This document shows, one piece after another, positions 1 through 64,000 of a DNA stretch of 64,000 nt. This stretch comes from an uncultured virus (IMG/VR IMGVR_UViG_3300028666_000003) (Duplodnaviria; Heunggongvirae; Uroviricota; Caudoviricetes): IMG/VR virus record IMGVR_UViG_3300028666_000003; one strand, given 5' to 3'. Both the position numbers and the translations under genes were made by a program. The notes below the pieces were generated by a model. The model worked only from the letters and a program-made list of their open reading frames with translations. It ran no database searches and was not told the origin of the DNA. Numbering within the stretch: the first letter of the stretch is position 1; every line of letters starts with the position of its first letter.

Positions 1-731
1 TGATCCAGGACTAGGCACCATGCTGTGCGTTCCTTGCACGAGAATGTGAAGCATAGAACCTTGTGTTCCCAATCCAGTTTCTTGTAGGCATTCAGACTGG
101 TGGACTCGATGTCGAAACTGAAGGCAGGAGCATCCCACAGTTCCACAATCATCTGCTTGAACTTGGCAATGGTATCCACCAAGGTGTAGTTCACAGAGGA
201 CTTGATGGCAAAGACCCCTTCCCCTGCGTCAGCGATCTTGACCAGATCTGCCATGAAGGTTGGCATCGAATCGGGATAAGCGATGACCTGACCAGGATGG
301 AGAGTGGGCACGATAACTCGCCCATCAAGTTCCACTGCATTGCCATGGGCTGTGAGGATCGACTTCTGCTTGGCAATCATCTTGCAGGGAGTTGCACCCA
401 TAGGCACGATGATGGTTTTCTTGTCCACCTTAGCCAGAAGTTTCTCAGTGAGAGGATAGCAGTGCTGGCCCTCACGAATCTGTGCCTTAACTGCCTCACC
501 CGCGTTGCAGCGGGTGAGATAGGCCACTTCCATGTCGTTGGTATCAAATTCACAAGCACGTAGCAACCGCTTGAGTCGAGCCTTTCCTGAAGTAGTAAAC
601 TGATCACACACAAACAGGAACTTGGGACTGTAGTTGAAATCTTCTGGGGGTCTCCAGGTGTTGTCTGTTACGTGAAGCTTACACGTTTCACAGTTAGGCC
701 CTTGACTACAGGATATTTTTACCTCACCCAT
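1..731 (-). CDS. DNA polymerase (family A/SPO1-like), 5' part: degenerate family-4 UDG-like domain followed by 3'-5' exonuclease; runs off window edge
   Basis: Not in the ORF track. Manual translation from ATG at 731 (TAATG overlap) gives MGEVKISCSQGPNCETCKLH..KFLFVCDQ..LTRC..HCYP..IIVPMG..IVPTLHPG (UDG-F4 fold motifs), then FSFDIESTSL (ExoI DxE motif); open to position 1. Confidence 0.8.
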   Translation of the reverse strand, partial: MGEVKISCSQGPNCETCKLHVTDNTWRPPEDFNYSPKFLFVCDQFTTSGKARLKRLLRACEFDTNDMEVAYLTRCNAGEAVKAQIREGQHCYPLTEKLLAKVDKKTIIVPMGATPCKMIAKQKSILTAHGNAVELDGRVIVPTLHPGQVIAYPDSMPTFMADLVKIADAGEGVFAIKSSVNYTLVDTIAKFKQMIVELWDAPAFSFDIESTSLNAYKKLDWEHKVLCFTFSCKERTAWCLVLD

Positions 732-1177
732 TACGGATTCTCTTGACGCATCTGAGCCAGCTCATCGGCCATCTCCTGCTCAGGCAGGATGAGCTGATTC
801 AGAAGGAATATGGCGTGTTCCACATCCCCGGCGCCACGCCAGTTGGAAATCAATCCCATGATCTCCACCTCCAGAGCAGTCAAGCCGTTGTCCGTGCAGA
901 ACCGGATAAGATTGGCCGGAAAGGATTTAGTATGCATGATGCAGAGTGGCACCACATAATTCCAATCCTTGACCTGAATACGGGAGAGCAGTTTCTCAGC
1001 GTAGTGCTTGGACTTCAACAGGTCCTGCAGCCCATTTTTCTTGCGCCAGCGGGAGATATACTTGGTAATGCACCCCTCCAAGTATCGGCCTTCCAGGCAG
1101 TCGTGCACGAAGTCCCAGTGCTGGTATTGGGTCTGGTAGTGCTTGCCACCTACCTGGTATTCATTTGGATTACTCAT
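731..1177 (-). CDS. DUF3310-like protein (common in nucleotide-modification loci)
   Basis: QVGGKHY..QHWDF..YLEGCITKYISRWRKKNGLQDLLKSKHY signature. Confidence 0.8.
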   Translation of the reverse strand: MSNPNEYQVGGKHYQTQYQHWDFVHDCLEGRYLEGCITKYISRWRKKNGLQDLLKSKHYAEKLLSRIQVKDWNYVVPLCIMHTKSFPANLIRFCTDNGLTALEVEIMGLISNWRGAGDVEHAIFLLNQLILPEQEMADELAQMRQENP

Positions 1178-1722
1178 CTGATAGCCTCCAGCCAGTGTTG
1201 TTGAACTTCATTAACCACGATTCGTATCACTTCGTTGGGAGAAAATACTGACTGGAGGCCATAGACCATATCCATGACACGTTCATTCCACCAGCTAAAG
1301 CATCCATTCAAGGACTTGTTACCCATCATGCGTTCCTGGCAGCAGAATAGCATTCCTGATAGATAATCTGCCAGTTTCAGGATAAACTGCTCATCGGCGT
1401 TTAGAACAAAATTCCAATCACGCTGGACTAAAGCTCTGTGCTCCATGTCCTCAAGTTCCTGGCCACTAGGGAGTTGCAACTTGATGTGACCAGGCAAGTC
1501 CCCAGTGGTCTGTTCAGCCATGTCGTGTGCAATAGCAGCCATAATGAGGTTGTAGGAAGCCCCCTGCATCAATACATGACAGAGCCACGCCACCTGAAAG
1601 CTATGGGCTGCCACGGAGTTTTCACCGATGGTGTTACAGGTATGGAAGCGTTTGGTTTGGCCTCCCAGCACCGCAAACTGGACAGACCTGCGAAGTCTGC
1701 ACATTTCTTTGCCATCCATCAC
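1174..1722 (-). CDS. HD-domain 5'-deoxynucleotidase (YfbR-like)
   Basis: KRFHT..ENSVAAHSF..AHDMAE..TGDLP..KLAD motifs. Confidence 0.85.
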   Translation of the reverse strand: MMDGKEMCRLRRSVQFAVLGGQTKRFHTCNTIGENSVAAHSFQVAWLCHVLMQGASYNLIMAAIAHDMAEQTTGDLPGHIKLQLPSGQELEDMEHRALVQRDWNFVLNADEQFILKLADYLSGMLFCCQERMMGNKSLNGCFSWWNERVMDMVYGLQSVFSPNEVIRIVVNEVQQHWLEAIR

Positions 1723-2882
1723 ACACTCTCCTTCTTGAGAAAATCGTTAGCCAACCACTGCATGGCACGTGGCATCTGAGAGAGCAAAGCATCAGCCAGG
1801 TCCAGCGCCCTTGCCTTCCGGCAGTGATAAATCAGGAGCATACGAAACAGATTACACCAGTATTCAGGCACTTCGTATTCTGAGAATGCCTGATCCATAT
1901 TCATGATACAGGTGTTGTAGAAGGCTGACACTGTTCTGGCAGCATGATCGTTGGATTTGGCATTCTCGTAAATAGTGAGCATCTGATTGGTCAAGAAATT
2001 CCTGGACTGCTTCTCAAATGGGTCCCAATACTTGCTCACGAAGTTGTCAAACTCCTGGAGAGCCCAGCGCATGTCCCAGCCTTTGCCATAGAACGTGTCT
2101 GACAGTTTGTCCAGGTCTGCACCTTTGCTAACCCAGCCTTCCACAGTATCAAGAGTCTCAGGATACAGGTTCTTGTAATAGTGCAGGTTATTGGCCGTCA
2201 CGTGGTAGTCACCCACCTCCACCTGAAGGGAACCAGCCATAAGGGCTTGCAAATGAGACATCTGGATCATGTTGTAGGGCACACCCCAGATCAGGTCATT
2301 TGACCGGCGCACCACAGTCATGTTCAACCTGCCCTTGCGCACCCAGAAATACAATAGATTATTACATGGGTGGTCCTTGGACTGCACCAGGTTGTCTTTC
2401 ACGGGGTCCCAGAGACTCACCACAGCCTGACGAGTGTCATGATCCTGCAAAATCTTGGAGATCACATACTGCAGTTGGTCAATCTCCACTTCGCTAGACT
2501 GGATGCCCACAGTGCGGTTGTGGGGGATCTCCCTGAATGGGGATTCGTTGTAACCAGCATGTCTCACCCGCCTTCCGTAAGACCCATGGAAGTAAGGGAT
2601 GCCAGCATCCAGGAAATTGGTGATACTCTTGTTGTAGAACTTGATGAAATCAGCACCACCCTTGCCTGACCACATCCAGACTACTTCAGCCAAGGCAAAG
2701 AATGGATTGAGTTTGCGCCCTGGAATAAAAAGTGCCCACTCCTGGGGCTTTTCCAAACTCCAACCTACAGGATGCTCCATCTCAATTACTGACTGTCCTC
2801 GGGGTGCTGCGTAGTGGCCTTCTCGTTGAACCATCTCCAACAAGTCTGGGTAAATACAAAACAGATTACGACCTTTTTTCAT
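1719..2882 (-). CDS. Thymidylate synthase-family dUMP hydroxymethyltransferase (5hmdUMP synthase)
   Basis: DTRQAV, KDHPCN catalytic Cys, RSNDLIWGVPYN (Asn indicates dUMP specificity), NLHYY. Start moved to ATG 2882 behind an AGGAGG RBS. Confidence 0.8.
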   Translation of the reverse strand: MKKGRNLFCIYPDLLEMVQREGHYAAPRGQSVIEMEHPVGWSLEKPQEWALFIPGRKLNPFFALAEVVWMWSGKGGADFIKFYNKSITNFLDAGIPYFHGSYGRRVRHAGYNESPFREIPHNRTVGIQSSEVEIDQLQYVISKILQDHDTRQAVVSLWDPVKDNLVQSKDHPCNNLLYFWVRKGRLNMTVVRRSNDLIWGVPYNMIQMSHLQALMAGSLQVEVGDYHVTANNLHYYKNLYPETLDTVEGWVSKGADLDKLSDTFYGKGWDMRWALQEFDNFVSKYWDPFEKQSRNFLTNQMLTIYENAKSNDHAARTVSAFYNTCIMNMDQAFSEYEVPEYWCNLFRMLLIYHCRKARALDLADALLSQMPRAMQWLANDFLKKESV

Positions 2883-2899
2883 ACTGCCTCCTACCCTAA

Positions 2900-2927
2900 A
2901 TAACGGGTAGAACCTAGGAAAAGTTTC
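2900..2927 (-). promoter_or_regulatory. Putative phage-sigma promoter (AACTT-N15-CGTTAT)
   Basis: Matches a motif repeated at 3281, 9484, 12620, 14714 and 51141; lies directly upstream of the hydroxymethylase RBS. Confidence 0.55.
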
Positions 2928-2931
2928 ACAA

Positions 2932-2972
2932 GAGAAAGGCCCCGCCGCGTTGTATGGGCAGGGCCTTTGTCT
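2932..2972 (-). terminator. Intrinsic terminator-like hairpin
   Basis: AAAGGCCC...GGGCCTTT inverted repeat followed by TTTCTCTT on the minus strand. Confidence 0.55.
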
Positions 2973-2974
2973 CA

Positions 2975-3278
2975 CATTGGATCGTTCTCAGAGCGAGTTC
3001 GCAGTGCAGTGACGCTCTGGGCGCCCACAGGCATACCTAAGCACAGATGTCTCTGGCGTGGCGGCTGCCCCGCCTGAACAGGCCACGTGGGCCACGGAGA
3101 AAGCCAGGTGATCCGTCCCTGGCTATGCATCCCCTCTTGGGGTCCACGACTGCAGCCTCACTGCAGCGGGTAGGCCATGACGGCGCCAGTGCGGTCTTGT
3201 AGACCATCGGCACCGTGGGAGGCATCCCAAAGAGGGTGAAAACGAAAAAGCGCATAGGTGAATTTTCCCTTCTGCACT
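2975..3278 (-). ncRNA. Candidate ~300-nt structured noncoding RNA (alternatively 72-aa ORF 3037..3255)
   Basis: Own promoter motif upstream and terminator downstream; many nested complementary segments. Confidence 0.45.
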
Positions 3279-3280
3279 AA

Positions 3281-3308
3281 GTAACGTGGTGGGGCGACGA
3301 AAGGATTA
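3281..3308 (-). promoter_or_regulatory. Putative phage-sigma promoter (ATCCT-N15-CGTTAC)
   Basis: TAATCCT ttcgtcgccccacca CGTTAC on the minus strand. Confidence 0.6.
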
Positions 3309-3311
3309 AAT

Positions 3312-3806
3312 TTATTTTTCCAGACTTTTCTTGTTGGCCCAATACAAGAGTTTTGCTGCTATACACTTCTGTCGTTTTTGGTCCGAGCATGGTTTCTGAT
3401 TCAAAGCGTTTAGTCTTAACTGCTGCACAAGTTCAGGTCGGTCTTGTAACCTGGTCCTTACTATCTGGGACAGCTGTGCCTTCACTTCAGGAGTGGCCTT
3501 GGTGCCTCCAGGAGATCCAGCAATGGGATACATATTGTAGCCATGATTGCAATCTGCACTCTGGAAAATGATCATGAAAAGTTGTTCCAACCGTAGCATG
3601 TCCTTCTTGGAACACTCCATAAGCACTCGAAACTGAAAGGCATCCTTGCCATACTTGTTCCATGCCCTCTGGAGGTAAACACTGTGATGCACGTTCCGTC
3701 TCAGCTCTGACTGGTGTTCACTCCATCGCTTTTCCACGTGTATGGAAGAGCCAATATAAGCCCTCCCGTCCACCATATTTGTGATGCAATAGACACCAAT
3801 GGACAC
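3312..3806 (-). CDS. GIY-YIG homing endonuclease (free-standing)
   Basis: GVYCITN..AYIGSS..RWSEH..LQRAWNKYG..E..GYN. Confidence 0.9.
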   Translation of the reverse strand: MSIGVYCITNMVDGRAYIGSSIHVEKRWSEHQSELRRNVHHSVYLQRAWNKYGKDAFQFRVLMECSKKDMLRLEQLFMIIFQSADCNHGYNMYPIAGSPGGTKATPEVKAQLSQIVRTRLQDRPELVQQLRLNALNQKPCSDQKRQKCIAAKLLYWANKKSLEK

Positions 3807-3809
3807 AAG

Positions 3810-4787
3810 TCACCCCTTCAGGCGTTCAAAGTCTGCTTGACCTGGTTTTGCGTGCACAGTAAATTTGTTTCTGGGGCGCCCAGTTCCATTCAGAGCCTTG
3901 AGGTACTTAAATACCTCACAGCAACAGTGTTCTATATTTCTCAGGGTGAGCCAACGACCATCGTAAGCAATAGCCTCAAAAGGGAGCTTAAGCCTCGCAA
4001 ATTCCCTTTCCTGTGCTTGCCTGAGAACCTTTATCATCCAAGCACAATCATTGGGTTTGATACCTGGGAATATAGCAGCAAGTCCTCTCTGGCACCCTGG
4101 GCCAGCGTTGACCCACTCGTCCTCTCCAAGATTATTCCATTCACAATAGGAGATATCAACTGCCATCTCATATGCAAGGAAAGGCCCAATACCTGGAAAT
4201 GCAGTCAGAGCCTTGTGAATCGTTTCAAGGCTTTTTGCCTTGTTAATGATTCGCATCAAGACTTCCATGCCCATGATGACACCATGGAAAATATACTCGA
4301 AGCGTTCCAATTTGTCTTTCCCAGGGAAATGTTCGTATGCACATGTCATATGTGCATCCGTGTAGAGTGAGTTGCCATCGTCAGCCCACTCACGCAAGAT
4401 GGTGAAAGCCTTGCGGAATCCCTTGTCCGTGGCCCAGCGCCCAAACGACCTGAAACCCAGGTGGTCATAGGTGCTGACACGGTTGAACATGCGATACACG
4501 ATGATGTTCCACACCTGGTCTACAGGTTCCATCTTCTCACAGATGTTGTCCAGCAGGTAGATGGTGCCCCGGTCCAGCTCACGGTAGACATTCGTGAACT
4601 TGTATTCGTTGAAAATGGGATTGTCACTCCATGGAGCCCTCATGCCCATGATGAAGCGTTTGTGCCAGATCTCCTGGCGATCATAGATGAACTGCCAGAA
4701 CCTGTCCAGATTTTCCTGATTGATACCCAACTTCTTTTCCAGGAGAGAATCCTGCAGGGTGACCATTGCGTCCAAAGTCGCACTCAT
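3810..4787 (-). CDS. aGPT-Pplase1 / 5-hmdU DNA kinase helical-domain protein
   Basis: ERQ-like DRQEIW, PWSDNPIFNEYKFTNVYRELDRGT, HhH-like PGIGPFLAYE, GPG, IEHCCCEVFKY. Confidence 0.8.
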   Translation of the reverse strand: MSATLDAMVTLQDSLLEKKLGINQENLDRFWQFIYDRQEIWHKRFIMGMRAPWSDNPIFNEYKFTNVYRELDRGTIYLLDNICEKMEPVDQVWNIIVYRMFNRVSTYDHLGFRSFGRWATDKGFRKAFTILREWADDGNSLYTDAHMTCAYEHFPGKDKLERFEYIFHGVIMGMEVLMRIINKAKSLETIHKALTAFPGIGPFLAYEMAVDISYCEWNNLGEDEWVNAGPGCQRGLAAIFPGIKPNDCAWMIKVLRQAQEREFARLKLPFEAIAYDGRWLTLRNIEHCCCEVFKYLKALNGTGRPRNKFTVHAKPGQADFERLKG

Positions 4788-4796
4788 AATACACTC

Positions 4797-5498
4797 CTAA
4801 AAAACAGGTCCAAGATCCGGGTAAAGCCCACAGAACCGCTTGAACACGTCTTCCATGGTGCCACTTGTCTTCAGAACTTTACAATCCACATCGCCTTGTT
4901 CCAGGTAGAACTTCAATTGCCTTATGCTGTTCTGATACTTCTGCGCCACGAGAGCAGTGTTTATCTCTTTGCCTCCATTGCGAATCTGAATGCGACGGAG
5001 TGCCTCTTTGAGAGGAGTCCCCATAAAACAGAAACTTACTTGCCTTGAATGGACTTCTCTGAAACCTTTCATGATCTCGTAAAAAGTGCTGCAAATATCC
5101 CCCACGATGACCCCCTCAAAGAGAATGTGGACATCCTTCTTCCACAGCGCTTTAAGGATCTGTTTGACAACTTGAGTGTCTCCCAATGAGTCACAACCAC
5201 CACACGCAGTATCCTTGAGATAAAGACCGATGAGGACCACTCCATATTGGGGTAGAAACGTAGCAACAGGCTTCTTATCCAACTGGGTGAGCGTAAGTAA
5301 GACAGCCTTCTTGTCATGCTGAATCATCCTCATCGGAATGGTGGACTTGCCTGTGCCATTTGCGCCTTTAAGATTGATTGCGTAAAGAGGCTTTCGGGGG
5401 CCTTTCGCAGCTTTTAGCGTGGAAAGTCTCCAGACGGGAATCCCATCGTAGCTGCTGATCCAAAGTTCCTCATCTCTTTCGATAGATCTGCGTGCCAT
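4797..5498 (-). CDS. P-loop nucleotide kinase (5hmdU-DNA kinase-type)
   Basis: INLKGANGTGKST Walker A; IGLY..CGGCD; ILFEG; lies between the aGPT-Pplase genes. Confidence 0.75.
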   Translation of the reverse strand: MARRSIERDEELWISSYDGIPVWRLSTLKAAKGPRKPLYAINLKGANGTGKSTIPMRMIQHDKKAVLLTLTQLDKKPVATFLPQYGVVLIGLYLKDTACGGCDSLGDTQVVKQILKALWKKDVHILFEGVIVGDICSTFYEIMKGFREVHSRQVSFCFMGTPLKEALRRIQIRNGGKEINTALVAQKYQNSIRQLKFYLEQGDVDCKVLKTSGTMEDVFKRFCGLYPDLGPVF

Positions 5499-7410
5499 TG
5501 AGAATCCCTCTCTTGGTAAACGGTGCAAGGCCAATCATGTGACCAGTATCACGCATTACATGTTCCATGCTTTTCTGAATACACAGTTGCGGAGGTTTCT
5601 GATATTCTCCAAGCAATTCCCACATCAGGCACTCTTTACGGAATTGCCAAAGCACCATCCAATCCACGCCACTTGTGATATCGGTCTCTTGCATTTGCAG
5701 GATTTCATCGGCGCCTCTGGAAAGATAGTATCCCAAATACCTGCCCTTGGTTGGTCTCCAATAGCCCTTCCAGGAGCACAAGCAGGATTCCATGAACCAA
5801 TAATCCATGGGCACATCAGGATATTCATCCTTGATCTCTTTCATGAGAGCCTCCAGACCCTCTTCTAGTTCTGTCCACTCCTCCTGAGTGAGCTTTGCTT
5901 TTGCCCAATCGGGCCTGTTTAGGGCGTAACATAAGCCTGCACGCGGAGATGCGGCATCTTTCAAGAAAACGGTATCAGCCTGTATTGGCATGCCCATGCA
6001 CCTTGCAAGGGCTTCAGTCATGATATAGGTTGCGTATCTTCCAAATCGAGTGAGAGTCTTGAGTTTATCAAATACCTTGTGAAAGTTCTTGACTGGGTCT
6101 TTGCTCTTCAGAAGTTTGCTGTAAAACTCTTCCTGAGCATTAGGAGTCTGAGAACCAATCATGTCCTTGTAAGACAGGAACATCTCCACGAAATGCCCCT
6201 TCTCCCATTTACGGTCTGTATTATACCGGAGTTTCTGCCAGTTTGCAGCGTGCCACCGTTCAAGTCTGCCTACATCCACCTTTTCAAATTCTGGAAACTC
6301 CTGGAGCACATAGAATACGGTCCCAGGTTGATAGAAAACACCATAGAGCCAACAAATCCAATATTCCTGAGACTTGCTGAACTCAAATCTTTGAAAAAGG
6401 TAATTGAGCATGGGGTATGCAACGTCAATTTCCCAGGACGTGATGGCAGCCACAGAGTAGTGCTTGAAGCAGGTTCGCATGTCCTTGCGGTAATCCCTGG
6501 TCTTGCCATTGTCCATCTGCAGGTCTTTTCCACGGTTGGTCTGCTTTCTGTTGTCCAACCATTGATGATAAATGATGTCAGGCCGCTGGAACCTAAATTC
6601 CTTGGGGTATGAAAAAGGGAGCTCAATAGCATCCCGGTTAATGTGCTTGTCCAAGGTGTAGACAGTATATGGCTTTGCTTCCCAGATAGCAACTCCAAGA
6701 TCCTCGGTGATACCTGACTTCTTGATAGCTCTCTGGATAATGTCACGAGTGGAAGCAAATCCAATAAATCCCCAGGCTTTGATGAACACAAACCATAGCG
6801 GTCGAATGTGGTCCCTGATGGCATAGACGTTTCCATCTCCATCCAGGAATCCACAGGCAAAGATTGGGGGGTCAACCCGGTGAATCCTGTCAAGTCCTTC
6901 AGCAATCGCTGATCGAATAACGCCAGATCCCTCATCGGTGATGCCTGATCCCTCCATGACCACGATGGCATTTTCAATCTCCTCAAGGATGATCTCCGAG
7001 TCATTATCAGTCTTGCAGGACACGTTGTAGAGGGGCTCATACTCTTCACGGGTGGCCATGGACACAAGACCATTATGAACGATGGCCAATCTTCCAACCG
7101 CGATAGGCTGATTATTGGCGTTGGTTTCCCAGTCTCCACTCGTGCTGTAGCGGGTATGCGCGATGAGGGACATGGGTCTGTCCCTGCGCATATCTTCCCA
7201 CTCCCTAGACTTCAGGAACTCACTAGCGGGCACAGGGGACTTCCTGACCTGTAGTCTCCAGCGGTCTGTGTATTCAGGCCCACGTAACCAGGATACTCCT
7301 GTGGCGTGCATCCCACGAATCTGACTCTGAAGCATAAGTTGTTCAACAAAATTCAACGCCTCATGCTGATGAGTTTTGTTCAACAACCTACATCCTACAA
7401 TCCCGCACAC
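5470..7410 (-). CDS. Class II (Ntn) glutamine amidotransferase fused to aGPT-Pplase2/amino acid:DNA transferase domain
   Basis: GTG start at 7410 after GGAG gives MCGIVG; RGMHATG, AHTRYST, NNQP, HNG, TDNDSE, RD..RPL. C-terminal EIDVAY, YWICWLY, TDRK, RFGRY, ESCLCSWK, RYLGYY. Confidence 0.8.
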   Translation of the reverse strand: MCGIVGCRLLNKTHQHEALNFVEQLMLQSQIRGMHATGVSWLRGPEYTDRWRLQVRKSPVPASEFLKSREWEDMRRDRPMSLIAHTRYSTSGDWETNANNQPIAVGRLAIVHNGLVSMATREEYEPLYNVSCKTDNDSEIILEEIENAIVVMEGSGITDEGSGVIRSAIAEGLDRIHRVDPPIFACGFLDGDGNVYAIRDHIRPLWFVFIKAWGFIGFASTRDIIQRAIKKSGITEDLGVAIWEAKPYTVYTLDKHINRDAIELPFSYPKEFRFQRPDIIYHQWLDNRKQTNRGKDLQMDNGKTRDYRKDMRTCFKHYSVAAITSWEIDVAYPMLNYLFQRFEFSKSQEYWICWLYGVFYQPGTVFYVLQEFPEFEKVDVGRLERWHAANWQKLRYNTDRKWEKGHFVEMFLSYKDMIGSQTPNAQEEFYSKLLKSKDPVKNFHKVFDKLKTLTRFGRYATYIMTEALARCMGMPIQADTVFLKDAASPRAGLCYALNRPDWAKAKLTQEEWTELEEGLEALMKEIKDEYPDVPMDYWFMESCLCSWKGYWRPTKGRYLGYYLSRGADEILQMQETDITSGVDWMVLWQFRKECLMWELLGEYQKPPQLCIQKSMEHVMRDTGHMIGLAPFTKRGILNGTQIYRKR

Positions 7411-7468
7411 ATCAGACTCCAAATACAAGACAGGGGTCGCATGGACCCCTGCCGTTGGTGTTGTGAAG

Positions 7469-7669
7469 CTACTTGCTGACCTTCAGGGTCATGATCAGGG
7501 ACTTGGGGGGCTCCACGTCAGCCCCGTTGAACACTGCCAGGTCCTTGGGGAAGTAGACATTGGACATGCCCTCATCCATGTTGGAGAACACATGGGTGCC
7601 CTTCGTGGACTTGACGAAAGTCAGACTGATGCTGGTCTCGGTGGATGCTTTCTTGGTCTCAGCGGCCAT
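7469..7669 (-). CDS. Small hypothetical protein
   Basis: RBS AAGGA, biased codons, followed by hairpin at 7432-7451. Confidence 0.6.
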   Translation of the reverse strand: MAAETKKASTETSISLTFVKSTKGTHVFSNMDEGMSNVYFPKDLAVFNGADVEPPKSLIMTLKVSK

Positions 7670-7741
7670 TTCTGGTCCTTTCTAGGAAAACAGGGGAACA
7701 CCGTGATGGCATTCCCCTGTAGGTTTGGCGCCGGTGTTGAA

Positions 7742-8719
7742 CTACTTCTTGGCCTTGGCCGCCGACTTGCCCTGCTCGCCCAGGAACTTCTTCATGGACA
7801 TGACGCAGAGCATGCGGTCGATGCGCGGATCGTCCTTGCGGTCCCACTTGACACCGGCCTTCTTGGCCGCCTTGAACAGCGCCTCGTTCTCCTTGTAGGT
7901 GGTCTTGAGCTTGTCCACGAACTCGGCCTGGAGGGTGTTGAGGGCCGGAGCAGCCTTCTTCTCCTTCTTGGCCTTGGGCTCGGGCTCGGCCTTGGTGGTC
8001 TTCTTGGACTTCTTGGGGGCTTCCTCTTCTTCGTCTTCGTCCTCATCCCCCTCTTCGTCCACTTCCTCCAGGTCCAGGTCTTCGTCTTCCTCATCGTCCT
8101 CTTCGACGACGGGCTTGGCGGCCTTCTTGACTGGCTTCAGGTCCTTGGCCGCAGCCTTCGCGGGGGTCTTGGTGATGACTTCGTCCTCTTCGTCATCCTC
8201 TTCCACGGTCTTCTTGGCCTTGGTGTCGGGCTTCTTGCTCATGATGGTGTCCTCCTGGGACGGGGTGCTTTCCAGGGCAAGCACTTGGAGTTGGTTGTGA
8301 GAAACTACCAGAACAACCTTGTTCCCCTGGGACAAGGTTCTTGCGATCTGGCCTGTTTTTTGAGAAAGCACTTCCCGCAGATCATCCACATCAGCACGTT
8401 TGCCAAGGGGATAGACCACGTGAACTCGCTCTGCTGGAACCATGACTTCAGCAGATCCGTTGTGGGTGCACTTTGCTTTGCACTCCACTCGATCCAAGCA
8501 GACCTTGCATTCCACTGCGGTTCCGTCATGGAATCGGGCGAAACAGTCAGGCACTAACGAATGCTTGTCGCTCATGGTTGTCCTCAGAATCTGTTGAATT
8601 TTGAACTCAGGTTTCTTGCAGTGCGCACGAATCCATCGGGTTAAGGCTGGGGAAAGGGTGGTGGGAATCCCCTTGGACAGGATGCTATCGATGATGCTGT
8701 CCAATTCCTGCAGACTCAT
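7742..8719 (-). CDS. Cys-rich N-terminal domain in frame with a Lys/Asp/Glu-rich histone-like protein (internal start at 8242)
   Basis: DCF..ECKVC..ECKAKC; strong AGGAGG-ATG at 8242 begins MSKKPDTKAKK with acidic tracts. Confidence 0.65.
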   Translation of the reverse strand: MSLQELDSIIDSILSKGIPTTLSPALTRWIRAHCKKPEFKIQQILRTTMSDKHSLVPDCFARFHDGTAVECKVCLDRVECKAKCTHNGSAEVMVPAERVHVVYPLGKRADVDDLREVLSQKTGQIARTLSQGNKVVLVVSHNQLQVLALESTPSQEDTIMSKKPDTKAKKTVEEDDEEDEVITKTPAKAAAKDLKPVKKAAKPVVEEDDEEDEDLDLEEVDEEGDEDEDEEEEAPKKSKKTTKAEPEPKAKKEKKAAPALNTLQAEFVDKLKTTYKENEALFKAAKKAGVKWDRKDDPRIDRMLCVMSMKKFLGEQGKSAAKAKK

Positions 8720-8760
8720 GTGATCGTGGGCTAACCCACCAAGCTCAAAGACAATGAGCT

Positions 8761-9384
8761 TCAGCACATGGCTTTGTTCAGCTTGTAACTGTGGGCTGAG
8801 CACATATGCTCCATAAAGGCGTGTTGAAGTTCACGAATCAGGTTCTTGGTCTTGCTAAGGCCAAACCCTAGCGTCTTTCCAGCGAGACGGTGGGGAATCT
8901 TGTTGGTGATCAGGGTCTTGAAACCTTGCTGCTTGATATGCTCTCTCCGCATGGTCTGAAGTTGGAACTCCAACAGCAACTCTGTAGAGGGCTCCACGAG
9001 CAAATCCAGGAGCAAGGCTGCATCGGAACTCACGAAGTGGGCCAGATACTCTTGGCAATATCGCAAGTTAAGTTCCGCAAAAGCATCCTCACCATACCAC
9101 AAGGTTGCTTCTTCCAAGTCCATGGTAACCAAGTAGTGGTCCTGAAGGAACTGCTCACGCTGGATGTCGATAAACCTGTGGGACAACGAGGTCTTGAAAA
9201 TCTTGTCCAGTTCCGCATCAGGTTTGCCGCTGTTCGCCGCAGAGGTGTAAACCTCATACAACTTGATCAACCCTTCCTGGTGCAGATCACAAACATCGTA
9301 TCCTCGCAGGTTCCTAGCAAACTTGTGAGCCACGGCCCAGACGTATTTGTCGAACTTCTTAATTGCCTCATCGCAGGAGACCAC
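8761..9384 (-). CDS. Sigma-70-family phage sigma factor
   Basis: Region-2-like YVWAVAHKF..DLHQEGLIKL; C-terminal HTH-like segment. Confidence 0.65.
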   Translation of the reverse strand: MVSCDEAIKKFDKYVWAVAHKFARNLRGYDVCDLHQEGLIKLYEVYTSAANSGKPDAELDKIFKTSLSHRFIDIQREQFLQDHYLVTMDLEEATLWYGEDAFAELNLRYCQEYLAHFVSSDAALLLDLLVEPSTELLLEFQLQTMRREHIKQQGFKTLITNKIPHRLAGKTLGFGLSKTKNLIRELQHAFMEHMCSAHSYKLNKAMC

Positions 9385-9483
9385 AGAAACCTCATGAGTC
9401 AGGGTAAGTTGGGGAAGGGCTCAAAGGCAAGTTGCACTCGCAACTGTGGGGTGCCGTTTCGGCCCTTCCCCGGTAGATTTAAA

Positions 9484-9510
9484 GTATCGGTCGTTCTATC
9501 GTGAAAGTAA
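9484..9510 (-). promoter_or_regulatory. Putative phage-sigma promoter, variant (TACTT-N15-CGATAC)
   Basis: Intergenic, same spacing as the repeated motif, upstream of the sigma gene. Confidence 0.35.
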
Positions 9511-9570
9511 ATACTTATTTTCACTGATCTAAAGTTTCTTCTCAGATACAGAATCTAGTGCACTTACCGA

Positions 9571-10548
9571 CTAACCTACTTGCATGTGCTCCGCAGAATA
9601 CCTGAGATGGTTTAACTGATTGTATGGCAGTGCATCTTTTATACTCTGTAATAGGACGGAGTGTGGCACGCTGTTTGGGTCTTCATACGGTAGAAATGCC
9701 AAAAGAGTTTCCTGTCTAGTAGACAGTCGTGCAGCTAACTTCCAGGCTTCAGGTTCTGCACCATGGTCTAGCAACACCAGATAGCGTTTCGCAGGAGTCC
9801 TGAAGAGTTTCTCCATCTGTGTGTTTGACATGTTCTTGCCATTAATGCCTACAGCCGCTGACCCTGTGGCCAAAGCTGAACCCCAGGACTCACAGACGAC
9901 TATGGTGGGATGCCTGGAGGCTTCATCTATATTAAAGAGGACGCTGGATTTTCCAATGGATACCATGGAAGACAAGGGATTGAGAATCTTCTCAGACATT
10001 GGCACTTTCTTGGTAAAATCACGTGCTTGCCAGTAGACAAGTTTCTGATTCTCCCAGAATGGCACTATGATGCGGTTCTCATAGTAACCCCCCGAGCAAT
10101 ACCCAAATCCCATATCGTAAAGAGTCTGCAGGTTAAAGCCCCGGTCTTTCATATAGGTTATTGCCTTTCGCCCAATCACGCTGTTCTCTCCCTCAGCGAG
10201 ATACCGGAAGGTAGGTGGTAGGGGAATCTCCCGAGGTTTTACAGCATGTGTGCGGCACTCTGAGAGTAAGGATTCCAGCACAGACTCTTTAAATCCAACT
10301 GCCATCTTATCACTGAAGGTGGCGTCTTCTATGAACTGGTTGATGTCTTTTATGGATACCCCACCGAGTTCAGCTGCCAGATCCTTCAGAGAGACAGGAG
10401 TCTGGCACTTGTTACAGAACCCAACTAATTTGGTTGTGTTGAAATACAGTTTCTCTTTTCCCAGGCACATCCAGCAATCGAATACCCATTCGTTGCCTTT
10501 GCCAGAAGGCTTGCCACCACAAGCTGAGAGAAACCCTATGAGGTTCAT
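9571..10548 (-). CDS. DNA primase (Zn finger + TOPRIM)
   Basis: CWMC..CNKC; YMKDRG; RIIVPF; WQAR; VVCES; LLD; DPN. Confidence 0.9.
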   Translation of the reverse strand: MNLIGFLSACGGKPSGKGNEWVFDCWMCLGKEKLYFNTTKLVGFCNKCQTPVSLKDLAAELGGVSIKDINQFIEDATFSDKMAVGFKESVLESLLSECRTHAVKPREIPLPPTFRYLAEGENSVIGRKAITYMKDRGFNLQTLYDMGFGYCSGGYYENRIIVPFWENQKLVYWQARDFTKKVPMSEKILNPLSSMVSIGKSSVLFNIDEASRHPTIVVCESWGSALATGSAAVGINGKNMSNTQMEKLFRTPAKRYLVLLDHGAEPEAWKLAARLSTRQETLLAFLPYEDPNSVPHSVLLQSIKDALPYNQLNHLRYSAEHMQVG

Positions 10549-11828
10549 TAAGCTGGCTCGATTCTTGAATGTTCAAAGTTCGTGATAGTGCTGTAGGTAT
10601 TGTGTTTCTTGCCTACACGGTTCTTTACCACAAACCAACGCATCAGATCTTCCTGTTGTTCCTCTTCGTTCTGATTCAGGGACCACACCACATCTGCCGT
10701 AGCCATCTTCTTGAAGTCACCTGCTACGTCTTCCATCTTGGAAGTTTGCTTCTGGGCGCCACTCCGATTGGTCTGGGTAGCCGACCACATAGCCAGGTTC
10801 TCTTCCTCAGCCAAGGCCCGGAGTTCCTCACCCACCCATGTAAGTTGATTCACTTCGTCACGGATATGCGTGGGCATCTCCATCAAGTCCATGTAGTCCA
10901 GAACCACTGCATCTGGATCAAACCCTATGGATCGCAATAGCATGATGTGAGCCCGTAACCCTGCGACAGACAGTCTATGGGCTGAGAAGTGCTTGATGTT
11001 CACGTCTGCCTTGAGATTTGCCTTGTGCTTGAAAAGCCACTTGGCTACCCTCACCTGTTGGTCATCGTCCAGGTTCGTGAGTTGCTCCCAACTACGATCC
11101 AGGAAGCACCGCTTATACATCGCCAGCATGAGTGGTTCACTCATCTCCATGCTGATGTGTGCAACTTTGAATCTCTGTTTACAGGTTCCCACACCAATGT
11201 TGACTAACCCTGTGGTCTTCCCCACGTTGGGTGGAGCCATAAGCATGCCATATTCACCCCGAGCCAATCCGCCTCTGGTGGGTTTGTCGATAAACGGAAG
11301 TCCTGTGGGCACACAATCCCGGACCTTCTCATTAATCTCTTGGTTCTGTGCATCCCCAAATAGGAAAACACCCCTGCCCTGGAGTTCAGATCCGATGGCA
11401 AGGGCCTTCTGCATTCGTGGAACGATTGTGCTTAGATCACCTTTCTGAATGTCATCCACGGTCTTGAGCGTGGCTTCCTTTACTGCTTGTTCCCGGCAGA
11501 AGGCTACCACCTCACCTGCTATGTATTCCGCTTCCTCAGCAGCGTCCTTCCGTTGTGCTATGGTGTCACTCAAAAATTCTGTGAAGTCTTCCATCGTGAC
11601 ATCTGAATTCTTGGAACCCTTGAAATACTTTTCAGCCCGATTCAGCAGGACCACTTTGCTGGGTGGTTTATTGTATTCTCTGTAGTGCTCCAAAATGAAC
11701 CTGGCAAGGTGCTGTTCTACCGGCTGCTCAAAGTATCGCGGATGTAAGATTGCATTTGCTACTACCAAGAACCGTGCATCGACTGTCATGAGTGCAAGAA
11801 CATTCTGGCGGAACAGGTCTAATCTCAC
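10548..11828 (-). CDS. Replicative DnaB-like helicase
   Basis: GGLARGE..APPNVGKTT, ISMEM, LDYMD, ATQTNR, VKNR. Confidence 0.92.
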   Translation of the reverse strand: MRLDLFRQNVLALMTVDARFLVVANAILHPRYFEQPVEQHLARFILEHYREYNKPPSKVVLLNRAEKYFKGSKNSDVTMEDFTEFLSDTIAQRKDAAEEAEYIAGEVVAFCREQAVKEATLKTVDDIQKGDLSTIVPRMQKALAIGSELQGRGVFLFGDAQNQEINEKVRDCVPTGLPFIDKPTRGGLARGEYGMLMAPPNVGKTTGLVNIGVGTCKQRFKVAHISMEMSEPLMLAMYKRCFLDRSWEQLTNLDDDQQVRVAKWLFKHKANLKADVNIKHFSAHRLSVAGLRAHIMLLRSIGFDPDAVVLDYMDLMEMPTHIRDEVNQLTWVGEELRALAEEENLAMWSATQTNRSGAQKQTSKMEDVAGDFKKMATADVVWSLNQNEEEQQEDLMRWFVVKNRVGKKHNTYSTITNFEHSRIEPA

Positions 11829-12601
11829 GATGTCTCCAGTTTTCCATATCGGGTTTCAGCTTCTTCCAGGGCATCATGACAAAACTTTCGGGCCCAGGGG
11901 GACTTCTTGTATTGCGTCCAAAGTTTCACTAGGTTCCCAGAGTCGAGAATACCTGGCTCTAGGATCTCATCTCTGAAAGCTTGATGAGCGACTAGATACC
12001 AGGCAGGAACGTAGGTGTTTATGTAGGCCAGGGCTGCACTTGTTGTAGGCGGTTGAATCTCTTTGAAAACTGGTTGCCACTTCAAAGCATCTCTGTGACC
12101 TGCAAAAACGGCATTACGAATTGTCAATTTCAGGGTTTTGTTGAAGGATTGTTCACGGTCTTCTGTGCGAATGAACTTTCGTGCTAGCTTGTAATCCCAG
12201 TCCAGGTATCTCTTCATGGCGTTGGGACCGTAGAAACATGTGATCCAGATGAATGGGATTCGTTTCAGGGTATCAAACTGGGCTGTGAACCAGTGTCTGA
12301 GTGGAATCTTTTCAGCTTGGCAAAACCAGAAGATTGTAAGAAGCAGTGGGGTGTTCTTGTGCCTCAGAATCTCCATGGTAGGTGACGGCAGGGCAATTCG
12401 AGAGTTCATGGGTGGTTTGGATTTCCAGAACTCTTTGTAGGTTGATCGAGTGATGTGCACCAACCTCAGTATGGCAATTCTCGTGGTTCGGGTTTTCCTG
12501 GAGTCTTCGCATCTCTTGGCTTCCTTTAGTTCCAGTTCCAGGTTTTTACAGGTTAACTTCTGCTCTGCTAACACCATTTTCCAATTTAATGGGGTGTTCA
12601 C
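11825..12601 (-). CDS. Hypothetical replication-region protein
   Basis: ORF overlaps the helicase start; GTG at 12601 behind AGGAG and the promoter motif. Confidence 0.65.
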   Translation of the reverse strand: MNTPLNWKMVLAEQKLTCKNLELELKEAKRCEDSRKTRTTRIAILRLVHITRSTYKEFWKSKPPMNSRIALPSPTMEILRHKNTPLLLTIFWFCQAEKIPLRHWFTAQFDTLKRIPFIWITCFYGPNAMKRYLDWDYKLARKFIRTEDREQSFNKTLKLTIRNAVFAGHRDALKWQPVFKEIQPPTTSAALAYINTYVPAWYLVAHQAFRDEILEPGILDSGNLVKLWTQYKKSPWARKFCHDALEEAETRYGKLETS

Positions 12602-12619
12602 TATCGACTCCTGACCTAG

Positions 12620-12647
12620 ATAACGAACAAATAACGAGAAAGGATTT
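12620..12647 (-). promoter_or_regulatory. Putative phage-sigma promoter (ATCCT-N15-CGTTAT)
   Basis: AAATCCT ttctcgttatttgtt CGTTAT. Confidence 0.6.
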
Positions 12648-12936
12648 AAATTTATACTCTTGTGCGTAGCACACGAACAGGAGCAAAGCGACTGTTCGAT
12701 AGATAAGTGGATCAAGCTAACACTACTTACGCATTTTCCTGTAAAAGAACGTCCGATAACTCACAAGAAATAGTAAAAAAGCGGCGTCATTTTACATAAA
12801 TCCCCAATCTTTTAATCTTTTAAGGTACTTAACTGACATAAGTATCTAACGTACCTGCGGCGCCCTATAGTATAGCGGTCGTTGCGCGCGTATGTTCCTT
12901 GATGTCAATGCTCGCGCATATAGGCTATCTTAGGTT

Positions 12937-14445
12937 TTATAATGCCAAAGGCCGCTGTAAGTGCTTGTGGTGCACAAGACCCGGATTTACAAAGTCTAAA
13001 AGTTCTTGTGGGGCATCTGCAAACTTCTCAGTAATCTTGAACTTTTCCTGGGTATAGATTTTTCGGCGTATGCGGGAGTGTGCCCGAGTGTATTTATTGT
13101 AGTGGTCAAAGAAATCCACAATCCATAAATCCTTCTGCATGTTTGCAGCTGTGCGGACACTTCTGCCCACACGCTGTAAGAGCAGAGTTGCAGACTTTCC
13201 ACCTGAAGCCATAATCATGGCCTCGATATAATCCACAGACAACCCTGTGCTAAACACAGTTGTGATACAACAGAATCCCACCCCTTGTGCTAAACCTTCC
13301 TTGGCTCTATCCCGGTATTTGTGGGAGGTTCGGCCTGTAACTACCACAGAGTTTGGGATTAGTGCATGTAACATTTTGGCATGAGCAACCCGATTTACCA
13401 TGACCATGGTCTGCCGTCCAGACTTCACAAATCCCTGGGCTAACTCTGCAATCAACCTATTCCTGGAATTGCAGTTCATGGTGGCCACATCATAGTCTGC
13501 CAGGTCCAGAGTTATGGCTTCAGACTTACTGATTTGTGGTTCCAGGAGCAAGACCGAAGGCGCAACAGAGATCCCTTTGTCCATGAGTTCCAGGTTAGAA
13601 ACCACCTTTAGCAGAGGGCCGAAGTAACCCGTGATGGTAAGCCGATTGCCATAATTCTTATCAAAAGGCGTGCCACTTAATCCCACTCGGTATTCTGCCG
13701 GGATACGCCTGAGACACTTTTGATAGGTATCCGCCATAGCCAGGTGGCACTCATCACCAAACAGAAGTTTGACTTTTGCAAACCATCGTTTCGTGGCAGC
13801 GTCGAAATGCTTGTGAAGGGTCTGATACATGCAGACTGTGATTCCATCGGGATTGGGTTTGTAGACGTTGTCTCCCACCTTACCCACATTCACACCTAGG
13901 CGTTCCTCCAGGCGTTCTGCAGTCTGGTGCAATAGCTCTCGACTGGGAACCATGAAAATGGTGGAAGGCGTTTTAAGATACTGCATGATGGCTGCAGCCA
14001 CCTCGGTTTTTCCACCGTTGGTAGCCAGCTTTAGGATTCCACGATGCCACTTGAGAACTTGTATCACAGCTTCTAACTGGTAGCCACGAACAGGATCAGC
14101 ATGATCCATGACAATCATGTCTGTCTTGGAATCCATTAATTCAATTCGTGTGAGGCTTTCATAGTCAGGACATGCTTCAGGATAACCCTGAATTTCTACA
14201 TATAGGTCTTCAGCAATAAGCTGTCGCACAACCGCTGAGAGTAACCCAGACTGAAACTTGCCAGACTCCGGTTTAAAGAAGTGTTGGCATCCATCCCACA
14301 CGCCTAGTTGGTATTTGGCACTGAAGATTGCACCCTCAACCCATACCGATAAAGCCTTGTCGAGAACCAGATAAGCCTCTTTCAACTCCTTGCGGTTATC
14401 TCCACGCAGGTGCGATGTGACAGGGCCATACTCAATCCACAACAT
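12937..14445 (-). CDS. SF2 DExH helicase (UvsW-like)
   Basis: LATNGGKT, DECH, LSGTP, QRVGRSVR; start at TAATG overlap 14445. Confidence 0.9.
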   Translation of the reverse strand: MLWIEYGPVTSHLRGDNRKELKEAYLVLDKALSVWVEGAIFSAKYQLGVWDGCQHFFKPESGKFQSGLLSAVVRQLIAEDLYVEIQGYPEACPDYESLTRIELMDSKTDMIVMDHADPVRGYQLEAVIQVLKWHRGILKLATNGGKTEVAAAIMQYLKTPSTIFMVPSRELLHQTAERLEERLGVNVGKVGDNVYKPNPDGITVCMYQTLHKHFDAATKRWFAKVKLLFGDECHLAMADTYQKCLRRIPAEYRVGLSGTPFDKNYGNRLTITGYFGPLLKVVSNLELMDKGISVAPSVLLLEPQISKSEAITLDLADYDVATMNCNSRNRLIAELAQGFVKSGRQTMVMVNRVAHAKMLHALIPNSVVVTGRTSHKYRDRAKEGLAQGVGFCCITTVFSTGLSVDYIEAMIMASGGKSATLLLQRVGRSVRTAANMQKDLWIVDFFDHYNKYTRAHSRIRRKIYTQEKFKITEKFADAPQELLDFVNPGLVHHKHLQRPLAL

Positions 14446-14693
14446 TATTTTTTCCTCGGTTTTCTCACGATCATTCGTGGACGGTGGATCACATGGAAGG
14501 ACTGCTTTCTGACTGGACAGTTTTTGCACACGTCATAGCACACGTGCTGTGCCACCAAAACTGTTGCACGATAGTGGCACATAGCCAGGGTCACATACTG
14601 CTGGTGCTTCATACAATAGAAATACTCATCGTATTTTCGCAGGTTAATCGCCTTGACTTTTAGCTTCAGGTATTTCAGCTCAGACTTCTTCAC
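14445..14693 (-). CDS. Hypothetical Cys-rich protein
   Basis: GTG after AAGGAG; YC..H..C..C..C..C. Confidence 0.6.
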   Translation of the reverse strand: MKKSELKYLKLKVKAINLRKYDEYFYCMKHQQYVTLAMCHYRATVLVAQHVCYDVCKNCPVRKQSFHVIHRPRMIVRKPRKK

Positions 14694-14713
14694 GGTAAAC
14701 TCCTTCAATCTAT

Positions 14714-14741
14714 ATAACGGACTATCGGGGTGAAAGGACTT
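14714..14741 (-). promoter_or_regulatory. Putative phage-sigma promoter (GTCCT-N15-CGTTAT)
   Basis: AAGTCCT ttcaccccgatagtc CGTTAT, just downstream of the late-operon terminator. Confidence 0.6.
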
Positions 14742-14776
14742 TTTCAAGTAATGTATGTAAACATCACAGTTGACTG

Positions 14777-14806
14777 AAAAGAAAAGAGGCCCGCAAGGGG
14801 CCTCTG
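14777..14806 (-). terminator. Intrinsic terminator ending the structural/lysis operon
   Basis: AGAGGCCC-loop-GGGCCTCT followed by TTTCTTTT on the minus strand. Confidence 0.75.
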
Positions 14807-14828
14807 TCGGTCACGTGTATTTACCACA

Positions 14829-15503
14829 TCAGAACCTTGCTCCAACTTTTATGGAAGTATTCCAGGATGGGTTTCCAGCGACTGGCGCTGTAATTTTTAC
14901 AGCCTCAACGCCAAAGCGAAGTATGGAGAAGTCCCTGTCGAGAAAGACACCGTAACCCTTGGGAGTTAGGTTGAGGATTCCCCCTGCAGCCCATGGCCGT
15001 TCTTTCGGGCAGGAGTATGCGAAACTCACAGGCAAGGAAAGGCTGGCGTCCTTACTGTAGGCAGTGTCTGCTGTGATGCCCTCAAGAGGTTGGCCTTTTT
15101 CGTCCAGGGTCCATATACGGCCTTCGTCCCAGATACTGTAGTTGTCTCCGTTGCGGGACCACTTGAGTTCTGACTGGTGGAAGACTTGCAACTTCATGGC
15201 GGTGGGAACCTGCACGGTGATGACAGTGGTCTGATCAGGTTTATCCAACGCTGGGATGCTTGAGGCCGGCGGTTTAGGTTGGTCCTTGGTCTCCACATAG
15301 TGAGTTCCAGGATTTACCACACCGTGATCCACAACAGGAGCGGTCGGAGTCTGGTCTGGTTTCCCCATAGTCACAGTGATGAATTTCGTGATGGTGTGAG
15401 TCTCAGGCTTCATGAACCAGTGGCAGGTTTCGTAGCCTAAAGAGAAAAGGAGGATTGCAAGCAGCCCGATTCCCCATACTTTGAGTTGTGCAGGACTAGG
15501 CAT
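14829..15503 (-). CDS. Membrane-anchored lysis-module protein (spanin-like position)
   Basis: N-terminal TM helix; follows holin and endolysin; amphipathic C-terminal strands ending in F. Confidence 0.55.
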   Translation of the reverse strand: MPSPAQLKVWGIGLLAILLFSLGYETCHWFMKPETHTITKFITVTMGKPDQTPTAPVVDHGVVNPGTHYVETKDQPKPPASSIPALDKPDQTTVITVQVPTAMKLQVFHQSELKWSRNGDNYSIWDEGRIWTLDEKGQPLEGITADTAYSKDASLSLPVSFAYSCPKERPWAAGGILNLTPKGYGVFLDRDFSILRFGVEAVKITAPVAGNPSWNTSIKVGARF

Positions 15504-15777
15504 TGTCGCCTCCATCGTTGTGTTCAGAGCCCCGCTTCAGGGCCACACCTGCTCCGCATGCTCCAAGAATGATGCCGATAGCCATGGCAAAGTCTTTGGG
15601 AGCCGTGTGGATGCCGCTAACTTCCTGATAGTGGACCTGGGCAAAGAGCGCCACAAGACCTATCCAGCCGCCATGCTTGATAAGGTCATGAGTCTTGTTG
15701 TCATGCTCCGTTACCATCCCACCAACAGTCCTGCGGAGCCAAGTGCAGAATTTCATGAACCAGTTAGGATCACTCAT
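15496..15777 (-). CDS. Putative holin
   Basis: 93 aa with two hydrophobic segments, adjacent to the endolysin. Confidence 0.55.
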   Translation of the reverse strand: MSDPNWFMKFCTWLRRTVGGMVTEHDNKTHDLIKHGGWIGLVALFAQVHYQEVSGIHTAPKDFAMAIGIILGACGAGVALKRGSEHNDGGDNA

Positions 15778-16361
15778 TGTGGAAGCCTCGCTGCTCTGTT
15801 AAGCCACCCATTCAGGTTACTCTGCTGTGAAGCATCGGCCTTCGTGATGGCAATGTAATGTTCCTTGGCAACCTGGATGAGATTCTGAAGGAGCACATCC
15901 CCATCACAGGAGTTAATGACAGCCACGGTCTGTGGGCCTAGCTGCCCGTCCATGATCAGGGCACACTTGTGTAAGCACCTATTCACAGCGGTTTGGAGCA
16001 ACCGAATCCCCGATGCCTGGCCACAGTTGAATCCCAGGTCATAGGTCTTGATGGCAGTCACGTCATGGGGATCTTCAAACATATCCAGGCGTTTGGGGTA
16101 GTAAGTATCAGCCATAGCCTCCAGCTCATCGTAGGTGAGATGCTTGAGATCTTCAGCAGTGATTTCTCCATCCCCATCGGCATCCCAGGTGAACCCGTGG
16201 ATCTGTGCTGACAACTGACGCACAGTGGCAAGAGTAAAGCCACTGAACGTGGCTCCACCTTTGTCATCTGCCCTGTCTGAGAAACCACCCTCATTCCCGC
16301 TTCCACCTCGTTTGCCAATCGTGAATTCGATGGCTCGTTGTTCTCGGTCAGAGTATGTCAT
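15774..16361 (-). CDS. Endolysin, glycoside hydrolase family 108 with peptidoglycan-binding domain
   Basis: NEGGFSDRADDKGGAT; D.GFNCG; LQ..DGQLGPQT; GWLNR. Confidence 0.88.
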   Translation of the reverse strand: MTYSDREQRAIEFTIGKRGGSGNEGGFSDRADDKGGATFSGFTLATVRQLSAQIHGFTWDADGDGEITAEDLKHLTYDELEAMADTYYPKRLDMFEDPHDVTAIKTYDLGFNCGQASGIRLLQTAVNRCLHKCALIMDGQLGPQTVAVINSCDGDVLLQNLIQVAKEHYIAITKADASQQSNLNGWLNRAARLPQ

Positions 16362-16369
16362 GTCGCCTC

Positions 16370-16780
16370 CTAGTGGCTGTTGGTTCCTTTAGACTCAGGA
16401 ATGGGGCTACTCACTCTTTTGTTTTCTAGCCCATTGAGTTCACCTTGCAACGTCTCTCTGCCTTTGGAATTGACTCTGATGGTTTGGCCCATAGCAGCAA
16501 GACTAAGTTGAATGGCCCTGATCTGCTCGTCCCTGTCGTCGTCATCCCGTTTGTGTTGAGCAGCACTCAATTCGATAGCCCTGAATCGAAAGTTGTTGTA
16601 TTCTGTCTCAGCCACGTGTTGGGACATAGACTTTGCCATGTCTTCCCTCAAAGCCACGGTGCTTTGTCCAAGCCACCCAATAAAACCCACCCCAACCACT
16701 AGGGTTCCTGCGATTATCTTTATCATGAGACCATTAATTACAAAAATCAGTTGTCTATCCTGGTTGTCTTGATCTGACAT
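16370..16780 (-). CDS. Membrane protein with coiled coil (holin/antiholin-like)
   Basis: One TM segment; upstream of the endolysin. Confidence 0.55.
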   Translation of the reverse strand: MSDQDNQDRQLIFVINGLMIKIIAGTLVVGVGFIGWLGQSTVALREDMAKSMSQHVAETEYNNFRFRAIELSAAQHKRDDDDRDEQIRAIQLSLAAMGQTIRVNSKGRETLQGELNGLENKRVSSPIPESKGTNSH

Positions 16781-16803
16781 GGTGGCTCCCTAGTGGGTAT
16801 GTG

Positions 16804-17106
16804 TTAAACGAGGTTCTTCAAGACATTGAAAGAACCCACAGCGCTGGGAAGCACGCGCCCTGAAGTAACATCAGAAAGTTGAATCTGGTAAGTCCCTGGG
16901 ATAGACAGATCCCCGGATGCTATGGGAACAGCCACCTTCCAGGGTTGATCCGTGTCTGTGGGAGGCGCGGAGAAAGCAGTGGAATCCAGAGACTTCAGCA
17001 CGGTGGTCCTATCAGGACGCAGGACAAGCACCTGCATCTCTTCTGTGGTGGTCAGGTCGAGTTGGGTGGTCAGAATAAGGTTAAAGCCATAGGATCCAAC
17101 TTGCAT
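16804..17106 (-). CDS. Virion protein (BppU N-terminal/Ig-like)
   Basis: RPD..GDLSIPGTYQIQL..F.V..NL pattern. Confidence 0.55.
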   Translation of the reverse strand: MQVGSYGFNLILTTQLDLTTTEEMQVLVLRPDRTTVLKSLDSTAFSAPPTDTDQPWKVAVPIASGDLSIPGTYQIQLSDVTSGRVLPSAVGSFNVLKNLV

Positions 17107-17113
17107 AAAGACC

Positions 17114-19273
17114 TCACAGGTTGATTGTCTTATTGTAGGCGGGCAGGAAGGTCGAGACTTGACTGCTCACCAAACGGATAGAACCAAGGGGCACCACAAA
17201 TGTGGGGATGACACGGTCATAGGGGTTTTCCAGTGGGATCACTACAGGTTTGTTAATCGGTGGCGTGATTGTATGATCCACCTCAAACGCTGCTACCAAC
17301 TGCGGTGCAGACAGAGAGGTCAGAACCGAATGGTCACCCTCAAAGTCAATCTTGCGCCCCTTGATATCAATGCTTCCACTGACCAAGTATGGTGCATAGA
17401 CTCGCCAGACATTCCCGATAGCACTGTGAAGTTGAATCCCAGTGTCCAGAGCAGCTTGTAGCGAGGTAATTGCACGAATCCTGGAAACCAGTTTGATGTT
17501 GGTATACAAGCTGGTGGAGACTTCCCCATCACAGACAACAGAGCAATTCAGCCATGTGGTAGTAACCAATGCAGCATTGATGGAGGAGGGACTTGTGCAA
17601 TTTCCTTGGAGTAGGATCTGGGTGGTTAACTCGGCTGCCGTTCGACCCGTAGACGAGACGCTGGCAGTAAATTGAATGGAAGTCTCCAGGTTCGCGGTGA
17701 CAGCTACGGCACCAGACGAAGACCCGGAGAGCAGAACCGGAGCCGCATACAGGTTTCCATTTACACTGCTTTGTGAGTTGATAGCACTACTCAACAGAGT
17801 TTGGGTAACCAGGTTGCATACACAAGCACTGTTGCTAAAGACTCCAGCCTTGCACGTGATGCCAGTTTTCAAGATTGGTTGAACTTGTGCCTGTGCATTG
17901 ATACTTGCACTCAGTGGAATCTGAGTCTGTAGGTCTCCTGATAGATTGGATACACTATAGATCTGTTTTTTGCAGGTGATGCTTGTGGTTAGGTCCGCTT
18001 GCAAAGAGGTCTGACATGGGATCGATGATGACGTCAGCACCCACGTGAGAAGCCCATCAGCATGAACCTGTGTGGAGCATAAGGCGGAAGCCCCAAATAC
18101 AATGCCTGTGAATAGCGCAGCTTGCAGCAGGGTGGACGCAAGTATGCTACTCTGCAGAGCATTTACAACTGCAGTTGCCCCAAGGTCTACGATGACACTA
18201 GCAGTGTCTGTAATTTGACTCTGGAGGTTTATGCCAGTAGCGAGTTCTGATTGAACCTGAGATTCTGAACTACAAGTTGCATCCAGGAGGACGCCAATCT
18301 GGAGTTCAGCAGTGACAGAGGCAACCTGGGTAATCGCAACAGCAAACTGAGATCCAGTCGTTAATTCCGCATTGCAACTACTTGAAGACTGAATTGCTGT
18401 ATCTAACAGGATCTTGGTTTGAAGTTCAGCGGATGCTGTGGCAATTACAAGAAGATTGGTAGCAAGATCAATCTCAGTGAGAAGATTCCCAACCAACCCA
18501 GCAACAGCAGTTATACTGCTAGAAAGCTGAATGGACGCAGAAAGATCAGATGAGACTGTAGACACAGACAGTATGGAACTGTCCAGGTAAATCTGGGTGC
18601 TCAATCCAACGTTTGTGGAGGTCTGACACGTAATGTTTGCCGCCAATTGAATGCTAGTGGAAAGGTCCACGCTAACACTCGATGCAGCAGTTATGGAGGC
18701 AGAAAGCGTTTCTGAAGTTGTGAGGACAGGCGTGACAGTGCTTTGTGTTGCAATGGCACAGACCATGGAGATGCCTGTGGTTAACGCAGACGTGATTGCA
18801 GTCTGCGATACGATTGTGTCAATTAATTGGATGCTGGTAGAAAGACCAACAGTTATATTGGACTGGCAAGAGACATTTACAGTATTCTGAATTGATGTGG
18901 TGAGGTTTGCAGTGACTGCAGCCTGTGCAGCGATATTGCAAGTGACAGTGATGGATGTGGTTAAAGTTGAAGATACCGTGGAGATTGCAGCAACACTAGC
19001 AGTCGCATTGATTGCGGTAGTCAGGTTGCCCTGAACCGTGGCTACAGCAGCAATTGCGTCAGATAGGGTGATGTGCGTTGTGAGATTTACAGCAACTGAG
19101 CTAAGGGTTGCAATTGAGTCCACCATCTGAATAGAGGTGGTCAAGGTTGGAGTGGCAGTTACTGCACAAGCAATATTGACTGAAAACGAGGCCACAGCCC
19201 CCGAAGCACGAGCACCATCATATGTAACCGTGTTATAGGCTACTCGGTTGTAGGTAGCCAAGATTGCAGACAT
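17114..19273 (-). CDS. Repetitive S/T/A/I-rich virion fibre protein
   Basis: Many ~21-22-aa degenerate repeats (LTT.I.L...I...S.V...L). Confidence 0.7.
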   Translation of the reverse strand: MSAILATYNRVAYNTVTYDGARASGAVASFSVNIACAVTATPTLTTSIQMVDSIATLSSVAVNLTTHITLSDAIAAVATVQGNLTTAINATASVAAISTVSSTLTTSITVTCNIAAQAAVTANLTTSIQNTVNVSCQSNITVGLSTSIQLIDTIVSQTAITSALTTGISMVCAIATQSTVTPVLTTSETLSASITAASSVSVDLSTSIQLAANITCQTSTNVGLSTQIYLDSSILSVSTVSSDLSASIQLSSSITAVAGLVGNLLTEIDLATNLLVIATASAELQTKILLDTAIQSSSSCNAELTTGSQFAVAITQVASVTAELQIGVLLDATCSSESQVQSELATGINLQSQITDTASVIVDLGATAVVNALQSSILASTLLQAALFTGIVFGASALCSTQVHADGLLTWVLTSSSIPCQTSLQADLTTSITCKKQIYSVSNLSGDLQTQIPLSASINAQAQVQPILKTGITCKAGVFSNSACVCNLVTQTLLSSAINSQSSVNGNLYAAPVLLSGSSSGAVAVTANLETSIQFTASVSSTGRTAAELTTQILLQGNCTSPSSINAALVTTTWLNCSVVCDGEVSTSLYTNIKLVSRIRAITSLQAALDTGIQLHSAIGNVWRVYAPYLVSGSIDIKGRKIDFEGDHSVLTSLSAPQLVAAFEVDHTITPPINKPVVIPLENPYDRVIPTFVVPLGSIRLVSSQVSTFLPAYNKTINL

Positions 19274-19740
19274 TATGGCTCCAGTGTATACATCGGATGG
19301 GTGCTAAGTCTGTTTGCAAGGGTCTGGGGAGTTTCACAGTAGATGGTTGGCATGCCAAGAACATAGGCCACGTATTCAGAACAATCCAGGGTTTTGCCTT
19401 TGGGCCGCATCCCCAGTCCTGCTCTGATTGCATTTAGCCAGCCATAGGCAACGCCTAGTTGGGAAAGAGCCCGAGCCTCACAGTTGCTGTCCCAAGCCCA
19501 GGATGGAATCCAAGTAGGCATATCGTCTAGGGCTGCAGATAACTGACGGTCAATAGTTACCCCACAGTGCTTGGGACGACTTTCTAGAACCAGCACCCGC
19601 TCACCCACACACCAAGCTATTCCAGCATGAGAATACTGAGACTTGCGTTTCAGTCTCACAATCCAAGCCATGAGACCAGTGCCCCGGAACAGCAGCACGT
19701 CTCCACTCTTGATGTATGGGCGAGCCTGTGCATACTGCAT
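19273..19740 (-). CDS. Permuted papain-like NlpC/P60 (YiiX/YaeF, C92) hydrolase
   Basis: IKSGDVLLFRG..YSHAGI..LGVAY..DCSEYVA. Confidence 0.8.
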   Translation of the reverse strand: MQYAQARPYIKSGDVLLFRGTGLMAWIVRLKRKSQYSHAGIAWCVGERVLVLESRPKHCGVTIDRQLSAALDDMPTWIPSWAWDSNCEARALSQLGVAYGWLNAIRAGLGMRPKGKTLDCSEYVAYVLGMPTIYCETPQTLANRLSTHPMYTLEP

Positions 19741-20111
19741 CACATCCCCAATTCTGCCATCAGTTCTGGCACGGTGTTGGGCATCTGGCCGCAGGATGAG
19801 AAGTCCAGCAGAGTGGCATCCCACTGGTAGGTGACCTGTGACTTGCGGGTGTAGTAGAGGGACCAGATAGACTGGATCCAGGCTTCCACAGCAAGGCTCT
19901 TGGGAAGCCCCTTCAGCACACCGATGGCCAGCATGCCAATGGCACTGCCACTGATCTGTGACACCTCATAGTCCGTGGCGGCTTGCCAGAGCGCCTGGAC
20001 GTTCTGTGCCGCGAGGGTGGCTAGGCCAGCGTTGAATTCGTCCTGCGTGAGATCAGGATTCTGCACGGGGCCTTCCCCGTGGTCTACCCAGAGAACAAGG
20101 ACTTCTACCAT
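19740..20111 (-). CDS. Tail fibre-associated protein
   Basis: Translationally coupled, downstream of a fibre gene. Confidence 0.55.
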   Translation of the reverse strand: MVEVLVLWVDHGEGPVQNPDLTQDEFNAGLATLAAQNVQALWQAATDYEVSQISGSAIGMLAIGVLKGLPKSLAVEAWIQSIWSLYYTRKSQVTYQWDATLLDFSSCGQMPNTVPELMAELGM

Positions 20112-21169
20112 GATGGTACCTCCTGGGCTATAAGTGCGTTGTAAACAGGATTAGCTGAATCATTGTAGAACACGGTTGGCGAGTAGCTGCCCCCATTGAA
20201 ATACCCATAAGGCTGTAGATAATCCCCAACCGCCATCTGACCCGTAAAGGTTGCTTGTTGTGGAACATCCGTTCCGCCAGGAAGTAACTGCTTGGCAGAA
20301 AAGAACGAGGCACCGTTTTTATAACAAGCGGCCAAGAAATTATTTGCCGTGCCATTGGTGGTGGCCCCAAGGAAATCAAGCGTCAGTTGATATCGCCCAG
20401 GGCGAAGGATTACGATCTTGTATGAAGCAGTAACCTGCATGGCTGGAGGGGCGTTATTGTAAAGGTTGGTTGACCAAGTTAGCAGGGTAAACGTAACCCC
20501 AGAAAAGTTCTGGTCTGTAGAGAAACCAATGGCAGATGACATTGGGATCGACTTGCCTCCCACCTTAGCCCAGTTGGTCTCATCAGTATTAACCTTCAAC
20601 AGCGCAACCTCATTAGCCCACATGATGCGGGTGCGCTGACCATCAATCAGATGTCCAGAACCTGCGTCTACTGTGACAAGTTTTGTCAATCCAGGGTCCA
20701 TCCTAAAGCCCATAATCTTATTCTTGAGTCCGGTGAGGGACGTGGGCAGTGAGACCGTGTAGTCAGCTGTGGTGCCGGAGCAAAGATACATCGTATCAAA
20801 CGCTGTGGGGGAGTTAGTTCCAGTAATGGCAGACTCAGCATTGACGAGGGTGGTGAGCATGTCATTTTGCACTTCGATCATGGACTGTCGGGTAGGACCA
20901 ATGAATAGCACTGAACCAGAAGCCCAGTTGGCATCGGAAGTCCCGTCCTGACCTGCTACGATGGTTAAGGTCGTTCCTGCCACTGCCGTGACTTTAACAA
21001 TTTCAAAGGTAGTGGGAGGATTGGCAGTATCACAGATGGTGGCATAGAACCAGTTACCCCCTGAGATAGCTGGAATGCCAGTTGCACTCGCCACGGTGAG
21101 AGAGGTCTTGCCAGTGGATACTGCGCTGATCGTAGTCTGAACGTTATTGGCAAATAGTTGCAGTGGCAT
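20105..21169 (-). CDS. Tail fibre/receptor-binding protein with C1q-like C-terminus
   Basis: FANN..T, EIVKVTA..LTI..GQDGT N-terminus; PGRYQL..VGDYLQ. Confidence 0.7.
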   Translation of the reverse strand: MPLQLFANNVQTTISAVSTGKTSLTVASATGIPAISGGNWFYATICDTANPPTTFEIVKVTAVAGTTLTIVAGQDGTSDANWASGSVLFIGPTRQSMIEVQNDMLTTLVNAESAITGTNSPTAFDTMYLCSGTTADYTVSLPTSLTGLKNKIMGFRMDPGLTKLVTVDAGSGHLIDGQRTRIMWANEVALLKVNTDETNWAKVGGKSIPMSSAIGFSTDQNFSGVTFTLLTWSTNLYNNAPPAMQVTASYKIVILRPGRYQLTLDFLGATTNGTANNFLAACYKNGASFFSAKQLLPGGTDVPQQATFTGQMAVGDYLQPYGYFNGGSYSPTVFYNDSANPVYNALIAQEVPSW

Positions 21170-21246
21170 ACAGTCCTCTCAATTAAAATGGGATGCCGTC
21201 GTTGCAGACGGCATCCCAAATTCTCACCGTCAGAAACCTGACTGAG

Positions 21247-21687
21247 TTAGTTGTCGATCTGAACCGCAAGGGCAGTGGCAGGGAAAGTGGGAGCCGCGTC
21301 CCCATTGTTCACGGTCTTGGGAGTGCCCAAGGCTCCATAGAACAGGACATTGCCACCCACCGAATTGTCCATGATGGCGATGCCTTGAATCACGCCCCAG
21401 TTGGCGGTGGGGGACGGGAAGGTGATGGAGCCATTGTTGGAGGTAGTGCCACTGGTGCCAGAGGAAGCCGTGGTGGAAGCAGTCGCCTGGGAACCAGCCC
21501 AGTTGGCGAGGGAACTGGTCACAGCGACACGCGCATAGGAACCGCCGGTCACTTCCGTGCCACCCCCTGCATCCGTGGGGTCAGCGGTGAACAGGGCCAC
21601 ATACAGGGAACCAGGAGGCACAAATGCCTGCCCTCGGAACAGGAAGTCCAAGAGTTTGTTTTCCAGGTAATCACTCATCCCACTCAT
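21247..21687 (-). CDS. Conserved tail structural protein
   Basis: MSDYLENKLLD..LYVALFTADP..EVTGGSYAR..ITFP..WG; high-expression codon bias. Confidence 0.8.
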   Translation of the reverse strand: MSGMSDYLENKLLDFLFRGQAFVPPGSLYVALFTADPTDAGGGTEVTGGSYARVAVTSSLANWAGSQATASTTASSGTSGTTSNNGSITFPSPTANWGVIQGIAIMDNSVGGNVLFYGALGTPKTVNNGDAAPTFPATALAVQIDN

Positions 21688-21735
21688 TTTGTCTCCTATG
21701 TATCAATTCAGTTGAAGGTAGGTGCACTTGCTAGA

Positions 21736-23340
21736 TCAGGTTTTGATGATGAAGTTCATCGCAATGAACGGAGGCAGGTTGTTGTGAGCTGCGCCTCCAC
21801 CTGTGGTTGGGGATGGGCGAGTGGTGTTCAGGGTAGAGTCAGCCAAGGGGCTTCCGCCATTCCAGGCTCTGTTGCCAGTGATCGGGAAAGGCCCACCAGC
21901 AAGGGACGCGGTAACTGCCTCTTGCAGGCCATTGCCAAATGGCCAGGCGCCATCAATCCCATGGGAGTGCACAGGAGTCTCGTTGGCAGTCAGGGTATGG
22001 GTTGCCTCGCCACCGGTACTTCCCAGCAGATGGGAGTCACTCCTACCCATGACCATGTTGCTTCTGGCGTCAGGCAGGTTGAACGTGGTAACGCCGTCTC
22101 CAGCTCCCCACACAGTGCCAAGAGTATCAAACAGGGCAGCATATGTGGTGCGCGAGATGGAGCTGCCATCACACACAAGCCACCCAGTAGGTGTGGCGCT
22201 CCCAGCGAAGGGGATCACAGCACCAGTAGGGACAATAAGAAGGCCAGCAATGAAGCTGGTCAAGCCTGTGATATCAGCAGGAATGTGGTTGTGTGCAGAA
22301 GGCGGGAAGGCTGTGGGCTTATTCTGGATGGCGCTCCAATCAGGAAGGAGGTCAGCCAACTGGATGTAGCTGGCTGACAAGTGCTTGTCTCCAGTTCCAG
22401 TGTAGCAGTAGCGATTGCCATCCGTGGTGATGACAATAGTGCCGTTACCGATCTCAGCTTCCTGTCCAGTGGTCAGATCAACCAGAAGCCCTGAAGACAC
22501 GATCTGGACCGAGGAAGGCAGGATGGGAAGCCGGGCAGGATCGATGGTGCCAGTAGCAATCGCACTGGCATCATGAATATGAACCAGAGCAGCCTTCAGA
22601 GCCTCAACCCCTTCTGCACGAGTGGCCTCTGCTCCCACAGCAGACGTGAATGCTGTCGTCAAAGTAGCGGACATCCCTGAGAGAGCACTGTAGAGCGCAG
22701 GAATATTGATGTTGGTAATCGTATTCAGCGTGTTGACCAGGTAAGGCAGGGTGGCGTTGCGATGACCGTCAGCGTCATAGGAAATCACCCTGGTGAGATC
22801 AATACTGTCCGTGTTGACGATGGTTTGTCCATACGTCAGCAGCACATCACAGATCAGCACTCCAGAAGGTTCCGTGCCGGTGGGGTCAGGCCGAACAGGC
22901 GTGATGCCTTCCACACCCTGATGAATAGCAAAAGTGACTCCACCCCATGTGTTGTAGTTGACGGTAGGTCCTGCAGGGGTGACAATTGGGGTGTCATTGA
23001 CAACGCTAGGCAAGGCAAAGATACTCAACCATTTCTGGTTGCCTACCCCTACGACAACTGTGGAGGCGCTCTGAGAGTCATGAGAAAGATCAACTCCCTG
23101 GTCTGAAGGAAGAACCCCATGTTGCCCTTGTCCCCCAAGCAGTCCAAAGTAACACCGGCCAGCACCCACGGTGATACCCATACCAGGAGTGTCCAAGGGC
23201 CTGGGTAGCATACCACTGTAGGCATACTGAATTCCCAGGTCTTTGATCAAGGATGCAAACATCACATCCACATTGGCCTGAAGGTCATTCAGGTCCTCCA
23301 TAGTCACAAGTTGATCCAGGAAGAAGTTGAGCAATTTCAT
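21736..23340 (-). CDS. Tail fibre protein with tail-collar domain
   Basis: PTGAVIPFAG..PTGWLVCDG..YAALF..G..WGAGDG.TTFNLPD; HNNLPP..FIIK. Confidence 0.88.
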   Translation of the reverse strand: MKLLNFFLDQLVTMEDLNDLQANVDVMFASLIKDLGIQYAYSGMLPRPLDTPGMGITVGAGRCYFGLLGGQGQHGVLPSDQGVDLSHDSQSASTVVVGVGNQKWLSIFALPSVVNDTPIVTPAGPTVNYNTWGGVTFAIHQGVEGITPVRPDPTGTEPSGVLICDVLLTYGQTIVNTDSIDLTRVISYDADGHRNATLPYLVNTLNTITNINIPALYSALSGMSATLTTAFTSAVGAEATRAEGVEALKAALVHIHDASAIATGTIDPARLPILPSSVQIVSSGLLVDLTTGQEAEIGNGTIVITTDGNRYCYTGTGDKHLSASYIQLADLLPDWSAIQNKPTAFPPSAHNHIPADITGLTSFIAGLLIVPTGAVIPFAGSATPTGWLVCDGSSISRTTYAALFDTLGTVWGAGDGVTTFNLPDARSNMVMGRSDSHLLGSTGGEATHTLTANETPVHSHGIDGAWPFGNGLQEAVTASLAGGPFPITGNRAWNGGSPLADSTLNTTRPSPTTGGGAAHNNLPPFIAMNFIIKT

Positions 23341-23349
23341 GACTGGCTC

Positions 23350-24804
23350 CTATGCCAAGGGGATATAGTTGAAATCAATGGAAGCGACATGAGGGAACTC
23401 ATTGGCATTCAGATTGATGTCTTCGTTGTAGGACATCACGATGTTGCGGACTCCAGGAACGCTCTGCAGGATGGCAATGAGGGGTGAGGTATACAACGTC
23501 ATCCCAAAGGTAGGCACGAATCCCCAGATGTTGGTCTGCGTGGGGTCAAACAGGGAATTCAGAAGAGACACGATTGCAGCCTTCACGGTTGCAGCAGTGA
23601 AACCTGGTTTGATGAATAACTGGAAGCTGAAGTTCAGTTCATGGTAGGCTACATCCCCGATCTGGGGAACGGTGCCCATAACTACTGGCCGAGTAGTTGT
23701 CAGGTAGTTGATCACTGCCTCCTTTAACGTATCCGAAGGCGTGATGGTTCCAGTGGTGGAAGTCTCTGGGAGGATATAAATCTTGAGAAGGTAGTGGGGC
23801 AGAGAGGGGTCTACTTCCCAATTGACCACACTGCTGGAGAGCACCCCAGGGATAGCAGAGACAGCCTCCTGGATATCAGGCAGGTCCAGAAGCACACGGG
23901 GAGCCCGCAGATACGCAATGGCGTGCTGTCGGATCTGGTCCATGCTCTCAGGGTTGCCACCAGGATCAGCTGAAGTAGGATTGTCAGCCGAGATGAAGAG
24001 GACTGCATTGTTGCCAGCATCTCGCACTTCCGTGAGGCACTGTAGGAGAGAGTGCGGTGCGATGGCTCCCAGGGAACCTCCACCCGTCTTGAAGTTGATT
24101 TGCCCAGCTCCACTCAACCTGGGGATGCTCCCAGTCACGCCATCTCCAAAGACGATGGAAACTGAATAGTCCACTAAGGACACGATGGTTGAGTAGACCA
24201 AGGAGGATGACGTGGAGTCTACAAACGATTCCACATAGTCCCAGGGGGTTCCATCGATCAGGACAGAGATAGTGGGCGGCATCACCCCAACCTGGTTCAA
24301 GGTTATAGTCTGACCAGGTGCTCCCGTTCCAGTGAATTCCTGAGTCTGAGACTTCTGCTGAAGAAGATTCACAGGTCCAGCGGCAGTGGTGTTCTGCAGG
24401 AAGGTAGCATCAGCCACGAGTTCATACGTGATCCCAGGAAGCGAGGTGGCAAACGTGGACCCTGCCGGGACTACAGTGTCATTCGTAACAGCCACTGGAA
24501 TAGAGAGATTGGCGCTCACAGCTGAGGGGGTGGCACACTGTGGAGTATACCCACATCCCTTGGCATGGGCCGTGATGCTACGAGGATCCAAGGCCCACTG
24601 AATGAAGCATTCTCTCGCCATCTTATTGATATAAGCATACATCAATTCTCCCAGAGCCCCAGTGGATTCCAAGAGCGCAAACATGCTATTGGAACTGGAC
24701 TTGTCAGACCAGTCTGGGTAGAAGTTGCTAATGATGCTAATCAGGTCCTGCTGAATATCAGCAGCGGTCACGCTGGTGAGGGGCAAGGACGATGCAACAG
24801 ACAT
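23350..24804 (-). CDS. Baseplate wedge (gpJ/gp6-like)
   Basis: YPDWSD, FGDGVTG.IP, GG..ES...IR, IPGV. Confidence 0.85.
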   Translation of the reverse strand: MSVASSLPLTSVTAADIQQDLISIISNFYPDWSDKSSSNSMFALLESTGALGELMYAYINKMARECFIQWALDPRSITAHAKGCGYTPQCATPSAVSANLSIPVAVTNDTVVPAGSTFATSLPGITYELVADATFLQNTTAAGPVNLLQQKSQTQEFTGTGAPGQTITLNQVGVMPPTISVLIDGTPWDYVESFVDSTSSSLVYSTIVSLVDYSVSIVFGDGVTGSIPRLSGAGQINFKTGGGSLGAIAPHSLLQCLTEVRDAGNNAVLFISADNPTSADPGGNPESMDQIRQHAIAYLRAPRVLLDLPDIQEAVSAIPGVLSSSVVNWEVDPSLPHYLLKIYILPETSTTGTITPSDTLKEAVINYLTTTRPVVMGTVPQIGDVAYHELNFSFQLFIKPGFTAATVKAAIVSLLNSLFDPTQTNIWGFVPTFGMTLYTSPLIAILQSVPGVRNIVMSYNEDINLNANEFPHVASIDFNYIPLA

Positions 24805-24812
24805 GGTGGCTC

Positions 24813-25220
24813 CTAATAGATGACGGTCGTGTGTTGTGAACCAGAAGTTTGCCCAGGACTCTTCAGCGTGTATACAACGTCAATTGCATACTTGTTCTTG
24901 GGGGAGTAGGTTTCGGTGATAGTCACACCATCGGGGGTTAGAACGATTCTGGGTTCCCAACGTATGAGAGCCTCATACACGAGGCTCTGCATAGTTTCCT
25001 TGGTAGTGGCTGCTGAGGGTTCAAACAGAAGCAACCGGGCTCGGCATCCCCACTCAGGATTGAAGAACCGTTCTCCAGGCACTGTCATGAGGATCTGTTG
25101 GATAGACTCCTTGACAATCTGGGCAGTGTTGTTTTTGATAAAGCGTAGCACACCCTGGGGTAATCCCCGCTGTGTTATGGGAAAGCCAAACCCAGAAAGC
25201 TGTTGGTTGGAGGTTGCCAC
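24813..25220 (-). CDS. Baseplate gp25/gpW-like
   Basis: SIQQILMT.PGER..NPEWG..LFEP..WEPRI. Confidence 0.9.
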   Translation of the reverse strand: MATSNQQLSGFGFPITQRGLPQGVLRFIKNNTAQIVKESIQQILMTVPGERFFNPEWGCRARLLLFEPSAATTKETMQSLVYEALIRWEPRIVLTPDGVTITETYSPKNKYAIDVVYTLKSPGQTSGSQHTTVIY

Positions 25221-25228
25221 GGTAGCTC

Positions 25229-25696
25229 CTACACAATCTTTTTGATGGAGTCAGAAAGGTCTTGGACTTCACGAACTAACTTCATGATGTCAGGAATGGC
25301 GTTTCTCACTAAATCCCGTATCATCAGCGCGTCCTTCTCAGCTTGTTTAATGAGAGCAATCTGATCATGGATTTGTTGCAGTATCAGGGTGGTTTTGCCC
25401 CCGTGTGCATACCGCAAGGCAGCTTGTAGTTGATTGATTGTTGCCCATGCAGTCTGCTGAGTGGTGATATTTGCCAACTGTTTGACCATCTGCAGGTTGT
25501 TGGCACCAATTGCATTTGTAGCTGCGACAATTCCTGCCCCTTTAAGGGCACCGATAGGCCCCAAAGCTAACGCGGATGTTCCCCTGGCTACCATACGGGC
25601 TTTGGAAACTACCATTGCAGCCATGGATACTACGAGTTGGGCCTTTTGTAAGGCCAATCGTTCAGTGGCTAGGACGCTGGATACACTGGTATTCAT
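25229..25696 (-). CDS. Hypothetical baseplate-region protein
   Basis: Coupled ORF within the baseplate operon. Confidence 0.6.
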   Translation of the reverse strand: MNTSVSSVLATERLALQKAQLVVSMAAMVVSKARMVARGTSALALGPIGALKGAGIVAATNAIGANNLQMVKQLANITTQQTAWATINQLQAALRYAHGGKTTLILQQIHDQIALIKQAEKDALMIRDLVRNAIPDIMKLVREVQDLSDSIKKIV

Positions 25697-26562
25697 ACTG
25701 GCCCCTCAAGAGCAGTGTTGTTGGGAATATCCAAGGGGTGAACATGATGTGCAGAGTTCTGGGTGGAGAGGAAAGTGCCATCAACAGTCCCGTTCCCCAG
25801 TAGATTAAACTCACCCGTGAAATTGAGAGTGGGGGCTGACACGTTAATGGCAGTCAGACTGACAATGTCCACAAGAGTATCGCTTTGCAACGTAAGCGTG
25901 TTGGCAGAGTAGATGGAGACGAAAGCTGAGCAGGTGATGTCGATGTTGTCAGCAGCATCGATCTTGATCAAACCCAGGGATGTAACGCGTATTTCATCAA
26001 AGGCTTCCACATAGCATGTGCCTTGTGCGCTGACTTCCACGGCTCCCATGGACTGAACCGTGACGTTCTTGCCCTCACACTTGATGTCCCCATCACTCGT
26101 CAGGTAGATTTGAGTGGGGTCAATCAACACACTGTTGCCGGGAGACTGTTCCAGTAGGATGCTGCCCGCCGTTCGGTCTATGACAATCTTTAAGCCTTCC
26201 GCTGTGGCTAATACAACCTTTCCAGGGACCATGTCATCAGTCATATCCTGGTCTCCCCACCAACCACCGTGCCAGATGGGTTTGTCTGGGCGGCCATGAT
26301 CAAACCGCACATAGACGTATTCCCCAATATCAGGAATAGCCCAGAAACCGAATCCATTACCAGCGTATGGGGTCTCAGGCCAACTCCAGACTTCAGGCCA
26401 GCTAGAACCGTGTACCTGCTCACAGTGTAGCATCAACCTTCCCTGGTTCTTGGGATCTGCATTGTCGATGATGCTGGCTCGATACACACCATAATATAGG
26501 CCAATAGCCTCCAGGCCAGACTCCATAATGCGCTGAATAAACTCACCAAAAGAATTTATCAT
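25693..26562 (-). CDS. Baseplate central spike (gpV/gp5 OB fold + beta-helix)
   Basis: YYGVYRA..DP..GR; P.IGE.V.V.F..G.P.KP.W.G; terminal HHVH. Confidence 0.88.
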   Translation of the reverse strand: MINSFGEFIQRIMESGLEAIGLYYGVYRASIIDNADPKNQGRLMLHCEQVHGSSWPEVWSWPETPYAGNGFGFWAIPDIGEYVYVRFDHGRPDKPIWHGGWWGDQDMTDDMVPGKVVLATAEGLKIVIDRTAGSILLEQSPGNSVLIDPTQIYLTSDGDIKCEGKNVTVQSMGAVEVSAQGTCYVEAFDEIRVTSLGLIKIDAADNIDITCSAFVSIYSANTLTLQSDTLVDIVSLTAINVSAPTLNFTGEFNLLGNGTVDGTFLSTQNSAHHVHPLDIPNNTALEGPV

Positions 26563-26570
26563 GATTACCT

Positions 26571-27833
26571 CTAATGCCAGAGTTGCCCGGTGGTTGCACT
26601 CACAGACGCGGAAATAGGTTTGAGAGAAGAGTCATGCGAGGATTGCATGTTGACAGGAGCCTTCACCTTGGCCCCTCCGCCAGCGTTGGTGCCATGCCGA
26701 TTTAGCTTGAACTTACATTCATAGGTTCCCTTGACCTTGATGGCGTGGTGCACCTCAGAAATGTAGTAAAGCCCTGAATCACGCTTGGACACACCCTTGA
26801 CCTCCACGACCATACGAGCCAGGGCAGATGGGATACCCACAGAGTCCACAGTGAGATCTGCATGCTTCTTTTGTTCCCGTTGATTGATGGAGGATGCCTG
26901 AAGATCCGCGTTTATGCCTGCAAAATCAGGTGAAGATAGGATTGCTTGGATGTCAGGTGGCAGGTTATCAGGTAGACCTCCCGTGGGTGACTGTGGCATG
27001 CTTTGTGTAACGACTACAGTTGCCTTGTCTATGAGAGGCTGAACTGCGTTTGCCACCCAGTCATGACCATCCCCGGCATACACATTCAACTCTTGAGCAG
27101 GGTTTCCTGAAGCGTGACAGCTCACGAGTTTAGAACCAGGATCGACAGTCTTGATGATAGTGCTGGTGGCTGCACCTAAGTTGGAATGCACGTCCACTTC
27201 CATCTTAGCACTGATGATGGTGCTATCCTCCCCCTGACCGAATACCAGTGTGAGAGCAGGGGTCGCACTGAAATCTCTTGGTGCAAAAGTGATTGTCTCT
27301 GATGAGTAGGAAACCTGGTATCCGAATCGGTCTGCTAAGACCCGCAGCATCTGACGGTCTGACCAATTTCCCTGAGAGAAACCATCTAGGGATTCGGTGC
27401 CGCCCTTCAAGCTCAGCATCAGGTTATTTCTTTTGGCCACTTCCTTGACGATGGTGGCAAGGGTAGTCTGGCCATAGTTCTTTTGAGGGCGTCTAGCAGC
27501 CAAGGTGGCACTCTTGGTAGTGGCATGGATGACGGAAATAATCCCGTGCTTGTCGTATTCCGTGGAGGACTTCATCAGCACATAGCCAGTGCGCTCTCCA
27601 CTAAAGATGCCAGTCGTGGAATAGCCCCACTTAATACTCAGGACAGCACCGACTCGAAAGAGGGTGCTGTCTGAGATTGCAAAGTCACTGTCATAGCAGT
27701 GGATGTCAACCTCGTTGTCGCCTTCGTCCTTGTCGATGATATCCACCTGAAACATATTCAGGTCTTCAGACTTGAACAGTTTGCCACCAATTGTGACAAA
27801 GACCTCAACTCCACTATAGCTGTTGACCGTCAT
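26571..27833 (-). CDS. Baseplate hub (gpD/late-control D-like)
   Basis: WGY, SD..L..LA.R.G, SGLYYISEVHH. Confidence 0.8.
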   Translation of the reverse strand: MTVNSYSGVEVFVTIGGKLFKSEDLNMFQVDIIDKDEGDNEVDIHCYDSDFAISDSTLFRVGAVLSIKWGYSTTGIFSGERTGYVLMKSSTEYDKHGIISVIHATTKSATLAARRPQKNYGQTTLATIVKEVAKRNNLMLSLKGGTESLDGFSQGNWSDRQMLRVLADRFGYQVSYSSETITFAPRDFSATPALTLVFGQGEDSTIISAKMEVDVHSNLGAATSTIIKTVDPGSKLVSCHASGNPAQELNVYAGDGHDWVANAVQPLIDKATVVVTQSMPQSPTGGLPDNLPPDIQAILSSPDFAGINADLQASSINQREQKKHADLTVDSVGIPSALARMVVEVKGVSKRDSGLYYISEVHHAIKVKGTYECKFKLNRHGTNAGGGAKVKAPVNMQSSHDSSLKPISASVSATTGQLWH

Positions 27834-28134
27834 GGAGAATCTCCGATTCTACAGTTTGCTTTGAGGGGATGCGCAGAAGAACACCGGGTTCCAGATACAT
27901 GGGGGAGCCTGACAGCACATCCGAATTGTCGTCCCAGATCACCCACCACAGTTTGACATCATTCAGGAACCTAAAAGCCAACTTGGGAAGAGTGTCCCTG
28001 GGTTGAGTTTCATAAGCAGAGTCATCAGGCCGGTCCTTACACGCGAAAGGGACACGGATGCTCCACTCAGGAACCCCGTTGATAAGGATGAGGGGACAAC
28101 GCGTGGTGAGGGCATGAATAGGGACGTTGATCAT
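27814..28134 (-). CDS. LysM-like baseplate/tail protein
   Basis: DTL..LA..FL.D..LWWVI.D.N..PG..LRIP. Confidence 0.8.
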   Translation of the reverse strand: MINVPIHALTTRCPLILINGVPEWSIRVPFACKDRPDDSAYETQPRDTLPKLAFRFLNDVKLWWVIWDDNSDVLSGSPMYLEPGVLLRIPSKQTVESEILHDGQQL

Positions 28135-28871
28135 TTCTTAGCTCCTGACCCGGAATACTTGGTGGCATCCCCAAGTGCAGCAAGTTTCAGTTTAATGGAT
28201 GCTTCATAAGGAACCAGAGAATCCAGGTTTCTGGAGATGTAGGTCACTTCTAGGTCCTCCAAAAGAAACTGAATTCCAGTGTAGAGGCCACCGATGTTGA
28301 TGAATAGGGGGTGGGGTGCCCCAATGTCATCCTGTGGACGAATAAGACCCTTGAAGGCAGCAATTTGGTTCAGAACTGCGTTATTGGCAGATACCCGGTC
28401 AGCTGTAATTCTGTTCTTGGCAGCGTCAGAGTCACTCAATGCTGGGGGAGGCTGCAGGTTCTTGACCATGGTCATCTGAGGAGAACCATCAGGATTGACC
28501 CCACCTGTAGGAACCTGGAGCCAATACGAGTAGCCACTCAAGGCCCCGGCTCTGACAGCCCCGATGTCTCCAGGCGTGGGGGTTCCTGGATTCGTATAGG
28601 CAGCCCCAACCAGGTAGATATCCAGTTCCACATCATCCTTGCCACCACCTACCCAATGGAATCCTGCAGTGCGCTGGCCCACGATGAGCTTCTCACCAAA
28701 GTGGGTGGTGCACTTATCCTTGTGGGTGAAAGGCTCAAACTGGAAGGGGAACTGTGCCAGAGTGATCACGTCAATAAGACTGCCATGCTTCCTGGGGCCG
28801 GCTGCAGTTGCCGGGTTGGAGGGCACGGAGGGGGAGGACGAAAAGCCATTGTTATCGACATCACTGGGCAT
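28131..28871 (-). CDS. Tail tube initiator-like protein
   Basis: FQFEP..WVGG..PHP; position after the tape measure gene. Confidence 0.6.
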   Translation of the reverse strand: MPSDVDNNGFSSSPSVPSNPATAAGPRKHGSLIDVITLAQFPFQFEPFTHKDKCTTHFGEKLIVGQRTAGFHWVGGGKDDVELDIYLVGAAYTNPGTPTPGDIGAVRAGALSGYSYWLQVPTGGVNPDGSPQMTMVKNLQPPPALSDSDAAKNRITADRVSANNAVLNQIAAFKGLIRPQDDIGAPHPLFINIGGLYTGIQFLLEDLEVTYISRNLDSLVPYEASIKLKLAALGDATKYSGSGAKK

Positions 28872-28880
28872 GGCTTACTC

Positions 28881-31226
28881 CTAGTTGGAACCATTAGCTT
28901 GGGAGTTGCGTTGGTGCTTGGTCACGGTAGTGGCAATCTCTCGGCCATCCAGATGAGTATGTGAGGTCACCATAATCATCTCAGGTCCGTGCCCTGCGAA
29001 TTTATTCAAGCTAGCTGTGACTGATTCCAAACTGTCTTTAATGATGTTAGTCTTCGCTGCAGGAGATGCAATTGAAAGACTCTCAGCCTGACGCACAGTT
29101 AGGGTGGAAGTGGGCACAGGACGCTTGTCTGGATCCAGGGGGAGATCCGCAGCGGTCATGTTCTTGAACATTGGGATATTCTGGATCTTGTCTATGAGTT
29201 TGCCAATCCAATTGAATGCCCAATTTAGATTGTCCTTGATCCAAGTAAAGAGGCCACCCAAGACAGTCCCTATGGCTCTGCCAAGAGCAGCAAAGAAGTT
29301 CATCAAGGGCTCCCAGTATTTCATGACCAGGGTTCCTGCCTGAGCCAACCACCCAGCATTGATAGTTGCGCGTCCAAGATGCTCAGAGAACCAATTGCCC
29401 ATAGAAGAGAGGGTGTGGTATTTTCGCATATGCTCAATCAACTTGGCAACCCCATAAGCAGCTAGCATAGCACCCATAGCTACCAGGATAATTGGGTTAA
29501 CCATCAACGCTGCATTCCACAAGCGGGTGGCAAGAGTGGCTCCCTTGGTAACTAGCGTGAAGGCAGCAATGCGGATAGCAGTGGCATTGGTGAGAAGCAT
29601 GTAGGCTCCCATCAACGCCTTGCCACCTGCCAAACTGATGTTGTAGAGCCACACTGCGAGTCGGGCGGCATAGAAGATCCCTACAACAGCACCCATGACC
29701 TTGCCCAGATCCTTCCAGGTATTAGGTGATGCAGCATTTCCAGCATCCGTAAATAATCCCACAAGTTTGCCCAACCCATAGATCAGGTTCCATACGGGAG
29801 TCAGGAGCCAGAAGATGATTCCACCCAAGTAACCCACACCTTTGGCCACAAGCATGAGACCTGACCACAGTCCAGCACAGACCTGATACACTCGGTAGAA
29901 GGCCATGAAGATGGAGATGGTCACATCCAGGAGTCCAGCCTTTTGCAGACTGTTAGCCATGCCCATGGACATCCTGCCTACCCCATCTTGAAGACTGGCA
30001 ATCAGGGTATAGACACCAAGGAACACAGCCTTAGCGGTGTTCCACCAGCGGGTGATGGTATCCGCCACACCCAGGAAATTAGTGGTCCAGGTCATGTAGA
30101 GGGCTGCTGCAGCAGCTGCAACTAGGGCAATGACTGGGAGAACTCCTGAGAGGGACAAAGCCACAGAAGAGAAGATAGGTTCCAACTTGGTCCAGGCTAC
30201 AAACACCAGGAGAGACGCACCCAATAGGAAGAGCAAAGAACCTGCAACAGCCATGAGCACAACCCCGATTTTGACAATGTTGGGATGCTGTTTGCTAATG
30301 TCAATGAGCCAGGTCATAAGGGTTCGCAGAGGAGTGAGAATCCAGAGGATGCCCTTCAGGACCAATCCCAGGCCCTGACCCACGGCAGTGGCAAATCCTT
30401 TCAGGTTCTGAGGATCAAAGATTTTGATGAAGTCCTGGAATAGTTCCTTCATGGCGGGTTTGAACTCATCCCCGATTGCAGCACCCAACATGATCATCCG
30501 GTCTGTCATGTTGGTGAGCATACCAGGAATGGTAGTCATCAGGGTCTGCATGGCGTTGGGAAACTTACCCGCCACGACCTTGTTGAAGGCTTCGATGAAC
30601 TTCTCAGGATCAGCACCAGGGGCAGACTTGAAGGTGCCACGCTTGTCCTGGATCACAGGAGCACCTGCAGCCATGAGTTCCCGCCAACCGATACCACGAG
30701 CCTGAGCAAACCTCATAGCCTGACCGAAGGCTCCGGTATGAACCTTGCCCAGAGTCTGAGCCATGACTTCAATGCGCTCATTGAACATGGAGGCCCAGTC
30801 ACCAGCCACCTTTAATTCCTTCCCCACGTTCTGGGCTGAGATTCCATATGCCAGGAGCATTTTGGAAGCCCCCATGACTTGGGGAAGGGTAAAGGGCATG
30901 TTGACTGCTGCGGTCTTCATCTGTTCAAATACAGCATTTCCTACTTGGATGGATTTGGTGAGGGTCTGGAACTGGAGCCGGAACACTTCCAGGTCAGCGG
31001 CCTTCTGGAGAGATACCTTGCCCAACATGACGAGGGAGCCAATTAAGGCTCCACCCGCCACCATGGCTGCAACACTGACTCCAAAGGTCTTCCAGGCTGC
31101 AGTGGTCTTCAGAGCATCCCCTTGCATCTGTTTGGTTAACCGGGCAGAGGATGCCCCGATGTTGCCAGCTTGACGAGAGAACAAGTCACGAAGGACAATT
31201 GAAACTCCCATTCCCAACATGTCCAT
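28881..31226 (-). CDS. Tape measure protein
   Basis: L.D.FS N-terminus, PFTL..V..A..LL tape-measure motif, hydrophobic Ala/Gly-rich repeats. Confidence 0.88.
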   Translation of the reverse strand: MDMLGMGVSIVLRDLFSRQAGNIGASSARLTKQMQGDALKTTAAWKTFGVSVAAMVAGGALIGSLVMLGKVSLQKAADLEVFRLQFQTLTKSIQVGNAVFEQMKTAAVNMPFTLPQVMGASKMLLAYGISAQNVGKELKVAGDWASMFNERIEVMAQTLGKVHTGAFGQAMRFAQARGIGWRELMAAGAPVIQDKRGTFKSAPGADPEKFIEAFNKVVAGKFPNAMQTLMTTIPGMLTNMTDRMIMLGAAIGDEFKPAMKELFQDFIKIFDPQNLKGFATAVGQGLGLVLKGILWILTPLRTLMTWLIDISKQHPNIVKIGVVLMAVAGSLLFLLGASLLVFVAWTKLEPIFSSVALSLSGVLPVIALVAAAAAALYMTWTTNFLGVADTITRWWNTAKAVFLGVYTLIASLQDGVGRMSMGMANSLQKAGLLDVTISIFMAFYRVYQVCAGLWSGLMLVAKGVGYLGGIIFWLLTPVWNLIYGLGKLVGLFTDAGNAASPNTWKDLGKVMGAVVGIFYAARLAVWLYNISLAGGKALMGAYMLLTNATAIRIAAFTLVTKGATLATRLWNAALMVNPIILVAMGAMLAAYGVAKLIEHMRKYHTLSSMGNWFSEHLGRATINAGWLAQAGTLVMKYWEPLMNFFAALGRAIGTVLGGLFTWIKDNLNWAFNWIGKLIDKIQNIPMFKNMTAADLPLDPDKRPVPTSTLTVRQAESLSIASPAAKTNIIKDSLESVTASLNKFAGHGPEMIMVTSHTHLDGREIATTVTKHQRNSQANGSN

Positions 31227-31230
31227 CAGT

Positions 31231-31401
31231 TCACCCCTCAGCTATTTTGGCTTCATGTGCAAGTTGTTTATCGTGAATATGTAACAGGGCCTTCCTTTCC
31301 GAGATACTTAAACTCAGATAATCAGCGAACCCCAGCTGTGCTCCCCCTTTGGCGAGGTAATACCAGTTGGCTAGGAGATCACGCTGGGGATCATAAAATC
31401 C
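31231..31401 (-). CDS. Tail assembly chaperone C-terminal extension reached by -1 frameshift
   Basis: Start-less -1 frame ORF YDPQRDLLANWYYLAKGG..LSISERKALL..EG*, slippery G-GAT-TTT at 31395-31401. Confidence 0.65.
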   Translation of the reverse strand, partial: GFYDPQRDLLANWYYLAKGGAQLGFADYLSLSISERKALLHIHDKQLAHEAKIAEG

Positions 31402-32135
31402 GGCTGCTCCAGGAGGTCAAAGGAAACCTCGGTGGCGCAGTTGGCGCAGTTGATCTTCACCGACGTGTCCTGGAAACCCTCGTGCTCCCGCACGGTCTTG
31501 CGCAGTTCTGCCAGGAGTTTGTCCCCAACCTTGTTCAGAAGTATGGGGGTGTAGACACCGTTGTTCAGGAACTGTGGATTGCGCAGTTCCAGATCCGTGA
31601 GCAGGTCCATGGAGTTGCGCTTCTTCAGGGCCTTCATCTCTGCAACCCCATCCATGAGGCTAAAACGGATATGGAGCCCAGGTCGCACAGTGGAATCGTA
31701 CTCCACCATGCGCTCATTCCCCATGGGATAGGGAGTGATGGGGAATGAGTCCACATCTGACAGGTTGACCTCCCACTCGCTTTCCACGGCACATTGGGGA
31801 CACTTGGTCTTGAAATTGAAGTCATCGCCCATGGATTCCCTCCGAATATTGAAGAGCAGGGCCTGACGATCCCCGGACAGGAGACTGGTGACCAGATCCA
31901 TCTTGGCCTTGTAGTCAGAAGGCAGATCTGCTTCATCCAAGGAATCCACGCATGCAGCCAGAAGTTCGTTGATGGCGGTGCCATTCATGACCTTGACTTT
32001 GTCCGTAAAGTTCCGCTGTTCTTTGCCAGTCATTTCCTTGACAGTAGCAACTCGGCCACTGGGAAGGGTGATGGTTTTGACGTCACTCAGGCCATACAGG
32101 AGTGCCATCATGTCCACTGGCGCATTCTCGGTCAT
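31371..32135 (-). CDS. Tail assembly chaperone (T4 gp26-like, two CxxC)
   Basis: LPSG, EMTG.E, LLSGDR..L..IR, CPQC, CANC; between tube and tape measure genes. Confidence 0.8.
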   Translation of the reverse strand: MTENAPVDMMALLYGLSDVKTITLPSGRVATVKEMTGKEQRNFTDKVKVMNGTAINELLAACVDSLDEADLPSDYKAKMDLVTSLLSGDRQALLFNIRRESMGDDFNFKTKCPQCAVESEWEVNLSDVDSFPITPYPMGNERMVEYDSTVRPGLHIRFSLMDGVAEMKALKKRNSMDLLTDLELRNPQFLNNGVYTPILLNKVGDKLLAELRKTVREHEGFQDTSVKINCANCATEVSFDLLEQPDFMIPSVIS

Positions 32136-32149
32136 ACAACCTCCAAAGG

Positions 32150-32182
32150 AAAAGGGCAGACATTTCTGCCTGCCCTTGTTTT
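32150..32182 (-). terminator. Hairpin after tail tube gene
   Basis: AAGGGCAG...CTGCCCTT inverted repeat with T runs. Confidence 0.55.
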
Positions 32183-32212
32183 ACAGAAACCACTGCGCGC
32201 AATGAATCAGAC

Positions 32213-32722
32213 TTAGAGGTTGAGGGCACCTCCGATGCTGATGCTCAGGCCCTTGCCCTTGCCAGGGATGATCACATCGCAGGACAGCTTGATCTTGTCG
32301 ATGGCATTGCCTTCACCGATCTTGTCCAGCTCAGAGGGATCGATTTCCACAGGGAAGCAGCCATCGATTTCCCAACTGTCCACGATGGTGACACCGTCAC
32401 TGGAATACTCATTGATGGTGATGTTCTTCTTGTAGATGTCCGGGGTGCCCATCGACCCATCGTTCAGGTTGATGACCAGGGCCAACCAGTCCTTCCACCA
32501 TACGGCAGACGATTCCGCAGGTTTCAGGCAATCCAGTTCGACATGTCCGAACTCGACCTTGGAGGCAGTGGAGATGATGAAGGGGCCTTCACCGTGCTTG
32601 GCCACCTTGACTTCCGTCTTGGGGATCTTGCACTTCTGCACGTAGGCTGTTTCCAGTCCATCGCACTCAATGGCGAAGCGAAACAGTTTGCGGGGGTTGA
32701 TGGGGATTCCAATTGCTCCCAT
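32213..32722 (-). CDS. Tail tube protein (T4 gp19-like)
   Basis: FRFAIECDG, W..W, YKKNI.I, W...GCFP, ELD. Confidence 0.9.
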   Translation of the reverse strand: MGAIGIPINPRKLFRFAIECDGLETAYVQKCKIPKTEVKVAKHGEGPFIISTASKVEFGHVELDCLKPAESSAVWWKDWLALVINLNDGSMGTPDIYKKNITINEYSSDGVTIVDSWEIDGCFPVEIDPSELDKIGEGNAIDKIKLSCDVIIPGKGKGLSISIGGALNL

Positions 32723-32770
32723 GTGGTTCTCCTTTCAGTTCAAGCGGTTGAGGGAAGGTTGATGACGGTC

Positions 32771-34360
32771 TTAGGTGGCACTCGGCATCGAGCCGCCCTG
32801 GGCAGAGACAGCCGTGTTGAACATGGACAGGAGGCTGTTCACTTCGCTGGTGAGGTCGATTTCGTTGATGAAGCCGACAGGGACCATGCTGATCTTGACC
32901 TTGTATTTGCCGACAGCCAGATCAGTGGGATCGTTGTAGCGAGCATCGGTGACGACAGAAGCATCTTGGTCACCGTAGTAGACCCAACCAGGATAGATGG
33001 CGCTGGCCTTCTCCAGCATGGACAGGATCGGCTTGACCTTGTTGTAGGCAGCACGCCAGGTCTTGGGCAGCATGGGATCGAACAGCTTGCTGGTGTAAAT
33101 CGGCTGGAGGTTCTCATGCAGGTCGATCAACATGCGGCGCACGTGGATGGCGTCCAGGGCGGAAACGGTGCCGGCAGGTCCCTTGGCCGACATGCCCTTG
33201 TTGAAAGTGGAAGCCCCCCAGATCACAGGGCCGAAGGAGGGGTGGCTGCCGATCACGTTGCAGCCGCTACCCACGAGAGCATCAGCCACAGTCTTGCGAG
33301 CAGGGCTGAGCAGGTTGAGGGCAAAGGTCTTCACGTTGGGGAGCAGACCACGCTGGGAACCAGCAGGAGCCATGAAACGGGCACCCACAGTATCGTTGTA
33401 GCTGTAGGCACCGATGACGTCCATCAGAACACCACCCGCTACGTCAACACCCAGGTCACTGTTGTAGGCAGTGAGAGCGGTGCCGAAGTAGACGGCGAAG
33501 TAGGTGGAATTGACGGTGGCCAGGTCCCCATCCAGGAGGGTCTGGGCCTCATCAGGAGTGGAGTTGGGATCGATTTCATACAGGCCGATGAAATCCTCAC
33601 GACTCTCAGCGTAGGTGATCAGGTTCTGGGCGTGAGCGACGGTGTAGACACCCAGGGCGCAGAGCGTGTCCATGTTGAGGACGTCATGGAAGTTGGTGAA
33701 GAGGGCGTTCACGGCGACAGTCTTGGGGTCCGGGGTGGAGGTGCCCCAGGTGCCATCCGAGCCGGTGGTGCCCATCAATTCCGTGGCAGTGGTGGTGGCG
33801 GGGGCAATCACAGTGCCGGTGACGGTGACGGTGATCAGCTTGGACCACAGGTTGATCAAGTTGAAGAGGTCTTCGATGGTCCCACCAGCGGGGGTGACGA
33901 ACACCTCTTCCAGATCCGTGTTGGGGGCATACCGGGTCTTCAGCGCCCAGAGACCGCCATTGGCTGCGCCGCTCACGAAGTCCAGTCCCAGGACGCCGTT
34001 GGCCCAGGAACCCACGGTCTTAGCAGCGATGGTGAAGTTGCTGCTGGCCTTCAGCCAGTTGGTATCCCCCACAGTGATAGCCGCAGCTGCGGCATCCGAA
34101 GCGACCAGACGCTGGACGAACAAGGAGGCACCCCGCTGGAAGGCCCTCTTGATCTGGGGATAGAACGGGGAGCGGATGGCGTCAGCGCCACCGAAGGTGT
34201 TCTGGAAGTCCTGGAGCGTGGTGATCTTGTAGGGCTTGTCGGTGGGCCCGAACAGGGTGGGGGTGATGACGCCATGCGCTCCATTCAGGAGGACAGGGAG
34301 CACCCCGGAGTTGTCGATTTCCTGATACCCGACAAAGGGCAGTTTCGCAGATGTTGCCAT
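32771..34360 (-). CDS. Tail sheath protein
   Basis: P.V.Y.EID, FGP..P, F..TFG, APAG..RG, IWG, IHVRR. Confidence 0.92.
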   Translation of the reverse strand: MATSAKLPFVGYQEIDNSGVLPVLLNGAHGVITPTLFGPTDKPYKITTLQDFQNTFGGADAIRSPFYPQIKRAFQRGASLFVQRLVASDAAAAAITVGDTNWLKASSNFTIAAKTVGSWANGVLGLDFVSGAANGGLWALKTRYAPNTDLEEVFVTPAGGTIEDLFNLINLWSKLITVTVTGTVIAPATTTATELMGTTGSDGTWGTSTPDPKTVAVNALFTNFHDVLNMDTLCALGVYTVAHAQNLITYAESREDFIGLYEIDPNSTPDEAQTLLDGDLATVNSTYFAVYFGTALTAYNSDLGVDVAGGVLMDVIGAYSYNDTVGARFMAPAGSQRGLLPNVKTFALNLLSPARKTVADALVGSGCNVIGSHPSFGPVIWGASTFNKGMSAKGPAGTVSALDAIHVRRMLIDLHENLQPIYTSKLFDPMLPKTWRAAYNKVKPILSMLEKASAIYPGWVYYGDQDASVVTDARYNDPTDLAVGKYKVKISMVPVGFINEIDLTSEVNSLLSMFNTAVSAQGGSMPSAT

Positions 34361-34449
34361 GAATACCTCCGATGGTGTGTGGTGGCGTGTTGCTCACCTG
34401 TTATTAGGGAATGTTACAAGGGCACTCTGAAGCATCAAAGCTCAGGTCA

Positions 34450-35133
34450 TCAAGAGGGTAGTGAAGCCGTGACAGAACTCTCAGCCTCAACAACCGCACT
34501 CAACACGGCAGTTGCCTGGCCCATAATGAAGAGAGATTCCAGTTCATCAGGTGCATCCGTGCTAATGAGATCCACGTCAGCCTGAATCTGGGTGATGGCT
34601 GGGTAACTCACAGCGTCTTCATGGATGTAGTCAGGAACTTCAACCCGAATGAGAGTGACCCGCCAGAACTTAAAGTCTTGGACCACATCCCTATTGATGT
34701 ATCCAGCAAATTCAGTGTCCAGGCGCTGAGTGGTCCATACTCCAAGGTTGCTGTCATACAGTAGCAATCCTTGTCGGGGGCGCAGGGACCTACGAATCAG
34801 CAGGTCAATCTGGCGGGCAGCTGGCAGGTTATCTGCCAAGGTAACAAATTGATACAGCAAGTTGTAAAACTGTGGCCAGGGTTCAAGCGAGTGAACCATG
34901 TCTTGCCCGTTGTCCCCTCTCAGAGAGGTGTGGATATTTGCTTGGCAACCCCCACCATTTTGAAAATTGGGGGTGTCTGAATTCTTCATGATGGAGAGTG
35001 CGCCAGAATTTACTGGGAAGTCCTTCTTGGTCACGAGGTTGTTGTATACCAGGAAGTTAGTGCCCATCTTTTCTTGCTCTCGGGCCACATTCATCCAGAT
35101 GCTGCGTTCTACGTCTTCATACATGTTGGTCAT
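34450..35133 (-). CDS. Putative tail terminator/neck protein
   Basis: Position upstream of the sheath; P..YNL.YQ. Confidence 0.55.
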   Translation of the reverse strand: MTNMYEDVERSIWMNVAREQEKMGTNFLVYNNLVTKKDFPVNSGALSIMKNSDTPNFQNGGGCQANIHTSLRGDNGQDMVHSLEPWPQFYNLLYQFVTLADNLPAARQIDLLIRRSLRPRQGLLLYDSNLGVWTTQRLDTEFAGYINRDVVQDFKFWRVTLIRVEVPDYIHEDAVSYPAITQIQADVDLISTDAPDELESLFIMGQATAVLSAVVEAESSVTASLPS

Positions 35134-35654
35134 GGTGTCCCCTTAGTAGCTCGTGCCTCAATTTCCAGAAACGCCTTCTTGATGGAGATACCAATCTTGG
35201 TCTGAGCACTGCGCCGGCTCTCTTCGAGCACTGGGTGCCACAAGGGACGGGCAGGAATGTGCTTGGGATCATACCCGTATTCCAGTGCAAATGCAATCTG
35301 GTATGCAGGCGTGATGTGCCCTGTGTTAGGGTCAATCCACATAGCAGACCGCATCAAGCCCACTTCCAGTTTGAACTCTGCCTCAGTATACTGCCAGGTG
35401 ATGTTCTGTAGGTAGGAACTGGTCATAATGTAGATCTGCTCAGAATACCCGTGCTTCTTTTTCTCTGCCAGCCAAGAGTCGCTGAGAGCCACCCAGTTCA
35501 AGTCCTGGTTCTGAATATGCATCCGAGCACATCGCTCAACCTGCAGACCGATCTGTCTCATGGTCTTATGCAGGTTGAGTCGAATGAGTTCTTCAAGTTG
35601 GGACAACAGTGGCAAGTTGTTGTTGGTAATCACCATCTCCAGATCATCTGTCAT
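35130..35654 (-). CDS. Tail completion/neck protein
   Basis: W.ALS..W..K, ALEYG..IPARPLW.P. Confidence 0.75.
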   Translation of the reverse strand: MTDDLEMVITNNNLPLLSQLEELIRLNLHKTMRQIGLQVERCARMHIQNQDLNWVALSDSWLAEKKKHGYSEQIYIMTSSYLQNITWQYTEAEFKLEVGLMRSAMWIDPNTGHITPAYQIAFALEYGYDPKHIPARPLWHPVLEESRRSAQTKIGISIKKAFLEIEARATKGTP

Positions 35655-35663
35655 AGCCTCTCC

Positions 35664-37358
35664 CTATATGGCAGGACCAACAGTGCCTGGGCAGTAAACA
35701 ATGGAAAAGGAATAACCATTTGCGTCTATAGAAGAGATGGAGAACACCCCACTAGTATGCTCTGCCTCAGACGGCATGTAGGCAGGATCAGCCTGAGTTA
35801 GCTCAAGAACGAAACTATCTGGCACCGCTACAGTGTTTCCAGCAGCAAGGTTGGAGCTACCATTAAGAGTTCCTACATAACCACCCTGTAGACTGGTCTG
35901 AATGGATACCTCTGCAGTGTGTCCGTTGAAATGGTTAACGGTGAGATTCCAGTCAACAGGAGTGACCAGAGTGCCATCAGGATTTTCAGAAAGCATAGGA
36001 GCATCTGAAGTTGTGATGGTGTAGTAGGGTTCATTGGAGGGGGCAATACAAAGGACCGGGCTGACACCTACAGTACCAGGTATGGTGCCATAGGCAGTGT
36101 TAGCATTTGCTCCTATGAACCCATTCATGCCAGCCAAAAGGAACTCAAATTGGAACTGCCCCAACCACAAAGCATAGGAACTGGTTAGTGAGATAATGAA
36201 ATCGTCTGGCACTGGTAAGTTGCTTATGTTGTTTATGTCTTGAGACACACCATCTACTAGGACTGTGACTGCCTGAGGAGCACTTGTCAATTGATTACCA
36301 AGGCACTGCAATAAATCCAAAGCCATGGGTAGCGTGCAACCGTCATATCGAATAATGTGCACATGGAATTCACTGGGGGCGTCCTGAGCACCTGCAGTAA
36401 AAGATGGAGCACAGGTTGGCATGGTAAGAGCACCAACTGCAGGGAGGTTGTCAAGACTATAAGGATTGCCATCCCCATCCCGATCTGCATCACCCCACAC
36501 CACAAAGTCGTATCCGCCGCCCACTACAAAAGCATCAGCAACGGTCATACGAACATAGACAGTCTGATCACCCACGTCTTCTTTCACTACAACCACTGCG
36601 GTGTAACTTCCCACTGCTGTGGGAGTGCCACTCAGAACACCAGTTGTGGGGTCTATGGACAACCCTGGGGGAAGTCCCGTGGCCGAGAAGGAAATGGAAT
36701 TACCCACTCCAGTTGGAACTACTGGAGATATGGGGGTGCTCTGGTTGAAAGAGGTGGGGCATGGATACAGAATGGTTGTGGGGGTAACCACAGCCTCAAC
36801 CTCACTTCCAGGTCCCTTGCCAATGTTTGCGGAACCCACAAAGCACATGAAGTTGGGTTTCATGAATTGGATAAGCGTCACAATCTGGGTCTTCACCTCA
36901 TCCGGCAGCGTGTCCCCAGGAACACTGATTTTAAAGAAGGGGCTGTTACGGGAAGACAGGATAGATTGTGACTGAAGTTCCGATCGACCAGTCTGTCCCA
37001 ACTGCCAACAGAACGAGTAGTCCATCTCAATGGTGGCTTCCAAACCCAGAATAAAGCGGATGACATTGACCAGACCTGTGGTGTCACCGCGCCTCTTGTA
37101 GATGTAGGCCAGGTTATCCGCAATTTTCCTGAGTTGTGTATCGTTGAAGCACTGGAAGGGGTTCCCACGGTGGGTGGCCAGATCCTGAATGAGTGGCGTG
37201 GTCTTGGGGTCCAAAAGGTTACTGGGCATAGCCTCCACAGTGGTTAGGAGGTCTGCCCAGATCTGGTTGAAACCCCACACAAAACTTTGAAAACTTCCAT
37301 CTGCCTCATCCACTTCCCTGGAAATATTCGGCAAGAAATCAAATAGGTCAAATGACAT
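35664..37358 (-). CDS. Baseplate wedge gpI-like domain with Ig-like (He_PIG) domain
   Basis: YKRRG.T.GL, FMKP; ATGLPPGLSIDPTTGVLSGTPT. Confidence 0.75.
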   Translation of the reverse strand: MSFDLFDFLPNISREVDEADGSFQSFVWGFNQIWADLLTTVEAMPSNLLDPKTTPLIQDLATHRGNPFQCFNDTQLRKIADNLAYIYKRRGDTTGLVNVIRFILGLEATIEMDYSFCWQLGQTGRSELQSQSILSSRNSPFFKISVPGDTLPDEVKTQIVTLIQFMKPNFMCFVGSANIGKGPGSEVEAVVTPTTILYPCPTSFNQSTPISPVVPTGVGNSISFSATGLPPGLSIDPTTGVLSGTPTAVGSYTAVVVVKEDVGDQTVYVRMTVADAFVVGGGYDFVVWGDADRDGDGNPYSLDNLPAVGALTMPTCAPSFTAGAQDAPSEFHVHIIRYDGCTLPMALDLLQCLGNQLTSAPQAVTVLVDGVSQDINNISNLPVPDDFIISLTSSYALWLGQFQFEFLLAGMNGFIGANANTAYGTIPGTVGVSPVLCIAPSNEPYYTITTSDAPMLSENPDGTLVTPVDWNLTVNHFNGHTAEVSIQTSLQGGYVGTLNGSSNLAAGNTVAVPDSFVLELTQADPAYMPSEAEHTSGVFSISSIDANGYSFSIVYCPGTVGPAI

Positions 37359-37369
37359 TGTGGCTCCCT

Positions 37370-37819
37370 CTAACCTAGGATAGCAGTATCCTTGGAAATT
37401 TCCATCTCATAGAAGACGTATCCAAGGTCTGAGAACAGAGCGGATTCAGCCCAGAACTTGATGATGTATTCCACGCCATCCAAAAGAACCTTGTCAGTCT
37501 CCGGGTCTACCACGACCACAGCATCCACATCGTCTTTCCAGATGTAGAATCTCCAGCCATCCCGCTGCTGTTCACCTGTGGGGTCTTCATCCACGGTGTG
37601 GTATTTTTCTCCCTTGGCTCTGGTGAACTCAGTCAGCCCCACAAAGTCAAAATTACTTGTGCTGTCGTGCACAGCACTTTCCCCGTAGGGTCCCAAGGCT
37701 GTGGATCGATGCACCAGGGTGAATGGGCGCTTGAAGAAAGTGTCCCGCAAGTCCATGAGGGCACTTTTGATGGCAGCGAGGTCGTCAGGAGACAGTAGGC
37801 TAGCCACGGGCGGCCTCAT
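37370..37819 (-). CDS. Putative head closure protein
   Basis: Position; D.V.LDG.EY.I; start may be GTG 37807. Confidence 0.6.
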   Translation of the reverse strand: MRPPVASLLSPDDLAAIKSALMDLRDTFFKRPFTLVHRSTALGPYGESAVHDSTSNFDFVGLTEFTRAKGEKYHTVDEDPTGEQQRDGWRFYIWKDDVDAVVVVDPETDKVLLDGVEYIIKFWAESALFSDLGYVFYEMEISKDTAILG

Positions 37820-38300
37820 CCACGAAGACTACTCCACGGCTCATGACGTACTCCATCCCAAGAGGAATGATGGGCTCCGCATCGATGGTCTTGCGGATGC
37901 CAGGGACGGGAGGCAGAAGGCCAAAGACGATTCCTTCCATCTCCTCCAGTTGCTTGAGTTCCAGAGCCCACACGTCTGACATGAGTTTGAAGAGTCTTCC
38001 ACGCTCCTCAAACTTGGATTCAGCAGGTCCAGCTTTTGCCTCAACCACCTTGGGCTTCAGGATCTGCATGACCATGGGAAGAATGTTGATGACAGCCCGC
38101 AGAGCACACAGGGCTTTCCTGCGTTCCGTCAGGACATCATCGCTGATGTCAGGAAGCAGCGACAGTTGATGTGGGAAGAAACGATCCCAGTAAAGAGCCA
38201 TGGCCCCATTCACTGCCAGGTCCACGTTGAATCCTGGGATAATCGTGGTGATGTCAGGGATTCGTGCCAGGAAGTATTCTTGAACAGTGAACGAGGCCAT
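37800..38300 (-). CDS. Putative head-tail adaptor
   Basis: Start behind AAGGAG; position after the capsid genes. Confidence 0.6.
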   Translation of the reverse strand: MASFTVQEYFLARIPDITTIIPGFNVDLAVNGAMALYWDRFFPHQLSLLPDISDDVLTERRKALCALRAVINILPMVMQILKPKVVEAKAGPAESKFEERGRLFKLMSDVWALELKQLEEMEGIVFGLLPPVPGIRKTIDAEPIIPLGMEYVMSRGVVFVDEAARG

Positions 38301-38310
38301 GTGATGCTCC

Positions 38311-38718
38311 TTACTTGGCGGTCTTGGAGGAAGAGGTCTGAGCAGCCTTCGCAGTCTTGATAGCTGCCAGATCCTCCTCAAGATCACCGGAAGCCTTGGT
38401 CAGCAGATCTTCCAGGCTCTGAGCTGCCGTTCCAGGCTCGCCCGTCCCGATAGCTGCCGAGGGTTCCGTTGACGCATTCTGCGTGGCATTGCTCACCGGC
38501 GCGGGGCTTCCCTCCGGGGCCTTTCCGGTCGTTTCAGCGGCGGGGGCGGAAACCTTCACCAAGCCACCAGCACGCAGCCACTCGCCAGTGTGCGGGGTGA
38601 TCACGGTGACTTCTTTGACCAGTTTCCCATTGAGCAGCAGTTTGCTGAGCGGGTCATAGAACGACATGCCAGGATCAGCCAGCCTGACAAAGAAGGGAGG
38701 GGTGAAGAGGTTGGACAT
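38311..38718 (-). CDS. Virion-associated hypothetical protein
   Basis: RBS AAGGAG; SFYDP domain with Ala/Thr-rich tail. Confidence 0.6.
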   Translation of the reverse strand: MSNLFTPPFFVRLADPGMSFYDPLSKLLLNGKLVKEVTVITPHTGEWLRAGGLVKVSAPAAETTGKAPEGSPAPVSNATQNASTEPSAAIGTGEPGTAAQSLEDLLTKASGDLEEDLAAIKTAKAAQTSSSKTAK

Positions 38719-38739
38719 GAAAACTCCTTTTGAAGTGAA

Positions 38740-38772
38740 AGAAAATGGGCCCACAGTATGAGTGTGGGCCCA
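38740..38772 (-). terminator. Intrinsic terminator after major capsid gene
   Basis: TGGGCCCAC...GTGGGCCCA followed by TTTTCTTT on the minus strand. Confidence 0.7.
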
Positions 38773-38804
38773 GGATTTAGCCTGCAAAGGCCCATCGACT
38801 GGCT

Positions 38805-39890
38805 TTAGTAGAGAGGCGCCAGCCAGGACGGGAAGGGAGCAGCACCGATGTCCTGCGTGGAATCCATGATGATGCGGGCATCGCGGAAGATGATGGCGAA
38901 CCCGGTGGTCAAGGACACGTAGGTGCCGTTGATCTGGCGCTGGATGATGCGTTCCGACTCAACCTTGAGGGGCTGGGCAGTGAGCTGCACGGCGGCCATA
39001 TCGGAATCGACCATGAGCAGCTGGCCGGAGGGCACAGCGTTGTGAACGTAGGCGTCCCAGTTGCGGGGCACCGGGGTCTTCAGGTTGAGCGTGAGCTCAG
39101 GGTCAGCGATCTTGTTGCTGCGCCGGAACTCGGTCAGGTCCAGCACGGTGTTGATCATGTCTTCACCGCCGACGATCTTGGTCCACTTGCGGTTGCGCAG
39201 GGCAGCGCGCACCGACATGCGGATGAAGTCGGCATACTGCAGGCCGACGCCAGCACCGGACAGATCGGAGGTCTTCTGGGTGATGCCGACGCTGGGGGCA
39301 GCTTCGGAACCATCCGCCTGGTCACCGTTGATCAGGGTGGTGATGAGCTGGGAACCGAGGCTGGAACCTAGCTTGACGCCGACATCCATGAGCCAGAGGC
39401 TGAGCATGGCGATGGACGAGTACTGGATGCACTCATCCGCGACTTCCAGGCCGATGCCGGTCTTGCCGACACGGACGGACTTCTGGCCATACTTCAGGGA
39501 GCCGAGGGTCATGGATTCAGCCACACCCAACTGCTGTGGGGCGTTGGGAAGGCCGGTCAGGTCCCAGAAGGGCATCACCTGCGTGAGCTGCGGGATGGGC
39601 TCTTCACGGACGATGAGATCCTTGTAGATCGGGGCGTTGATGAACCCTTTGCGAATGGCGTCCCTGAAGATTTCAGGAACCAGCCAACGCTGGGATTCGT
39701 CGCGGTCCAGGATCAGGCCCACGGTGGCGGTCATGGGATCGACATCGAGCTCAGCATACAGCTTGTCGATGGTCATGCCCTCGTAGTTGTCCTTGAGGTG
39801 CTGGGACAGGGTGACATCGAAGCCTTTGCTGCGCTTCTTCTCCATCTCTGCCACAAGTTTCTTGGGGCTCAGCTGTTCGGGGAACGTCAT
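38805..39890 (-). CDS. Major capsid protein (HK97 fold)
   Basis: 361 aa, strong codon bias, LVPE, V.E, K.G..E.I; after protease and decoration genes. Confidence 0.85.
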   Translation of the reverse strand: MTFPEQLSPKKLVAEMEKKRSKGFDVTLSQHLKDNYEGMTIDKLYAELDVDPMTATVGLILDRDESQRWLVPEIFRDAIRKGFINAPIYKDLIVREEPIPQLTQVMPFWDLTGLPNAPQQLGVAESMTLGSLKYGQKSVRVGKTGIGLEVADECIQYSSIAMLSLWLMDVGVKLGSSLGSQLITTLINGDQADGSEAAPSVGITQKTSDLSGAGVGLQYADFIRMSVRAALRNRKWTKIVGGEDMINTVLDLTEFRRSNKIADPELTLNLKTPVPRNWDAYVHNAVPSGQLLMVDSDMAAVQLTAQPLKVESERIIQRQINGTYVSLTTGFAIIFRDARIIMDSTQDIGAAPFPSWLAPLY

Positions 39891-39953
39891 GGGTGTTTCT
39901 CCTTGAGGACTGCGTGGGAATGGGACGAAGGGTGGACAGAGATGGACGACAGG

Positions 39954-40391
39954 TTACGGGCAGGCAACCACGCAAGCGGCACCGGCAGCGCCACCCTGCA
40001 GAACCATGAACTTGCCAGGCGACACGAGGACGCCAGCGGTGGCCGAACCATCGTTCTGGGTCATGGTGATGACGGAGGTGTAGGTGTTGGGATCGGTGGA
40101 CATCTGGGTGCCCTCACCGCTGGCCACTTCGGTCTCACCCGACAGGTCAGCCTTGTGACCGGCGACCAGACCACCGGTGCCAGCCACGACATCCATGATC
40201 TTGCTGCAGAACAGCTCGACCGTGGCCTTCATGGTGTGGGTGTCCTTGGCGACGATCTCACCGATGACGGGGCCACCACTCTGGGCGATGGTCATGTCAC
40301 CCGTGATGCAGGCCAGGGTGCCGACAGGGATGTTGGCATCGGAGATGGTGAACTGCTGGGCCACCATTCCTTCGGGGGCTTTCTTATACAT
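39954..40391 (-). CDS. Capsid decoration/cement protein
   Basis: Gly/Val-rich 145 aa between scaffold and capsid genes, biased codons. Confidence 0.6.
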   Translation of the reverse strand: MYKKAPEGMVAQQFTISDANIPVGTLACITGDMTIAQSGGPVIGEIVAKDTHTMKATVELFCSKIMDVVAGTGGLVAGHKADLSGETEVASGEGTQMSTDPNTYTSVITMTQNDGSATAGVLVSPGKFMVLQGGAAGAACVVACP

Positions 40392-40450
40392 ATGCTCTCC
40401 TTGGAGAAAAAGATGAGGTTGTGGACGAATTGCCCGCTGTTGGTGTGGTA

Positions 40451-41719
40451 TTACCCGTGGATCGAAGTGACGCTGGCCTTCAGGCGCTCAGTTTCCATGT
40501 TGGTGTGGTTGTGCGTGTCAGGGATGTTGCCAGGATCAGTCTGCTGGGAAAGCTGACGGGACAGTTCTGCACTTCCGCACTTGACACAGTGCAGGGGAGC
40601 GATCTGCTCAGCCCGTTCCTTGTAGGTGGAAATGAAGGACTGGGCCACGGCCAGATCCGAATTGGAGATCAGGTTGCGCATGGTGTCGTTGGCCTTGGTG
40701 GCTTCCACCAGGTTGTAGAGGCGCAGAGCCTCATTCCGGGTGTCAACCACCAGCTTCTCACCCAGAGTCGCATTGGCCTTGAGGGCCTCCACTGCAGCCT
40801 TGAGGGTGGTCAGTTCCGTGGTGGCCGTGCCCAGTTCCACGACCTTGGTGGTCACGTCTGCCGTCAGGGCAGTAACCTGGGTGGTCAGATCAGTCTTGAC
40901 CGTTTCGGCAGCGGTCAGCTGGGTCTGAAGTTCCAGGGCCTTGGCAGCCTGTTCCTTCAGTGCAGCAGTGATGGCCTCTTCAGTGGGATCATCCCCCAAC
41001 GAGAGCCCGAGGGCAAGTGCGAGTTTCTTGGGGTCCACGGATACCTCCTGTGAAAAAGATTGTGAGTTGTGCGTCTTAGCTCCAGGGTCTGCACCCATCC
41101 AGACAACGCTGAGTTCATAGACACGATTAACTTTGGTCACCAAAGCCTGGACAGTCTTTCCATCCACAACTTCGCCCATCTTCATGTAGAAGTCCATGTC
41201 GGACATCTTGGGATGGGACTTGATGTGCTCAAAACCGATGGTGACGGAAACGCTGTCCAGGACACCGCTGATGACGCCCCGAGCTACCTTGGGGTCAGCT
41301 TTGGTATCCAGACGCATCATTCCAGTCACCCCATGGGGCACGTTAGGAGTAAGCTCATCCCAGAAACTTTCCTGGGTTTTGCCGAGCCAACCATCCACAT
41401 CGAAGTCGTGATTCTTGAGAATGACCAGGTCATTGAACATCCCAGCCATGACAGCTTCCTTGAGGGCCTTCCCGCCCTCATGACCGAAGTTGATGGTGCT
41501 GTTCTGGACTTCTCCGGCAGACAGCATGCGGGTGGGCACCAGCACATAATCCTCATCCTTGGGATTGGTGTAGGATGAGATTTCCTCATCGGACATGGTA
41601 GAAAAGTCGATCCCCAGGGAGTTGATGCCAAACTGCTTGAGGGATTCTCGCTTGAGAACCTTTCCAGCGGCAGTTTCGTCCAACCCCACTTTCAGGGTGA
41701 CAGTCATTGACAAGGCCAT
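40451..41719 (-). CDS. Prohead protease with C-terminal scaffold (internal GTG start at 41038)
   Basis: NH, SVSV, YELS.V..GAD protease motifs; coiled-coil C-terminus; AGGAGGT before GTG 41038. Confidence 0.8.
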   Translation of the reverse strand: MALSMTVTLKVGLDETAAGKVLKRESLKQFGINSLGIDFSTMSDEEISSYTNPKDEDYVLVPTRMLSAGEVQNSTINFGHEGGKALKEAVMAGMFNDLVILKNHDFDVDGWLGKTQESFWDELTPNVPHGVTGMMRLDTKADPKVARGVISGVLDSVSVTIGFEHIKSHPKMSDMDFYMKMGEVVDGKTVQALVTKVNRVYELSVVWMGADPGAKTHNSQSFSQEVSVDPKKLALALGLSLGDDPTEEAITAALKEQAAKALELQTQLTAAETVKTDLTTQVTALTADVTTKVVELGTATTELTTLKAAVEALKANATLGEKLVVDTRNEALRLYNLVEATKANDTMRNLISNSDLAVAQSFISTYKERAEQIAPLHCVKCGSAELSRQLSQQTDPGNIPDTHNHTNMETERLKASVTSIHG

Positions 41720-41817
41720 TACTCACCTTCCTTTCTCATACCGATTCCATAGACAATAGTGAAGAGGACCAGGATGCACAGGATGAGAACAGTTCCAAAT
41801 ACCTTCCAGCCACTCAT
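41719..41817 (-). CDS. 32-aa membrane peptide
   Basis: MSGWKVFGTVLILCILVLFTIVYG; ATGA and TAATG coupling on either side. Confidence 0.5.
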   Translation of the reverse strand: MSGWKVFGTVLILCILVLFTIVYGIGMRKEGE

Positions 41818-41972
41818 TTCTTGTTCCCCTCTCTCTGTGCCTTCAACTGGGCCCGAAAGGCTGCCTGACCCGTAGTGATGGCATTGGAGGTGTTGATGGA
41901 GAGGATCATGCTGTCTGGTTTGCGCTTTGGGCGTTTCTCAGGTATCTTCAGGGGGGTTTCATTTTTGGTCAT
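41814..41972 (-). CDS. 52-aa basic hypothetical protein
   Basis: GGAGG RBS, ATGA coupling. Confidence 0.5.
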   Translation of the reverse strand: MTKNETPLKIPEKRPKRKPDSMILSINTSNAITTGQAAFRAQLKAQREGNKK

Positions 41973-42829
41973 ACTGCCTCCATTGAATAGGGGATTTCAG
42001 AAGCGTTCTCATAAAAGTCAACCACGGCGAGGCTATGCCGGCAGGATGGGTGGAATGGTGGGCAAGCAAATCCCATGGATTGAACGTCGGCATCAGAGGT
42101 CTTCTCCAACTCCTTGAGACCCAATCCACCCTTGAGGAAGGGCTTCACAATTGCCATGCCCTCAGGACCTGCGTTGATAACCTGGTCTAATCGGGTGAGT
42201 TCAGGGGCCAGTTCAAAGGTGCGACCCAGCATATCCTGGCAGTAGACGCAAGTCAGGTTATCATCAGGACCCACAACCTCAAAGGACCGTGCTCCAGCCT
42301 GTCGCATACCCTGGAGTTGACTGTAAGTCCTGGCTTTGGAGACAGTCGTGTCGATGATCATCCTGATCCGCCACTTCTCCAGATCAAGCTGTTCTCCCAA
42401 GGCATTCACAAAAGCCTGGAGTTCCCTGGGACTATTGCCAATAGCAGCGCCATTCTCAATATAGGCTTTGCGGATGTAATCCACCACAGCCTGTTTTACA
42501 CCAGGGTCCTGGATAAACTGTCCAAGGTAGAGTTTGTCAGCGTTCTCCAGGTATTGGGCTGCGCGCCGATCTGCCAGGGTCAGGTTGGGACTGTTCCTGA
42601 GTGGGTCATCGGTCACAAACCCACGATAGGTAGAATCCACCTGCTTGTGAACCATCTCCTTGAACTGGGAGGAAGTCATGTCCAGGGTGTATTCATGCTG
42701 CAGGATGCTGTAGAGGCTGTCCACGACCTGATCCACAAGAGCAGAGTCATAGGTCAAGGCTGACATGTATTCAATGATCTTGTTGAACGCTGTTGATTCA
42801 GCTTTGTCCATCACGGACAGGACTTGGAC
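41969..42829 (-). CDS. Head morphogenesis protein (Mu gpF/SPP1 gp7-like), possibly made as a portal fusion
   Basis: I..T..S.AR, D..TC.YC, PPFHPSCRH. Confidence 0.85.
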   Translation of the reverse strand, partial: VQVLSVMDKAESTAFNKIIEYMSALTYDSALVDQVVDSLYSILQHEYTLDMTSSQFKEMVHKQVDSTYRGFVTDDPLRNSPNLTLADRRAAQYLENADKLYLGQFIQDPGVKQAVVDYIRKAYIENGAAIGNSPRELQAFVNALGEQLDLEKWRIRMIIDTTVSKARTYSQLQGMRQAGARSFEVVGPDDNLTCVYCQDMLGRTFELAPELTRLDQVINAGPEGMAIVKPFLKGGLGLKELEKTSDADVQSMGFACPPFHPSCRHSLAVVDFYENASEIPYSMEAV

Positions 42830-44483
42830 AAAGATACCTCCGGTATCGGTCCTCAACCTTGGGTTCCTTCTTCTTTTCTGCGAAAGAATGATCACAGTGA
42901 CTATGGTCATCCGTGACTTGCTTGAGAGTAGCAGGTTTCCCGTCCAGTTCCAGGTAGTTCATGTCAATCACGTGCTTGTATCGGCCTGAGTCCTTGTTGA
43001 ACTCGAAGATGGCATGGGACTTAGTGGCGCCCTGCTTTTTCTTGACAGTGGAGTTCTTTTTGTTATTGTTATTGCCAGTGCTAGACCCACCAGGATGTTG
43101 CTCGATGTTCTGATCACCAGCTCCTGTCATTGCTGGATCAGGCAGCGGTTCTGACTCGGCAGGTGTGGTATAACCACAGAGTCTGGCTTTCTCATTCTGG
43201 TCGATGATCCCCTCTTTGTAGAGAGTGGAAGCATTGCTGATGTTGATCATGTCAGACTGGGCTTCTTGCAGGTTGCTCAGGGCCTGTGACGACTTGAAGG
43301 ACACGATGATGTCTGCAGTGAGACCTGCCAGGGCCAGATCCAGCCCCCAACCAAACTCCAGAGCATGGCCTACCATACCCTGAATGCTCTTGAGCTGGGA
43401 GATCATCTTGGAATAGACCACGCTGGCATAGGTTTCCGTGGTGGAATAGGTGCGCCCGTGCATCGCAGGATCTGCCCCGATGGCTGAGAATAACTGCTCC
43501 TCGTTGAGCTTGAAAATCTCAGCGATACCTCTGGCATCAGCGGTCACGCTGTTAACCTCAAACTCAAAGGCACCCTTGAAACCCACAGCGATGCCATCAG
43601 CGAAGTTGTTCTTGATCTGGTCCGTGATCTTGTCCAGGTAGCGGGAGCACCGGTCATAGTAGGCTTCTCCAAGTTCTCCAGGCTTCTGAGCTGGGGGTTC
43701 CGTGGAGTAGGTCATGAGACCCATGAGACCAGCCTTCTTCATCACCTTGTTAATGCTCTTGAGCATCAGGCGCTGCAACTGGATGGGCTCCAGGGCAGCC
43801 AGGAATGGGGGCAAAGCGTAGGGGCTGCCTTCCATCATCTCCAGGTTGGAGTAGTGGAAGGTACGCTCATTCAGCACGATGGGAGCCAGATGAGACATGA
43901 TAGCCATCTGGAACTTGGGAATCTGCACAGGATAGTAGCCCATGCGATCCATCTTGGGAACCCAACGGATTTCTGAGACAGGGACCAGGAAAACCTTCTC
44001 CACCCCATCCAATTGCCTATTGGGCACCCATTCCATAGAAGTGGCACCACTCCTGGCGATCTGGCCGAACAGGGCATTGACAAGACCATCAGGACCCACA
44101 GAATAGGGGAAGATCTGGTTGCTCATCTTCTCAATGCGAGCCACAGCAGCTTCGATCTTGGCGTCTTCCTCAGCGTTCACCGAAATGAGATGGCCTGTGT
44201 TTCCCAACTGGATGATGTGCCCCACGGCCTGTCGCAGATCAGGATTCTGCAGGGAGAGGTTCACCAGCAGGTCGTAAATCTCCATCGGCCACTTCTTGGG
44301 GAGCACGAAGGAGAACAGGCCCATGTCGCTGGCAAGTGACTGCAGGAATGGCAGGTCCTCAGGGATGGAAACACGTTTAGTGGGGAGACCAGCCTTACTG
44401 AAGGGTGGAGTCCCATCACCGATGGGATTCGTGTTTCGATTTCCAGACTTGCTCAGAAAGCTCAGAATGTTTGGCCATGCCAT
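42798..44483 (-). CDS. Portal protein
   Basis: Follows the terminase; G...EWV, PY..PP..AL; size fits. Confidence 0.8.
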   Translation of the reverse strand: MAWPNILSFLSKSGNRNTNPIGDGTPPFSKAGLPTKRVSIPEDLPFLQSLASDMGLFSFVLPKKWPMEIYDLLVNLSLQNPDLRQAVGHIIQLGNTGHLISVNAEEDAKIEAAVARIEKMSNQIFPYSVGPDGLVNALFGQIARSGATSMEWVPNRQLDGVEKVFLVPVSEIRWVPKMDRMGYYPVQIPKFQMAIMSHLAPIVLNERTFHYSNLEMMEGSPYALPPFLAALEPIQLQRLMLKSINKVMKKAGLMGLMTYSTEPPAQKPGELGEAYYDRCSRYLDKITDQIKNNFADGIAVGFKGAFEFEVNSVTADARGIAEIFKLNEEQLFSAIGADPAMHGRTYSTTETYASVVYSKMISQLKSIQGMVGHALEFGWGLDLALAGLTADIIVSFKSSQALSNLQEAQSDMINISNASTLYKEGIIDQNEKARLCGYTTPAESEPLPDPAMTGAGDQNIEQHPGGSSTGNNNNKKNSTVKKKQGATKSHAIFEFNKDSGRYKHVIDMNYLELDGKPATLKQVTDDHSHCDHSFAEKKKEPKVEDRYRRYLCPSPVRDGQS

Positions 44484-44492
44484 GGAATGCTC

Positions 44493-46133
44493 CTATGAGA
44501 ATAAAACGGGCAAGTCTCGTTGTGGTTTGTAGCGAAGCCGCGCAAGTTGAGCCAGTGCGAGTGCGATCACGAGGTCATCGTTGTAGCCTTCATTAGCTCT
44601 GGGGTTTGGCATGCCGACATCCTGCCAGTTGAACACGATCATCTCATTCAGCGTGCGCATCCCATTGACCAGGAAGTTGCTCTGGGGGAACACGCCCTCC
44701 ACTCTCAATCTGTCATGCTCTCGGATGAGCTCCTCCAACGTGGAGATGAGCACAGGACGATTGGCCTTGGTAGTGGTGAAACCTAGCATCAAGGTGTTCT
44801 CAGTCGTCAGTTTCTTTGTGCTCACTTCAACGTCGATGGTGGCGTCTTCCTTCATGTAGGCATAGATGTTGGGGTAGTTCTTGTCAATGAGTTTCTGCAC
44901 AACCGTCAGACCCACACCATTGCGTTCAGGAACAAGCTGGGCCCAGTTGTATTTCTTCCCTAATGCCACAAGATAGTTGGTATATGTATCAGGTTTGCAC
45001 ATGACACGGAACTCAGCCACCTGTTCTCCGGTCTGCCAGTCCACTACCTGGGCCCCATTGTAGTCAGCCCCATCCCCAGTGGCTACGTCCGCACCGATGA
45101 TGTAGAACCGGCCAACTACAGGTTCCTTGAAGATATACAGGCCCTCAGCCCGTTTGCCATAGAGCCCCTCCATATCCTCAAACTGATTGTTGTCATAGAG
45201 CACTTTAAGAGGTTTCTTGTGCCGGAGAGTGTCTGCCCAGTCCATGATGATGGCTGAGTCGAATACTGGACGGCCAGAGTTCAGAAAGTCACAGTCAACT
45301 TCCTGGGCGCACAGCGCCGGTCCCAACTCTCTGCGCTGAATGCGATACCACTGCTCGTCTCTGTTGGGATGCATCTTCCAATGGAGTTTGATTGGGTTGA
45401 AGTCAGATTCCTTGGAACAGGCATCCTTCCACTTGTTGGCAAAGAAATTGCCTAAACCGTTCGCAGTAGAGATAAGGATAGCCATTCCACCCGTGGACAG
45501 GGTAGGGAATGCAGCTGACCAAATCTTCTCGATCCACCGAACGAATGCAGCCTCATCCACAATCAGGAGGGACAGACCCTCTGACCGGCCTGCATCCTCC
45601 GAAGTAGGCACTGACATAATACGGGAGTTGTTCTTGAAGATCAGCTCTAGCGTGTTCTCGTGTTCAATCTCACCCTTCAACCATGGGGGCAAGTGCTTGT
45701 AGGTGTATTTGATCTTGTCCATGAACCGCTGGGCTGTCTTCTCCTTGATAGAGATGATTTCCACAGTCTGGTCAGGTCGGAACATAGCGAACCATAACGC
45801 AAACAGGGCTGTCAACCAAGACAACCCCATCTGACGTGGCTTCAGCACAATGTTAAAAATAGACAGCAAGAAGTGCTTTAGGGTAGCCTTCTGGAACGGG
45901 AACAACAAAAAGGGAATCCTACCCTTCACTGGGTCTTGGATAAAGCAGTAGTTGTTCAGGAAATGGGCAGGATTGGCTGCGCTCCTGAGGTACTCTTCCA
46001 ACTCTTCCTTGCTCTCAGGGGGCCGCCAGCCATCTGTGAATTTCCAAGGAATCCTGGTATCCTCATACTTCAGGACCACTTCCTGCCTTGAAGCAGTCTT
46101 TTTCTTGGATTTGGTTGCTTCCTTGACACTCAC
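44493..46133 (-). CDS. terL: Terminase large subunit
   Basis: LKPRQMGLS, IVDEAAF, ISTANG, GADVATG.G.DY, ERNGVG, DDLVIA. Confidence 0.95.
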   Translation of the reverse strand: MSVKEATKSKKKTASRQEVVLKYEDTRIPWKFTDGWRPPESKEELEEYLRSAANPAHFLNNYCFIQDPVKGRIPFLLFPFQKATLKHFLLSIFNIVLKPRQMGLSWLTALFALWFAMFRPDQTVEIISIKEKTAQRFMDKIKYTYKHLPPWLKGEIEHENTLELIFKNNSRIMSVPTSEDAGRSEGLSLLIVDEAAFVRWIEKIWSAAFPTLSTGGMAILISTANGLGNFFANKWKDACSKESDFNPIKLHWKMHPNRDEQWYRIQRRELGPALCAQEVDCDFLNSGRPVFDSAIIMDWADTLRHKKPLKVLYDNNQFEDMEGLYGKRAEGLYIFKEPVVGRFYIIGADVATGDGADYNGAQVVDWQTGEQVAEFRVMCKPDTYTNYLVALGKKYNWAQLVPERNGVGLTVVQKLIDKNYPNIYAYMKEDATIDVEVSTKKLTTENTLMLGFTTTKANRPVLISTLEELIREHDRLRVEGVFPQSNFLVNGMRTLNEMIVFNWQDVGMPNPRANEGYNDDLVIALALAQLARLRYKPQRDLPVLFS

Positions 46134-47059
46134 TCGTCACCCCGCTCCTTTTCCCCAATAGACATGATCTCCCGGTCTTCATCAGTGAGTTCAATCACTG
46201 CTGGGATGTCTCTGATGTTCTTTACCTTGCGGGCTGAGGGGAGCACACAGGACAGAGTGCTGGCTGCAAATTCCTGCAACTGGTCTGTGCTAGCCATAAC
46301 TCCATTGCCATTATTGATCTGCACGGACTTGGCATGGATGACCTGCTGTAGTTTCTGGAATCCACCACTCATCTTGATGAGATTGTCAATTCCATTGGTA
46401 GCTCGGTTGGCCAAGTCCAAGGAGGACAGCATGGCGCTATACATGGCTGCTCGATCCCGACCTGTGAGTGCCCCAAGTTTTTTGCCTTTAAACTCCACTG
46501 TGTTTTCGTCAGCCGTGTCAATATCTCCACGAATGATGTTGTATAGGGACAGAGCACGCCCACGATCCTGTAGTTTCATCTCCATAAGCATGTAGGCCAG
46601 GGCAGTCACGTCCCTGACGTTATTCTCTGTGTAGAACTTCTCAAATGTGCCTTTGATGGATACCAGGTCTTTCTCGATGGTCTCCATAGGCACATTCAAG
46701 GTTGCAGCCAGTTCCGTGACTGACATTAACTTACAGTCATGAGTATGCCCGTTGAGCATCCACTGAACCACCTCTTCCCTGCGTTCCTGAGTCTCCCTCT
46801 TGGCACCCAAGGGGTCAGTCATCGCTAGGCCAGTCTGCATGGTATTCACAGCGTGGTTCATTCTTGCAGGCGTGGTTCTGGGAGTGCGAATGATCTGTGT
46901 TCCATCATCCATCTTGTTGTCATTGAAGATAGGCTGCTCAGGCATCTTGACCTTCAGTTTGGGCAATTCCTGTGCTTCCCGTGATGGTTTCTTAATTGCT
47001 TCAGTCTTCTTGGCCTTTTTACCCAGCCTGTCTAAACCCGCTAATGCAGCCAATGTCAT
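46130..47059 (-). CDS. Putative terminase small subunit/HTH protein
   Basis: Directly upstream of terL; HTH-like SVTELAATLNVPMETIEKD. Confidence 0.55.
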   Translation of the reverse strand: MTLAALAGLDRLGKKAKKTEAIKKPSREAQELPKLKVKMPEQPIFNDNKMDDGTQIIRTPRTTPARMNHAVNTMQTGLAMTDPLGAKRETQERREEVVQWMLNGHTHDCKLMSVTELAATLNVPMETIEKDLVSIKGTFEKFYTENNVRDVTALAYMLMEMKLQDRGRALSLYNIIRGDIDTADENTVEFKGKKLGALTGRDRAAMYSAMLSSLDLANRATNGIDNLIKMSGGFQKLQQVIHAKSVQINNGNGVMASTDQLQEFAASTLSCVLPSARKVKNIRDIPAVIELTDEDREIMSIGEKERGDE

Positions 47060-47170
47060 ACCAGCCTCCTGTCTGATTCCATAGGACGAACCCAGCAAAA
47101 TGTTGAACGAAAAATTGAGGTAGCTAATCGGTCTTTTCGGTCCTATACTTAGGGACGGAGGAAGACCGAT

Positions 47171-47419
47171 ATGACCAGAATGACAACTCTCAGTGGGTGG
47201 TGGCTCACGCTTCTCAGGAAGAGGGCCAAGGGTGACGTGGCGTTTCTGGCTAAACTCTGTGAAGTGGAACCCAGGACTTTAGGACGTTGGGCTAGTGGCG
47301 AAATTGCAATGCCAGCCAGAGGCCATCGCATTAGGCTGAGAAAGGTGGCTGGGGAAGACCTGTTGAACCTACCCACTTGCCCCAAGTATCTCCGTTCCAG
47401 GCCCAAGCATGTCGATTGA
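47171..47419 (+). CDS. XRE/Cro-like HTH protein
   Basis: LAKLCEVEPRTLGRWASGE..P; GGAGG RBS. Confidence 0.7.
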   Translation: MTRMTTLSGWWLTLLRKRAKGDVAFLAKLCEVEPRTLGRWASGEIAMPARGHRIRLRKVAGEDLLNLPTCPKYLRSRPKHVD

Positions 47420-48023
47420 AATTGTCCCCTTTGACAGACGACTTCTTAGTGCCTCAGCAGAACTAAGAAGGTGGTTTAGCGTCACCAAGGGCAACAAACG
47501 TCTGTTGCGTATAGGCACGATGCCAGAGATGTTGTTGCCTGAGTCCTTCCTGAAATCCCCGCAGCATCCTGTGGAGCTCATGCTGATAGCTCTTATGGAG
47601 GGAGCCTGGATCAGTGCTGACGATTGGAAACCCTATGCCCGCCTGACCATTGCCTCTCGCCTGAAGCGAAAGAGAGCCCTCATATTCCATGACACGTTTG
47701 CTGAGATGCAAGAACCTGTGATGGACTACCAGCTACACGGTGGAACTTTCAAAGAACAACAGCGTATTCAGAAGTTTGCCAAACACATTTTGACTTTGCG
47801 CACTCCAGACGTGTATTTACAGGGTTGTGCTCGTCTGTGCCTATCCATCGCAAGTGAAAACCAGATAACCGCATGTGTCCACCCATTACACTGGATTCGT
47901 GCTGTCATAGCCACTCAGGATTTTCAACCTGCATTCGGTATGGCAGCTCTCCAAGTGGAGATGATGGACCAGAAGAAGACCTTGTGTAGGCTGATCAGGA
48001 CAGAACTGCCCGAGAACATCTAG
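47409..48023 (+). CDS. Hypothetical protein
   Basis: Coupled 204-aa ORF. Confidence 0.6.
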   Translation: MSIEIVPFDRRLLSASAELRRWFSVTKGNKRLLRIGTMPEMLLPESFLKSPQHPVELMLIALMEGAWISADDWKPYARLTIASRLKRKRALIFHDTFAEMQEPVMDYQLHGGTFKEQQRIQKFAKHILTLRTPDVYLQGCARLCLSIASENQITACVHPLHWIRAVIATQDFQPAFGMAALQVEMMDQKKTLCRLIRTELPENI

Positions 48024-49375
48024 TCCACTTCAGCGATCATCTGAGCCTGGCGTTTCTCAGCGATAATTGCCTGAGCGACTGCCAGGCTTTCCTTTGTGAA
48101 AGTCATATGGTTCTTAGGGTCCACGACAATCCGCAGATTCCGACTGGTGTTGAATTTCCCAAAGGGATGCTTGATGTCAGACAGGAAAGCACTCACTGTG
48201 GCTTTAGCAGCTGATTCCAAGCCACCGAACTTTTCCATCACAAGACTCACAAGATCCTTGCGACTGCAGTGTCCAGCCACGATTAACGTGTAGAGCAAGC
48301 TATTTCTGCTACCCAGTGTAAATCCCATGGAATCTGTGTTGGATACCTTGCGCCTGGGCGGAATCCGCTTCTCACCAAAGGAAGGCAGAGGCTTCTTCAT
48401 CTTCTTGGCCTTCTCAGGGTTCTCATACCCAGGAATCTTGTCCAGATCCAACTGTGCTGCCACCAAGTCCCGGTATTCAGGGTCAGTGTGCAGTTTGTGT
48501 AAGGATGCTTTGTAGACTGCTTTGATGCCTTCAGGGCTGATACGATACTTCTTGGCTAGGTTGGGACCACAGTTCCAATCATGCGTCAAGGCTTTGAGGA
48601 TGGCCAGGTCCCGGTCAATGGAACGGATGAAGTCCATGGAAGGCACAGAAATAGTGAGTCCCCCAAAGAAGTGGATCAGTCGTTCAAAGGCACGCTCTCC
48701 AATCAGTTCCCGGATCTCAGGAACGAGGGTATATTTGAACTTATTGGCAAATAGTTGGTCTTCTCTGACCTCCAAAGCCCCCTTGCTGTAATAAACACGA
48801 AGGCTGACCAAAACATGGTCAGCCAGGTAGCGAGCATACTTGGGATTGACGTCATAACCATGTGTGAGGGTTTTCAGCACTCTTGCACGATTACTCTCAT
48901 AGTCGTTGGCTAAAAGCACACCGAAGATGTAACGAGCAGCAGGTTGATAGCTGTCATCCTCCAATCGCAGGTTCTTCAGCAGATTGCTGTCCATGACCAA
49001 CTCATCCTGAGGAGTAGCGTTTGCAAGTGGGCCATACTCAGGAACTGCTGCATGTGTGTCAGGATCGATGTCATCTGATGACCGCTGGTAATCTCCAGGA
49101 CGTAGCCGAACCTCTGACCAGATTGCCTGTTTGATCACCTTTGTGGCATAAAAGAACAGGTTGCCTCTGGCTGGGTCAAACTTGGCAATCACCTCAGCGG
49201 CTTTGATGAGTCCAAACTGGGTCAGGTCATTCTCATCAAAGTTGCGAGGATCAAAGGAAACTGAGCGAATGATGCCACGGATGAGTGGCGCAAAGAGGGG
49301 CACAATCTCATTCTTAGGTTTGCCCAGGGCAATGTAACGAGACACACGCTCTGCTTCAAAGCAAAAATCAGCCAT
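48020..49375 (-). CDS. Multidomain transcription factor: sigma region 2 + Mor-like domain + C-terminal wHTH-like domain
   Basis: DLTQFGLIKA..FDPARG.LF.YA; ELIGE..L..FFGG.TI.VP..RD..I..LAKKY.IS. Confidence 0.7.
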   Translation of the reverse strand: MADFCFEAERVSRYIALGKPKNEIVPLFAPLIRGIIRSVSFDPRNFDENDLTQFGLIKAAEVIAKFDPARGNLFFYATKVIKQAIWSEVRLRPGDYQRSSDDIDPDTHAAVPEYGPLANATPQDELVMDSNLLKNLRLEDDSYQPAARYIFGVLLANDYESNRARVLKTLTHGYDVNPKYARYLADHVLVSLRVYYSKGALEVREDQLFANKFKYTLVPEIRELIGERAFERLIHFFGGLTISVPSMDFIRSIDRDLAILKALTHDWNCGPNLAKKYRISPEGIKAVYKASLHKLHTDPEYRDLVAAQLDLDKIPGYENPEKAKKMKKPLPSFGEKRIPPRRKVSNTDSMGFTLGSRNSLLYTLIVAGHCSRKDLVSLVMEKFGGLESAAKATVSAFLSDIKHPFGKFNTSRNLRIVVDPKNHMTFTKESLAVAQAIIAEKRQAQMIAEVD

Positions 49376-49382
49376 GTCATCC

Positions 49383-49814
49383 TCACTTCTGGTTAGGGTA
49401 TGACAGGGATATCTGCCTGACAGCGTTTTCCACCTCTGCCTTTGCGATTTCCCGCACTCGCTTGTTCAGGTCACTGGCATTACCAATGTGCACCCTGCAA
49501 CTCGGTGGCTGCTCATAGATGATCTTTTCAAGGCGATGGTATCGTTTGCGTGCTGGCAGTTCCCTCAACTCGATGGAGAGCAACCCCCGCCACACTAATC
49601 GATAGCCTCTTGCGATGGCCAATACCATGCCATCACTGATAATGCTCATGGCAGTGAAGAGGGCATCAGAAGACACGTGCTTTTCCTTAGCCAACCATTT
49701 ACAGAACTGCCGTTGCGTTAACGCCACTTGCGCTTCTGGCAATCGGCATGTAGAAGGTGTCTTTTTGACAAAACCGTGTAGGGCAAAATTAGTTGCCATA
49801 AAAATCTCTCCCAT
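49383..49814 (-). CDS. HU/IHF-like DNA-binding protein
   Basis: AI..G.RL..RGL.SI..R..PARK..P...V......L. Confidence 0.6.
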   Translation of the reverse strand: MGEIFMATNFALHGFVKKTPSTCRLPEAQVALTQRQFCKWLAKEKHVSSDALFTAMSIISDGMVLAIARGYRLVWRGLLSIELRELPARKRYHRLEKIIYEQPPSCRVHIGNASDLNKRVREIAKAEVENAVRQISLSYPNQK

Positions 49815-49937
49815 GTATACCCAGTAGCTTACTACGGGTTGTTGGGAGAGTAAAAGAAAAAAGTTTTGGGTTTATTGGAAGTTATAGACTGTATGGAACC
49901 TCTGCTGGTCAAAATCGGACGACTAGATCGGTTTTTT

Positions 49938-50585
49938 CTAATTACTAGCCCAGTCTGACGTCACTCCCTGAGCTTTACACATGCGTTCGATCTTGGTTAG
50001 GGCTTCCTGGATGAGTTGCCATCCACGCTGTTTGGACACATGGCAGAGAGCCGATGCATCCGCAATGGTCATTGGTTCTCCCAGGAATCCATACACTGCC
50101 CTGATGAGAAACCTTTTCCGGGGGGAAAGACGCATCAGGAAGTGTTTAAGCAGATTCTGCGCAGCAGTCTTGAAGAGTTCGTCTGGCTCAGGGGGTGCCG
50201 CTAGCTGCGACTCGAATGGCTGCGGTCGGTAACTGGTGTCCCCCACGGGAGCAGACAGATAGACAAAGTTGAACATTATTTTTGGCCGGTCTTCCTTCTT
50301 CATGGCCATGTAGTTACGCTTGGGGATGTGGACCACGCTGGACTTGTAATACAGTTTCCTGATCTCCTGACGCATCCTGAAGATGGCATAGGTGGAGAAT
50401 GAGGCTGCAGAGTCGTGCTCTTCCTCATAGTTATGGGCAGCCACAGTGGCCCCCAGGAGAGCTGCTTGGATCAAATCCTCCAGGTCATACGTGCTGTTAG
50501 GCACCTTGTGGGCACTAAGAGCAAGGGTGACTGCAAGACCATGAACTGAACTGACACGTTCTTCAACAATCTGTCTACTTACCAT
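49938..50585 (-). CDS. Sigma-70-family phage sigma factor
   Basis: EDLIQAA.LG..A..Y, FSTYA, V.IP, L.PR..I..YG, HTH VSKQR..Q...AL.K. Confidence 0.85.
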   Translation of the reverse strand: MVSRQIVEERVSSVHGLAVTLALSAHKVPNSTYDLEDLIQAALLGATVAAHNYEEEHDSAASFSTYAIFRMRQEIRKLYYKSSVVHIPKRNYMAMKKEDRPKIMFNFVYLSAPVGDTSYRPQPFESQLAAPPEPDELFKTAAQNLLKHFLMRLSPRKRFLIRAVYGFLGEPMTIADASALCHVSKQRGWQLIQEALTKIERMCKAQGVTSDWASN

Positions 50586-51102
50586 TGAATACCTTCTTCA
50601 CAAGTTTAACAGGAACTGATTCCACGAATGCCTTCAAGTCCATGACATACACATTACGGTGCACGCCACTCTCCAGCATCCAGCACAAGTGCATGTAAAC
50701 CACAGGCAGATGGATTGCTCCTGCCTTTGACAGTCTCACGTAGGCATACTGGGAGATAGCCATAAGCGGCTGCTTACGGTTCTCCTTCATTACCAGGAAA
50801 GGCTGCTTGCCCACTGCCTTGGCATCTCCACGAGCCTGCTCCCACCAGGCAAAGATATTGGACTTTGCATACAGGGCCTTGTAAAGTTCTACCTCTTTAT
50901 ACGCCTTACACTCGATGGAGAATGGAAAGTTGGCTTCTGGGGGAGCCACGATATCACCATAGAAATCAGTGGTGCCATGCCCCATATTCCTACTCTGTGT
51001 GTTCCAGGCCCCGGAACTGGGGGTGCGACGGAAGGGCACACCCCACCAATCTCCCAGAATCTTTGCAGTTGCGCGTTCCTGACTTTTAAAATCCTTGGCC
51101 AC
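50575..51102 (-). CDS. Holliday junction resolvase (PD-(D/E)xK)
   Basis: ER..AK, FRRTPSSGA, GDI, FSIECK, WWEQ. Confidence 0.85.
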   Translation of the reverse strand: MAKDFKSQERATAKILGDWWGVPFRRTPSSGAWNTQSRNMGHGTTDFYGDIVAPPEANFPFSIECKAYKEVELYKALYAKSNIFAWWEQARGDAKAVGKQPFLVMKENRKQPLMAISQYAYVRLSKAGAIHLPVVYMHLCWMLESGVHRNVYVMDLKAFVESVPVKLVKKVFNGK

Positions 51103-51140
51103 ACTTCCCTCCTGATTGAAAGATCGTTTCTTCGTTTAGT

Positions 51141-51168
51141 ATAACGGTGAACGGGGATCTGAGGATAT
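51141..51168 (-). promoter_or_regulatory. Putative phage-sigma promoter (ATCCT-N15-CGTTAT)
   Basis: ATATCCT cagatccccgttcac CGTTAT upstream of the resolvase RBS. Confidence 0.6.
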
Positions 51169-51241
51169 ATTTAATAAACTCGAAGATTGTTCTAGCTTTG
51201 GTGAAAAATAGGTCTAAAATAGCTTTAGAGGTCCTATAAAT

Positions 51242-51466
51242 ATGCTCAAACTAAAAGATATCCTGGGTAAGCCAATCCCACGATGCGTGGCAAAGGTCAT
51301 CGTCATTGTCGGTGGGTCCTTCCTGGTTAGCACCTGCATCTTGTTCCTAGCAAGATTCTGTGTGTTTACTGCAGATTCCCTGAATCTTCCAGTAAAGTGG
51401 GTTGTGCTGATTCTCTCTTCCCTTGTGCTCACCCTAATCGTTGGCCCCTTGAAGGAGGTTGTATGA
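51242..51466 (+). CDS. Small membrane protein (2 TM)
   Basis: GAGG RBS, hydrophobic segments. Confidence 0.55.
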   Translation: MLKLKDILGKPIPRCVAKVIVIVGGSFLVSTCILFLARFCVFTADSLNLPVKWVVLILSSLVLTLIVGPLKEVV

Positions 51467-51633
51467 ACCAGGAAGTCATGCCTGACTATGCTCCCAAGAA
51501 AGTATGGGAAGGCTTGGGGTTTGTCATTCCCAACATCGAGATGCCCTCTGCCATTAACCGCAACGGTCAAGAGGTTTTTCACTACACCCAGGTGCTCCAC
51601 TGCTACAAACCCAAACTTCAGGAGGCACAATGA
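51463..51633 (+). CDS. Hypothetical protein
   Basis: AAGGAGG RBS, ATGA coupling. Confidence 0.55.
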   Translation: MNQEVMPDYAPKKVWEGLGFVIPNIEMPSAINRNGQEVFHYTQVLHCYKPKLQEAQ

Positions 51634-51911
51634 TTCTACAAGCTGAATTCTCTCGGCCTTTAGTCTCAGGAGCATGGCGATTGCTTCCTGAGTCACATGG
51701 TAAGACTGCCCTTGTTGCATGCCCCAAATGCCAGCAGATCCTGGCAGTTGGGCGCCCTCAAGGGCAAAAGGTGTCTAAGACAGGACACGTGAGACCAGCA
51801 GTTGACTGCACCTGCTGCCATACAGAACTCGACATCACTCTCAACGGCTGGCGCACCGTGCGTGGAATCGTCAGAGAGGTTTACTTGGCCTACTTGGCCA
51901 AAGTCCAATAG
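51630..51911 (+). CDS. Zn-binding hypothetical protein
   Basis: CPKC..C.CCH; AGGAGG RBS. Confidence 0.6.
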   Translation: MILQAEFSRPLVSGAWRLLPESHGKTALVACPKCQQILAVGRPQGQKVSKTGHVRPAVDCTCCHTELDITLNGWRTVRGIVREVYLAYLAKVQ

Positions 51912-51919
51912 GGGTCACC

Positions 51920-52297
51920 ATGGCAAAAGCAAAACTCATCAACGGTGAAATGTTCCTTCTCATGATCAGCGAGGAGGATGCCTGTAAAGAAGGAACTGCT
52001 TGGGTAAGACGTTGGGTTAGACAGAATCCCAACACACCTATCTCCCAGTTCTTTCTGAGCAAAACTGAGGTCAAGACTGAACATTGGGCTTACTGCCCTC
52101 ATGGATATCTCCGGTGGGCCTTCAGTCGTATGCTGGACTGGTCAGAAGTCCAAGGAAAGGGCCAGTTCAGGTTGGGTTTTTGGCCCAACGACCGTGTTGA
52201 AGACTTCCTACTGAAAAACTGGGGGCACACTTCGCTTTCTGGCATTACACCCAAGCAACTCGCCCTGGCATTGGCCCAGGCATACTCAGGAGAATAA
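51920..52297 (+). CDS. Hypothetical protein
   Basis: Operon-like spacing; AC..G..W motif. Confidence 0.6.
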   Translation: MAKAKLINGEMFLLMISEEDACKEGTAWVRRWVRQNPNTPISQFFLSKTEVKTEHWAYCPHGYLRWAFSRMLDWSEVQGKGQFRLGFWPNDRVEDFLLKNWGHTSLSGITPKQLALALAQAYSGE

Positions 52298-52298
52298 C

Positions 52299-52718
52299 AT
52301 GTATGGTATGGAAGACGAAATCCAGGAACTCACAGCCAAAGTCAAAGACGCAACAAAGCAGATCCAGGAACTCACGGAGGCATACCAGTTGTCCCACGTG
52401 CATGTCCTGGAACTCCAGGGGTTCTATGGCCTGGTCTGCAAGTCTGAAAAGGACCTGCTGAACCAGGTGCAGGAACTCAAGGATCAGGTGGAAGCCTGGA
52501 AGCAGGCCGCCAAGGACTGGGAAGCCAAATCCGCCATGCTGTATGGCCAATTGACTGACGCCAAGACAGAAATCAGAGAACTGGAGGCACAGCAGCACAA
52601 CTCCACATCCTTCAGTTACCCTGAGTTCCACTGTGAGGGCGAGGTCATGGAGGCCATGCAGTTGCGTCACGCCAAGCATGGGATGGACCCCAACCGGGAT
52701 GTCCCAGGAGAGTGCTGA
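52299..52718 (+). CDS. Coiled-coil hypothetical protein
   Basis: AGGAG RBS, heptad pattern. Confidence 0.65.
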   Translation: MYGMEDEIQELTAKVKDATKQIQELTEAYQLSHVHVLELQGFYGLVCKSEKDLLNQVQELKDQVEAWKQAAKDWEAKSAMLYGQLTDAKTEIRELEAQQHNSTSFSYPEFHCEGEVMEAMQLRHAKHGMDPNRDVPGEC

Positions 52719-52719
52719 C

Positions 52720-53037
52720 ATGGTCAAGGTATGGAGTCACCTGGAGGCATTCATCTTTGCAATCATGTGTTCTGTGGCAACTGGGTTGGTTACCCATCAT
52801 TTTACAATCCATCGAGCGCCACCGTTGGATATCCTGCAATACCAGGATGCATATGCAGAGGCAAGCAAAGCCAATAACCACCAGGAAGCCTATGACGCGT
52901 GTAGTTATGTGGTTGCTTACTACACATGGGCCCATAACGATAGTGCTGCCAGAGCCTGGTCAGTAGCCAAGCGCAGGGAGTTGAGTCTGGCTCAAGAACA
53001 GGCTAAGAGGGAAGTTCAGAATTTTCTGAAACCATAA
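52720..53037 (+). CDS. Membrane-anchored hypothetical protein
   Basis: AGGAG RBS, N-terminal TM. Confidence 0.55.
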   Translation: MVKVWSHLEAFIFAIMCSVATGLVTHHFTIHRAPPLDILQYQDAYAEASKANNHQEAYDACSYVVAYYTWAHNDSAARAWSVAKRRELSLAQEQAKREVQNFLKP

Positions 53038-53075
53038 CTGTCCAGGCGCACCCCGCGCCTTCCGTGGAGAACCCC

Positions 53076-53264
53076 ATGAAAACCATCACCGATGCAGAGG
53101 CACAGAACGTCCTCAACCGGGTCCGCGAGGCCCTGGACACTCCCGACCTCGCCAACCCTTTCCAACGCCTCGTCGCGGTCGGAATGGCACTCAAAGCCCT
53201 CGACCCGATCACCTCATCCGACATCCAGCAGGCGGAAGAGATTGCCACCGCCACCCGTCTGTAG
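53076..53264 (+). CDS. Hypothetical protein
   Basis: GGAG RBS, GC3-rich codons. Confidence 0.6.
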   Translation: MKTITDAEAQNVLNRVREALDTPDLANPFQRLVAVGMALKALDPITSSDIQQAEEIATATRL

Positions 53265-53287
53265 TTGTCCAGATGCGGGAGGCATCC

Positions 53288-53410
53288 ATGACCTGGATCT
53301 GCGAGAACTGCGAGGCCGAAAACTCCGACCTGACCGCCGATTGCGAGGAGTGCGGCGAGATGAACCTTGAATTGATTGAACGCTACCTCGAAGCCGACAC
53401 CGACTTCTAA
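53288..53410 (+). CDS. 40-aa RanBP2-type zinc-finger peptide
   Basis: MTWICENCEAENSDLTADCEECG fits W-x-C-x2-C-x3-N-x6-C-x2-C; GGAGG RBS. Confidence 0.7.
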   Translation: MTWICENCEAENSDLTADCEECGEMNLELIERYLEADTDF

Positions 53411-53426
53411 ACCCAAGGAGAAAGCC

Positions 53427-53642
53427 GTGAGCGAAACCGGAGCCATTGAACTTTGCAGCGCCATCCGTGGCGCGTCCCTGATGACCCCCGAACCGTTCCG
53501 CAAGGACGTGTTCAAGATGCTGGACCAGTTGGAGGCGCGAATCCAGGACACCATTACCACCGTCTGCCCCGACAACGATTCCCAGTGGTCCACTCTCGAC
53601 GGGTGCCAGGTTGCCCGCCGCGCCATTGCCGCCCGTCTGTAA
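53427..53642 (+). CDS. Hypothetical protein
   Basis: AAGGAG then GTG start. Confidence 0.55.
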   Translation: MSETGAIELCSAIRGASLMTPEPFRKDVFKMLDQLEARIQDTITTVCPDNDSQWSTLDGCQVARRAIAARL

Positions 53643-53666
53643 GCACCTGTCCAGAACGGAGAACCA

Positions 53667-53849
53667 ATGCTCATCAAGCAGGATGCCCCAGCCTTCAGCC
53701 CCATCACCATCATCCTGGGAACCGCGAGGGACGCTGAGACCTTCTGGCAGATGATCCTCTGCGCCGAGAAAACAGACGCCCTGGTCGGTGCACAGAAGGA
53801 CATGGCGATCATGCTTTCTGATTTCTTCACCAGCAAAGCACACCTGTAG
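53667..53849 (+). CDS. Hypothetical protein
   Basis: GGAG RBS. Confidence 0.55.
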   Translation: MLIKQDAPAFSPITIILGTARDAETFWQMILCAEKTDALVGAQKDMAIMLSDFFTSKAHL

Positions 53850-53889
53850 CACCTGTCCACTCGCGGGAACCTCCCGCAGAAAGAAGAAT

Positions 53890-54123
53890 ATGTCAATCGC
53901 AACTGTCACAACTTACACGTGTGAACTCTGTGGGATCTCAGAAGTGGACCCTGCAAAGCAGAAAAACTGGCTCCAGGGAGAGGATTGGTGGAAACCCAAG
54001 AAGTGCCTGTGTGATAACTGCGTGGCTTCCATTGTGAGCAAGGTTATGTTAACTCCAGGTTCTTGTATTGGAGTTATCCCCCTTGCAGAACACCTTTTCA
54101 GGACCACTGGACGGAAGTCATGA
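53890..54123 (+). CDS. Zn-finger hypothetical protein
   Basis: YTCELCG..W..LCDNC. Confidence 0.6.
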   Translation: MSIATVTTYTCELCGISEVDPAKQKNWLQGEDWWKPKKCLCDNCVASIVSKVMLTPGSCIGVIPLAEHLFRTTGRKS

Positions 54124-54509
54124 GACACAAGTCTGACTTCATCCTGCTCCATGGCACACCCTTTGGGGATCAGCGCCTGTTCTGTGACAAGAATAATATC
54201 CCATGGCCACCTCCACTGTTCCTGTCCGTTGCAGGCTGGGGGGTGTTCAGGATGACCAACATGTCTCAGATTACAGACGAGCAGATCCAATCCATGACAC
54301 ACGTGGCAAGAGGTGCAGAGTATGTGTCTTGTTCTAGTGCAGAACTGCCAGGCCCTGCAGCTATCGTGGACTTGGACACACAGTTTGCATTCGGAGACAA
54401 GGATTCTAACAACGCACACGGCCAAACTGACCCAGGCCAGAGGGATGGGCACAGCACACAGATTGGTGGTGGCACAGACATGACCCGTTACACAAGGCAG
54501 GGGATGTAA
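54120..54509 (+). CDS. Hypothetical protein
   Basis: ATGA coupling; WPPP..SQITD..ARGAEY. Confidence 0.6.
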   Translation: MRHKSDFILLHGTPFGDQRLFCDKNNIPWPPPLFLSVAGWGVFRMTNMSQITDEQIQSMTHVARGAEYVSCSSAELPGPAAIVDLDTQFAFGDKDSNNAHGQTDPGQRDGHSTQIGGGTDMTRYTRQGM

Positions 54510-54529
54510 CACAGTCTTCCAAGCAATAC

Positions 54530-54568
54530 AAAGGCCCAGGGTTTTCTCAACCTGGGCCTATTCTTTTA
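54530..54568 (+). terminator. Intrinsic terminator
   Basis: AGGCCCAGG...CCTGGGCCT followed by ATTCTTTT. Confidence 0.65.
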
Positions 54569-54731
54569 TCTTATGTTTCCAATAGCCGTTCCAAGCAGGG
54601 TCTTCTTGTATTACAGGAAAACGAAGAGGCCAGTTAATCCACGATTTGTTCTCTTTTAACCCCCGGGGCATTCCCTCTTTTTAGCCTCTTCTCACCGTCC
54701 GATTATAGCCCATTATCATTTTTATAAAATT

Positions 54732-55067
54732 TTACAGGGTTATGGCTTCTCCATTCGTGATGTAGCCATGCCATTGACAGTGTCCCAGGATTCTGACAGA
54801 TGGAGTCAGCGTCACGTCCAGGTAGGAAGATCCTGTCATGTGCCATCTAGCTTTGCCTGCAGTTCCTGGGTCTGTTCCTGGAATCCATACAGCAACCTTG
54901 TGGTCCATGCGTATGCCAGCAGCATTCCGTTTGTTATGGCAGGCAGGACATGAGAACATGAGTCCATCTGCTTCCTGGATCGTGTCTACGTGTTCCCAGA
55001 CATGCCCATTCACCTTTTCATGGAGAATCCTCAGGAATTGTGGATGTAGTTCAGAAAGTGGCAGCAT
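54732..55067 (-). CDS. DUF6527-like protein
   Basis: F.CP.C..H..W..TLTPSV..C.WHGYITNG. Confidence 0.7.
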   Translation of the reverse strand: MLPLSELHPQFLRILHEKVNGHVWEHVDTIQEADGLMFSCPACHNKRNAAGIRMDHKVAVWIPGTDPGTAGKARWHMTGSSYLDVTLTPSVRILGHCQWHGYITNGEAITL

Positions 55068-56095
55068 AGTGTGGCTCCTTTGTGTATAGTAGCACGTTCT
55101 GCACCTGCTTGGACCTTCTTTCAGGGATCCATGGCGTCTTATGTGTGATTTTGTGTATACATATTTATGTGCTTGGCATGTGTTGTGGCGTCTTATGTGG
55201 AAATTGTTGTATAATTCCCAGGGGGACCACCACCGCTCGCTACGGGTCTCCGATAGGGAAGCCTACCCCAGGTCCTTAGCTAGACTAGGGTTTAGCCTAT
55301 CGGACGGGCTCGGTCTCCGGTCCTCCCGGTCCCTCTCCTCTTCTTCTACTCGGTAGAATCTTCCTACTATTTCCCCTCTTCTTACTAAAGAACCTAGGAT
55401 ATAAACCCGGATCTCCTTCCCGTCCGTTAAGGCCCCTAGCTTCCCCCTAGACCCTCCGATCCTCTAGGCCCCTCTAGAGGCCCCGGAATAGGAAATGAGG
55501 GATTCTAGGGGCGTTTCCGGCGAATAGGACGGGAAGAGGGAGGACCCCTTCGATCTTCCCGGAAGAAGCTAGGGCTTCCCCTATAGAACCCGGAAGGATA
55601 GGCCCCGGAACGGACGGGGAGACTGGACTAGATCGAAAGGCCCCTTCCCGTCCGTTCCTTCCGCTCCAGTCTCCCCGGTAGGGTTCTAGGGTTCCCCGGA
55701 TCTTAGGTTTTAGGGGAGCGGGATCTAACGGACGGACGGAGCCGGATTCGTCTAGTCCAGCCGTAGGGGAAGGCGAAAGGCCCCTTTCGAGGGTTCCCCG
55801 GTAGGGTTCGGAAGGCTCTAGGCGATTCCCCGGAGAGGCGCGTCTTTCCTCGATTCCTTCCGTTCGTCTTTCTACGGGTCGATATAGCCTAACGGACGGG
55901 GCGCGTCTCTTAGGGCCTTCTAGGCCCCTTAAAATCGATTCCGCTATTTCTTCGACCTTTCGCTTTTTAGGACTCTTCCCGTCCTATCGATTCGAAGCAG
56001 GAAGGGGAACCCGTCGAAACGTACCGTACGTTAAATCCGAACCCGGAATAACGTACGGGAAGGCCCTAGCCTTCCGGGCCTTCGACGATAGAACG

Positions 56096-56157
56096 AAAAA
56101 GGCCCCTTCCGGGGCCTAGGGCGTACGTAGAAAGGCCCCGGTCGTTTCCGGGGCCTA
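56096..56157 (-). terminator. Tandem GGCCCC hairpin terminators
   Basis: AGGCCCCGG..CCGGGGCCT then GGCCCC-GGAA-GGGGCC-TTTTT on the minus strand. Confidence 0.65.
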
Positions 56158-56173
56158 GTTCCGTCCGATTCGT

Positions 56174-56362
56174 TTAGAGCAGGAAGAGGAACGCGAGGAA
56201 CGCGATAAACGCGATCCCGAAAAGGGGAAGGAAGAGGGATCGTTTCCGGGGAAGAGGCCGAACCCGGTAGATAGGCTCGATCCGATTCGCGGAAGAGTAG
56301 GAAAGGGAAGAGGCGGAATCCCTACGGGAAAGGCCGGGAAGAGTCCTATTAGATTCGAGCAT
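56174..56362 (-). CDS. 62-aa protein with C-terminal TM helix
   Basis: Its ATG is one of the few CA/TG sites kept in the island; basic stretch then hydrophobic C-terminus. Confidence 0.5.
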   Translation of the reverse strand: MLESNRTLPGLSRRDSASSLSYSSANRIEPIYRVRPLPRKRSLFLPLFGIAFIAFLAFLFLL

Positions 56363-56422
56363 TTAGTCCGTCCTATTAGATTCGAGCAGGTAGGGAAAGG
56401 GGCCTCTTTCGAGGCCCCGATT

Positions 56423-57046
56423 TTAGAACCCGTACTTAGCGAGGATCGCGGATTTCTTCGAAGTAGAAGCCCCTCGAATCTCCGAAAGGATTCCGGAAGC
56501 GATAGCCTTAACGACTAGCGCGTACCGTTCGGGCTCGAAGGAAACGCGCCCCTTCGAGTCTTCCCGGAGGATAAGGGACCGGGAAGCGTGGTACTTTCCG
56601 AACGGACTCCGGACGTCCGAAAAAGTTACGGAAATCGTCGTTTTCGTAGCCTTCCTTTTCGCCTCGTTCGAGCCCGCGAAATCGTCGAGGATCGATTCGA
56701 CGATTTCCTTTCGAGTAAAGACCCCGGAAGCGATAGCGCGAATAATCGCGCCCGTTACGGTCCCTTCCCCGAATCCGAGCGTATCCTTCGAACCGATAGT
56801 CCGACCGATAACCCGGTACGTTTCGGCCTCTTCCTTCGGGGCCTCTTCCGTCTTATCGGTTTCGGGCAGGGGATCGCTCTCCGGTTCCGGGTTCCCCGTT
56901 TCGAGAGAATCGGACGTTTCGAGGGTTCCCGTCGTTTCGTTCGCTTCCGGGTTCGATTCGAGAATTTCGAGGATCGAAGTATTCGGATTTTCGGAAGCGA
57001 GGACTTCGAGGATAGCGACGGGAGCGGTCTTATTAGATTTACGCAT
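56423..57046 (-). CDS. Acidic N-terminus + wHTH-like domain paralogous to the C-terminus of 48020..49375
   Basis: AAGGA RBS; downstream hairpin GGGGCCTC..GAGGCCCC; SDVRSPFGKYHASRSL versus SDIKHPFGKFNTSRNL. Confidence 0.8.
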   Translation of the reverse strand: MRKSNKTAPVAILEVLASENPNTSILEILESNPEANETTGTLETSDSLETGNPEPESDPLPETDKTEEAPKEEAETYRVIGRTIGSKDTLGFGEGTVTGAIIRAIASGVFTRKEIVESILDDFAGSNEAKRKATKTTISVTFSDVRSPFGKYHASRSLILREDSKGRVSFEPERYALVVKAIASGILSEIRGASTSKKSAILAKYGF

Positions 57047-58161
57047 TAGAGTATCCTTTAGCCCCTAGGGGCCTAGTCTAGCGTTTCCCGTTCGAGAGAT
57101 TCGGACGGGGCCTAGCTTATAGCGTTATCGGGACTGAGAAAGAAGTATCGGACGGGCCTTAACCCGGTTCCGTTCCTAGAGTCTATCCGAATCGGACGGG
57201 CCTAGGGGCGTTTATTTTTAGGGGAAAGATCCGGCCTAGTCCTATCGGGCCTAGCTAGAAGGAAGCGAGGATCGTACCGAATCGGACGGGCCTAGACGTA
57301 TTACTTTCGGGCAGGCCCGATTACCTATTAGAGTCTAGGGTTCTCCGGTATTAGGGGCCTATCCGGGAATCGGACGGAATACCGGGAATCGGGGCCTAAT
57401 CGGACGGGGAACGTAGCGTTTTACTACGCTCGAATCGGACGTTTAGGCGGAAAGCTTAGCTAGACTAGCGTTTAGACGAAAGAGGCGTTTTACTACGCTA
57501 CGTCGTATTTCGCTACGTAGTAAATTTTACCCTACTAGGCCCGTCCTATTCTTTACCTTTCGCCTAAGAAAGTCTAGGGTTTTAGGGTTTTAGGGCCTTT
57601 CTTACTATTCGGACGGGGAAGTATTTTACGATGGATTTATAGGAGGCCCGGTTTTAGGGGAAAGGTTGGTTTTAGGGGAATTTGGGAGAACTGTTTTAAA
57701 AGTGGTTAAAATGTGTGCATGATTGTTTGTGCACATGCATCAATTCCCCAAAATTCCCAAGAAAACAATCCACAAATTCCTCAAGAAACCAAAAGAACAT
57801 TTCTCTCAATTACCAATCCAATCTCTTCCAATTTTACCAATTCAATCAATCCAATATTTTCCATCGATATCAGATCCAAAAATACATCGATACAGATTAC
57901 AATTCCCCAAAAGAAACCAAAACTTCAGCAACAATTGATTCCAAGCCAGTTTCTTCCACTATTTCCCAATTCACCCGGCTAGAATCTTCCCGATAGCCTC
58001 AGAGCAAACATTCACCCAAATTTGCCCATAAGTTCACAGACAATTCCTCCATAACATTTCGTAGGGGGAGGCCATTCACTTTCAAAAAGCAGTTCCTCAG
58101 CATAAACAGGCAAAATCAGGCCCCGGTTTCCCAGGGCCAGAGTTTCTCAGGCTTACATGAA

Positions 58162-58743
58162 TCAGCCGTTCCACCATTTACAATATGGGTCACCGAACAG
58201 GGCTTCACGCTCATCAGCGGTTAACAGGTTCTTAACCTTCCACAAACCCCGATCCCTCGCATTAAGCCCAGCCGGCAGCAGCTTATCCGCAGTCTTATCA
58301 TAATCCAAACCTTTAGGGGGCTCAGGCTCAGGAACCCAGTCCACCGGCCCCAAGTCATAGCCTTCATCGGGGTCAAACTCAGGGTCCTCATACTCGCAGT
58401 TCCCACCCTCGAAGCAGAAAAGCACATCGACATAACCCTCAAAATTCGGATTTGGCAGGTTCTCATAGATCCCAGAGCCAAGGGCAAATCCGTAGATTTC
58501 CTCAGCAGCCATTCTCTCTTCGTCGGGGTCTTCCAACTCCGCAGGGGTCATCGGTCGGCCAATCGCGTCAGCGTATTCCCTCATCAGGAACTCAGCGTCA
58601 GAAACCAGGAAGAAAGCAGTATTCCAACCGGCCAATCGGGTCCCATCCAGCACATAGAACCAGATATAACCAACCCGGTCAATCGTTATCTTACACTTTC
58701 TCAGTTCGACAGGCTTTCCATCTCGCACGATTCCAGAGATCAT
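58162..58743 (-). CDS. Acidic early hypothetical protein (no Gln/His)
   Basis: Promoter-hairpin-GGAGG leader. Confidence 0.75.
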   Translation of the reverse strand: MISGIVRDGKPVELRKCKITIDRVGYIWFYVLDGTRLAGWNTAFFLVSDAEFLMREYADAIGRPMTPAELEDPDEERMAAEEIYGFALGSGIYENLPNPNFEGYVDVLFCFEGGNCEYEDPEFDPDEGYDLGPVDWVPEPEPPKGLDYDKTADKLLPAGLNARDRGLWKVKNLLTADEREALFGDPYCKWWNG

Positions 58744-58781
58744 TTCTCACAATCCTCCCAAAAGAGGGGCCTATTCCCCTA

Positions 58782-58820
58782 TAACTAAGGATACTCCCCA
58801 GAGAATCCAGGGAGTATCCA
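58782..58820 (-). promoter_or_regulatory. Putative early promoter motif TCTGGGGAGTATCCTTAGTTA
   Basis: Repeated four times upstream of genes; here inside a GGATACTCCC/GGGAGTATCC inverted repeat. Confidence 0.7.
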
Positions 58821-58846
58821 ATCTTCGCCAAAGCGAAACCAAGTAG

Positions 58847-59149
58847 TTAAAACCCAAGTTCCCAGTTTTGCAGAGATTCCAAATACTCAGGGCTCTCATA
58901 CTTCTTCAAGCGCCAAGCCAAATACTTCCAATCCTCCACATTATTAGCGCAGGCAAGGAGTCCAGCACCAACTTCCGCAGTAAACATCGCAGCCATTTCG
59001 GCAACAAGAACAGGACAGTCAGCCGGGACGTTATCGCCAAAGAGAACATCCAACTCAAACTTTCCGGTATCCTCTCCCTTCTCAGAGGTTTCAATAAACA
59101 GGCTATCCATTTTCTCGCAGTAGGCAATAGCCAAGGCCAAATCGGTCAT
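58847..59149 (-). CDS. Acidic early hypothetical protein
   Basis: GGAGGTG RBS, ATGA coupling. Confidence 0.7.
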   Translation of the reverse strand: MTDLALAIAYCEKMDSLFIETSEKGEDTGKFELDVLFGDNVPADCPVLVAEMAAMFTAEVGAGLLACANNVEDWKYLAWRLKKYESPEYLESLQNWELGF

Positions 59150-59559
59150 TTCGTCACCTCCCCAAGATTCCGTTTAGCCACACGCTCAGCGGCCTCATCG
59201 TTCACATACTTCGCATAGGCTTCATTCATCCCATAAAGCACGCTCTCAGTCGCAGGATTCGCAACGATAAACAAGGCCCGAGCGTCCCAATACGCCTCAG
59301 CCATCTCATCTTTCAACGAGGCAGTAAACAGCCCGCAACGCTTACCACTCTCAGGCTTAACCCTAAGCATAGGCCCAAAGGTTCCCCCAGAGTAGTCATC
59401 ATACAGCGCCCTCATTCCCCGGTCAAACTTTACAAAGTTAAGAACCCGAGAGGCCACGGAGTCACGGCGCTCAGACCTATCAAGGAGTATTCCCGTCATC
59501 CCCTCATAGTTCGCCATCTCTTTAGCCTTCGCAACGAGCAATTCCCGCATCTCAGCCAT
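59146..59559 (-). CDS. Early hypothetical protein (no Gln/His)
   Basis: Promoter-hairpin-GAGGAG leader. Confidence 0.75.
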   Translation of the reverse strand: MAEMRELLVAKAKEMANYEGMTGILLDRSERRDSVASRVLNFVKFDRGMRALYDDYSGGTFGPMLRVKPESGKRCGLFTASLKDEMAEAYWDARALFIVANPATESVLYGMNEAYAKYVNDEAAERVAKRNLGEVTK

Positions 59560-59595
59560 TTCACAATCTCCTCAAAAGAAGGGGCCTTTTCCCCT

Positions 59596-59625
59596 TAATA
59601 AAGGATACTCCCCAGAAAACTCAAA
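59596..59625 (-). promoter_or_regulatory. Putative early promoter motif (leftward)
   Basis: TTGAGTTTTCTGGGGAGTATCCTTTATTA. Confidence 0.7.
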
Positions 59626-59721
59626 CGGAAGGGCTTCGAGCCTACCTTGTGGAATTGATTCCGATCCTCTATTAAGTATCGTCTAAGCCTAGTCGCCGTT
59701 GGTTTTCTTTTGGGCTTTCTA

Positions 59722-59752
59722 TTGGGATCTCTGGGGAGTATCCTTATCGTAT
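59722..59752 (+). promoter_or_regulatory. Putative early promoter motif (rightward)
   Basis: TTGGGATCTCTGGGGAGTATCCTTATCGTA. Confidence 0.7.
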
Positions 59753-59786
59753 AGGGAATTAGCCCTATACTTGGGAGGATTGTAAG

Positions 59787-60047
59787 ATGAAATTCTTGGC
59801 GTTTTGGTCTAAAAAATATGGAATCTTTGGAACGTCTGACGTAAATGCGGAAGGATACCGGCTGTCCTTCTACTATAAAGCCTACCGGGTGACTGTTTCT
59901 CCTGCGAGGATTGCGCGTTGGAAAGCTAGCTTCGACCGTAACTGTTCGCTTGCGAATAACTACGGCTGTGGCCCTGATTACTATCCCGGTTGCGAGGATG
60001 AGAATAACGGGCTGGATCTTGGTTATGGTGACGTTTGCCCTAACTGA
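59787..60047 (+). CDS. Early hypothetical protein (no Gln/His)
   Basis: Promoter-hairpin-GGAGG leader; no CA in the coding strand. Confidence 0.7.
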   Translation: MKFLAFWSKKYGIFGTSDVNAEGYRLSFYYKAYRVTVSPARIARWKASFDRNCSLANNYGCGPDYYPGCEDENNGLDLGYGDVCPN

Positions 60048-60679
60048 TCCCTGAACTTTTGGATGAGCCCTGAATGAATGTTTTCGTGGTGTGCCTGCGT
60101 GTTGGAACCAAACACCCATGTTGCCGATGGCTGTGTTTATGGATAATTGGGTTCTGCGTGTTCTAAGGTTGACCCTGGGGGACTGAGACCACCGCATATG
60201 CGGCATAAGCCGTTAACACATGCACATGAATTTGATCATGCAAGTAACATTCAGCTAGATTCCCTCAAACATCCTCGCCTGACTCGTTAGGCTCGGAGGA
60301 TCGATTGACCCGGATTAGCGTGGAAGTCTTCAAGCAAAATCCCTATGATTTCACCGACGTTTCGGTCAAATTATCGGGATGCTAAATGCTTCTTGAATTT
60401 CCTGAATACACCCGGCTAAATCCTCTCGGTGGAGCCGAATCGAGGGAAAGCTAGGGTTATTTGGGCATGCACAATCGGTTCTCAGAGCGTGTTTGGGAAC
60501 TTTCGGAATACGACGATGCACGGACGTTTCCTGGTAAATTCTAGGTGTATTGGTTACAAACATCGGGGATGGGAGGGGGTTCACTTTTGAAAACAGATTC
60601 CTCAATAAATTCAGGCATAATTCAGGCCCCAAATCGTGGGGCCTGTTTCTCTATACTGTCAAAGACCTGTGCGTCTGGT

Positions 60680-60955
60680 TCAGCCTGGGATGGCGACCGG
60701 CTCAGGGGGAGGAGTGGGCGCCACGGACCAGGTCATGGTCGGATCGGTGAGAATGGCCATGGGCGTGAAGACCGGATTGCCATTGGGATCGAGGCTCACC
60801 ATGCTGGCCGTCAGGTCGTTGTCCAGGAACACGCAGGGCTGGAAGGTGCCGTCAGCATCCAGCGCCTGGGTCTGGGCGAGAGCATCGGCCACCAGGGCAG
60901 CTTCCTGGACACGATCCTGCTGGATCTTTTTGAGAAGAGGGAAAAGATTGGCCAT
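60680..60955 (-). CDS. Hypothetical protein
   Basis: AGGAGG RBS before MANLFP; biased codons. Confidence 0.6.
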   Translation of the reverse strand: MANLFPLLKKIQQDRVQEAALVADALAQTQALDADGTFQPCVFLDNDLTASMVSLDPNGNPVFTPMAILTDPTMTWSVAPTPPPEPVAIPG

Positions 60956-61004
60956 AGGGGCCTCCTGTGTTGGGAAAGGCTGCCAATTGATGGGTGGCAG
61001 TTGG

Positions 61005-61169
61005 TTATTTAATGAAACGGCTTTTGAGCTGAGCAACCTCAGTCTTTGCCATAGCCAAATCATTCTGTGCTTGTGCGGTCTCACTCTGAAACCTCTTGTA
61101 GTTGTTGCGCATCACCAGCATTCCAGCCGGGAAGGCAATGACAACTCCGATGATGAACCCCAGCAGCAT
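61005..61169 (-). CDS. Small membrane protein
   Basis: AAGGAGG RBS; MLLGFIIGVVIAF. Confidence 0.6.
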   Translation of the reverse strand: MLLGFIIGVVIAFPAGMLVMRNNYKRFQSETAQAQNDLAMAKTEVAQLKSRFIK

Positions 61170-61377
61170 AAAGCCTCCTTGGATAGTGGAAAGATCCACT
61201 TTGCTATATAGAACGAACCAGAAGCGAGAAAAGTTTTTATTTGATCTCCTTGGTTTGTTCTTGATAATACACAGCCTGGTCATTCCAGGTCCATCCGTGA
61301 GGTTTCTCCCAACGCTTGACCTCCCGGCCTTCAGCCAGCCATTCCTTGTAAGTCTTGAGGGATGTCTTGGCCATGGC

Positions 61378-61629
61378 TCACTTCTCCGTGTAGCGTTTGA
61401 CCAGGTTGAGTCCCAAATCATTCTCAAGGTAGTCCTCAAACTGCTTGAGCACACTGGCCTTCGTGCCCTTGAAGCCGCAGTGGTCCTTGATAAGCTTGAA
61501 CACGTTGCCCCTGCTAGCCTTCATCCCAGGGCACTTCACCTCGATTGCCAGGGCTCCTCTCCAGACCAGCAACTGAAAGGTTGCGATCCCTGCGGGAGTG
61601 TCGATCACGATGGTTTTGTTGTCAGTCAT
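61378..61629 (-). CDS. Hypothetical protein
   Basis: AGGAG RBS. Confidence 0.65.
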   Translation of the reverse strand: MTDNKTIVIDTPAGIATFQLLVWRGALAIEVKCPGMKASRGNVFKLIKDHCGFKGTKASVLKQFEDYLENDLGLNLVKRYTEK

Positions 61630-61637
61630 GTTAGCTC

Positions 61638-61853
61638 CTATCTCTGACAGTCGTTGGCGATGAAGACCTGTCCCTTCTTGTTAGAATCGGGATCGTCAAA
61701 GGCATACAGCACCCCATCTTCCTCAAATCCCGTGGTCTTTGAGACCATGGTGACCACTTGGCCACTCACCATGGTCACACGGTTGATGTAGGTGCCCTTG
61801 AACTTATCGAAGTCAATGATGAGGGTGGGTGCTTTGCTCACAGTTTCTCCCAT
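61638..61853 (-). CDS. Hypothetical protein
   Basis: Coupled ORF. Confidence 0.55.
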   Translation of the reverse strand: MGETVSKAPTLIIDFDKFKGTYINRVTMVSGQVVTMVSKTTGFEEDGVLYAFDDPDSNKKGQVFIANDCQR

Positions 61854-62140
61854 TTGTCAGTGTAGACCAACATATCATTGGGTTTGCTCAGGCTCGTGGC
61901 GATGATGTCAGAGCCCTCATACATGCTCATGATGGACTGAATACTGCCCTCAGGGAGTTCGAGTGGATTGTCCCCTTGTCTGAGTTCCCAGAGTTCTTCC
62001 AGGAGACCACAGAGCTTCTTGCCCTGTTCCAGTGTTCCTGATCCCAGACAGACTCTATGGCCACTGCCTGACACAAAGAGGTCAATCTTATAACGCTTGG
62101 GGATTTGCTGAAAATCAGGTCCTGTTGATGAAAGGGTCAT
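61838..62140 (-). CDS. Hypothetical protein
   Basis: ATGA coupling. Confidence 0.55.
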   Translation of the reverse strand: MTLSSTGPDFQQIPKRYKIDLFVSGSGHRVCLGSGTLEQGKKLCGLLEELWELRQGDNPLELPEGSIQSIMSMYEGSDIIATSLSKPNDMLVYTDKWEKL

Positions 62141-63033
62141 TTCTCACCAATCCTGTCTGCAAGACTGATGGTTTCACCAACCTTGCGGCCGGCGTTGAAT
62201 GCTGCGTGGTCCCGGTTGTCCAGGATCTTCTGCTGTTCACGCTGATACTGCCTGTGCCACTTCTCGCTCTGCTTCCTGTCACGTTCCTTCTCTGCCGCAG
62301 TGGGCTCCTTCACCGGGGTTGCCACATCGTGTTTATGAGCTTCCCTGTATTTCCTGGATTCTTCCTGAGACTTGGCCCACGCACCCTCACCGTATTGGGA
62401 GTCATAGTTGGCTTCGTATTCCTTCTGCGCCATGTTCTGGGTCCTGACGCCATAGGTCTGCTGGTGACCCTCTTCCGTCTTGGCGTTGTGGCGCTGTTCC
62501 CAGGACTTGTGCTGGATGCGCTCAATCAGCCGCTCCACGCAACCCTGGCGCCAGCTTACTGCTGCCTTGGATAACCGCTCCGTGTTGGGATATGGAATGA
62601 TCTCTTCCAGTGTCTCAACCAGGTATTCATACAGGATCGTGACGGCCACCGCATTGACTTCGCTGCCCAGGATGACGTGCCGCTTGACATACCTGAAGGC
62701 TTCACCCTGCCTGGTATTGTAGGATTCCTTGACTTCCTGCACCCAGTGCCAGCAGTAATTGCATTCTGCGATCACACGGCAGAGATCCTTCTGCCAGCCG
62801 TACATCGCTGACTTGTTGATCTTGGACTTCTCCCGCTTCTCCTTGGCAACCACGGTGCCACCGGCCACCGCAGTCTCCTGGATCACTGCCATGTCGAGAT
62901 TATATTTGGCCAACAAATCCATGGCCATATCCATTGCGTTGGAAGCCTCACCCTCCGTGGCTCCACGACCTTTGCCCAACGCCAGGAGTTTCTGGATCCT
63001 GCGGATAATGGAATCGTTCACCTTCTCAGCCAT
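62137..63033 (-). CDS. DUF2786-domain protein
   Basis: IIRRIQKLLAL..ATEGEA..A..A..LLAKYNL; AAGGAG RBS. Confidence 0.8.
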   Translation of the reverse strand: MAEKVNDSIIRRIQKLLALGKGRGATEGEASNAMDMAMDLLAKYNLDMAVIQETAVAGGTVVAKEKREKSKINKSAMYGWQKDLCRVIAECNYCWHWVQEVKESYNTRQGEAFRYVKRHVILGSEVNAVAVTILYEYLVETLEEIIPYPNTERLSKAAVSWRQGCVERLIERIQHKSWEQRHNAKTEEGHQQTYGVRTQNMAQKEYEANYDSQYGEGAWAKSQEESRKYREAHKHDVATPVKEPTAAEKERDRKQSEKWHRQYQREQQKILDNRDHAAFNAGRKVGETISLADRIGEK

Positions 63034-63184
63034 GATGCTTCTCCTTGTATTTGGCCCACTCTTGAGCCGTGATGTATTCTTTACCCTTACAGCAGGGGCA
63101 TTGCCTGGCCCATGTGGGAAGCAGAACCAGTGGAACCCATCCAGTTCCTGAACAGACATAGCAGGGAACCTTCACTGGTTGCAT
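63026..63184 (-). CDS. 52-aa DnaJ-type Zn-finger peptide
   Basis: MQPVKVPCYVCSGTG..CPCCKGK; GGAGG RBS. Confidence 0.6.
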   Translation of the reverse strand: MQPVKVPCYVCSGTGWVPLVLLPTWARQCPCCKGKEYITAQEWAKYKEKHHG

Positions 63185-63195
63185 ATCTTCCTCCG

Positions 63196-63226
63196 ATAAC
63201 TAATGATACGCCCCAGAGAGTCCAAA
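63196..63226 (-). promoter_or_regulatory. Putative early promoter motif variant
   Basis: TTGGACTCTCTGGGGCGTATCATTAGTTA. Confidence 0.6.
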
Positions 63227-63262
63227 CGCTAGGTTTGGTTTTCTCTGGAGCGAATCTGGGAA

Positions 63263-64000
63263 TCAGAGCCCTGCCACGTTGACGATGATGAGCTCAGACT
63301 TCGCACGGGTGGCTGCGACATACATCAGGTTGTATTCCTGGTGAAGCTGCCAATCCTTCTTGGCCCACTTGGAGGGGGAGAGTTGATTGGCACCCCACCA
63401 GAACACCCGGTTCCACTCCCGGCCCTTGCTTTTGTGAATCGTGCTCAAGGTGAGAGTCTTGACCCTGTTGTCCTGGTCGTCACCGAACAGCTTGGTGATG
63501 AAGTCAACCAGGTCAGACAGCTGCTTCTTGCCTTCTGCCGTGAGCCTCTCAATCAGGATCAGGAGGGTGCCCACCTTGTCCTCCACGGCATCGGCCTTCT
63601 CAGGCATCTCCTTGGCCAACCACTTCTGGACTTCCCTGTCCTTGTAGTCGTTGAGTTTAGTGACGAGGGCTGAGAGCGTGGTGATCTTCCAGCGGGAAGC
63701 GAGTGCGATGAGTCCCTGACCGATTTCCTTTCCCTCAACGTGACAGGCGATGCCCTTGCGAAGCAGGGTGTAGGCCAGGGAGATGAGGGGTTTGGTGTTG
63801 CGGCAGAGGATGGCGTCCTCCCCGTTGAGAGCCGTTTCACGATACCAGAACTCAGCCTCAAAGGCGTGAATCACTGCACCTTGAGGAGCAGACTCGTGAG
63901 CCGTGATATCGGGCACCCACTGCTGCGCATGAGCCACCACTGTCTTGGGGCATCTGTAGGTGACGTTCAGTGGCAGCGTGTCTGACTTGAAGTGCTCTGC
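63263..64000 (-). CDS. UvrD/Rep-family SF1 helicase, C-terminal part (runs off window)
   Basis: L.VTYRCP, ILCRNT, LSTIHKSKGREW, NLMYVAATRAK. Confidence 0.9.
   Translation of the reverse strand, partial: AEHFKSDTLPLNVTYRCPKTVVAHAQQWVPDITAHESAPQGAVIHAFEAEFWYRETALNGEDAILCRNTKPLISLAYTLLRKGIACHVEGKEIGQGLIALASRWKITTLSALVTKLNDYKDREVQKWLAKEMPEKADAVEDKVGTLLILIERLTAEGKKQLSDLVDFITKLFGDDQDNRVKTLTLSTIHKSKGREWNRVFWWGANQLSPSKWAKKDWQLHQEYNLMYVAATRAKSELIIVNVAGL

Follow-up and report, generated by a model that had tools for sequence, protein, structure and literature searches.

We found that a block of minus-strand genes in an uncultured soil phage (positions 731–7410 of the window, the whole 64,000-nucleotide stretch analysed here) encodes, on sequence grounds, an M6/PaMx11-type pathway for thymidine hypermodification, in which a glutamine amidotransferase (GATase) is fused to the transferase (AADT) that acts on DNA. 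In our preferred reading, to which we give a probability of roughly 0.6, ammonia derived from glutamine would displace the phosphate of 5-phosphomethyl-dU to give 5-aminomethyl-dU. The amine would probably be installed by a single glutamine-dependent enzyme; if so, one fusion does what in PaMx11 takes two enzymes, the glycine transferase and the FAD lyase. That GATase and AADT occur with genes for thymidine hypermodification has been published (Lee 2021, PNAS 2026; PMC8989533, PMC13229309); the new element here is the proposed glutamine-ammonia step.

The cassette and its fusion gene

All six components named in an earlier note on this DNA (hydroxymethylase, HD nucleotidase, DUF3310 protein, aGPT-Pplase1, kinase and ADDT domain) lie on the minus strand at the coordinates below with Pfam matches far above chance, and the HMM searches it had suggested for the GATase, ADDT and HMUDK families returned GATase_6, ADDT and HMUDK_HMUD1.

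3..731, minus strand: family-A DNA polymerase, 5' part, with an extra N-terminal domain (PHROG DNA polymerase, 1.5e-18)
731..1177, minus strand: DUF3310 protein, possible nucleotide kinase (Pfam E 2.4e-7; 31.1 bits, cut-off 24)
1174..1722, minus strand: HD-domain YfbR-like 5'-deoxynucleotidase (Pfam E 1.9e-12)
1719..2882, minus strand: thymidylate-synthase (TS)-family enzyme (Thymidylat_synt E 1.1e-24; ORF 1719-2975)
3312..3806, minus strand: GIY-YIG homing endonuclease (Pfam 4.1e-9; PHROG homing endonuclease 1.6e-26)
3810..4787, minus strand: clade-1 helical protein (HMUDK_hel PF18723, formerly aGPT-Pplase1; Pfam E 3.5e-65)
4797..5498, minus strand: P-loop 5-hmdU DNA kinase (HMUDK_HMUD1 E 2.8e-22; ORF 4797-5534)
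5470..7410, minus strand: GATase-AADT fusion gene, 646 aa (GTG start 7410-7408, stop 5470-5472)
5473..6483, minus strand: AADT (aGPT-Pplase clade 2) domain, residues 310-646 (Pfam ADDT)
6484..6675, minus strand: inter-domain linker, about residues 246-309 (boundaries approximate)
6676..7410, minus strand: class II (Ntn) glutamine amidotransferase domain, residues 1-245 (Cys nucleophile codon 7405-7407)
7429..7453, minus strand: terminator-like hairpin just upstream of the ribosome-binding site of the fusion gene

The fusion described in the earlier note, an intact Ntn amidotransferase joined to a transferase with a GTG start exposing Cys1, is real: the glutaminase residues and the Glu/Cys pair of the AADT are all kept, and the Shine-Dalgarno sequence, the GTG and the Cys codon are all in place (GGAG at 7420-7417, a 6-nt spacer, GTG at 7410-7408 and TGC at 7407-7405). 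A single ORF carries Pfam matches to GATase_6 (E 1.4e-9, residues 87-152) and to ADDT (PF18724, E 7.9e-22, residues 353-554; 78.5 bits, cut-off 26.2), and both domains could be aligned in 61 full-length homologues with identities to the window protein down to 38%. Residues 1-229 align with the stand-alone 199-aa GATase of locus L038 and the AADT domain with the stand-alone AADT of the same locus (7e-49), and in BLASTP the linker stretch is left uncovered by both proteins of the split pair. The AADT domain can also be aligned with M6 gp51, the E/C motifs of the two falling together (ESCLC in the translation; Glu541 at 5788-5790 and Cys545 at 5776-5778). The upstream hairpin, a call that is a consensus match only, has a stem of 10 pairs (7 of them G-C) followed by a T-rich tail, the longest stem among the terminator-like candidates.

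The kinase gene has a probable ATG at 5498, giving a 29-nt overlap with the end of the fusion gene. Along its full length, its product shares 31.9% identity with the N-terminal half of SP10 gp186, and it matches M6 gp54 too; the clade-1 protein is 27% identical to residues 315-597 of SP10 gp186 (8e-32) and 27% to M6 gp55 (8e-22). Furthermore, both proteins hit the same PHROG, phrog_800, on consecutive parts of its profile. The clade-1 protein is what the earlier note called aGPT-Pplase1; the protein is there, but Pfam now names the family HMUDK_hel. Its counterpart, the C-terminal half of SP10 gp186, is listed as aG/PT-PPlase1 in Lee 2018 Table 3.

The TS-family gene, with a probable ATG at 2882 preceded by AGGAGG, encodes the motifs RRSND and GVPYN and a protein 39.7% identical (2e-43) to the product of an SP10 gene annotated as dUMP hydroxymethylase, and it is probably a dUMP hydroxymethylase itself; when its phage matches were sampled across the whole ranking, the first row was an SPO1-like phage, and M6-like and ViI-like phages appeared further down. 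The HD nucleotidase is homologous to M6 gp59 and PaMx11 gp52 (~1e-11). The DUF3310 protein matches PHROG families annotated as nucleotide kinase (5e-13), and its homologues M6 gp61 (4e-19) and PaMx11 gp53 (8e-18) occupy the same place upstream of the polymerase. The polymerase gene itself runs out of the window; its full 888-aa version is found in contig L001, which comes from the same phage, and the ORF has a weak UDG_fam4 match (4.6e-4). The GIY-YIG gene at 3312-3806, missing from the earlier account, is an insertion outside the pathway, and the relatives L002 and L004 have unrelated small ORFs in its place.

The fusion is one form of a broader module. Among 72 viral loci, the gene is fused in 7, and in 52 a GATase gene is directly followed by an AADT gene, usually overlapping, so that the pairing holds in 59/72. 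The fusion stands out less than the earlier note implied, the same two genes being common as a pair in phage metagenomes. The GATase-linked AADTs, 108 of 108, fall into a single clade (support 0.83) that is separate from five GATase-less references, although the loci were collected by similarity to the fused family and the clade and mutual-exclusion counts carry that ascertainment bias.

Active sites of the two domains

The nearest solved structures to the GATase domain in a PDB profile search are PurF (8e-13) and GlmS (1.4e-9), which are true ammonia-channelling enzymes, and the NCBIfam purF model matches the N-domain at 5.8e-9 (35.8 bits against an equivalog cut-off of 350). The glutamine-binding and oxyanion-hole residues of PurF/GlmS are kept in the fusion. 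R32, G33, R87, T90, N113, G114, D137 and E139 are each found in 61/61 fused rows, and C2 in 56/61, the remaining five being truncated gene calls. Conservation extends to the 48 unique stand-alone GATases (R87 in 46, T90 in 47, N113 in 47, G114 in 46 and D137 in 47), and 48/59 stand-alone GATases begin with M-C when taken as their longest ORFs. We take R87/T90 and D137 to be the residues that grip the alpha-carboxylate and alpha-amine of free glutamine in PurF/GlmS.

In the AADT domain, E541 and C545 are each present in 61/61 fused rows; mutation of this Glu/Cys pair in M6 gp51 and ViI gp247 abolished activity (PMC8989533, in excerpt). The glycine pocket of PaMx11 gp46 holds the carboxylate by Trp146 and the amine by Lys150 (PMC11472151). 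In a MAFFT alignment at ~21% identity to gp46, the base, metal and Cys residues of gp46 are kept in the GATase-linked AADTs and both glycine-binding positions are changed. The Trp146-equivalent position is Y in 50 and H in 11 of the 61 fused rows, and F in 41 and Y in 6 of 47 split AADTs; the Lys150-equivalent position is I (44), A (11), Y (5) or V (1) in the fused rows, and I (30), L (9), N (4) or F (3) in the 46 itemised of the 47 split AADTs. The Trp146-to-Tyr change is also found in the putrescine transferase of phiW-14 (PMC11472151), and at the sequence level it points to a nucleophile lacking a carboxylate rather than to ammonia in particular. The methylene intermediate of AADTs accepts foreign nucleophiles, such as beta-mercaptoethanol and borohydride (PMC8989533, in excerpt).

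Trimming and tailoring genes in the window and its relatives

The gene order in M6 is AADT, PLP, rSAM, kinase, clade-1, TS, HD and PolA, and that in PaMx11 is AADT, FAD, AT, kinase, clade-1, TS, HD and PolA. The window matches this backbone with a homologue of every backbone gene and has a GATase fused to its AADT. Judged by gene order, the GATase occupies the place of the M6 and PaMx11 enzymes that trim the glycine adduct.

The absence of decarboxylase, radical-SAM and acetyltransferase partners, asserted in the earlier note, holds across the window. Pfam detects none of the three in 57 further window ORFs of at least 100 aa, tblastn finds no homologue of M6 gp52, M6 gp53, PaMx11 gp47 or PaMx11 gp48 in the whole window, and a gp48-seeded profile gives no GNAT match at E<=10 in its six frames. 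PaMx11 gp47 (FAD lyase), M6 gp52 (PLP) and M6 gp53 (rSAM) likewise gave 0 matches by tblastn in 77 loci plus the whole window. Pfam finds neither Tet_JBP nor ParB in the window. Radical_SAM, DAO, PALP and Amidoligase_2 are absent from G001, G002, G003 and G005, of which G003 and G005 are complete fused-type genomes, and GNAT was not found in G001, G002 or G003, a relative given as 99%-complete. The window and L001 together cover ~76 of an estimated 82 kb of the phage. Several ORFs near the cluster are without a family match, and the many neighbouring ORFs that could be placed in no family might conceal tailoring enzymes.

Relatives do carry such genes. The fused-type locus L005 has a gp48 homologue (35% identity, E 1e-26) between the kinase and clade-1 genes, with no FAD lyase beside it. 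GNATs stand beside GATase-AADT in 23 of 73 sources (72 viral loci and the window) by the gp48-seeded profile, an iterative search within a large superfamily, and direct phmmer matches to gp48 account for 7 of those 23. PaMx11 gp48 acetylates 5-NmdU and not glycinyl-T (PMC8989533, in excerpt). Amidoligase-like genes are found in 12 related loci, where the GATase could have a different partner.

A proposed pathway, its alternatives and known systems

Before replication, the TS-family enzyme would make 5-hydroxymethyl-dUMP, as family membership and synteny suggest, and the HD nucleotidase, the DUF3310 protein and a nearby dUTPase-like gene may tune the nucleotide pool for hmU to take the place of T in newly made DNA. 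Once the DNA has been replicated, the P-loop kinase, whose homologues others have shown to act as 5-hmdU DNA kinases, would convert 5-hmdU to 5-phosphomethyl-dU, perhaps helped by the clade-1 helical protein. In the AADT domain the base would be flipped and Cys545 would attack C6, with loss of phosphate and formation of an exocyclic methylene, the mechanism established for M6 gp51 and PaMx11 gp46. The Ntn domain would hydrolyse free L-glutamine at Cys1 and pass un-protonated ammonia to the AADT site, where its reaction with the methylene would directly give 5-aminomethyl-2'-deoxyuridine (5-NmdU). Since no tailoring enzyme could be recognised in the window or in G003, we predict unacetylated 5-NmdU as the final base.

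The earlier note had left the choice between direct ammonia transfer and a processed glutamine or glutamate adduct. The direct route is favoured by the invariance of the free-glutamine residues, the replacement of the Trp/Lys pair, the lack of glycine-trimming enzymes in GATase-linked loci and the frequent presence of homologues of the 5-aminomethyl-dU acetyltransferase. On the other route, the AADT would attach an amino acid or amine, such as glutamine through its alpha-amine, and the Ntn domain would act on the adduct as an amidohydrolase, leading for example to alpha-glutamylthymidine or to the trimming of a gamma-glutamyl-masked amine. Ntn class II folds do include non-channelling amidohydrolases. 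For every characterised AADT, the group transferred is an intact amino acid or a polyamine (PMC8989533 Table 1, in excerpt), and alpha-glutamylthymidine is known in SP10 (PMC5889632, in excerpt). We nevertheless regard this route as quite unlikely, as the Arg87/Thr90/Asp137 site would not be expected to fit a DNA-tethered, N-alpha-substituted glutamine, the amine-binding Lys of gp46 has given way to Ile, Ala or Leu, and the gp48-like acetyltransferases of relatives suit a small primary amine; moreover, glutamate is abundant in cells and nothing would be gained from making it out of glutamine. It is the least probable case of all that the GATase domain is structural or regulatory and catalytically irrelevant, the AADT taking an ordinary amine or amino acid or the phage stopping at hmU, given the catalytic and glutamine-binding residues that are invariant in the fused proteins and nearly so in the stand-alone homologues, the retained N-terminal Cys start and the conserved pairing.

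Other alternatives accept the delivery of ammonia and differ in what follows. 5-NmdU may be only an intermediate, with an unrecognised enzyme of the phage or its host, or the Cys-bearing clade-1 protein, making a further or second modification and thus another base or a mixture. The GNAT and amidoligase-like genes that relatives add beside the pair point this way, as do the unmatched ORFs near the cluster and the ~6 kb of the phage outside the window and L001; the clade-1 protein, with its invariant C-E-x2-K motif (16/16 rows), might be a second transferase. Against this stand the negative GNAT search of the window and the negative GNAT, rSAM, DAO, PALP and Amidoligase_2 searches of the genomes described above, together with the dispensability of M6 gp55, a clade-1 protein, for glycinylation in lysates (PMC8989533, in excerpt), and we consider it unlikely. 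A highly improbable variant has both halves of glutamine transferred, the new amine rather than water resolving the Cys1 gamma-glutamyl thioester to give gamma-glutamyl-aminomethyl-dU. The chemistry is possible, the two sites are tethered in one chain, and the amidoligase genes of some relatives suggest acylated amines in the family; however, we know of no precedent among PurF-type amidotransferases, and the GNAT and amidoligase loci imply a free amine after the GATase-AADT step.

Several known systems bear on the proposed ammonia route. PurF/GlmS have the Ntn Cys1 and the glutamine site in common with the window N-domain and resemble the proposed fusion in that ammonia from glutamine displaces a phosphoryl group; in PurF it substitutes for a phosphoryl leaving group. 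The likeness is confined to the glutaminase domain; the acceptor domain of the window fusion is an AADT with DNA as its substrate. The Gat-QueC fusions found in dG+ phages, likened here by description (PMC6884629, in excerpt), are a precedent for a glutamine amidotransferase domain on a phage DNA-modification enzyme, but differ in base (7-deazaguanine), partner domain and chemistry. The 'ParB-dependent T-dioxygenase' subclass has ParB / TET-JBP / kinase / GATase / AADT clusters (PMC13229309), Tet/JBP contigs with GATase-AADT also appear in Fig. 2 of PMC8989533 (in excerpt), and ~40/72 of our loci have this type of architecture. These metavirome clusters share with the window the GATase and AADT subfamilies, the AADT clade and the catalytic residues. 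Their GATase and AADT are, however, separate and translationally coupled rather than fused, and in them a dioxygenase working with ParB produces hmU once the DNA has been replicated, whereas in the window it would be supplied before replication through the TS-family enzyme.

SP10 gp186 is a fused 5-hmdU DNA kinase and clade-1 domain whose two halves are matched by separate genes in the window, as in M6 and PaMx11. The M6 5-NedU cluster (gp51 AADT, gp52 PLP, gp53 rSAM, gp54 kinase and gp55) has the same syntenic backbone; the window is without its PLP decarboxylase and radical-SAM isomerase and has the GATase fusion. PaMx11 reaches 5-NmdU and 5-AcNmdU through a glycine:DNA transferase (gp46), an FAD lyase (gp47), an acetyltransferase (gp48) and a kinase (gp49) (PMC8989533, PMC11472151, in excerpt). 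It shares with the window the order transferase, kinase, clade-1, TS-family, HD, DUF3310-type and PolA, the kinase and AADT families, and 5-NmdU as a predicted intermediate. Unlike PaMx11, the window is without gp47 and gp48 homologues, and its AADT bears an N-terminal GATase and is without the glycine binders Trp146 and Lys150 of gp46. The two systems would also differ in their source of nitrogen, PaMx11 using glycine followed by oxidative cleavage and the window using glutamine in one step.

Modification cassette and its surroundings

On this phage contig every long gene in the window lies on the minus strand, and T4-type baseplate and tail-tube genes and a large terminase are present. The cassette components were checked by Pfam, PHROG and NCBIfam scans. 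Each component that the earlier note had named within 731–7410 was recovered, together with a homing endonuclease absent from that account:

3–731, minus strand: start of an 888-aa family-A polymerase gene
731–1177, minus strand: DUF3310 protein (Pfam, PHROG and NCBIfam scans)
1174–1722, minus strand: YfbR-like HD nucleotidase (Pfam, PHROG and NCBIfam scans)
1719–2882, minus strand: thymidylate-synthase (TS)-family enzyme (PF00303), ATG after AGGAGG
3312–3806, minus strand: GIY-YIG homing endonuclease, inside the cluster
3810–4787, minus strand: HMUDK_hel protein (the clade-1 protein), E 3.5e-65
4797–5498, minus strand: HMUDK_HMUD1 P-loop kinase, ATG overlapping the upstream gene by 29 nt
5470–7410, minus strand: GATase_6 and ADDT domains in one ORF (Pfam), the fusion

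The GIY-YIG gene is an insertion that separates the clade-1 and TS-family genes, at a position occupied by unrelated small ORFs in the related loci L002 and L004. The full polymerase gene is found in L001 (10558–13224), an IMG/VR contig of the same phage, 100% identical to the window, which reaches past its left edge; after the polymerase come genes for a UvsY-like protein, an SSB, a dUTPase-like protein and a RecA-like protein. The polymerase has an extra N-terminal domain of ~180 aa with a Cys cluster, and this domain gives a weak match to UDG family 4 (E 4.6e-4). UDG–PolA fusions have been reported for phages with T-modified genomes, and the extra domain agrees with those reports (PMC13697223).

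At the other end, a 66-aa ORF (7469–7669) stands between the cassette and a 353-aa protein (7742–8803, minus strand) that includes a long low-complexity run rich in Lys, Glu and Asp and matches no family; the gene of the 353-aa protein is overlapped by a longer antisense ORF (7376–8557, plus strand). Two window proteins contain sigma-70 region 2 (48020–49375 and 49938–50585, minus strand), one of them with an additional weak match to a Mor-like domain, which suggests phage-encoded transcription control. No tRNA, Rfam family or tandem repeat was found in the window, and megablast of 12 kb of it gave no match to GenBank phages. The phage is present in rhizosphere metagenome assemblies, and only Logan contigs of rhizosphere metagenomes contain the stretch. 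Four runs, all from one year and one habitat, contain at least half of the sampled words, and the window itself may derive from two of them; no RNA run is listed as containing the stretch.

The TS-family enzyme scores 87.4 bits against PF00303, and its translation contains the motifs HPCNN and GVPYN, which we take to hold the catalytic Cys and the uracil-selecting Asn. Its match to the annotated dUMP hydroxymethylase gene of SP10 has 39.7% identity (2e-43), and SPO1-like, M6-like and ViI-like phages are among its phage matches in a sample taken across the whole ranking. Its strongest listed relatives belong to phages with DNA derived from 5-hydroxymethyluracil (hmU), and by relatedness it is a candidate hydroxymethylase. 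The kinase scores 79.7 bits against PF18748 (5-HMUDK; cut-off 27) and has the P-loop GANGTGKST in its translation. Along its full length it shares 31.9% identity with the N-terminal half of SP10 gp186, and its identity to M6 gp54 is 30.5%; both proteins are entered as 5-hmdU DNA kinases in Table 1 of PMC8989533. Together, the kinase and the clade-1 protein correspond to the two halves of the fused SP10 gp186.

The clade-1 protein has the motif [E/Q]-x3-C-E-x2-K at residues 286–294 (window 3906–3932, minus strand). The C, E and K are invariant in all 16 aligned rows, including SP10 gp186C, M6 gp55 and PaMx11 gp50, and the motif was likewise noted in the scanned loci L083, L084 and L085. It is similar to the catalytic E-x3-C-x-[WYF]-K of the clade-2 amino acid:DNA transferases (AADTs), so clade-1 proteins may themselves be enzymes and do more than assist the kinase.

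Amidotransferase and transferase domains of the fusion

The fusion gene is preceded by GGAG (7420–7417) and a 6-nt spacer, and its GTG start codon (7410–7408) is followed directly by TGC on the minus strand; the earlier note had proposed a GTG start that exposes Cys1. The processed protein would thus begin with Cys, as needed by Ntn amidotransferases. A strong terminator-like hairpin (7453–7429) lies directly upstream. In the public annotation (gene call P0001, 587 aa) the protein begins ~60 residues downstream of the GTG/Cys start and lacks the Cys.

Among 5.8 billion protein clusters there are 64 matches to the fusion, nearly all 600–670 aa long with both Pfam domains, and we aligned 61 full-length fused members that are 38–72% identical to the window protein. 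R32, G33, R87, T90, G92, N113, G114, D137 and E139 are invariant in all 61. Cys2 is present in 56; the remaining five are N-terminally truncated calls like P0001, not substitutions, so automatic annotation tends to hide the Ntn nucleophile. Stand-alone homologues of the glutamine amidotransferase (GATase) agree: of 48 unique sequences, 46 have Cys as the second residue and 46–47 retain the catalytic residues, and 48 of the 59 longest ORFs start with M-C.

GATase_6 matches the fusion at 38.5 bits (cut-off 27). The fusion falls short of the equivalog cut-offs for full-length purF and glmS, as expected where only the domain is common. Against solved structures, the alignment profile matches PurF (8e-13) and GlmS (1.4e-9) over the N-terminal ~190 residues, and in the HMMER alignment the fusion motifs line up with the glutamine site of PurF. 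The Arg and Thr of HxRxxTxG, the Asn-Gly pair and the Asp of DSE presumably have the glutamine-binding and oxyanion roles that they have in PurF and GlmS. With its glutamine-site residues kept in 61 of 61 homologues, the amidotransferase domain is intact, as claimed from the sequence at first sight, and so is the AADT domain; of the HMM searches then suggested, those with GATase_6, ADDT and 5-HMUDK (PF18748) give scores above the curated cut-offs.

The C-terminal domain matches ADDT (PF18724) at E 7.9e-22, with 78.5 bits (cut-off 26.2). The E-x3-C pair, E541 and C545, is present in all 61 rows, was confirmed in translation (ESCLC), and is in register with M6 gp51 and with E243/C247 of PaMx11 gp46. 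Mutation of the corresponding Glu or Cys is reported to abolish the activity of M6 gp51 and ViI gp247 (PMC8989533), and Glu243 and Cys247 belong to the solved gp46 (PMC11472151). A phmmer search of PDB sequences with the AADT domain gave no matches even at E≤10, and gp46 was compared by way of its GenBank DNA and MAFFT.

The pocket alignment has 113 sequences: gp46, M6 gp51, a ViI-like serine transferase, the AADTs of phages Cr30 and Magpie, 61 fused members and 47 unique split members. The pocket for base, metal and phosphate is kept relative to gp46, with D24, Y51, E243 and C247 unchanged, E92 replaced by D, T244 present as S or T, and D262 replaced by E. In gp46, Trp146 is described as binding the glycine carboxylate and Lys150 the glycine amine (PMC11472151). 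At the Trp146 position the fused members have Y (50) or H (11) and the split members F (41) or Y (6). At the Lys150 position the residues are I (44), A (11), Y (5) and V (1) in the fused members, and I (30), L (9), N (4) and F (3) in 46 of the 47 split rows. With the glycine-holding pair absent from the GATase-linked AADTs in this low-identity alignment, the domain would work as an AADT does but is probably no amino-acid transferase. The change of Trp146 to Tyr is also reported for the putrescine transferase of phiW-14 (PMC11472151), so it fits a nucleophile free of carboxylate and is not specific for ammonia. In a FastTree phylogeny of the 113 AADTs, from which only exact duplicates among the split AADTs were omitted, the 108 GATase-linked sequences share a single clade (support 0.83) that excludes the five references, and the 61 fused AADTs form one subclade.

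Fused and split forms across loci

An IMG/VR scan with the fusion alignment yielded 72 loci, gathered by similarity to the fused family, in which ORFs were called and clustered by script. A single fused ORF of 618–662 aa is found in seven of them (L001–L007). In 52 a GATase gene of ~200 codons is followed directly by an AADT gene of ~293 codons, usually with an overlap of ~12 nt; the other 13 are mostly fragments, contig ends or loci with the two genes apart (e.g. L010). Residues 1–229 of the window protein match the GATase of the split locus L038 (7e-24) and residues 310–592 match its AADT (7e-49), which gives a linker of ~65 residues between the fusion domains.

In a library of 1.84 billion representatives, 319 match at E≤1e-30. 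About eight of the best 150 of these span both domains, and the rest are separate halves or AADTs with other partners. Seven library proteins (P0080, P0082, P0123, P0132, P0138, P0144 and P0151) are AADTs that are related to the GATase-linked clade and fused elsewhere, to P-loop kinases in several cases, to an HMUD2 kinase or to a low-molecular-weight phosphatase; one partner gives a weak, sub-threshold match to the PALP (PLP-enzyme) domain. A scan of genome_contigs found only five loci, and the single fused one is in a MAG contig. Public JGI annotations also show the fused architecture (P0056, P0059). The pairing of GATase and AADT is tight and ancient.

Of 50,697 phage records searched by tblastn with the fusion, none covers at least 80% of the query, and no deposited phage in this collection shows the pair, though records close to the window may be missing from it. 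Three phages were set aside as examples of it. The Arthrobacter phage Shrooms (L073, L075) has a GATase-domain gene beside an amidoligase at its right end and ParB-like, PAPS-reductase-like and methyltransferase genes at its left end, with no AADT near the GATase; this GATase subfamily may also have a role without an AADT partner. In Mycobacterium phage Magpie there are ParB, AADT and kinase genes and a GATase at neither genome end, and Caulobacter phage Cr30 has the AADT alone.

Predicted product and relation to known pathways

The kinase family is reported to make 5-phosphomethyl-dU (5-PmdU). In the clade-2 AADTs, the Cys then activates C6, the phosphate is expelled and a nucleophile adds to the exocyclic methylene, an intermediate described as accepting foreign nucleophiles (PMC8989533; PMC11472151). 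For the window phage we consider it likely, with some reserve, that the GATase domain would hydrolyse free glutamine and hand the NH3 to the AADT site, giving 5-aminomethyl-dU (5-NmdU) as the final base. A glutamine already tethered to DNA is the less plausible substrate, as the residues of the GATase that bind the alpha-amine and the alpha-carboxylate are invariant, which argues for the free amino acid. Amination at C4, as by CTP synthase, was also considered and discarded, because phosphorylation by this kinase family is on the 5-hydroxymethyl group and the acceptor domain belongs to the AADTs.

That 5-NmdU would be the final base follows from the lack of a recognisable tailoring enzyme in the window or in the complete relative G003; many ORFs near the cassette match no family, and the window and L001 together cover about 76 of an estimated 82 kb of the phage. 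The decarboxylase, radical-SAM and acetyltransferase partners that the earlier note could not see are indeed lacking: PaMx11 gp47 (FAD lyase), M6 gp52 (PLP enzyme) and M6 gp53 (radical SAM) have no tblastn match in the 64-kb window or in 77 GATase–AADT loci, and the acetyltransferase PaMx11 gp48 has none in the window, where the GNAT profile is also without a match. Among related phage genome records, the Radical_SAM, DAO, PALP and Amidoligase_2 profiles found nothing in G001 (the nearest record, a 52.6-kb fragment), G002, G003 (80.5 kb, 99% complete) or G005 (105 kb, 100% complete), and no GNAT was found in G001, G002, G003 or G004.

Acetyltransferases do occur in other loci. PaMx11 gp48 is reported to acetylate 5-NmdU and not glycinyl-T (PMC8989533), and the fused-type locus L005 has a gp48 homologue (35% identical, E 1e-26) between its kinase and clade-1 genes. 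Relatives of gp48 were found in seven loci by phmmer and in 23 of 73 sources (72 viral loci and the window) by an iterated profile. An Amidoligase_2-like gene is present in 12 GATase–AADT loci, including L008, L009, L013, L015, L020, L049, L050 and L057, and L010 has two together with a GNAT, which suggests acylated amine derivatives in the amidoligase-bearing phages.

A wider reading is that the fusion would be a DNA-directed glutamine amidotransferase, one enzyme in which a PurF-type glutaminase channels ammonia to a base-flipping AADT site and 5-PmdU is converted to 5-NmdU in duplex DNA. By the same reading the whole GATase-linked AADT clade, fused and split, would have switched from amino-acid to ammonia transfer, and 5-NmdU would be a common branch-point base of phages, bare here and acetylated or amidated elsewhere. 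We put this reading as a whole at slightly better than even odds (about 0.55). If it is true, bases in polymeric DNA would be a new class of acceptor for Ntn amidotransferases, a single enzyme could give DNA a primary amine, which is a convenient chemical handle, and the product of the many ParB/TET/kinase/GATase/AADT phage clusters would be explained. Thymidine hypermodification shields phage DNA from restriction, and its enzymes are tools for making modified DNA. The window suits testing, with a single fused polypeptide, one kinase and no tailoring enzyme, and DNA of the SPO1 or SP8 type can serve as the hmU substrate.

The association of GATase and AADT is itself an already published observation. 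Amidotransferase genes have been noted beside thymidine hypermodification pathways since at least 2021, with their role left open in two reports (PMC8989533; PMC13229309). Our literature search found no role assigned to an amidotransferase in thymidine hypermodification. GATase genes beside aGPT-Pplase2 may already have been described by Iyer et al. 2013 (NAR 41:7635), so priority for the association may predate 2021.

The commonest order in split-form loci is ParB, small P-loop kinase, GATase, AADT and Tet_JBP dioxygenase, then P22-type terminase and portal (ParB in 50 loci, the kinase in 40 and Tet_JBP in 40). This architecture is the "ParB-dependent T-dioxygenase" class of PMC13229309, a paper that lists GATases, P-loop kinases and AADTs as linked machinery and does not give the final base. 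Tet_JBP and ParB_N domains are absent from the scanned proteins of the window, which has the TS-family enzyme instead; unlike in the ParB/TET/JBP clusters, hmU would here be made before replication.

The gene order of the window is the same as in the Pseudomonas phages M6 and PaMx11, and every backbone gene has a homologue there: the DUF3310 protein (M6 gp61, 4e-19; PaMx11 gp53, 8e-18), the HD nucleotidase (M6 gp59 and PaMx11 gp52, about 1e-11), the TS-family enzyme (M6 gp58, PaMx11 gp51), the kinase (M6 gp54, PaMx11 gp49) and the clade-1 protein (M6 gp55, PaMx11 gp50). The space between transferase and kinase is taken up in M6 by a PLP decarboxylase and radical-SAM isomerase, and in PaMx11 by an FAD lyase and acetyltransferase; in the window it is empty, and the transferase carries an N-terminal GATase in place of these intervening enzymes. 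The closest known system is the PaMx11 route to 5-NmdU and its acetylated form 5-AcNmdU, with which the window shares the backbone and the probable intermediate and from which it would differ in the source of the nitrogen.

Follow-up and report, generated by a model that had tools for sequence, protein, structure and literature searches.

The portal gene of an uncultured tailed virus from soil (Caudoviricetes; IMG/VR record IMGVR_UViG_3300028666_000003) probably ends in a programmed +1 ribosomal frameshift site of the RF2 (prfB) type. At this site, a fraction of ribosomes would leave the portal frame and continue into the frame of an adjoining MuF-like minor head protein. The analysis covers 64,000 nucleotides of this virus, referred to here as the window, together with homologous sequences from related uncultured viruses. 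We describe the site and the two proteins that it would join, compare it among relatives, and weigh it against other ways in which the MuF-like protein might be made.

Gene context and protein assignment

The two genes lie on the minus strand within a set of head genes, which are listed here in the direction of reading:

44493..46133, minus strand: large terminase subunit (TerL), directly 5' of the portal gene; Pfam Terminase_6N E 6e-11, phrog_2 E 5e-46
42798..44483, minus strand: portal gene, zero frame, 561 aa; start ATG 44483 after TAGGAG (Shine-Dalgarno sequence, SD), stop TGA 42800-42798
41969..42829, minus strand: coding sequence of the MuF-like minor head protein, +1 frame, 286 codons from GTC 42829 to the stop at 41971-41969
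40451..41719, minus strand: head maturation protease or scaffold-like gene, downstream; phrog_8158 E 3.7e-36
38805..39890, minus strand: major head protein; phrog_3922 E 1.2e-27

The portal protein was assigned from its position after the large terminase and from a match to the portal protein family phrog_3753 (E 6.3e-80), which extends over most of its length (residues 64-490, profile positions 52-472 of 503). None of the Pfam portal models matched the ORF at E ≤0.01. The MuF-like gene follows the portal gene directly, and its assignment to the MuF superfamily is by this position and by remote similarity to minor head proteins. PHROG families of minor head or head morphogenesis proteins matched 12-15 of 20 members of the MuF family. 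The Pfam MuF models PF04233 (Phage_Mu_F) and PF06152 (Phage_min_cap2) gave no match to P0002. Among the 20 family members they were detected at sub-threshold level in 5 (PF04233, best E 0.028) and 4 (PF06152, best E 0.0042), and none of these matches reached the Pfam gathering score. A Foldseek search of BFVD returned six matches at E ≤1e-3, a list that includes minor capsid, MuF-like and GpF-like proteins, with low TM-scores (0.2-0.46) from a query model of mean pLDDT 64.8. Searches of the PDB gave no match at E ≤1e-3 with the MuF model in Foldseek, and a best match no better than E 0.2 with a profile of the MuF alignment.

No cultured relatives were found by blastn or tblastn against isolated phages. 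Neither the region (blastn) nor the MuF-like protein (tblastn) gave any match, and tblastn of the portal protein retrieved only four records, all at ≤32% identity. A single-protein search of viral contigs did not find relatives either.

The putative shift site

Read in the portal frame, positions 42842-42827 of the minus strand are CGG AGG TAT CTT TGT C. The first-pass annotation had likened this stretch, with its SD-like sequence 3 nt before CTT-T, to the RF2 cassette, and its reading of the letters was correct. The elements of the site are:

42837..42841, minus strand: internal SD-like GGAGG, 3 nt 5' of the CTT P-site codon
42830..42836, minus strand: TAT (E site), CTT (P site, 42833-42831) and T 42830, forming CTT_T
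42798..42830, minus strand: zero-frame tail past the shift site, with TGT (A-site Cys), 9 further sense codons and TGA

In prfB, too, the E site usually holds TAT. GGAGG occurs once in the portal ORF, and CTTT, at codon 551, is the single in-frame case within it. The base that would be skipped is T 42830. Dropping it yields GTC CAA GTC CTG TCC GTG ATG..., translated as VQVLSVMDKAES, which is the frame of ORF 41969..42910. The MuF-like ORF is therefore +1 relative to the portal, and a +1 slip does enter the gpF-like frame, as had been proposed. Unshifted reading continues after CTT through ten sense codons (CPSPVRDGQS) to the TGA at 42800-42798, in agreement with the earlier statement that the portal frame stops 11 codons after CTT. 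This tail would be made solely by non-shifting ribosomes. The A-site codon is TGT and not a stop, also as first described, and the in-frame UGA of the prfB type is absent from the site in the window. TGT is used at a low rate of 3.9 per 1000, a figure that describes the codons of the phage and not the tRNA pool of the host. No tRNA genes were found in the window.

The motif GGAGGNNNCTTT is present once in the window when both strands are considered, with 0.59 occurrences expected by chance, and 43 of 100 shuffles contained it at least once. By itself the motif is no more than chance level. What makes it significant is where it lies and that relatives have kept it. A prfB-type shift requires no RNA structure. 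A stimulatory structure 3' of the site was considered and rejected, as RNAalifold on four junctions gave -2.6 kcal/mol with zero covariation and hence no conserved RNA structure at the site. The run of T comprises just three bases, from which we infer that transcriptional slippage does not operate here either.

In the mechanism that we propose, most ribosomes on the portal mRNA would pass TGT and finish the 561-aa portal protein ten codons on. In some ribosomes, the anti-SD of 16S rRNA would pair with the internal GGAGG, which lies just 3 nt 5' of the P-site codon. Peptidyl-tRNA-Leu would then move from CUU to UUU, one base downstream, and reading would go on in the +1 frame. With CTTT read as L, the shifted product would be a portal-MuF fusion of 837 aa (551 portal and 286 MuF-like residues) with a C-terminal MuF-like domain, and the portal ring would then bear a few MuF domains. 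That ribosomes shift at all, the frequency with which they do so and the stoichiometry in the virion are the parts of this scheme that we infer from sequence. Shift efficiency may be low, because the A site holds the sense codon TGT instead of a stop. PMC2790909 and PMC5009743 describe a slow A site as being of key importance to +1 shifting.

Conservation among relatives and frame of selection

The first-pass annotation had advised a check of relatives for the motif and for in-frame fusions, and both were found. Relatives with DNA (L010, L001/L003 and L002) were counted as four independent lineages and share 41-49% identity with the window in the MuF-like protein. The count of DNA junctions leaves out homologues known only from Logan (P0004-P0018 and P0023-P0032), except P0026 and P0027, which were matched to loci. 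All four relatives have GAGGTATCTTY at the same junction and with the same +1 offset. GAGG is invariant in the four junctions, as is TATCTT followed by T or C. The block GAGGTATCTT, followed in each case by T or C and with the MuF-like frame at +1, is the only invariant block of 10 nt within 45 nt on either side of the junction. In L002 the site reads GAGG TAT CTT TGA C, and the portal stop codon sits in the A site, as in prfB. R-x-Y-L is present in all ten portal homologues that were retrieved, with 0-10 codons after it; four of the ten end exactly at YL, which implies UGA in the A site. AGG, TAT and CTT account for 14%, 45% and 15% of their own synonymous sets in this phage, and their use in all four lineages points to a constraint at the nucleotide level. 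Conservation of AGG TAT CTT could also stem from double coding, with portal RYL lying over MuF GGIF.

The frame under selection was determined from L001 and L003, which share 95.8% identity. All nine differences 5' of the site leave the portal sequence unchanged, and none of the nine is silent in the MuF frame. Past the site there are 23 differences, of which 19 are silent in the MuF frame and one in the portal frame. Purifying selection thus switches from the portal to the MuF frame at the site.

In the window, portal and MuF-like protein occupy frames 0 and +1 and do not form one uninterrupted ORF. In the wider family the in-frame portal-MuF fusion predominates: a length of 735 aa or more is reached by 104 of the best 150 family representatives, and the portal domain is present in 102 of these 104. 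Of 26 long open frames from distant relatives, 25 can be aligned collinearly, each as a single ORF, with both the portal and the MuF-like protein of the window. Aligned to an in-frame fusion, the 837-aa product is gapless across the junction (..RYRRYL|VQVL.. against ..FQREYF|AAVY..). The +1 frame would accordingly continue a functional protein, being collinear with the fusions and under purifying selection. The earlier proposal that a fraction of portal subunits carry a C-terminal gpF domain gains support from the conserved motif, the switch of frame, these fusions, and a relative, L001, that lacks a MuF start near the site (see below).

Alternative routes to the MuF-like protein

Two sites in the window might serve for independent initiation of the MuF-like protein:

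42854..42856, minus strand: alternative MuF-frame start TTG, with AAGGA 8 nt upstream; the gene caller's choice (P0003, 295 aa)
42809..42814, minus strand: MuF-frame GTG 42814 and ATG 42811, a possible termination-reinitiation start 8 nt before the portal stop

The first-pass annotation had denied the MuF frame a start with an SD. This stands for GTG 42814 and ATG 42811, which have no SD-like sequence in the preceding 20 nt, but TTG 42856 with its AAGGA had been missed. To say that there is no usable MuF start would be too strong for the window, because TTG 42856 and ATG 42811 are both possible starts.

Portal and MuF-like protein could then be separate genes, with the latter initiated either from the weak AAGGA SD at TTG 42856 or through reinitiation at ATG 42811, and the motif could be a product of double coding (portal ..RRYL over MuF ..GGIF) dating from the long-past splitting of a fused gene. 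We consider this, the main alternative, unlikely, although several observations are in its favour. Besides the choice of TTG 42856 in P0003, gene callers placed upstream starts in P0009, P0010, P0011, P0013, P0016, P0034, P0035 and P0037, and candidate starts 5' of the motif are present in four of the five DNA sequences. Seven homologues were called from a Met aligned with ATG 42811, and double coding is able to fix AGG TAT CTT. A few more distant relatives (L008, L009, L014 and L037) do have the two genes apart. However, the start in those relatives lies beside an SD-like stretch or overlaps the portal stop, a contrast that speaks for the shift. The position of TTG 42856 is not conserved in relatives, the candidate starts are found at varying positions 2 to 24 codons 5' of the motif, and the Met is replaced by L or F in five homologues. 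L001 has no ATG, GTG or TTG from the preceding MuF-frame stop to 21 codons past the site; where L003 has its sole ATG, L001 has ACG, and this difference is silent in the portal frame. No MuF start candidate in the window or in relatives combines an SD at proper spacing with a conserved position, whereas most of the listed gene starts in this phage have a strong SD of the AGGAG or GGAGG type a few bases 5'. The lack of purifying selection on the MuF frame 5' of the site also argues against a gene that begins there, and GGIF is without counterpart in the fused homologues, which do match the portal-frame Y-L.

It is somewhat doubtful, too, that both routes are in use, a low-level +1 shift giving some fusions and an internal start giving free MuF-like protein. 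Such a combination would accommodate the evidence for frameshifting and for separate initiation alike, and the closest subclade of the window has kept both the motif and the Met. Against it, some members of the clade do without the internal start, namely L001 and the homologues with L or F in place of Met. Far less probable is that the frame break reflects a single-base artefact of sequencing or assembly, or that a fused portal-MuF gene has recently been inactivated by a frameshift mutation. In-frame fusions are common in the wider family, as this would require, but the same +1 offset and motif recur in four independent lineages and purifying selection acts on the MuF frame. A single-base sequencing error, which had been named at first as an alternative, is excluded: across the site, contigs from two runs, X2 (contig depth 12.3, possibly the source of the window) and X3, have the same sequence and show no indels.

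Implications and comparison with known systems

A programmed +1 shift is thus our preferred reading of the site. A wider form of it, which we put forward tentatively, is that in a clade of uncultured soil myoviruses the RF2-type cassette is the sole route by which the MuF-like domain enters the head, with no free MuF protein. Heads would contain plain portal subunits and one or a few fusion subunits in a ratio set by shift efficiency. This ratio would depend on the RF2 activity of the host where the A site holds UGA, and would be constitutive and low with sense codons, as in the window. If frameshifting occurs, it would connect three layouts of this family (in-frame fusion, frameshifted and separate genes), and it would be a case of the RF2-type SD-CUU_U cassette in a gene other than prfB, one that encodes a structural protein of the virion. 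It would also mean that gene callers have mis-annotated MuF genes with arbitrary or shortened starts (P0003, P0019 and others). The natural occurrence of the site with both stop and sense codons in the A site would provide a natural series for the determinants of +1 efficiency. To our knowledge, the sub-stoichiometric recruitment of minor head proteins of the MuF/gp7 type to the portal vertex is poorly understood. Frameshifting would offer a simple genetic answer to MuF copy number, in which the ratio is set by shift efficiency.

No report of a portal-MuF frameshift was found in the literature searched, supplements aside, and the word 'portal' does not appear in the 300,000 characters searched of a large recoding review (PMC5009743). 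All +1 cases of the CUU-stop type in RECODE are prfB, according to PMC10274946. PMC3711429 gives the prfB consensus as CTT_TGA_C with an upstream SD, and PMC5009743 describes CUU_U as the conserved prfB shift site. The window shares with prfB the SD-like element, the 3-nt spacer (here TAT), CUU followed by U and the proposed shift onto UUU. It differs in that the shift would occur in a phage portal gene running into a MuF-like head protein and not in the RF2 gene, at the end of a 551-codon ORF instead of near the ORF start, and with a short product, the portal, that is itself functional. The A site in the window holds TGT and not a stop and, as this is a sense codon, RF2 feedback is absent.

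Among phages, the closest parallel in protein layout is found in Microbacterium phages of clusters EA3/EA5/EA8 and EB, for which PMC7302621 describes in-frame portal-MuF fusion genes. As proposed here for the window, portal and MuF-like sequences follow each other in one polypeptide; the window has them in two frames that need recoding, and only some subunits would carry MuF. In SPP1 and Mu, as in the window, the gene of the minor head protein (gp7 and gpF, respectively) lies directly after the portal gene, but these are free proteins with their own starts. PMC5576092 describes SPP1 gp7 (MuF) as binding the portal, with 1-2 copies per capsid. Programmed +1 shifts in capsid and tail genes of Listeria phage PSA yield C-terminally extended virion proteins (PMC5009743), and the shift proposed here would likewise lengthen a virion protein of a tailed phage at its C-terminus. 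The PSA shifts take place on CCC and are stimulated by a pseudoknot or a stop codon; they have no SD-CUU_U cassette and occur in other genes. The lambda-type G/GT system (as cited in PMC7302621) resembles the proposed case in that a short and a long product are made in a set ratio from one structural-gene mRNA; it differs in the proteins concerned, which are tail assembly chaperones, and in that the shift is -1 on a heptamer.

Gene order around the portal and MuF-like genes

The window is part of the genome of an uncultured, myovirus-like phage, and the runs containing it are labelled rhizosphere metagenome. Among the contigs found to encode its proteins are some of about 81.6 kb. The head module is encoded on the minus strand, followed by genes for tail sheath, tube, tape-measure and baseplate, and its genes are ordered as follows:

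46133..44493, minus: large terminase (Pfam Terminase_6N, phrog_2)
44483..42798, minus: portal, 561 aa (phrog_3753, E 6.3e-80)
open from 42958, first ATG 42910, end 41969, minus: MuF-like ORF
41719..40451, minus: protease/scaffold-like gene (PHROG match)
39890..38805, minus: major head protein (PHROG match)

A 322-aa ORF (46130-47098, minus; TTG start, without a Shine-Dalgarno (SD) sequence or family match) overlaps the large terminase start by 4 nt and, from its position alone, could be the small terminase subunit. Just upstream of the packaging module are genes for a 451-aa protein with a late-transcription-activator-like segment (48020-49375, minus; phrog_836, E 4e-6) and a 215-aa protein matching an RNA polymerase sigma factor family (49938-50585, minus; phrog_351, E 2e-17). 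In the replication/metabolism region, one gene resembles thymidylate synthase (1719-2975, minus; phrog_5131, E 3.5e-70), and another encodes a 652-aa protein whose N-terminal part is glutamine amidotransferase-like (5470-7428, minus). No tRNA genes were found in the window.

The product of the MuF-like ORF has no Pfam match at E 0.01 or better. Within its family, Phage_Mu_F matches 5 of 20 members (best E 0.028) and Phage_min_cap2 matches 4 of 20 (best E 0.0042), both well below significance. The PHROG families that match 12-15 of the 20 carry the annotations minor head protein, head morphogenesis or portal; for portal, the match is to the C-terminal end of a profile of 717 positions. BFVD entries matched by the AlphaFold model (mean pLDDT 64.8) include ones named minor capsid protein, MuF-like minor capsid protein, GpF-like protein and head morphogenesis domain; six matches reach E 1e-3 or better, and their TM-scores are low. 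Neither family nor model had a match in PDB. These remote PHROG and BFVD matches make 'MuF-like' a reasonable but remote label for the predicted protein.

A candidate shift site and its conservation

The first-pass annotation had proposed that an RF2 (prfB)-like +1 frameshift cassette joins the portal to the gpF-like domain, and its reading of the site was correct to the letter. The portal frame runs CGG AGG TAT CTT TGT C at 42842-42827, with GGAGG (42841-42837) as an internal SD-like element exactly 3 nt ahead of CTT (42833-42831). Past CTT, 10 sense codons lead to TGA 42800-42798, while the +1 frame after the slip reads VQVLSVMDKAES and onward. GGAGGNNNCTTT occurs once in the window versus 0.59 expected by chance, and at least once in 43 of 100 shuffled sequences, so the motif alone proves nothing. 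Inside the portal ORF, GGAGG is found only at the shift site and in-frame CTTT only at codon 551. No conserved RNA structure was found downstream of the site.

A one-base sequencing error, named in the same annotation as a possible refutation, was ruled out. Contigs from two runs show no indels against the window, one (X2, depth 12.3, possibly itself the source of the window DNA) being identical over 42400-43300 and the other (X3) over 42728-42878, and the site is conserved in relatives.

Three collection scans gave 50 loci with DNA, among which L011-L013 duplicate the contigs of L001-L003. Four independent lineages share the layout of the window, and in every one of them the MuF frame is +1 to that of the portal.

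Junctions in relatives with the layout of the window (MuF identity to the window in brackets)
L010 (49%): ccGGAGGTATCTTC
L001 and L003, two strains (43-45%): caGGAGGTATCTTC
L002 (41%): gcGAGGTATCTTTGAC

GAGGTATCTT is the sole invariant 10-nt block within 45 nt either side of the junction, and L002 has the complete prfB-type CTT TGA C, its A-site codon being the portal stop. Portal-frame similarity stops after ..[RK][YF][RA]RYL, leaving tails of 0-10 codons, and MuF-frame similarity starts immediately past the site. The two strains show 32 differences over 766 positions. All nine that lie upstream of the site are synonymous when read as portal, and none is when read as MuF; of the 23 downstream of it, 19 are synonymous read as MuF and one read as portal. 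This pattern shows that purifying selection switches frame at the motif and that the L001 MuF is not decaying. Over 96 nt around the junction (L001:188-283, L003:3021-3116) there are no differences where ~4 are expected; by this comparison, the overlap zone is extra conserved.

Relatives known only as proteins show both readings of the motif. R-x-Y-L stands near the end of all 10 portal homologues retrieved with the C-terminal region; four end right after YL (P0028, P0030, P0031, P0032), and the others continue with Q (five) or R (one). G[GR]IF, of which GGIF is the +1-frame reading of the motif, is present in MuF homologues with a long enough called N-terminus (P0009, P0010, P0011, P0013, P0016, P0034, P0035, P0037). 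By the genetic code, bases giving both portal YL and MuF GIF must be GG TAT CTT Y. In this phage AGG, TAT and CTT account for 14%, 45% and 15% of the codons in their synonymous sets; that every lineage uses them shows a nucleotide-level constraint.

Fused and separate forms in distant relatives

In-frame fusions, which the first-pass annotation had suggested looking for, were found: the portal and MuF of the window align in order on one ORF in 25 of 26 distant long open frames (portal E 1e-101 to 1e-33, MuF E 1e-44 to 1e-23), the exception, L031, having the MuF match only. Fused ORFs at loci uncut by contig ends are 735-868 aa long. With the family profile, a full HMMER search returned 2288 proteins (E 1e-3 or better). 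The 150 best representatives include 104 with a length of 735 aa or more, and the portal domain is present in 102 of the 104. When CTTT is read as one four-letter step for L, the window gives an 837-aa product, and MAFFT aligns the shifted products gap-free over the junction with the fusions (for example DRYRRYL/VQVLSVMDKAES against DRFQREYF/AAVYPVLRKSRN). Most fusions have a match to the Y of YL, and none of their residues corresponds to GGIF. Since the shifted product was itself alignment input, the gap-free junction shows compatibility, not proof.

At four distant loci the genes are separate, with a MuF start codon that adjoins an SD-like stretch (TAGGAGG, 7 nt, TTG; or GAGGAG, then GTG) or overlaps the portal stop (TGATG):

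L008:2494-2530
L009:2560-2585
L014:2267-2295
L037:2110-2116

Such starts distinguish these loci from the clade of the window, and the wider family therefore shows three layouts, the two parts being fused in frame, +1 frameshifted or encoded by separate genes.

In three distant relatives the MuF-like domain and a very long C-terminal extension share one ORF (L031:824-5326, 1501 aa; L037:2006-5377, 1123 aa; L014:2180-4321, 713 aa). These may be analogous to the MuF-linked polymorphic/polyvalent proteins described in PMC5576092.

A probable frameshift and its rival, independent initiation

A functional +1 frameshift at the portal-MuF junction is probable, given the conserved motif, the +1 offset in relatives, the frame switch in selection and the fusions, all of which bear out the original observation and its interpretation. 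The main rival holds that MuF is initiated independently. Most listed gene starts in 14800-47100 (minus) have an AGGAG- or GGAGG-type SD, often TAGGAG, a few bases ahead, and TTG and GTG starts there are mostly on doubtful ORFs. The candidates in the MuF frame are:

ATG 42910, GTG 42895, GTG 42814 and ATG 42811, minus: without SD
TTG 42856, minus: AAGGA 8 nt upstream, picked by a gene caller

The earlier statement that the GTG/ATG at ~42811-42814 lack an SD thus holds for those two codons, but misses TTG 42856, which favours a separate start. Against it, candidates in relatives lie 2 to 13 codons ahead of the motif at unconserved positions, with SD-like sequence absent or directly abutting the start, and upstream of the site no L001/L003 difference is synonymous in the MuF frame. 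From the preceding MuF-frame stop up to 21 codons beyond the site, L001 lacks any ATG, GTG or TTG. L003 (95.8% identical) has a single ATG, where L001 reads ACG, and this change is synonymous for the portal. We regard independent initiation as unlikely. A mixed model with both routes active, which overlaps with both readings, seems somewhat doubtful.

Proposed mechanism and known systems

In the frameshift model, a duplex of GGAGG with the anti-SD would be positioned 3 nt behind the P-site codon, and the P-site tRNA-Leu would be freed to move from CUU to UUU or UUC. Short spacing between SD and P codon reportedly destabilises P-site pairing and promotes +1 frameshifting, according to the title of a 2010 paper by Devaraj and Fredrick that PMC3711429 cites. 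On a portal presumed to have 12 subunits, a shift of perhaps a few percent to ~10% would give MuF domains per portal comparable to the copies of SPP1 gp7. The latter is portal-bound, at 1-2 copies per capsid (PMC5576092). A-site codons in the clade are UGA, CAA, CGG and UGU. The last three are less used here (11.4, 6.5 and 3.9 per 1000, in phage usage that may not mirror the host tRNA pool), in keeping with the general rule by which +1 shifts are favoured when the A site is slow (PMC2790909 and PMC5009743); CAA is also dictated by a MuF-frame lysine.

In a literature search at the level of text passages, no report of a frameshift joining portal to MuF turned up. Microbacterium phages are described as having portal and MuF fused in frame (PMC7302621). 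Known +1 shifts in phage structural genes, as in Listeria phage PSA, occur on CCC (PMC5009743), in contrast to CTT_T in the window. The SD-CUU_U cassette of the window is the same as that of prfB, and the +1 CUU-stop entries of RECODE are all prfB genes, according to PMC10274946. The portal-MuF site would add a variant to a type of recoding that is already known.

Follow-up and report, generated by a model that had tools for sequence, protein, structure and literature searches.

A 4.9-kb block of an uncultured caudovirus genome with a template strand nearly free of TG: possible early genes without sites for thymidine hypermodification

Why would a single dinucleotide, TG, be almost absent, across a 4.9-kb block of a soil phage genome, from the strand that RNA polymerase would read? 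The block is located in the window (the whole 64-kb stretch of DNA analyzed here) from an uncultured virus of the class Caudoviricetes (IMG/VR record IMGVR_UViG_3300028666_000003). The original prediction held that this phage hypermodifies thymidine in the TG context and that its first-expressed genes have eliminated this dinucleotide from their template.

A block purged of TG and CA that follows gene orientation

The block consists of three zones, and our recount of the dinucleotides reproduced the earlier values exactly for all three intervals. Zone 1 (55233-57630, 2398 nt) is purged on both strands, with 4 TG and 10 CA compared to 162.6 and 134.4, respectively, expected from the base composition. 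Zone 2 (57738-59647) encompasses minus-strand genes, and its plus strand, which is the template, contains 6 TG compared to 71.8 expected, along with 229 CA; the sense strand retains TG at its usual high level. In zone 3 (59623-60108), where the gene is on the plus strand, the plus strand contains no CA compared to 20.6 expected (counted from 59624) and 47 TG, so that the template of this gene lacks TG. Thus, the purge tracks the template strand, as originally proposed. The last plus-strand CA is at 59622 and the first plus-strand TG at 59648, placing the strand flip at 59623-59647, indeed between two divergent copies of a promoter-like motif (59601-59619 on the minus strand and 59723-59746 on the plus strand). 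A 200-nt scan puts the edges of the block at about 55230 and 60108; past zone 3, CA resumes at 60109, 60113 and 60117. The rest of the window is, as had been claimed, rich in TG and CA (observed/expected ratios of 1.29-1.40) and depleted of CG and TA (0.54-0.56), the latter trend being reversed in zone 1 (1.35 for CG and 1.34 for TA).

The purge follows gene orientation such that all mRNAs of the block are nearly CA-free, which is equivalent to a template strand without TG, and extends beyond codons to the UTRs and non-coding DNA. The sense strand of these genes retains TG (observed/expected ratios of 1.13-1.30; 19.4 TG per 100 codon junctions). The CA exceptions in 55250-57630 are CAG in 9 of 11 cases and CAT, within minus-strand ATG codons, in the remaining two; the sequence GCAGG accounts for five of the zone 1 exceptions, three of which belong to a single repeated element (family D5).

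Chance is excluded as the cause. The longest TG-free run spans 965 nt compared to an expected maximum of about 109 nt for 64 kb (ratio of 8.8), and the longest CA-free run spans 487 nt and covers 59623-60108 (ratio of 4.6); across all 16 dinucleotides, this ratio does not exceed 2.4 in 10 other phages, scanned as complete genomes or large parts thereof, or 3.1 in 27 unrelated IMG/VR loci. Among the 220 ORFs of at least 70 amino acids in the six frames of the window, CA frequencies of 0.43 per 100 nt or less are found only in the ORFs of the block, the next lowest value being 2.8. The purge is not an artefact of a single assembly either: contigs from four other rhizosphere metagenome runs match pieces of the block (for example, 55404-55877, 55577-56107, 56158-56567, 56542-57363 and 56975-57594) with no differences.

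Layout of the block

Among all 100-nt windows of the plus strand, both outer flanks rank in the top four by TG density. On the left (55132-55222, plus strand), a TG-rich motif occurs twice as a direct repeat (55132-55159, 55186-55213; repeat family D20), these being its only exact matches in the window; the second copy ends with a TATAAT hexamer (55211-55216) that, as read in the sequence, is oriented into the block. The interval 55099-55198 contains 18 TG (rank 4), and the right flank (60060-60159, plus strand) contains 20 TG per 100 nt (rank 1). Zones 1 and 2 are separated by an unpurged island (57631-57737) that is TG-rich on the plus strand (13 TG and 3 CA in 107 nt) and is directly followed by a CA-rich stretch.

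Zone 1 is mostly non-coding (about 1.8 kb), with GC hairpins and short repeats, and searches for Rfam families and tRNAs in this zone detected none. Scattered between 55300 and 57616, in both orientations, are copies of TCGGACGG, candidate protein-binding repeats, some of them extended to CCGAATCGGACGGGCCTAG (repeat family D1). Nine of the 10 exact matches to TCGGACGG in the window fall in zone 1; with at most one mismatch allowed, the enrichment across the whole window is modest (43 matches compared to 32 expected).

The genes of zones 2 and 3 share a cassette that resembles a promoter with a 5'-UTR. Copy 1 (58743-58819, minus strand; repeat D4, inverted repeats I2 and I6) is an exact motif match with the layout TCTCTGGGGAGTATCCTTA-N4-TATAGGGG, followed by AGGCCCC and then by GGGAGGATTGTGAGAA-ATG, and the 3' arm of a 14-bp hairpin (58819-58789) is formed by its upstream half. 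Copy 2 (59559-59631, minus strand; D4, I3) is divergent from copy 3 (59715-59789, plus strand; I2, I3, I6), which heads the plus-strand gene. A fourth, weaker motif, TCTCTGGGGCGTATCATTAGTTATCGGAGG (63220 to 63185, minus strand), has two mismatches and heads genes that are not purged, a caveat of the original prediction that we confirm.

Proteins encoded in the block

The purge leaves a clear mark on the proteins. The four products of zones 2 and 3 contain a single His or Gln among 516 residues, compared to 6.3% elsewhere in the window (P ~1e-13). These are the proteins of 193 amino acids (58162-58743, minus strand; no His or Gln, 6 Trp, strong GGAGG ribosome-binding site), 100 amino acids (58847-59149, minus strand; no His, one Gln), 137 amino acids (59146-59559, minus strand; no His or Gln, no CA in the mRNA) and 86 amino acids (59787-60047, plus strand; no His or Gln). 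In the genes of the block, the number of CA per 100 codons is 0.2 at positions 1-2, 0.4 at positions 2-3 and 0.0 at 3|1, compared to 6.3, 4.7 and 13.7 (24.7 in total) in 15 reference genes. Hence the constraint works at the nucleotide level and overrides the protein sequence. The 193-aa protein has a single homolog (P0002; 190 aa, 35% identity, one His and no Gln) and a structure model too poor for use (pLDDT of 40), the 100-aa protein has no PHROG or Pfam match, and a homolog search with the 137-aa protein retrieved nothing beyond the query itself.

The only gene inside zone 1 (56423-57046, minus strand) encodes a 207-aa protein with one Met (the start), one His and no Cys, Trp or Gln. The predicted structure combines an acidic, disordered N-terminal half with a winged-helix-like C-terminal domain (pLDDT above 90 at residues 90-207), and the fold matches are almost all winged-helix DNA-binding proteins, albeit weak (Z of at most 5.7). 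A search with this protein gave 45 homologs at E<=1e-3, and its metagenomic family comprises 48 rows, 17 of which share a signature of at most one internal Met, Cys or Trp and at most one His or Gln, at 31-51% identity to the protein from the window. The signature-bearing members (such as P0043, P0015 and P0051) are interleaved in the tree with members of normal composition (such as the sisters P0037 and P0010), and Q>E, H>Y and M>L replacements distinguish sister pairs that are about 52% identical. This missing-residue signature across a protein family is new here and suggests long-term selection.

Thymidine hypermodification and the TG context

The pathway of the 5-hmdU type that the original prediction attributed to this phage is indeed encoded in the window, as supported by Pfam, PHROGs and tblastn with the YuA proteins gp13, gp14 and gp17. 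The minus-strand cassette (1174-7428) includes genes for an HD-domain deoxynucleotidase-like protein (1174-1722), a thymidylate synthase homolog (1719-2975), an HMUDK helical-domain protein (3810-4787; HMUDK_hel, E = 3.5e-65), a P-loop kinase homologous to YuA gp13 (about 4795-5498; P-loop GANGTGKS in the translation) and a GATase-ADDT/aGPT-Pplase3 fusion (5470-7428).

The proposed TG context, originally a guess, has gained published backing from related systems. Restriction resistance patterns of M6, ViI and phiW-14 point to TG/TC as the modified context, and the M6 kinase is reported to act on TG (PMC6449724). The modified base dapT of Acinetobacter phage SH-Ab 15599 is located predominantly at TG, with nearly all TG reported as modified (PMC13458397). 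The avoided dinucleotide is therefore the one modified by related systems, a match with a chance probability of roughly 1 in 8 to 1 in 16. The reported range of modified T in such phages is 14-50% (PMC6449724, PMC13458397); outside the block, TG holds 34.6% of all T, which is inside this range.

Our scan for runs relative to expectation detected no comparable zone in eight other phages with a cassette of the 5-HMUDK type, namely YuA (50 of 58.7 kb), RHph_TM26 (50 of 54.5 kb), Golden, YungSlug, PhiSH19, Vibrio D509, phiW-14 and SH-Ab 15599, where the largest ratio was 2.4 for any dinucleotide and 2.1 for TG or CA. Given that SH-Ab 15599 reportedly modifies TG (PMC13458397) and has no such zone, TG modification alone demands no purge, and the purge is not a general consequence of TG hypermodification.

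Interpretation of the purge

The reading that we favor, with slightly less than even confidence, is that the block holds genes whose template lacks the sites at which this phage would hypermodify its thymidine, providing a modification-free template for early genes. In this scheme, T would be replaced by 5-hmdU during replication, and 5-hmdU in 5'-TG-3' would then be converted into a bulky hypermodified base; if the window phage, as we infer, modifies TG, the adduct would be present on roughly one in three T of the virion DNA. In this lineage, the adduct, or host attack on it, would impede RNA polymerase when present on the read strand, and selection would have stripped TG from the template of a gene set that is presumably expressed first and that is equipped with strong ribosome-binding sites and the common promoter-like cassette. 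The sense strand would keep its TG, and both strands would be purged where the DNA is read both ways or is kept unmodified as a duplex, that is, in 55233-57630 with its TCGGACGG sites and winged-helix-like gene. The very TG-dense flanks could serve as modification-dependent barriers. The recurrent signature in the 207-aa family counts in favor of this reading, as do the strand-tracking purge, its precedence over protein sequence, the presence of the cassette, the agreement with the dinucleotide modified by related systems, the share of T held by TG, the reversed CG and TA trend in zone 1, the TG retained in the sense strand and the TG-dense flanks.

Several observations count against it. Primase, DnaB and helicases are encoded in the window by replication genes that show no purge, even though these need to be transcribed from parental DNA, and the genes behind the fourth motif copy are not purged either. 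The promoter-like cassette contains a conserved sense-strand TG, and the roughly 100 nt upstream of the plus-strand promoter motif (59623-59722) are CA-free too, which template reading from this promoter does not explain. The original prediction is therefore partly supported: the cassette and the template tracking hold, and a TG context has the backing of related systems, whereas the absence of a purge from the eight cassette phages weighs against it.

The main rival, which we regard as possible and clearly less probable, is that the transcripts of the block are kept free of 5'-CA-3' to escape a CA-cutting endoribonuclease, such as a host toxin, a defense effector or the phage's own host-shutoff enzyme. 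A template without TG and an RNA without CA predict the same sequence pattern, so that sequence alone cannot separate the two. Evasion at the RNA level predicts exactly what is seen, with all mRNAs of the block lacking CA, UTRs and codon junctions included; in zone 1, both strands would be transcribed and neither RNA would contain CA, so that both CA and TG would be gone from the DNA. Either reading needs an extra assumption for the purge of both strands in 55233-57630. Being independent of DNA modification, RNA evasion fits the absence of the zone from the other hypermodifying phages. It also fits the way in which closely related members of the 207-aa family have repeatedly gained and lost the signature, which would be expected under a host-dependent pressure. 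Should the GCAGG exceptions mark transcription starts, with C at -1 and A at +1, they would show no CA in the RNA. There are also precedents, namely avoidance of CpG under pressure from ZAP, of UpA under pressure from RNase L, and the resistance of ACA-less mRNAs to MazF. However, no ribonuclease that simply recognizes CA is known to us, and all other mRNAs of the phage, with the CA content of the reference genes, would still be exposed. Furthermore, RNA evasion leaves unexplained the TG-dense flanks as well as the depletion of CG and TA genome-wide as opposed to their rise in zone 1, and makes it a coincidence that the avoided dinucleotide is also the TG targeted by this type of modification system.

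A variant of the favored reading, which shares its sequence evidence and which we consider improbable, is that the adduct itself does not stop RNA polymerase but is recognized by a host enzyme, such as a glycosylase or a modification-dependent nickase, the resulting abasic sites or nicks blocking transcription only when on the template strand; early counter-defense genes would survive on a template without the target. Pressure from particular hosts would explain both the absence of the zone from other TG-modifying phages and the frequent flips of state within the 207-aa family. Defense by glycosylases that remove modified bases from phage DNA has been described, but no such enzyme is known for hypermodified T; one group states that it had found no modification-dependent enzyme acting against modified T (PMC6449724). 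Early expression may not by itself save the phage, given that damage at other sites of the genome would still prevent replication, and our searches, PHROG and Pfam among them, found no function for any protein of the block.

No better supported, in our estimate, is the possibility that zone 1 is mainly a platform for protein recognition (a replication origin, packaging site or injection-stop region) with a major groove kept adduct-free on both strands to let sequence-specific proteins bind. The concentration of exact TCGGACGG sites in both orientations amid short repeats and hairpins, the extent of non-coding DNA, the predicted winged-helix-like domain of the sole gene, whose product would be one candidate binder, and the association of this gene with the both-strand signature (lack of Met, Cys, Trp, His and Gln) in 17 of the 48 family members speak for such a role. 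Nevertheless, the fold match is weak, the TCGGACGG enrichment with one mismatch is modest, and zones 2 and 3 are left unexplained, so that their one-strand purge would have to be a separate, transcription-linked effect.

Comparison with known systems

We found no paper that describes such a block or links a modification context to a purged gene block. The window shares with M6, ViI, phiW-14, SP10 and SH-Ab 15599 the same kind of cassette for 5-hmdU-derived thymidine hypermodification and differs from the eight scanned cassette genomes by the dinucleotide-free block, which is present in none of them. As in restriction-site avoidance, selection appears to act against a short word recognized by an activity that targets nucleic acids. 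However, avoidance of short palindromic restriction sites is genome-wide and equal on both strands, whereas here the word is a non-palindromic dinucleotide and its avoidance is nearly absolute, local (4.9 of 64 kb) and strand-specific, switching with gene orientation. The suppression of CpG and UpA against the RNA sensors ZAP and RNase L in animal viruses and the ACA-less, MazF-resistant mRNAs are similar in that avoidance is legible in the transcript sense and shapes codon choice; these cases involve animal viruses or single engineered or toxin-linked mRNAs, and the avoidance is partial, with no amino acid removed altogether.

The pre-early or first-step-transfer regions of T5-like phages and the early region of their T7-like counterparts, for which we know of no dinucleotide purge, belong to phages that differ from the one studied here, which is myovirus-like and encodes sigma-like proteins. 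The likeness lies in the compact array of small, functionally uncharacterized genes under promoters of their own, adjoining a repeat-rich non-coding stretch; such an array might be the earliest DNA to act inside the cell.

Dinucleotide composition of the purged zone

The purge itself is a confirmed observation: a recount reproduced all the TG and CA counts of the original prediction for the zone at 55233-60108. In the first part of this zone (zone 1, 55233-57630), both strands are nearly devoid of the two dinucleotides, with 4 TG observed against 162.6 expected and 10 CA against 134.4. The plus strand of zone 2 (57738-59647) carries 6 TG compared to the expected 71.8 and 229 CA compared to 176.5, and that of zone 3 (59624-60108) carries 47 TG (41.6 expected) and no CA (20.6 expected), so that in both parts TG is avoided on the template strand. 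The switch of the avoided strand, at 59623-59647, falls between divergent promoter-like cassettes, as had been proposed, and the remainder of the window is indeed rich in TG and CA (observed to expected ratio, O/E, of 1.29-1.40). CG (O/E 0.54-0.59) and TA (0.46-0.56) are depleted outside the zone, a pattern that zone 1 reverses (1.35 and 1.34, respectively); possibly, the pyrimidine-purine step that can be modified is preferred in this genome, and the two that cannot are avoided.

The purge exceeds what chance would produce: the longest TG-free run spans 965 nt, compared to an expected maximum of ~109 nt at the length of the window (ratio 8.8), and the longest CA-free run spans 487 nt (ratio 4.6). 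In 10 other phages, scanned completely or in large part, this ratio does not exceed 2.4 for any of the 16 dinucleotides, and it stays at or below 3.1 in 27 unrelated viral loci, which are single IMG/VR matches to the motif CTGGGGAGTATCCTT that serve as background only and all lack a purged zone. Among 220 six-frame ORFs of at least 70 aa, those of the zone are the only ones with 0.43 or fewer CA per 100 nt, the next lowest value being 2.8. Megablast of the zone against phages gave no match, and pieces of it are matched with zero differences by contigs of four further metagenome runs, so the zone is not a quirk of one assembly. The four runs represent the same strain, with only two differences in the zone (59573 C>A and 60027 G>T); in one of them, contig depth, a measure that cannot rank regions, is apparently higher over zone 1.

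Genes and promoter-like cassettes

The zone contains five genes, four of which have strong GGAGG-type ribosome-binding sites: those for proteins of 193 aa (58162-58743, minus strand), 100 aa (58847-59149, minus), 137 aa (59146-59559, minus) and 86 aa (59787-60047, plus). The fifth, encoding a 207-aa protein (56423-57046, minus), belongs to zone 1 with its purge of the two strands. No nuclease families were detected among the zone proteins with PHROG and Pfam, and the structure model of the 193-aa protein was unusable (pLDDT 40). Three of the genes are preceded by a conserved cassette of ~65 nt that combines a promoter-like element and a 5'-UTR, TCTCTGGGGAGTATCCTTA-N4-TATAGGGG followed by GGGAGGATTGT-ATG. 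The caveat raised initially, that a fourth copy of the motif lacks a purged operon, stands: a weaker copy at 63220 to 63185 heads genes without the purge. Directly behind it is a 52-aa ORF (63026-63184, minus) with the N-terminus MQPVKVPCYVCSGTGW, a zinc-finger-like CxxCxGxG motif, which overlaps, in another frame, the start of a 340-aa DUF2786/DUF7168 gene.

The remainder of zone 1, ~1.8 kb without a plausible ORF, contains many GC-rich hairpins and short repeats, and the window has 10 exact TCGGACGG sites, 9 of them in zone 1; a scan of the zone for Rfam families and tRNAs yielded none above threshold. Between zones 1 and 2 are 107 nt (57631-57737) of TG-rich sequence that escapes the purge. 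The two flanks of the zone are dense in TG: among the plus-strand 100-nt windows, the right flank (60060-60159, 20 TG) ranks first and the left flank (55099-55198, 18 TG) ranks fourth. A TATAAT hexamer at 55211-55216 is oriented into zone 1. A sigma-70 scan of 54500-60800 found 1 site compared to a mean of 5.6 in shuffled sequences, a deficit that is uninformative because the consensus itself includes TG and CA.

Two antisense open frames, of 203 aa (59595-60206, minus) and 213 aa (56427-57068, plus), lie opposite real zone genes. Such long antisense frames arise because a TG-free strand allows neither TGA nor the standard start codons, and zones of this kind may be open to mis-annotation by gene callers.

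Nucleotide constraint overriding protein sequence

CA was counted by codon position in the four one-strand zone genes and in 15 reference genes of the window. Per 100 codons, the zone and reference genes have, respectively, 0.2 vs 6.3 CA at codon positions 1-2, 0.4 vs 4.7 at positions 2-3, and 0.0 vs 13.7 where position 3 meets position 1 of the following codon. On their sense strand, the one-strand genes retain TG, which is even enriched at codon junctions (19.4 vs 11.5 per 100 codons), and the mRNA sense of all five zone genes and their UTRs is without CA. The constraint acts on nucleotides and overrides the proteins. As a consequence of the CA purge in codons, His and Gln are nearly absent from the four one-strand proteins (1 of 516 residues, compared to 6.3% in the reference set; binomial P ~1e-13). 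In the 207-aa protein, Met occurs at the start only, Cys, Trp and Gln are absent, and there is a single His, with P ~3e-11 for the joint scarcity of the five residues.

The 207-aa protein family

The 207-aa ORF represents a genuine protein family, with 45 homologs at E<=1e-3 (31 at E<=1e-10) among 1.84 billion representatives, metagenomic throughout and encoded on contigs of up to ~80 kb. We constructed a tree of 48 sequences, namely the window protein, 44 of the 45 homologs (one 71-aa hit was dropped for length) and 3 further members. In this set, 17 sequences are purged, with no more than a single internal Met/Cys/Trp and a single His/Gln, 5 come near this signature, and 26 have an ordinary composition. 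On the tree, purged members are intermixed with normal ones, and the well-supported branches require a minimum of 5-6 changes of state; sister pairs at ~52% identity differ in the purged residues (Q>E, H>Y, M>L), and the conserved His of the motif YHASR is retained in most purged members. The sole homolog of the 193-aa protein, P0002 (35% identity), is 190 aa long and has 1 His and no Gln. Judging from these protein sequences, the missing-residue signature is old, widespread and labile, which is a new finding; its spread over the family tree suggests a long-lasting pressure that affects many lineages and switches on and off. In the relatives, the purge at the nucleotide level is predicted from protein composition only.

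Several searches for the loci of these relatives yielded no confirmed locus: with the 193-aa protein, the 340-aa neighbour and P0002; with alignment A1 against viral and metagenome contigs and alignment A3 against viral contigs (the sequences of a third alignment, A2, had diverged too far for such a scan); and with P0043, a purged member of the 207-aa family, against genome and viral contigs. Neither the 207-aa protein nor P0043 had a tblastn match in 50,697 phage records. The 207-aa protein has no Pfam match and no informative cluster in the ESM Atlas. In its structure model, residues 90-207 have pLDDT above 90; the best Foldseek E-value is a weak 0.09, and VIA-align gave Z of 4.2-5.7 over 57-101 residues, where Z under 8 can reflect a common arrangement. 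Nearly all the VIA-align matches, weak as they are, are winged-helix proteins. Protein binding in zone 1 is hinted at by the TCGGACGG repeats and by the resemblance of the model to winged-helix folds.

Thymidine hypermodification cassette

In agreement with the hmdU-based hypermodification pathway assigned to the phage at the outset, the window encodes the respective cassette, with all three enzymes recognizable by sequence. A thymidylate synthase homolog (1719-2975, minus; Pfam Thymidylat_synt, E 1.1e-24; PHROG thymidylate synthase, E 3.5e-70) shows 32.6% identity to YuA gp17, which is annotated as a putative deoxyuridylate hydroxymethyltransferase; it could be the maker of 5-hmdUMP, hydroxymethylation and methylation being indistinguishable by sequence. 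The gene for an HMUDK helical-domain protein (3810-4787, minus; HMUDK_hel, E 3.5e-65) adjoins a P-loop kinase ORF (~4795-5498, minus), a homolog of YuA gp13 (E 5e-16) in which the sequence GANGTGKS occurs. A further gene (5470-7428, minus) encodes a fusion of ADDT (E 7.9e-22) and aGPT-Pplase3 (E 4.2e-8), whose N-terminus is a GATase_6 domain. An HD-domain, deoxynucleotidase-like protein was also identified in the cassette with Pfam. A GIY-YIG homing endonuclease gene (3312-3806, minus) is located between the genes for the thymidylate synthase homolog and the HMUDK helical-domain protein.

Flodman et al. (2019, PMC6449724) report that the resistant restriction sites of phages M6, ViI and phiW-14 have TG or TC in common and that the M6 kinase modifies TG, and a 2026 report (PMC13458397) places the diaminopropane-modified thymine of Acinetobacter phage SH-Ab 15599 predominantly at TG, where occupancy is almost complete. 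By analogy, these reports lend independent support to TG as the probable target. TG accounts for 34.6% of all T outside the zone, a share covered by the published range of T modification in such phages. TC shows no avoidance within the zone (O/E 1.35-1.53), so the enzymes of this phage would be TG-specific if the purge reflects modification of the DNA.

We scanned eight phages with a 5-HMUDK-type cassette for dinucleotide-free runs, YuA (50 of 58.7 kb) and Rhizobium phage RHph_TM26 (50 of 54.5 kb) in part, and Microbacterium phage Golden, Bacillus phage YungSlug, Salmonella phage PhiSH19 (ViI-like), Vibrio phage D509, phiW-14 and SH-Ab 15599 as a whole. None of the eight has a comparable run of any dinucleotide, the best ratio for TG or CA being 2.1, and neither do the distant terminase relatives DP SC_6_H4_2017 and Microcystis phage Mel-JY01 (160 of 190 kb). 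SH-Ab 15599 modifies TG yet lacks such a zone, so TG modification alone does not force the purge, and a lineage-specific addition must be involved, be it greater bulk of the adduct, higher sensitivity of the polymerase or an adduct-directed activity of the host. YungSlug, which encodes the HMUDK helical-domain protein closest to that of the window, has mild CA-free runs of 394 and 344 nt (MT416612.2, 31283-31675 and 108433-108775; ratios 2.1 and 1.8), far weaker than those of the window.

Possible causes of the purge

The original interpretation, that the first-expressed genes have been cleared of the modified thymine on the strand read by RNA polymerase, is supported in part: the cassette and the tracking of the template agree with it, and the lack of a purge in other phages with a 5-HMUDK-type cassette speaks against it. 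Three features of the window also count against a template kept free of the phage's own hypermodification site: the purge spares the replication genes, it also spares the genes behind the fourth promoter-like copy, and ~100 nt upstream of the plus-strand cassette are CA-free for no obvious reason. In sequence terms, a template without TG and an RNA without CA are the same statement, and evasion of a CA-cutting ribonuclease by the zone transcripts fits the strand logic equally well, with avoidance following the transcript sense, non-coding parts included; it also fits the absence of zones from other modifying phages and the lability within the 207-aa family. However, we know of no CA-cutting ribonuclease, the match of TG with the phage's own modification system would become a coincidence (about 1 in 8 to 1 in 16), and all the other, CA-rich mRNAs of the phage would stay exposed. 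For these reasons, we give avoidance of the modification on the template a chance that falls a little short of even, and consider ribonuclease evasion unlikely. A variant in which a host defence enzyme attacks the adduct and only damage to the template matters appears quite improbable. In each case, zone 1 needs an extra assumption, either transcription of both strands or an unmodified duplex for protein binding.

Strand-specific effects are plausible, although modest for the enzyme of the source quoted for them. If the template is indeed kept free of modification, a wider scheme, which we regard as rather doubtful in its entirety, would make hypermodified T at TG a strand-specific transcription stop around which a ~80-kb soil-phage lineage has built its expression programme. 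Immediate-early genes would be written without TG on the template, at the expense of every His and Gln in their proteins and, for one of these, of Met, Cys and Trp as well; the TG-dense flanks would be modification-dependent insulators; and the same promoter in front of unpurged genes would lead to delayed expression. The purged state would have been repeatedly gained and lost as the modification chemistry or the hosts changed, and DNA modification would be a cis-acting regulator of phage transcription that is readable from sequence.

Other origins were ruled out: a shortage of tRNA-His or tRNA-Gln by the extension of the purge to non-coding DNA and codon junctions; mutation of the cytosine-deaminase type (CA to TA) by the O/E of only 0.63 for TA in zone 2, the higher GC content of zone 1 (0.553, compared to 0.516 in the rest of the window) and the conservative amino acid replacements; and avoidance of CRISPR PAMs or restriction by an asymmetry that tracks transcription.

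Relationship to known systems

Phenomena of a related kind are the avoidance of restriction sites, the suppression of CpG and UpA in the RNA of animal viruses, and mRNAs that lack ACA. The zone differs from all three in being local, nearly absolute and strand-switching, with a cost at the amino acid level. In particular, restriction-site avoidance involves a palindromic word of 4-8 bp on both strands, genome-wide, whereas the word avoided here is a dinucleotide, and the avoidance is confined to 55233-60108 and one-stranded in 57738-60108. To our knowledge, neither candidate mechanism has a described precedent. A literature search, with most subscription journals outside its coverage, turned up neither a gene block that lacks a dinucleotide and tracks the template nor phage proteins depleted of His and Gln in this way.

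Phage DNA hypermodifications have been studied almost only as restriction shields, rather than for their cost to, or regulation of, the phage's own expression. The block is a natural experiment in which the genome itself marks the dinucleotide and the strand that matter, under a pressure strong enough to deprive genuine, conserved proteins of two to five amino acids. If the purge reflects template modification, the modification motif of uncultured phages would be readable from sequence alone, immediate-early genes could be identified without expression data, and base modification would be a strand-specific transcriptional gate; if it reflects RNA cleavage, an undescribed CA-specific ribonuclease defence would be implied. 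Either way, the lack of His and Gln, with or without that of Met, Cys and Trp, provides a simple protein-level key for finding further cases in metagenomes.

The source phage

The source phage is myovirus-like and is known from rhizosphere metagenome contigs only; the nearest virus record (G001) is a 52.6-kb fragment contained in the window, and the nearest isolates show only ~41% identity in the large terminase. According to PHROG and Pfam, the window encodes a portal, large terminase, major head and baseplate proteins, a primase, DnaB and two sigma-like proteins. The sigma-like proteins (48020-49375 and 49938-50585, both minus), one of which also has a weak Mor-like match, are encoded next to an HU-like DNA-binding protein and a RusA resolvase, a gene neighbourhood that suggests redirection of the host RNA polymerase for later genes. 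The second-ranked odd stretch of the window, 7897-8305 (plus), contains an AA-free run of 359 nt and a TA-free run of 410 nt (ratios 2.4 and 1.8), overlapped by a plus-strand ORF (7899-8300) that has no His or Gln and a normal CA content.
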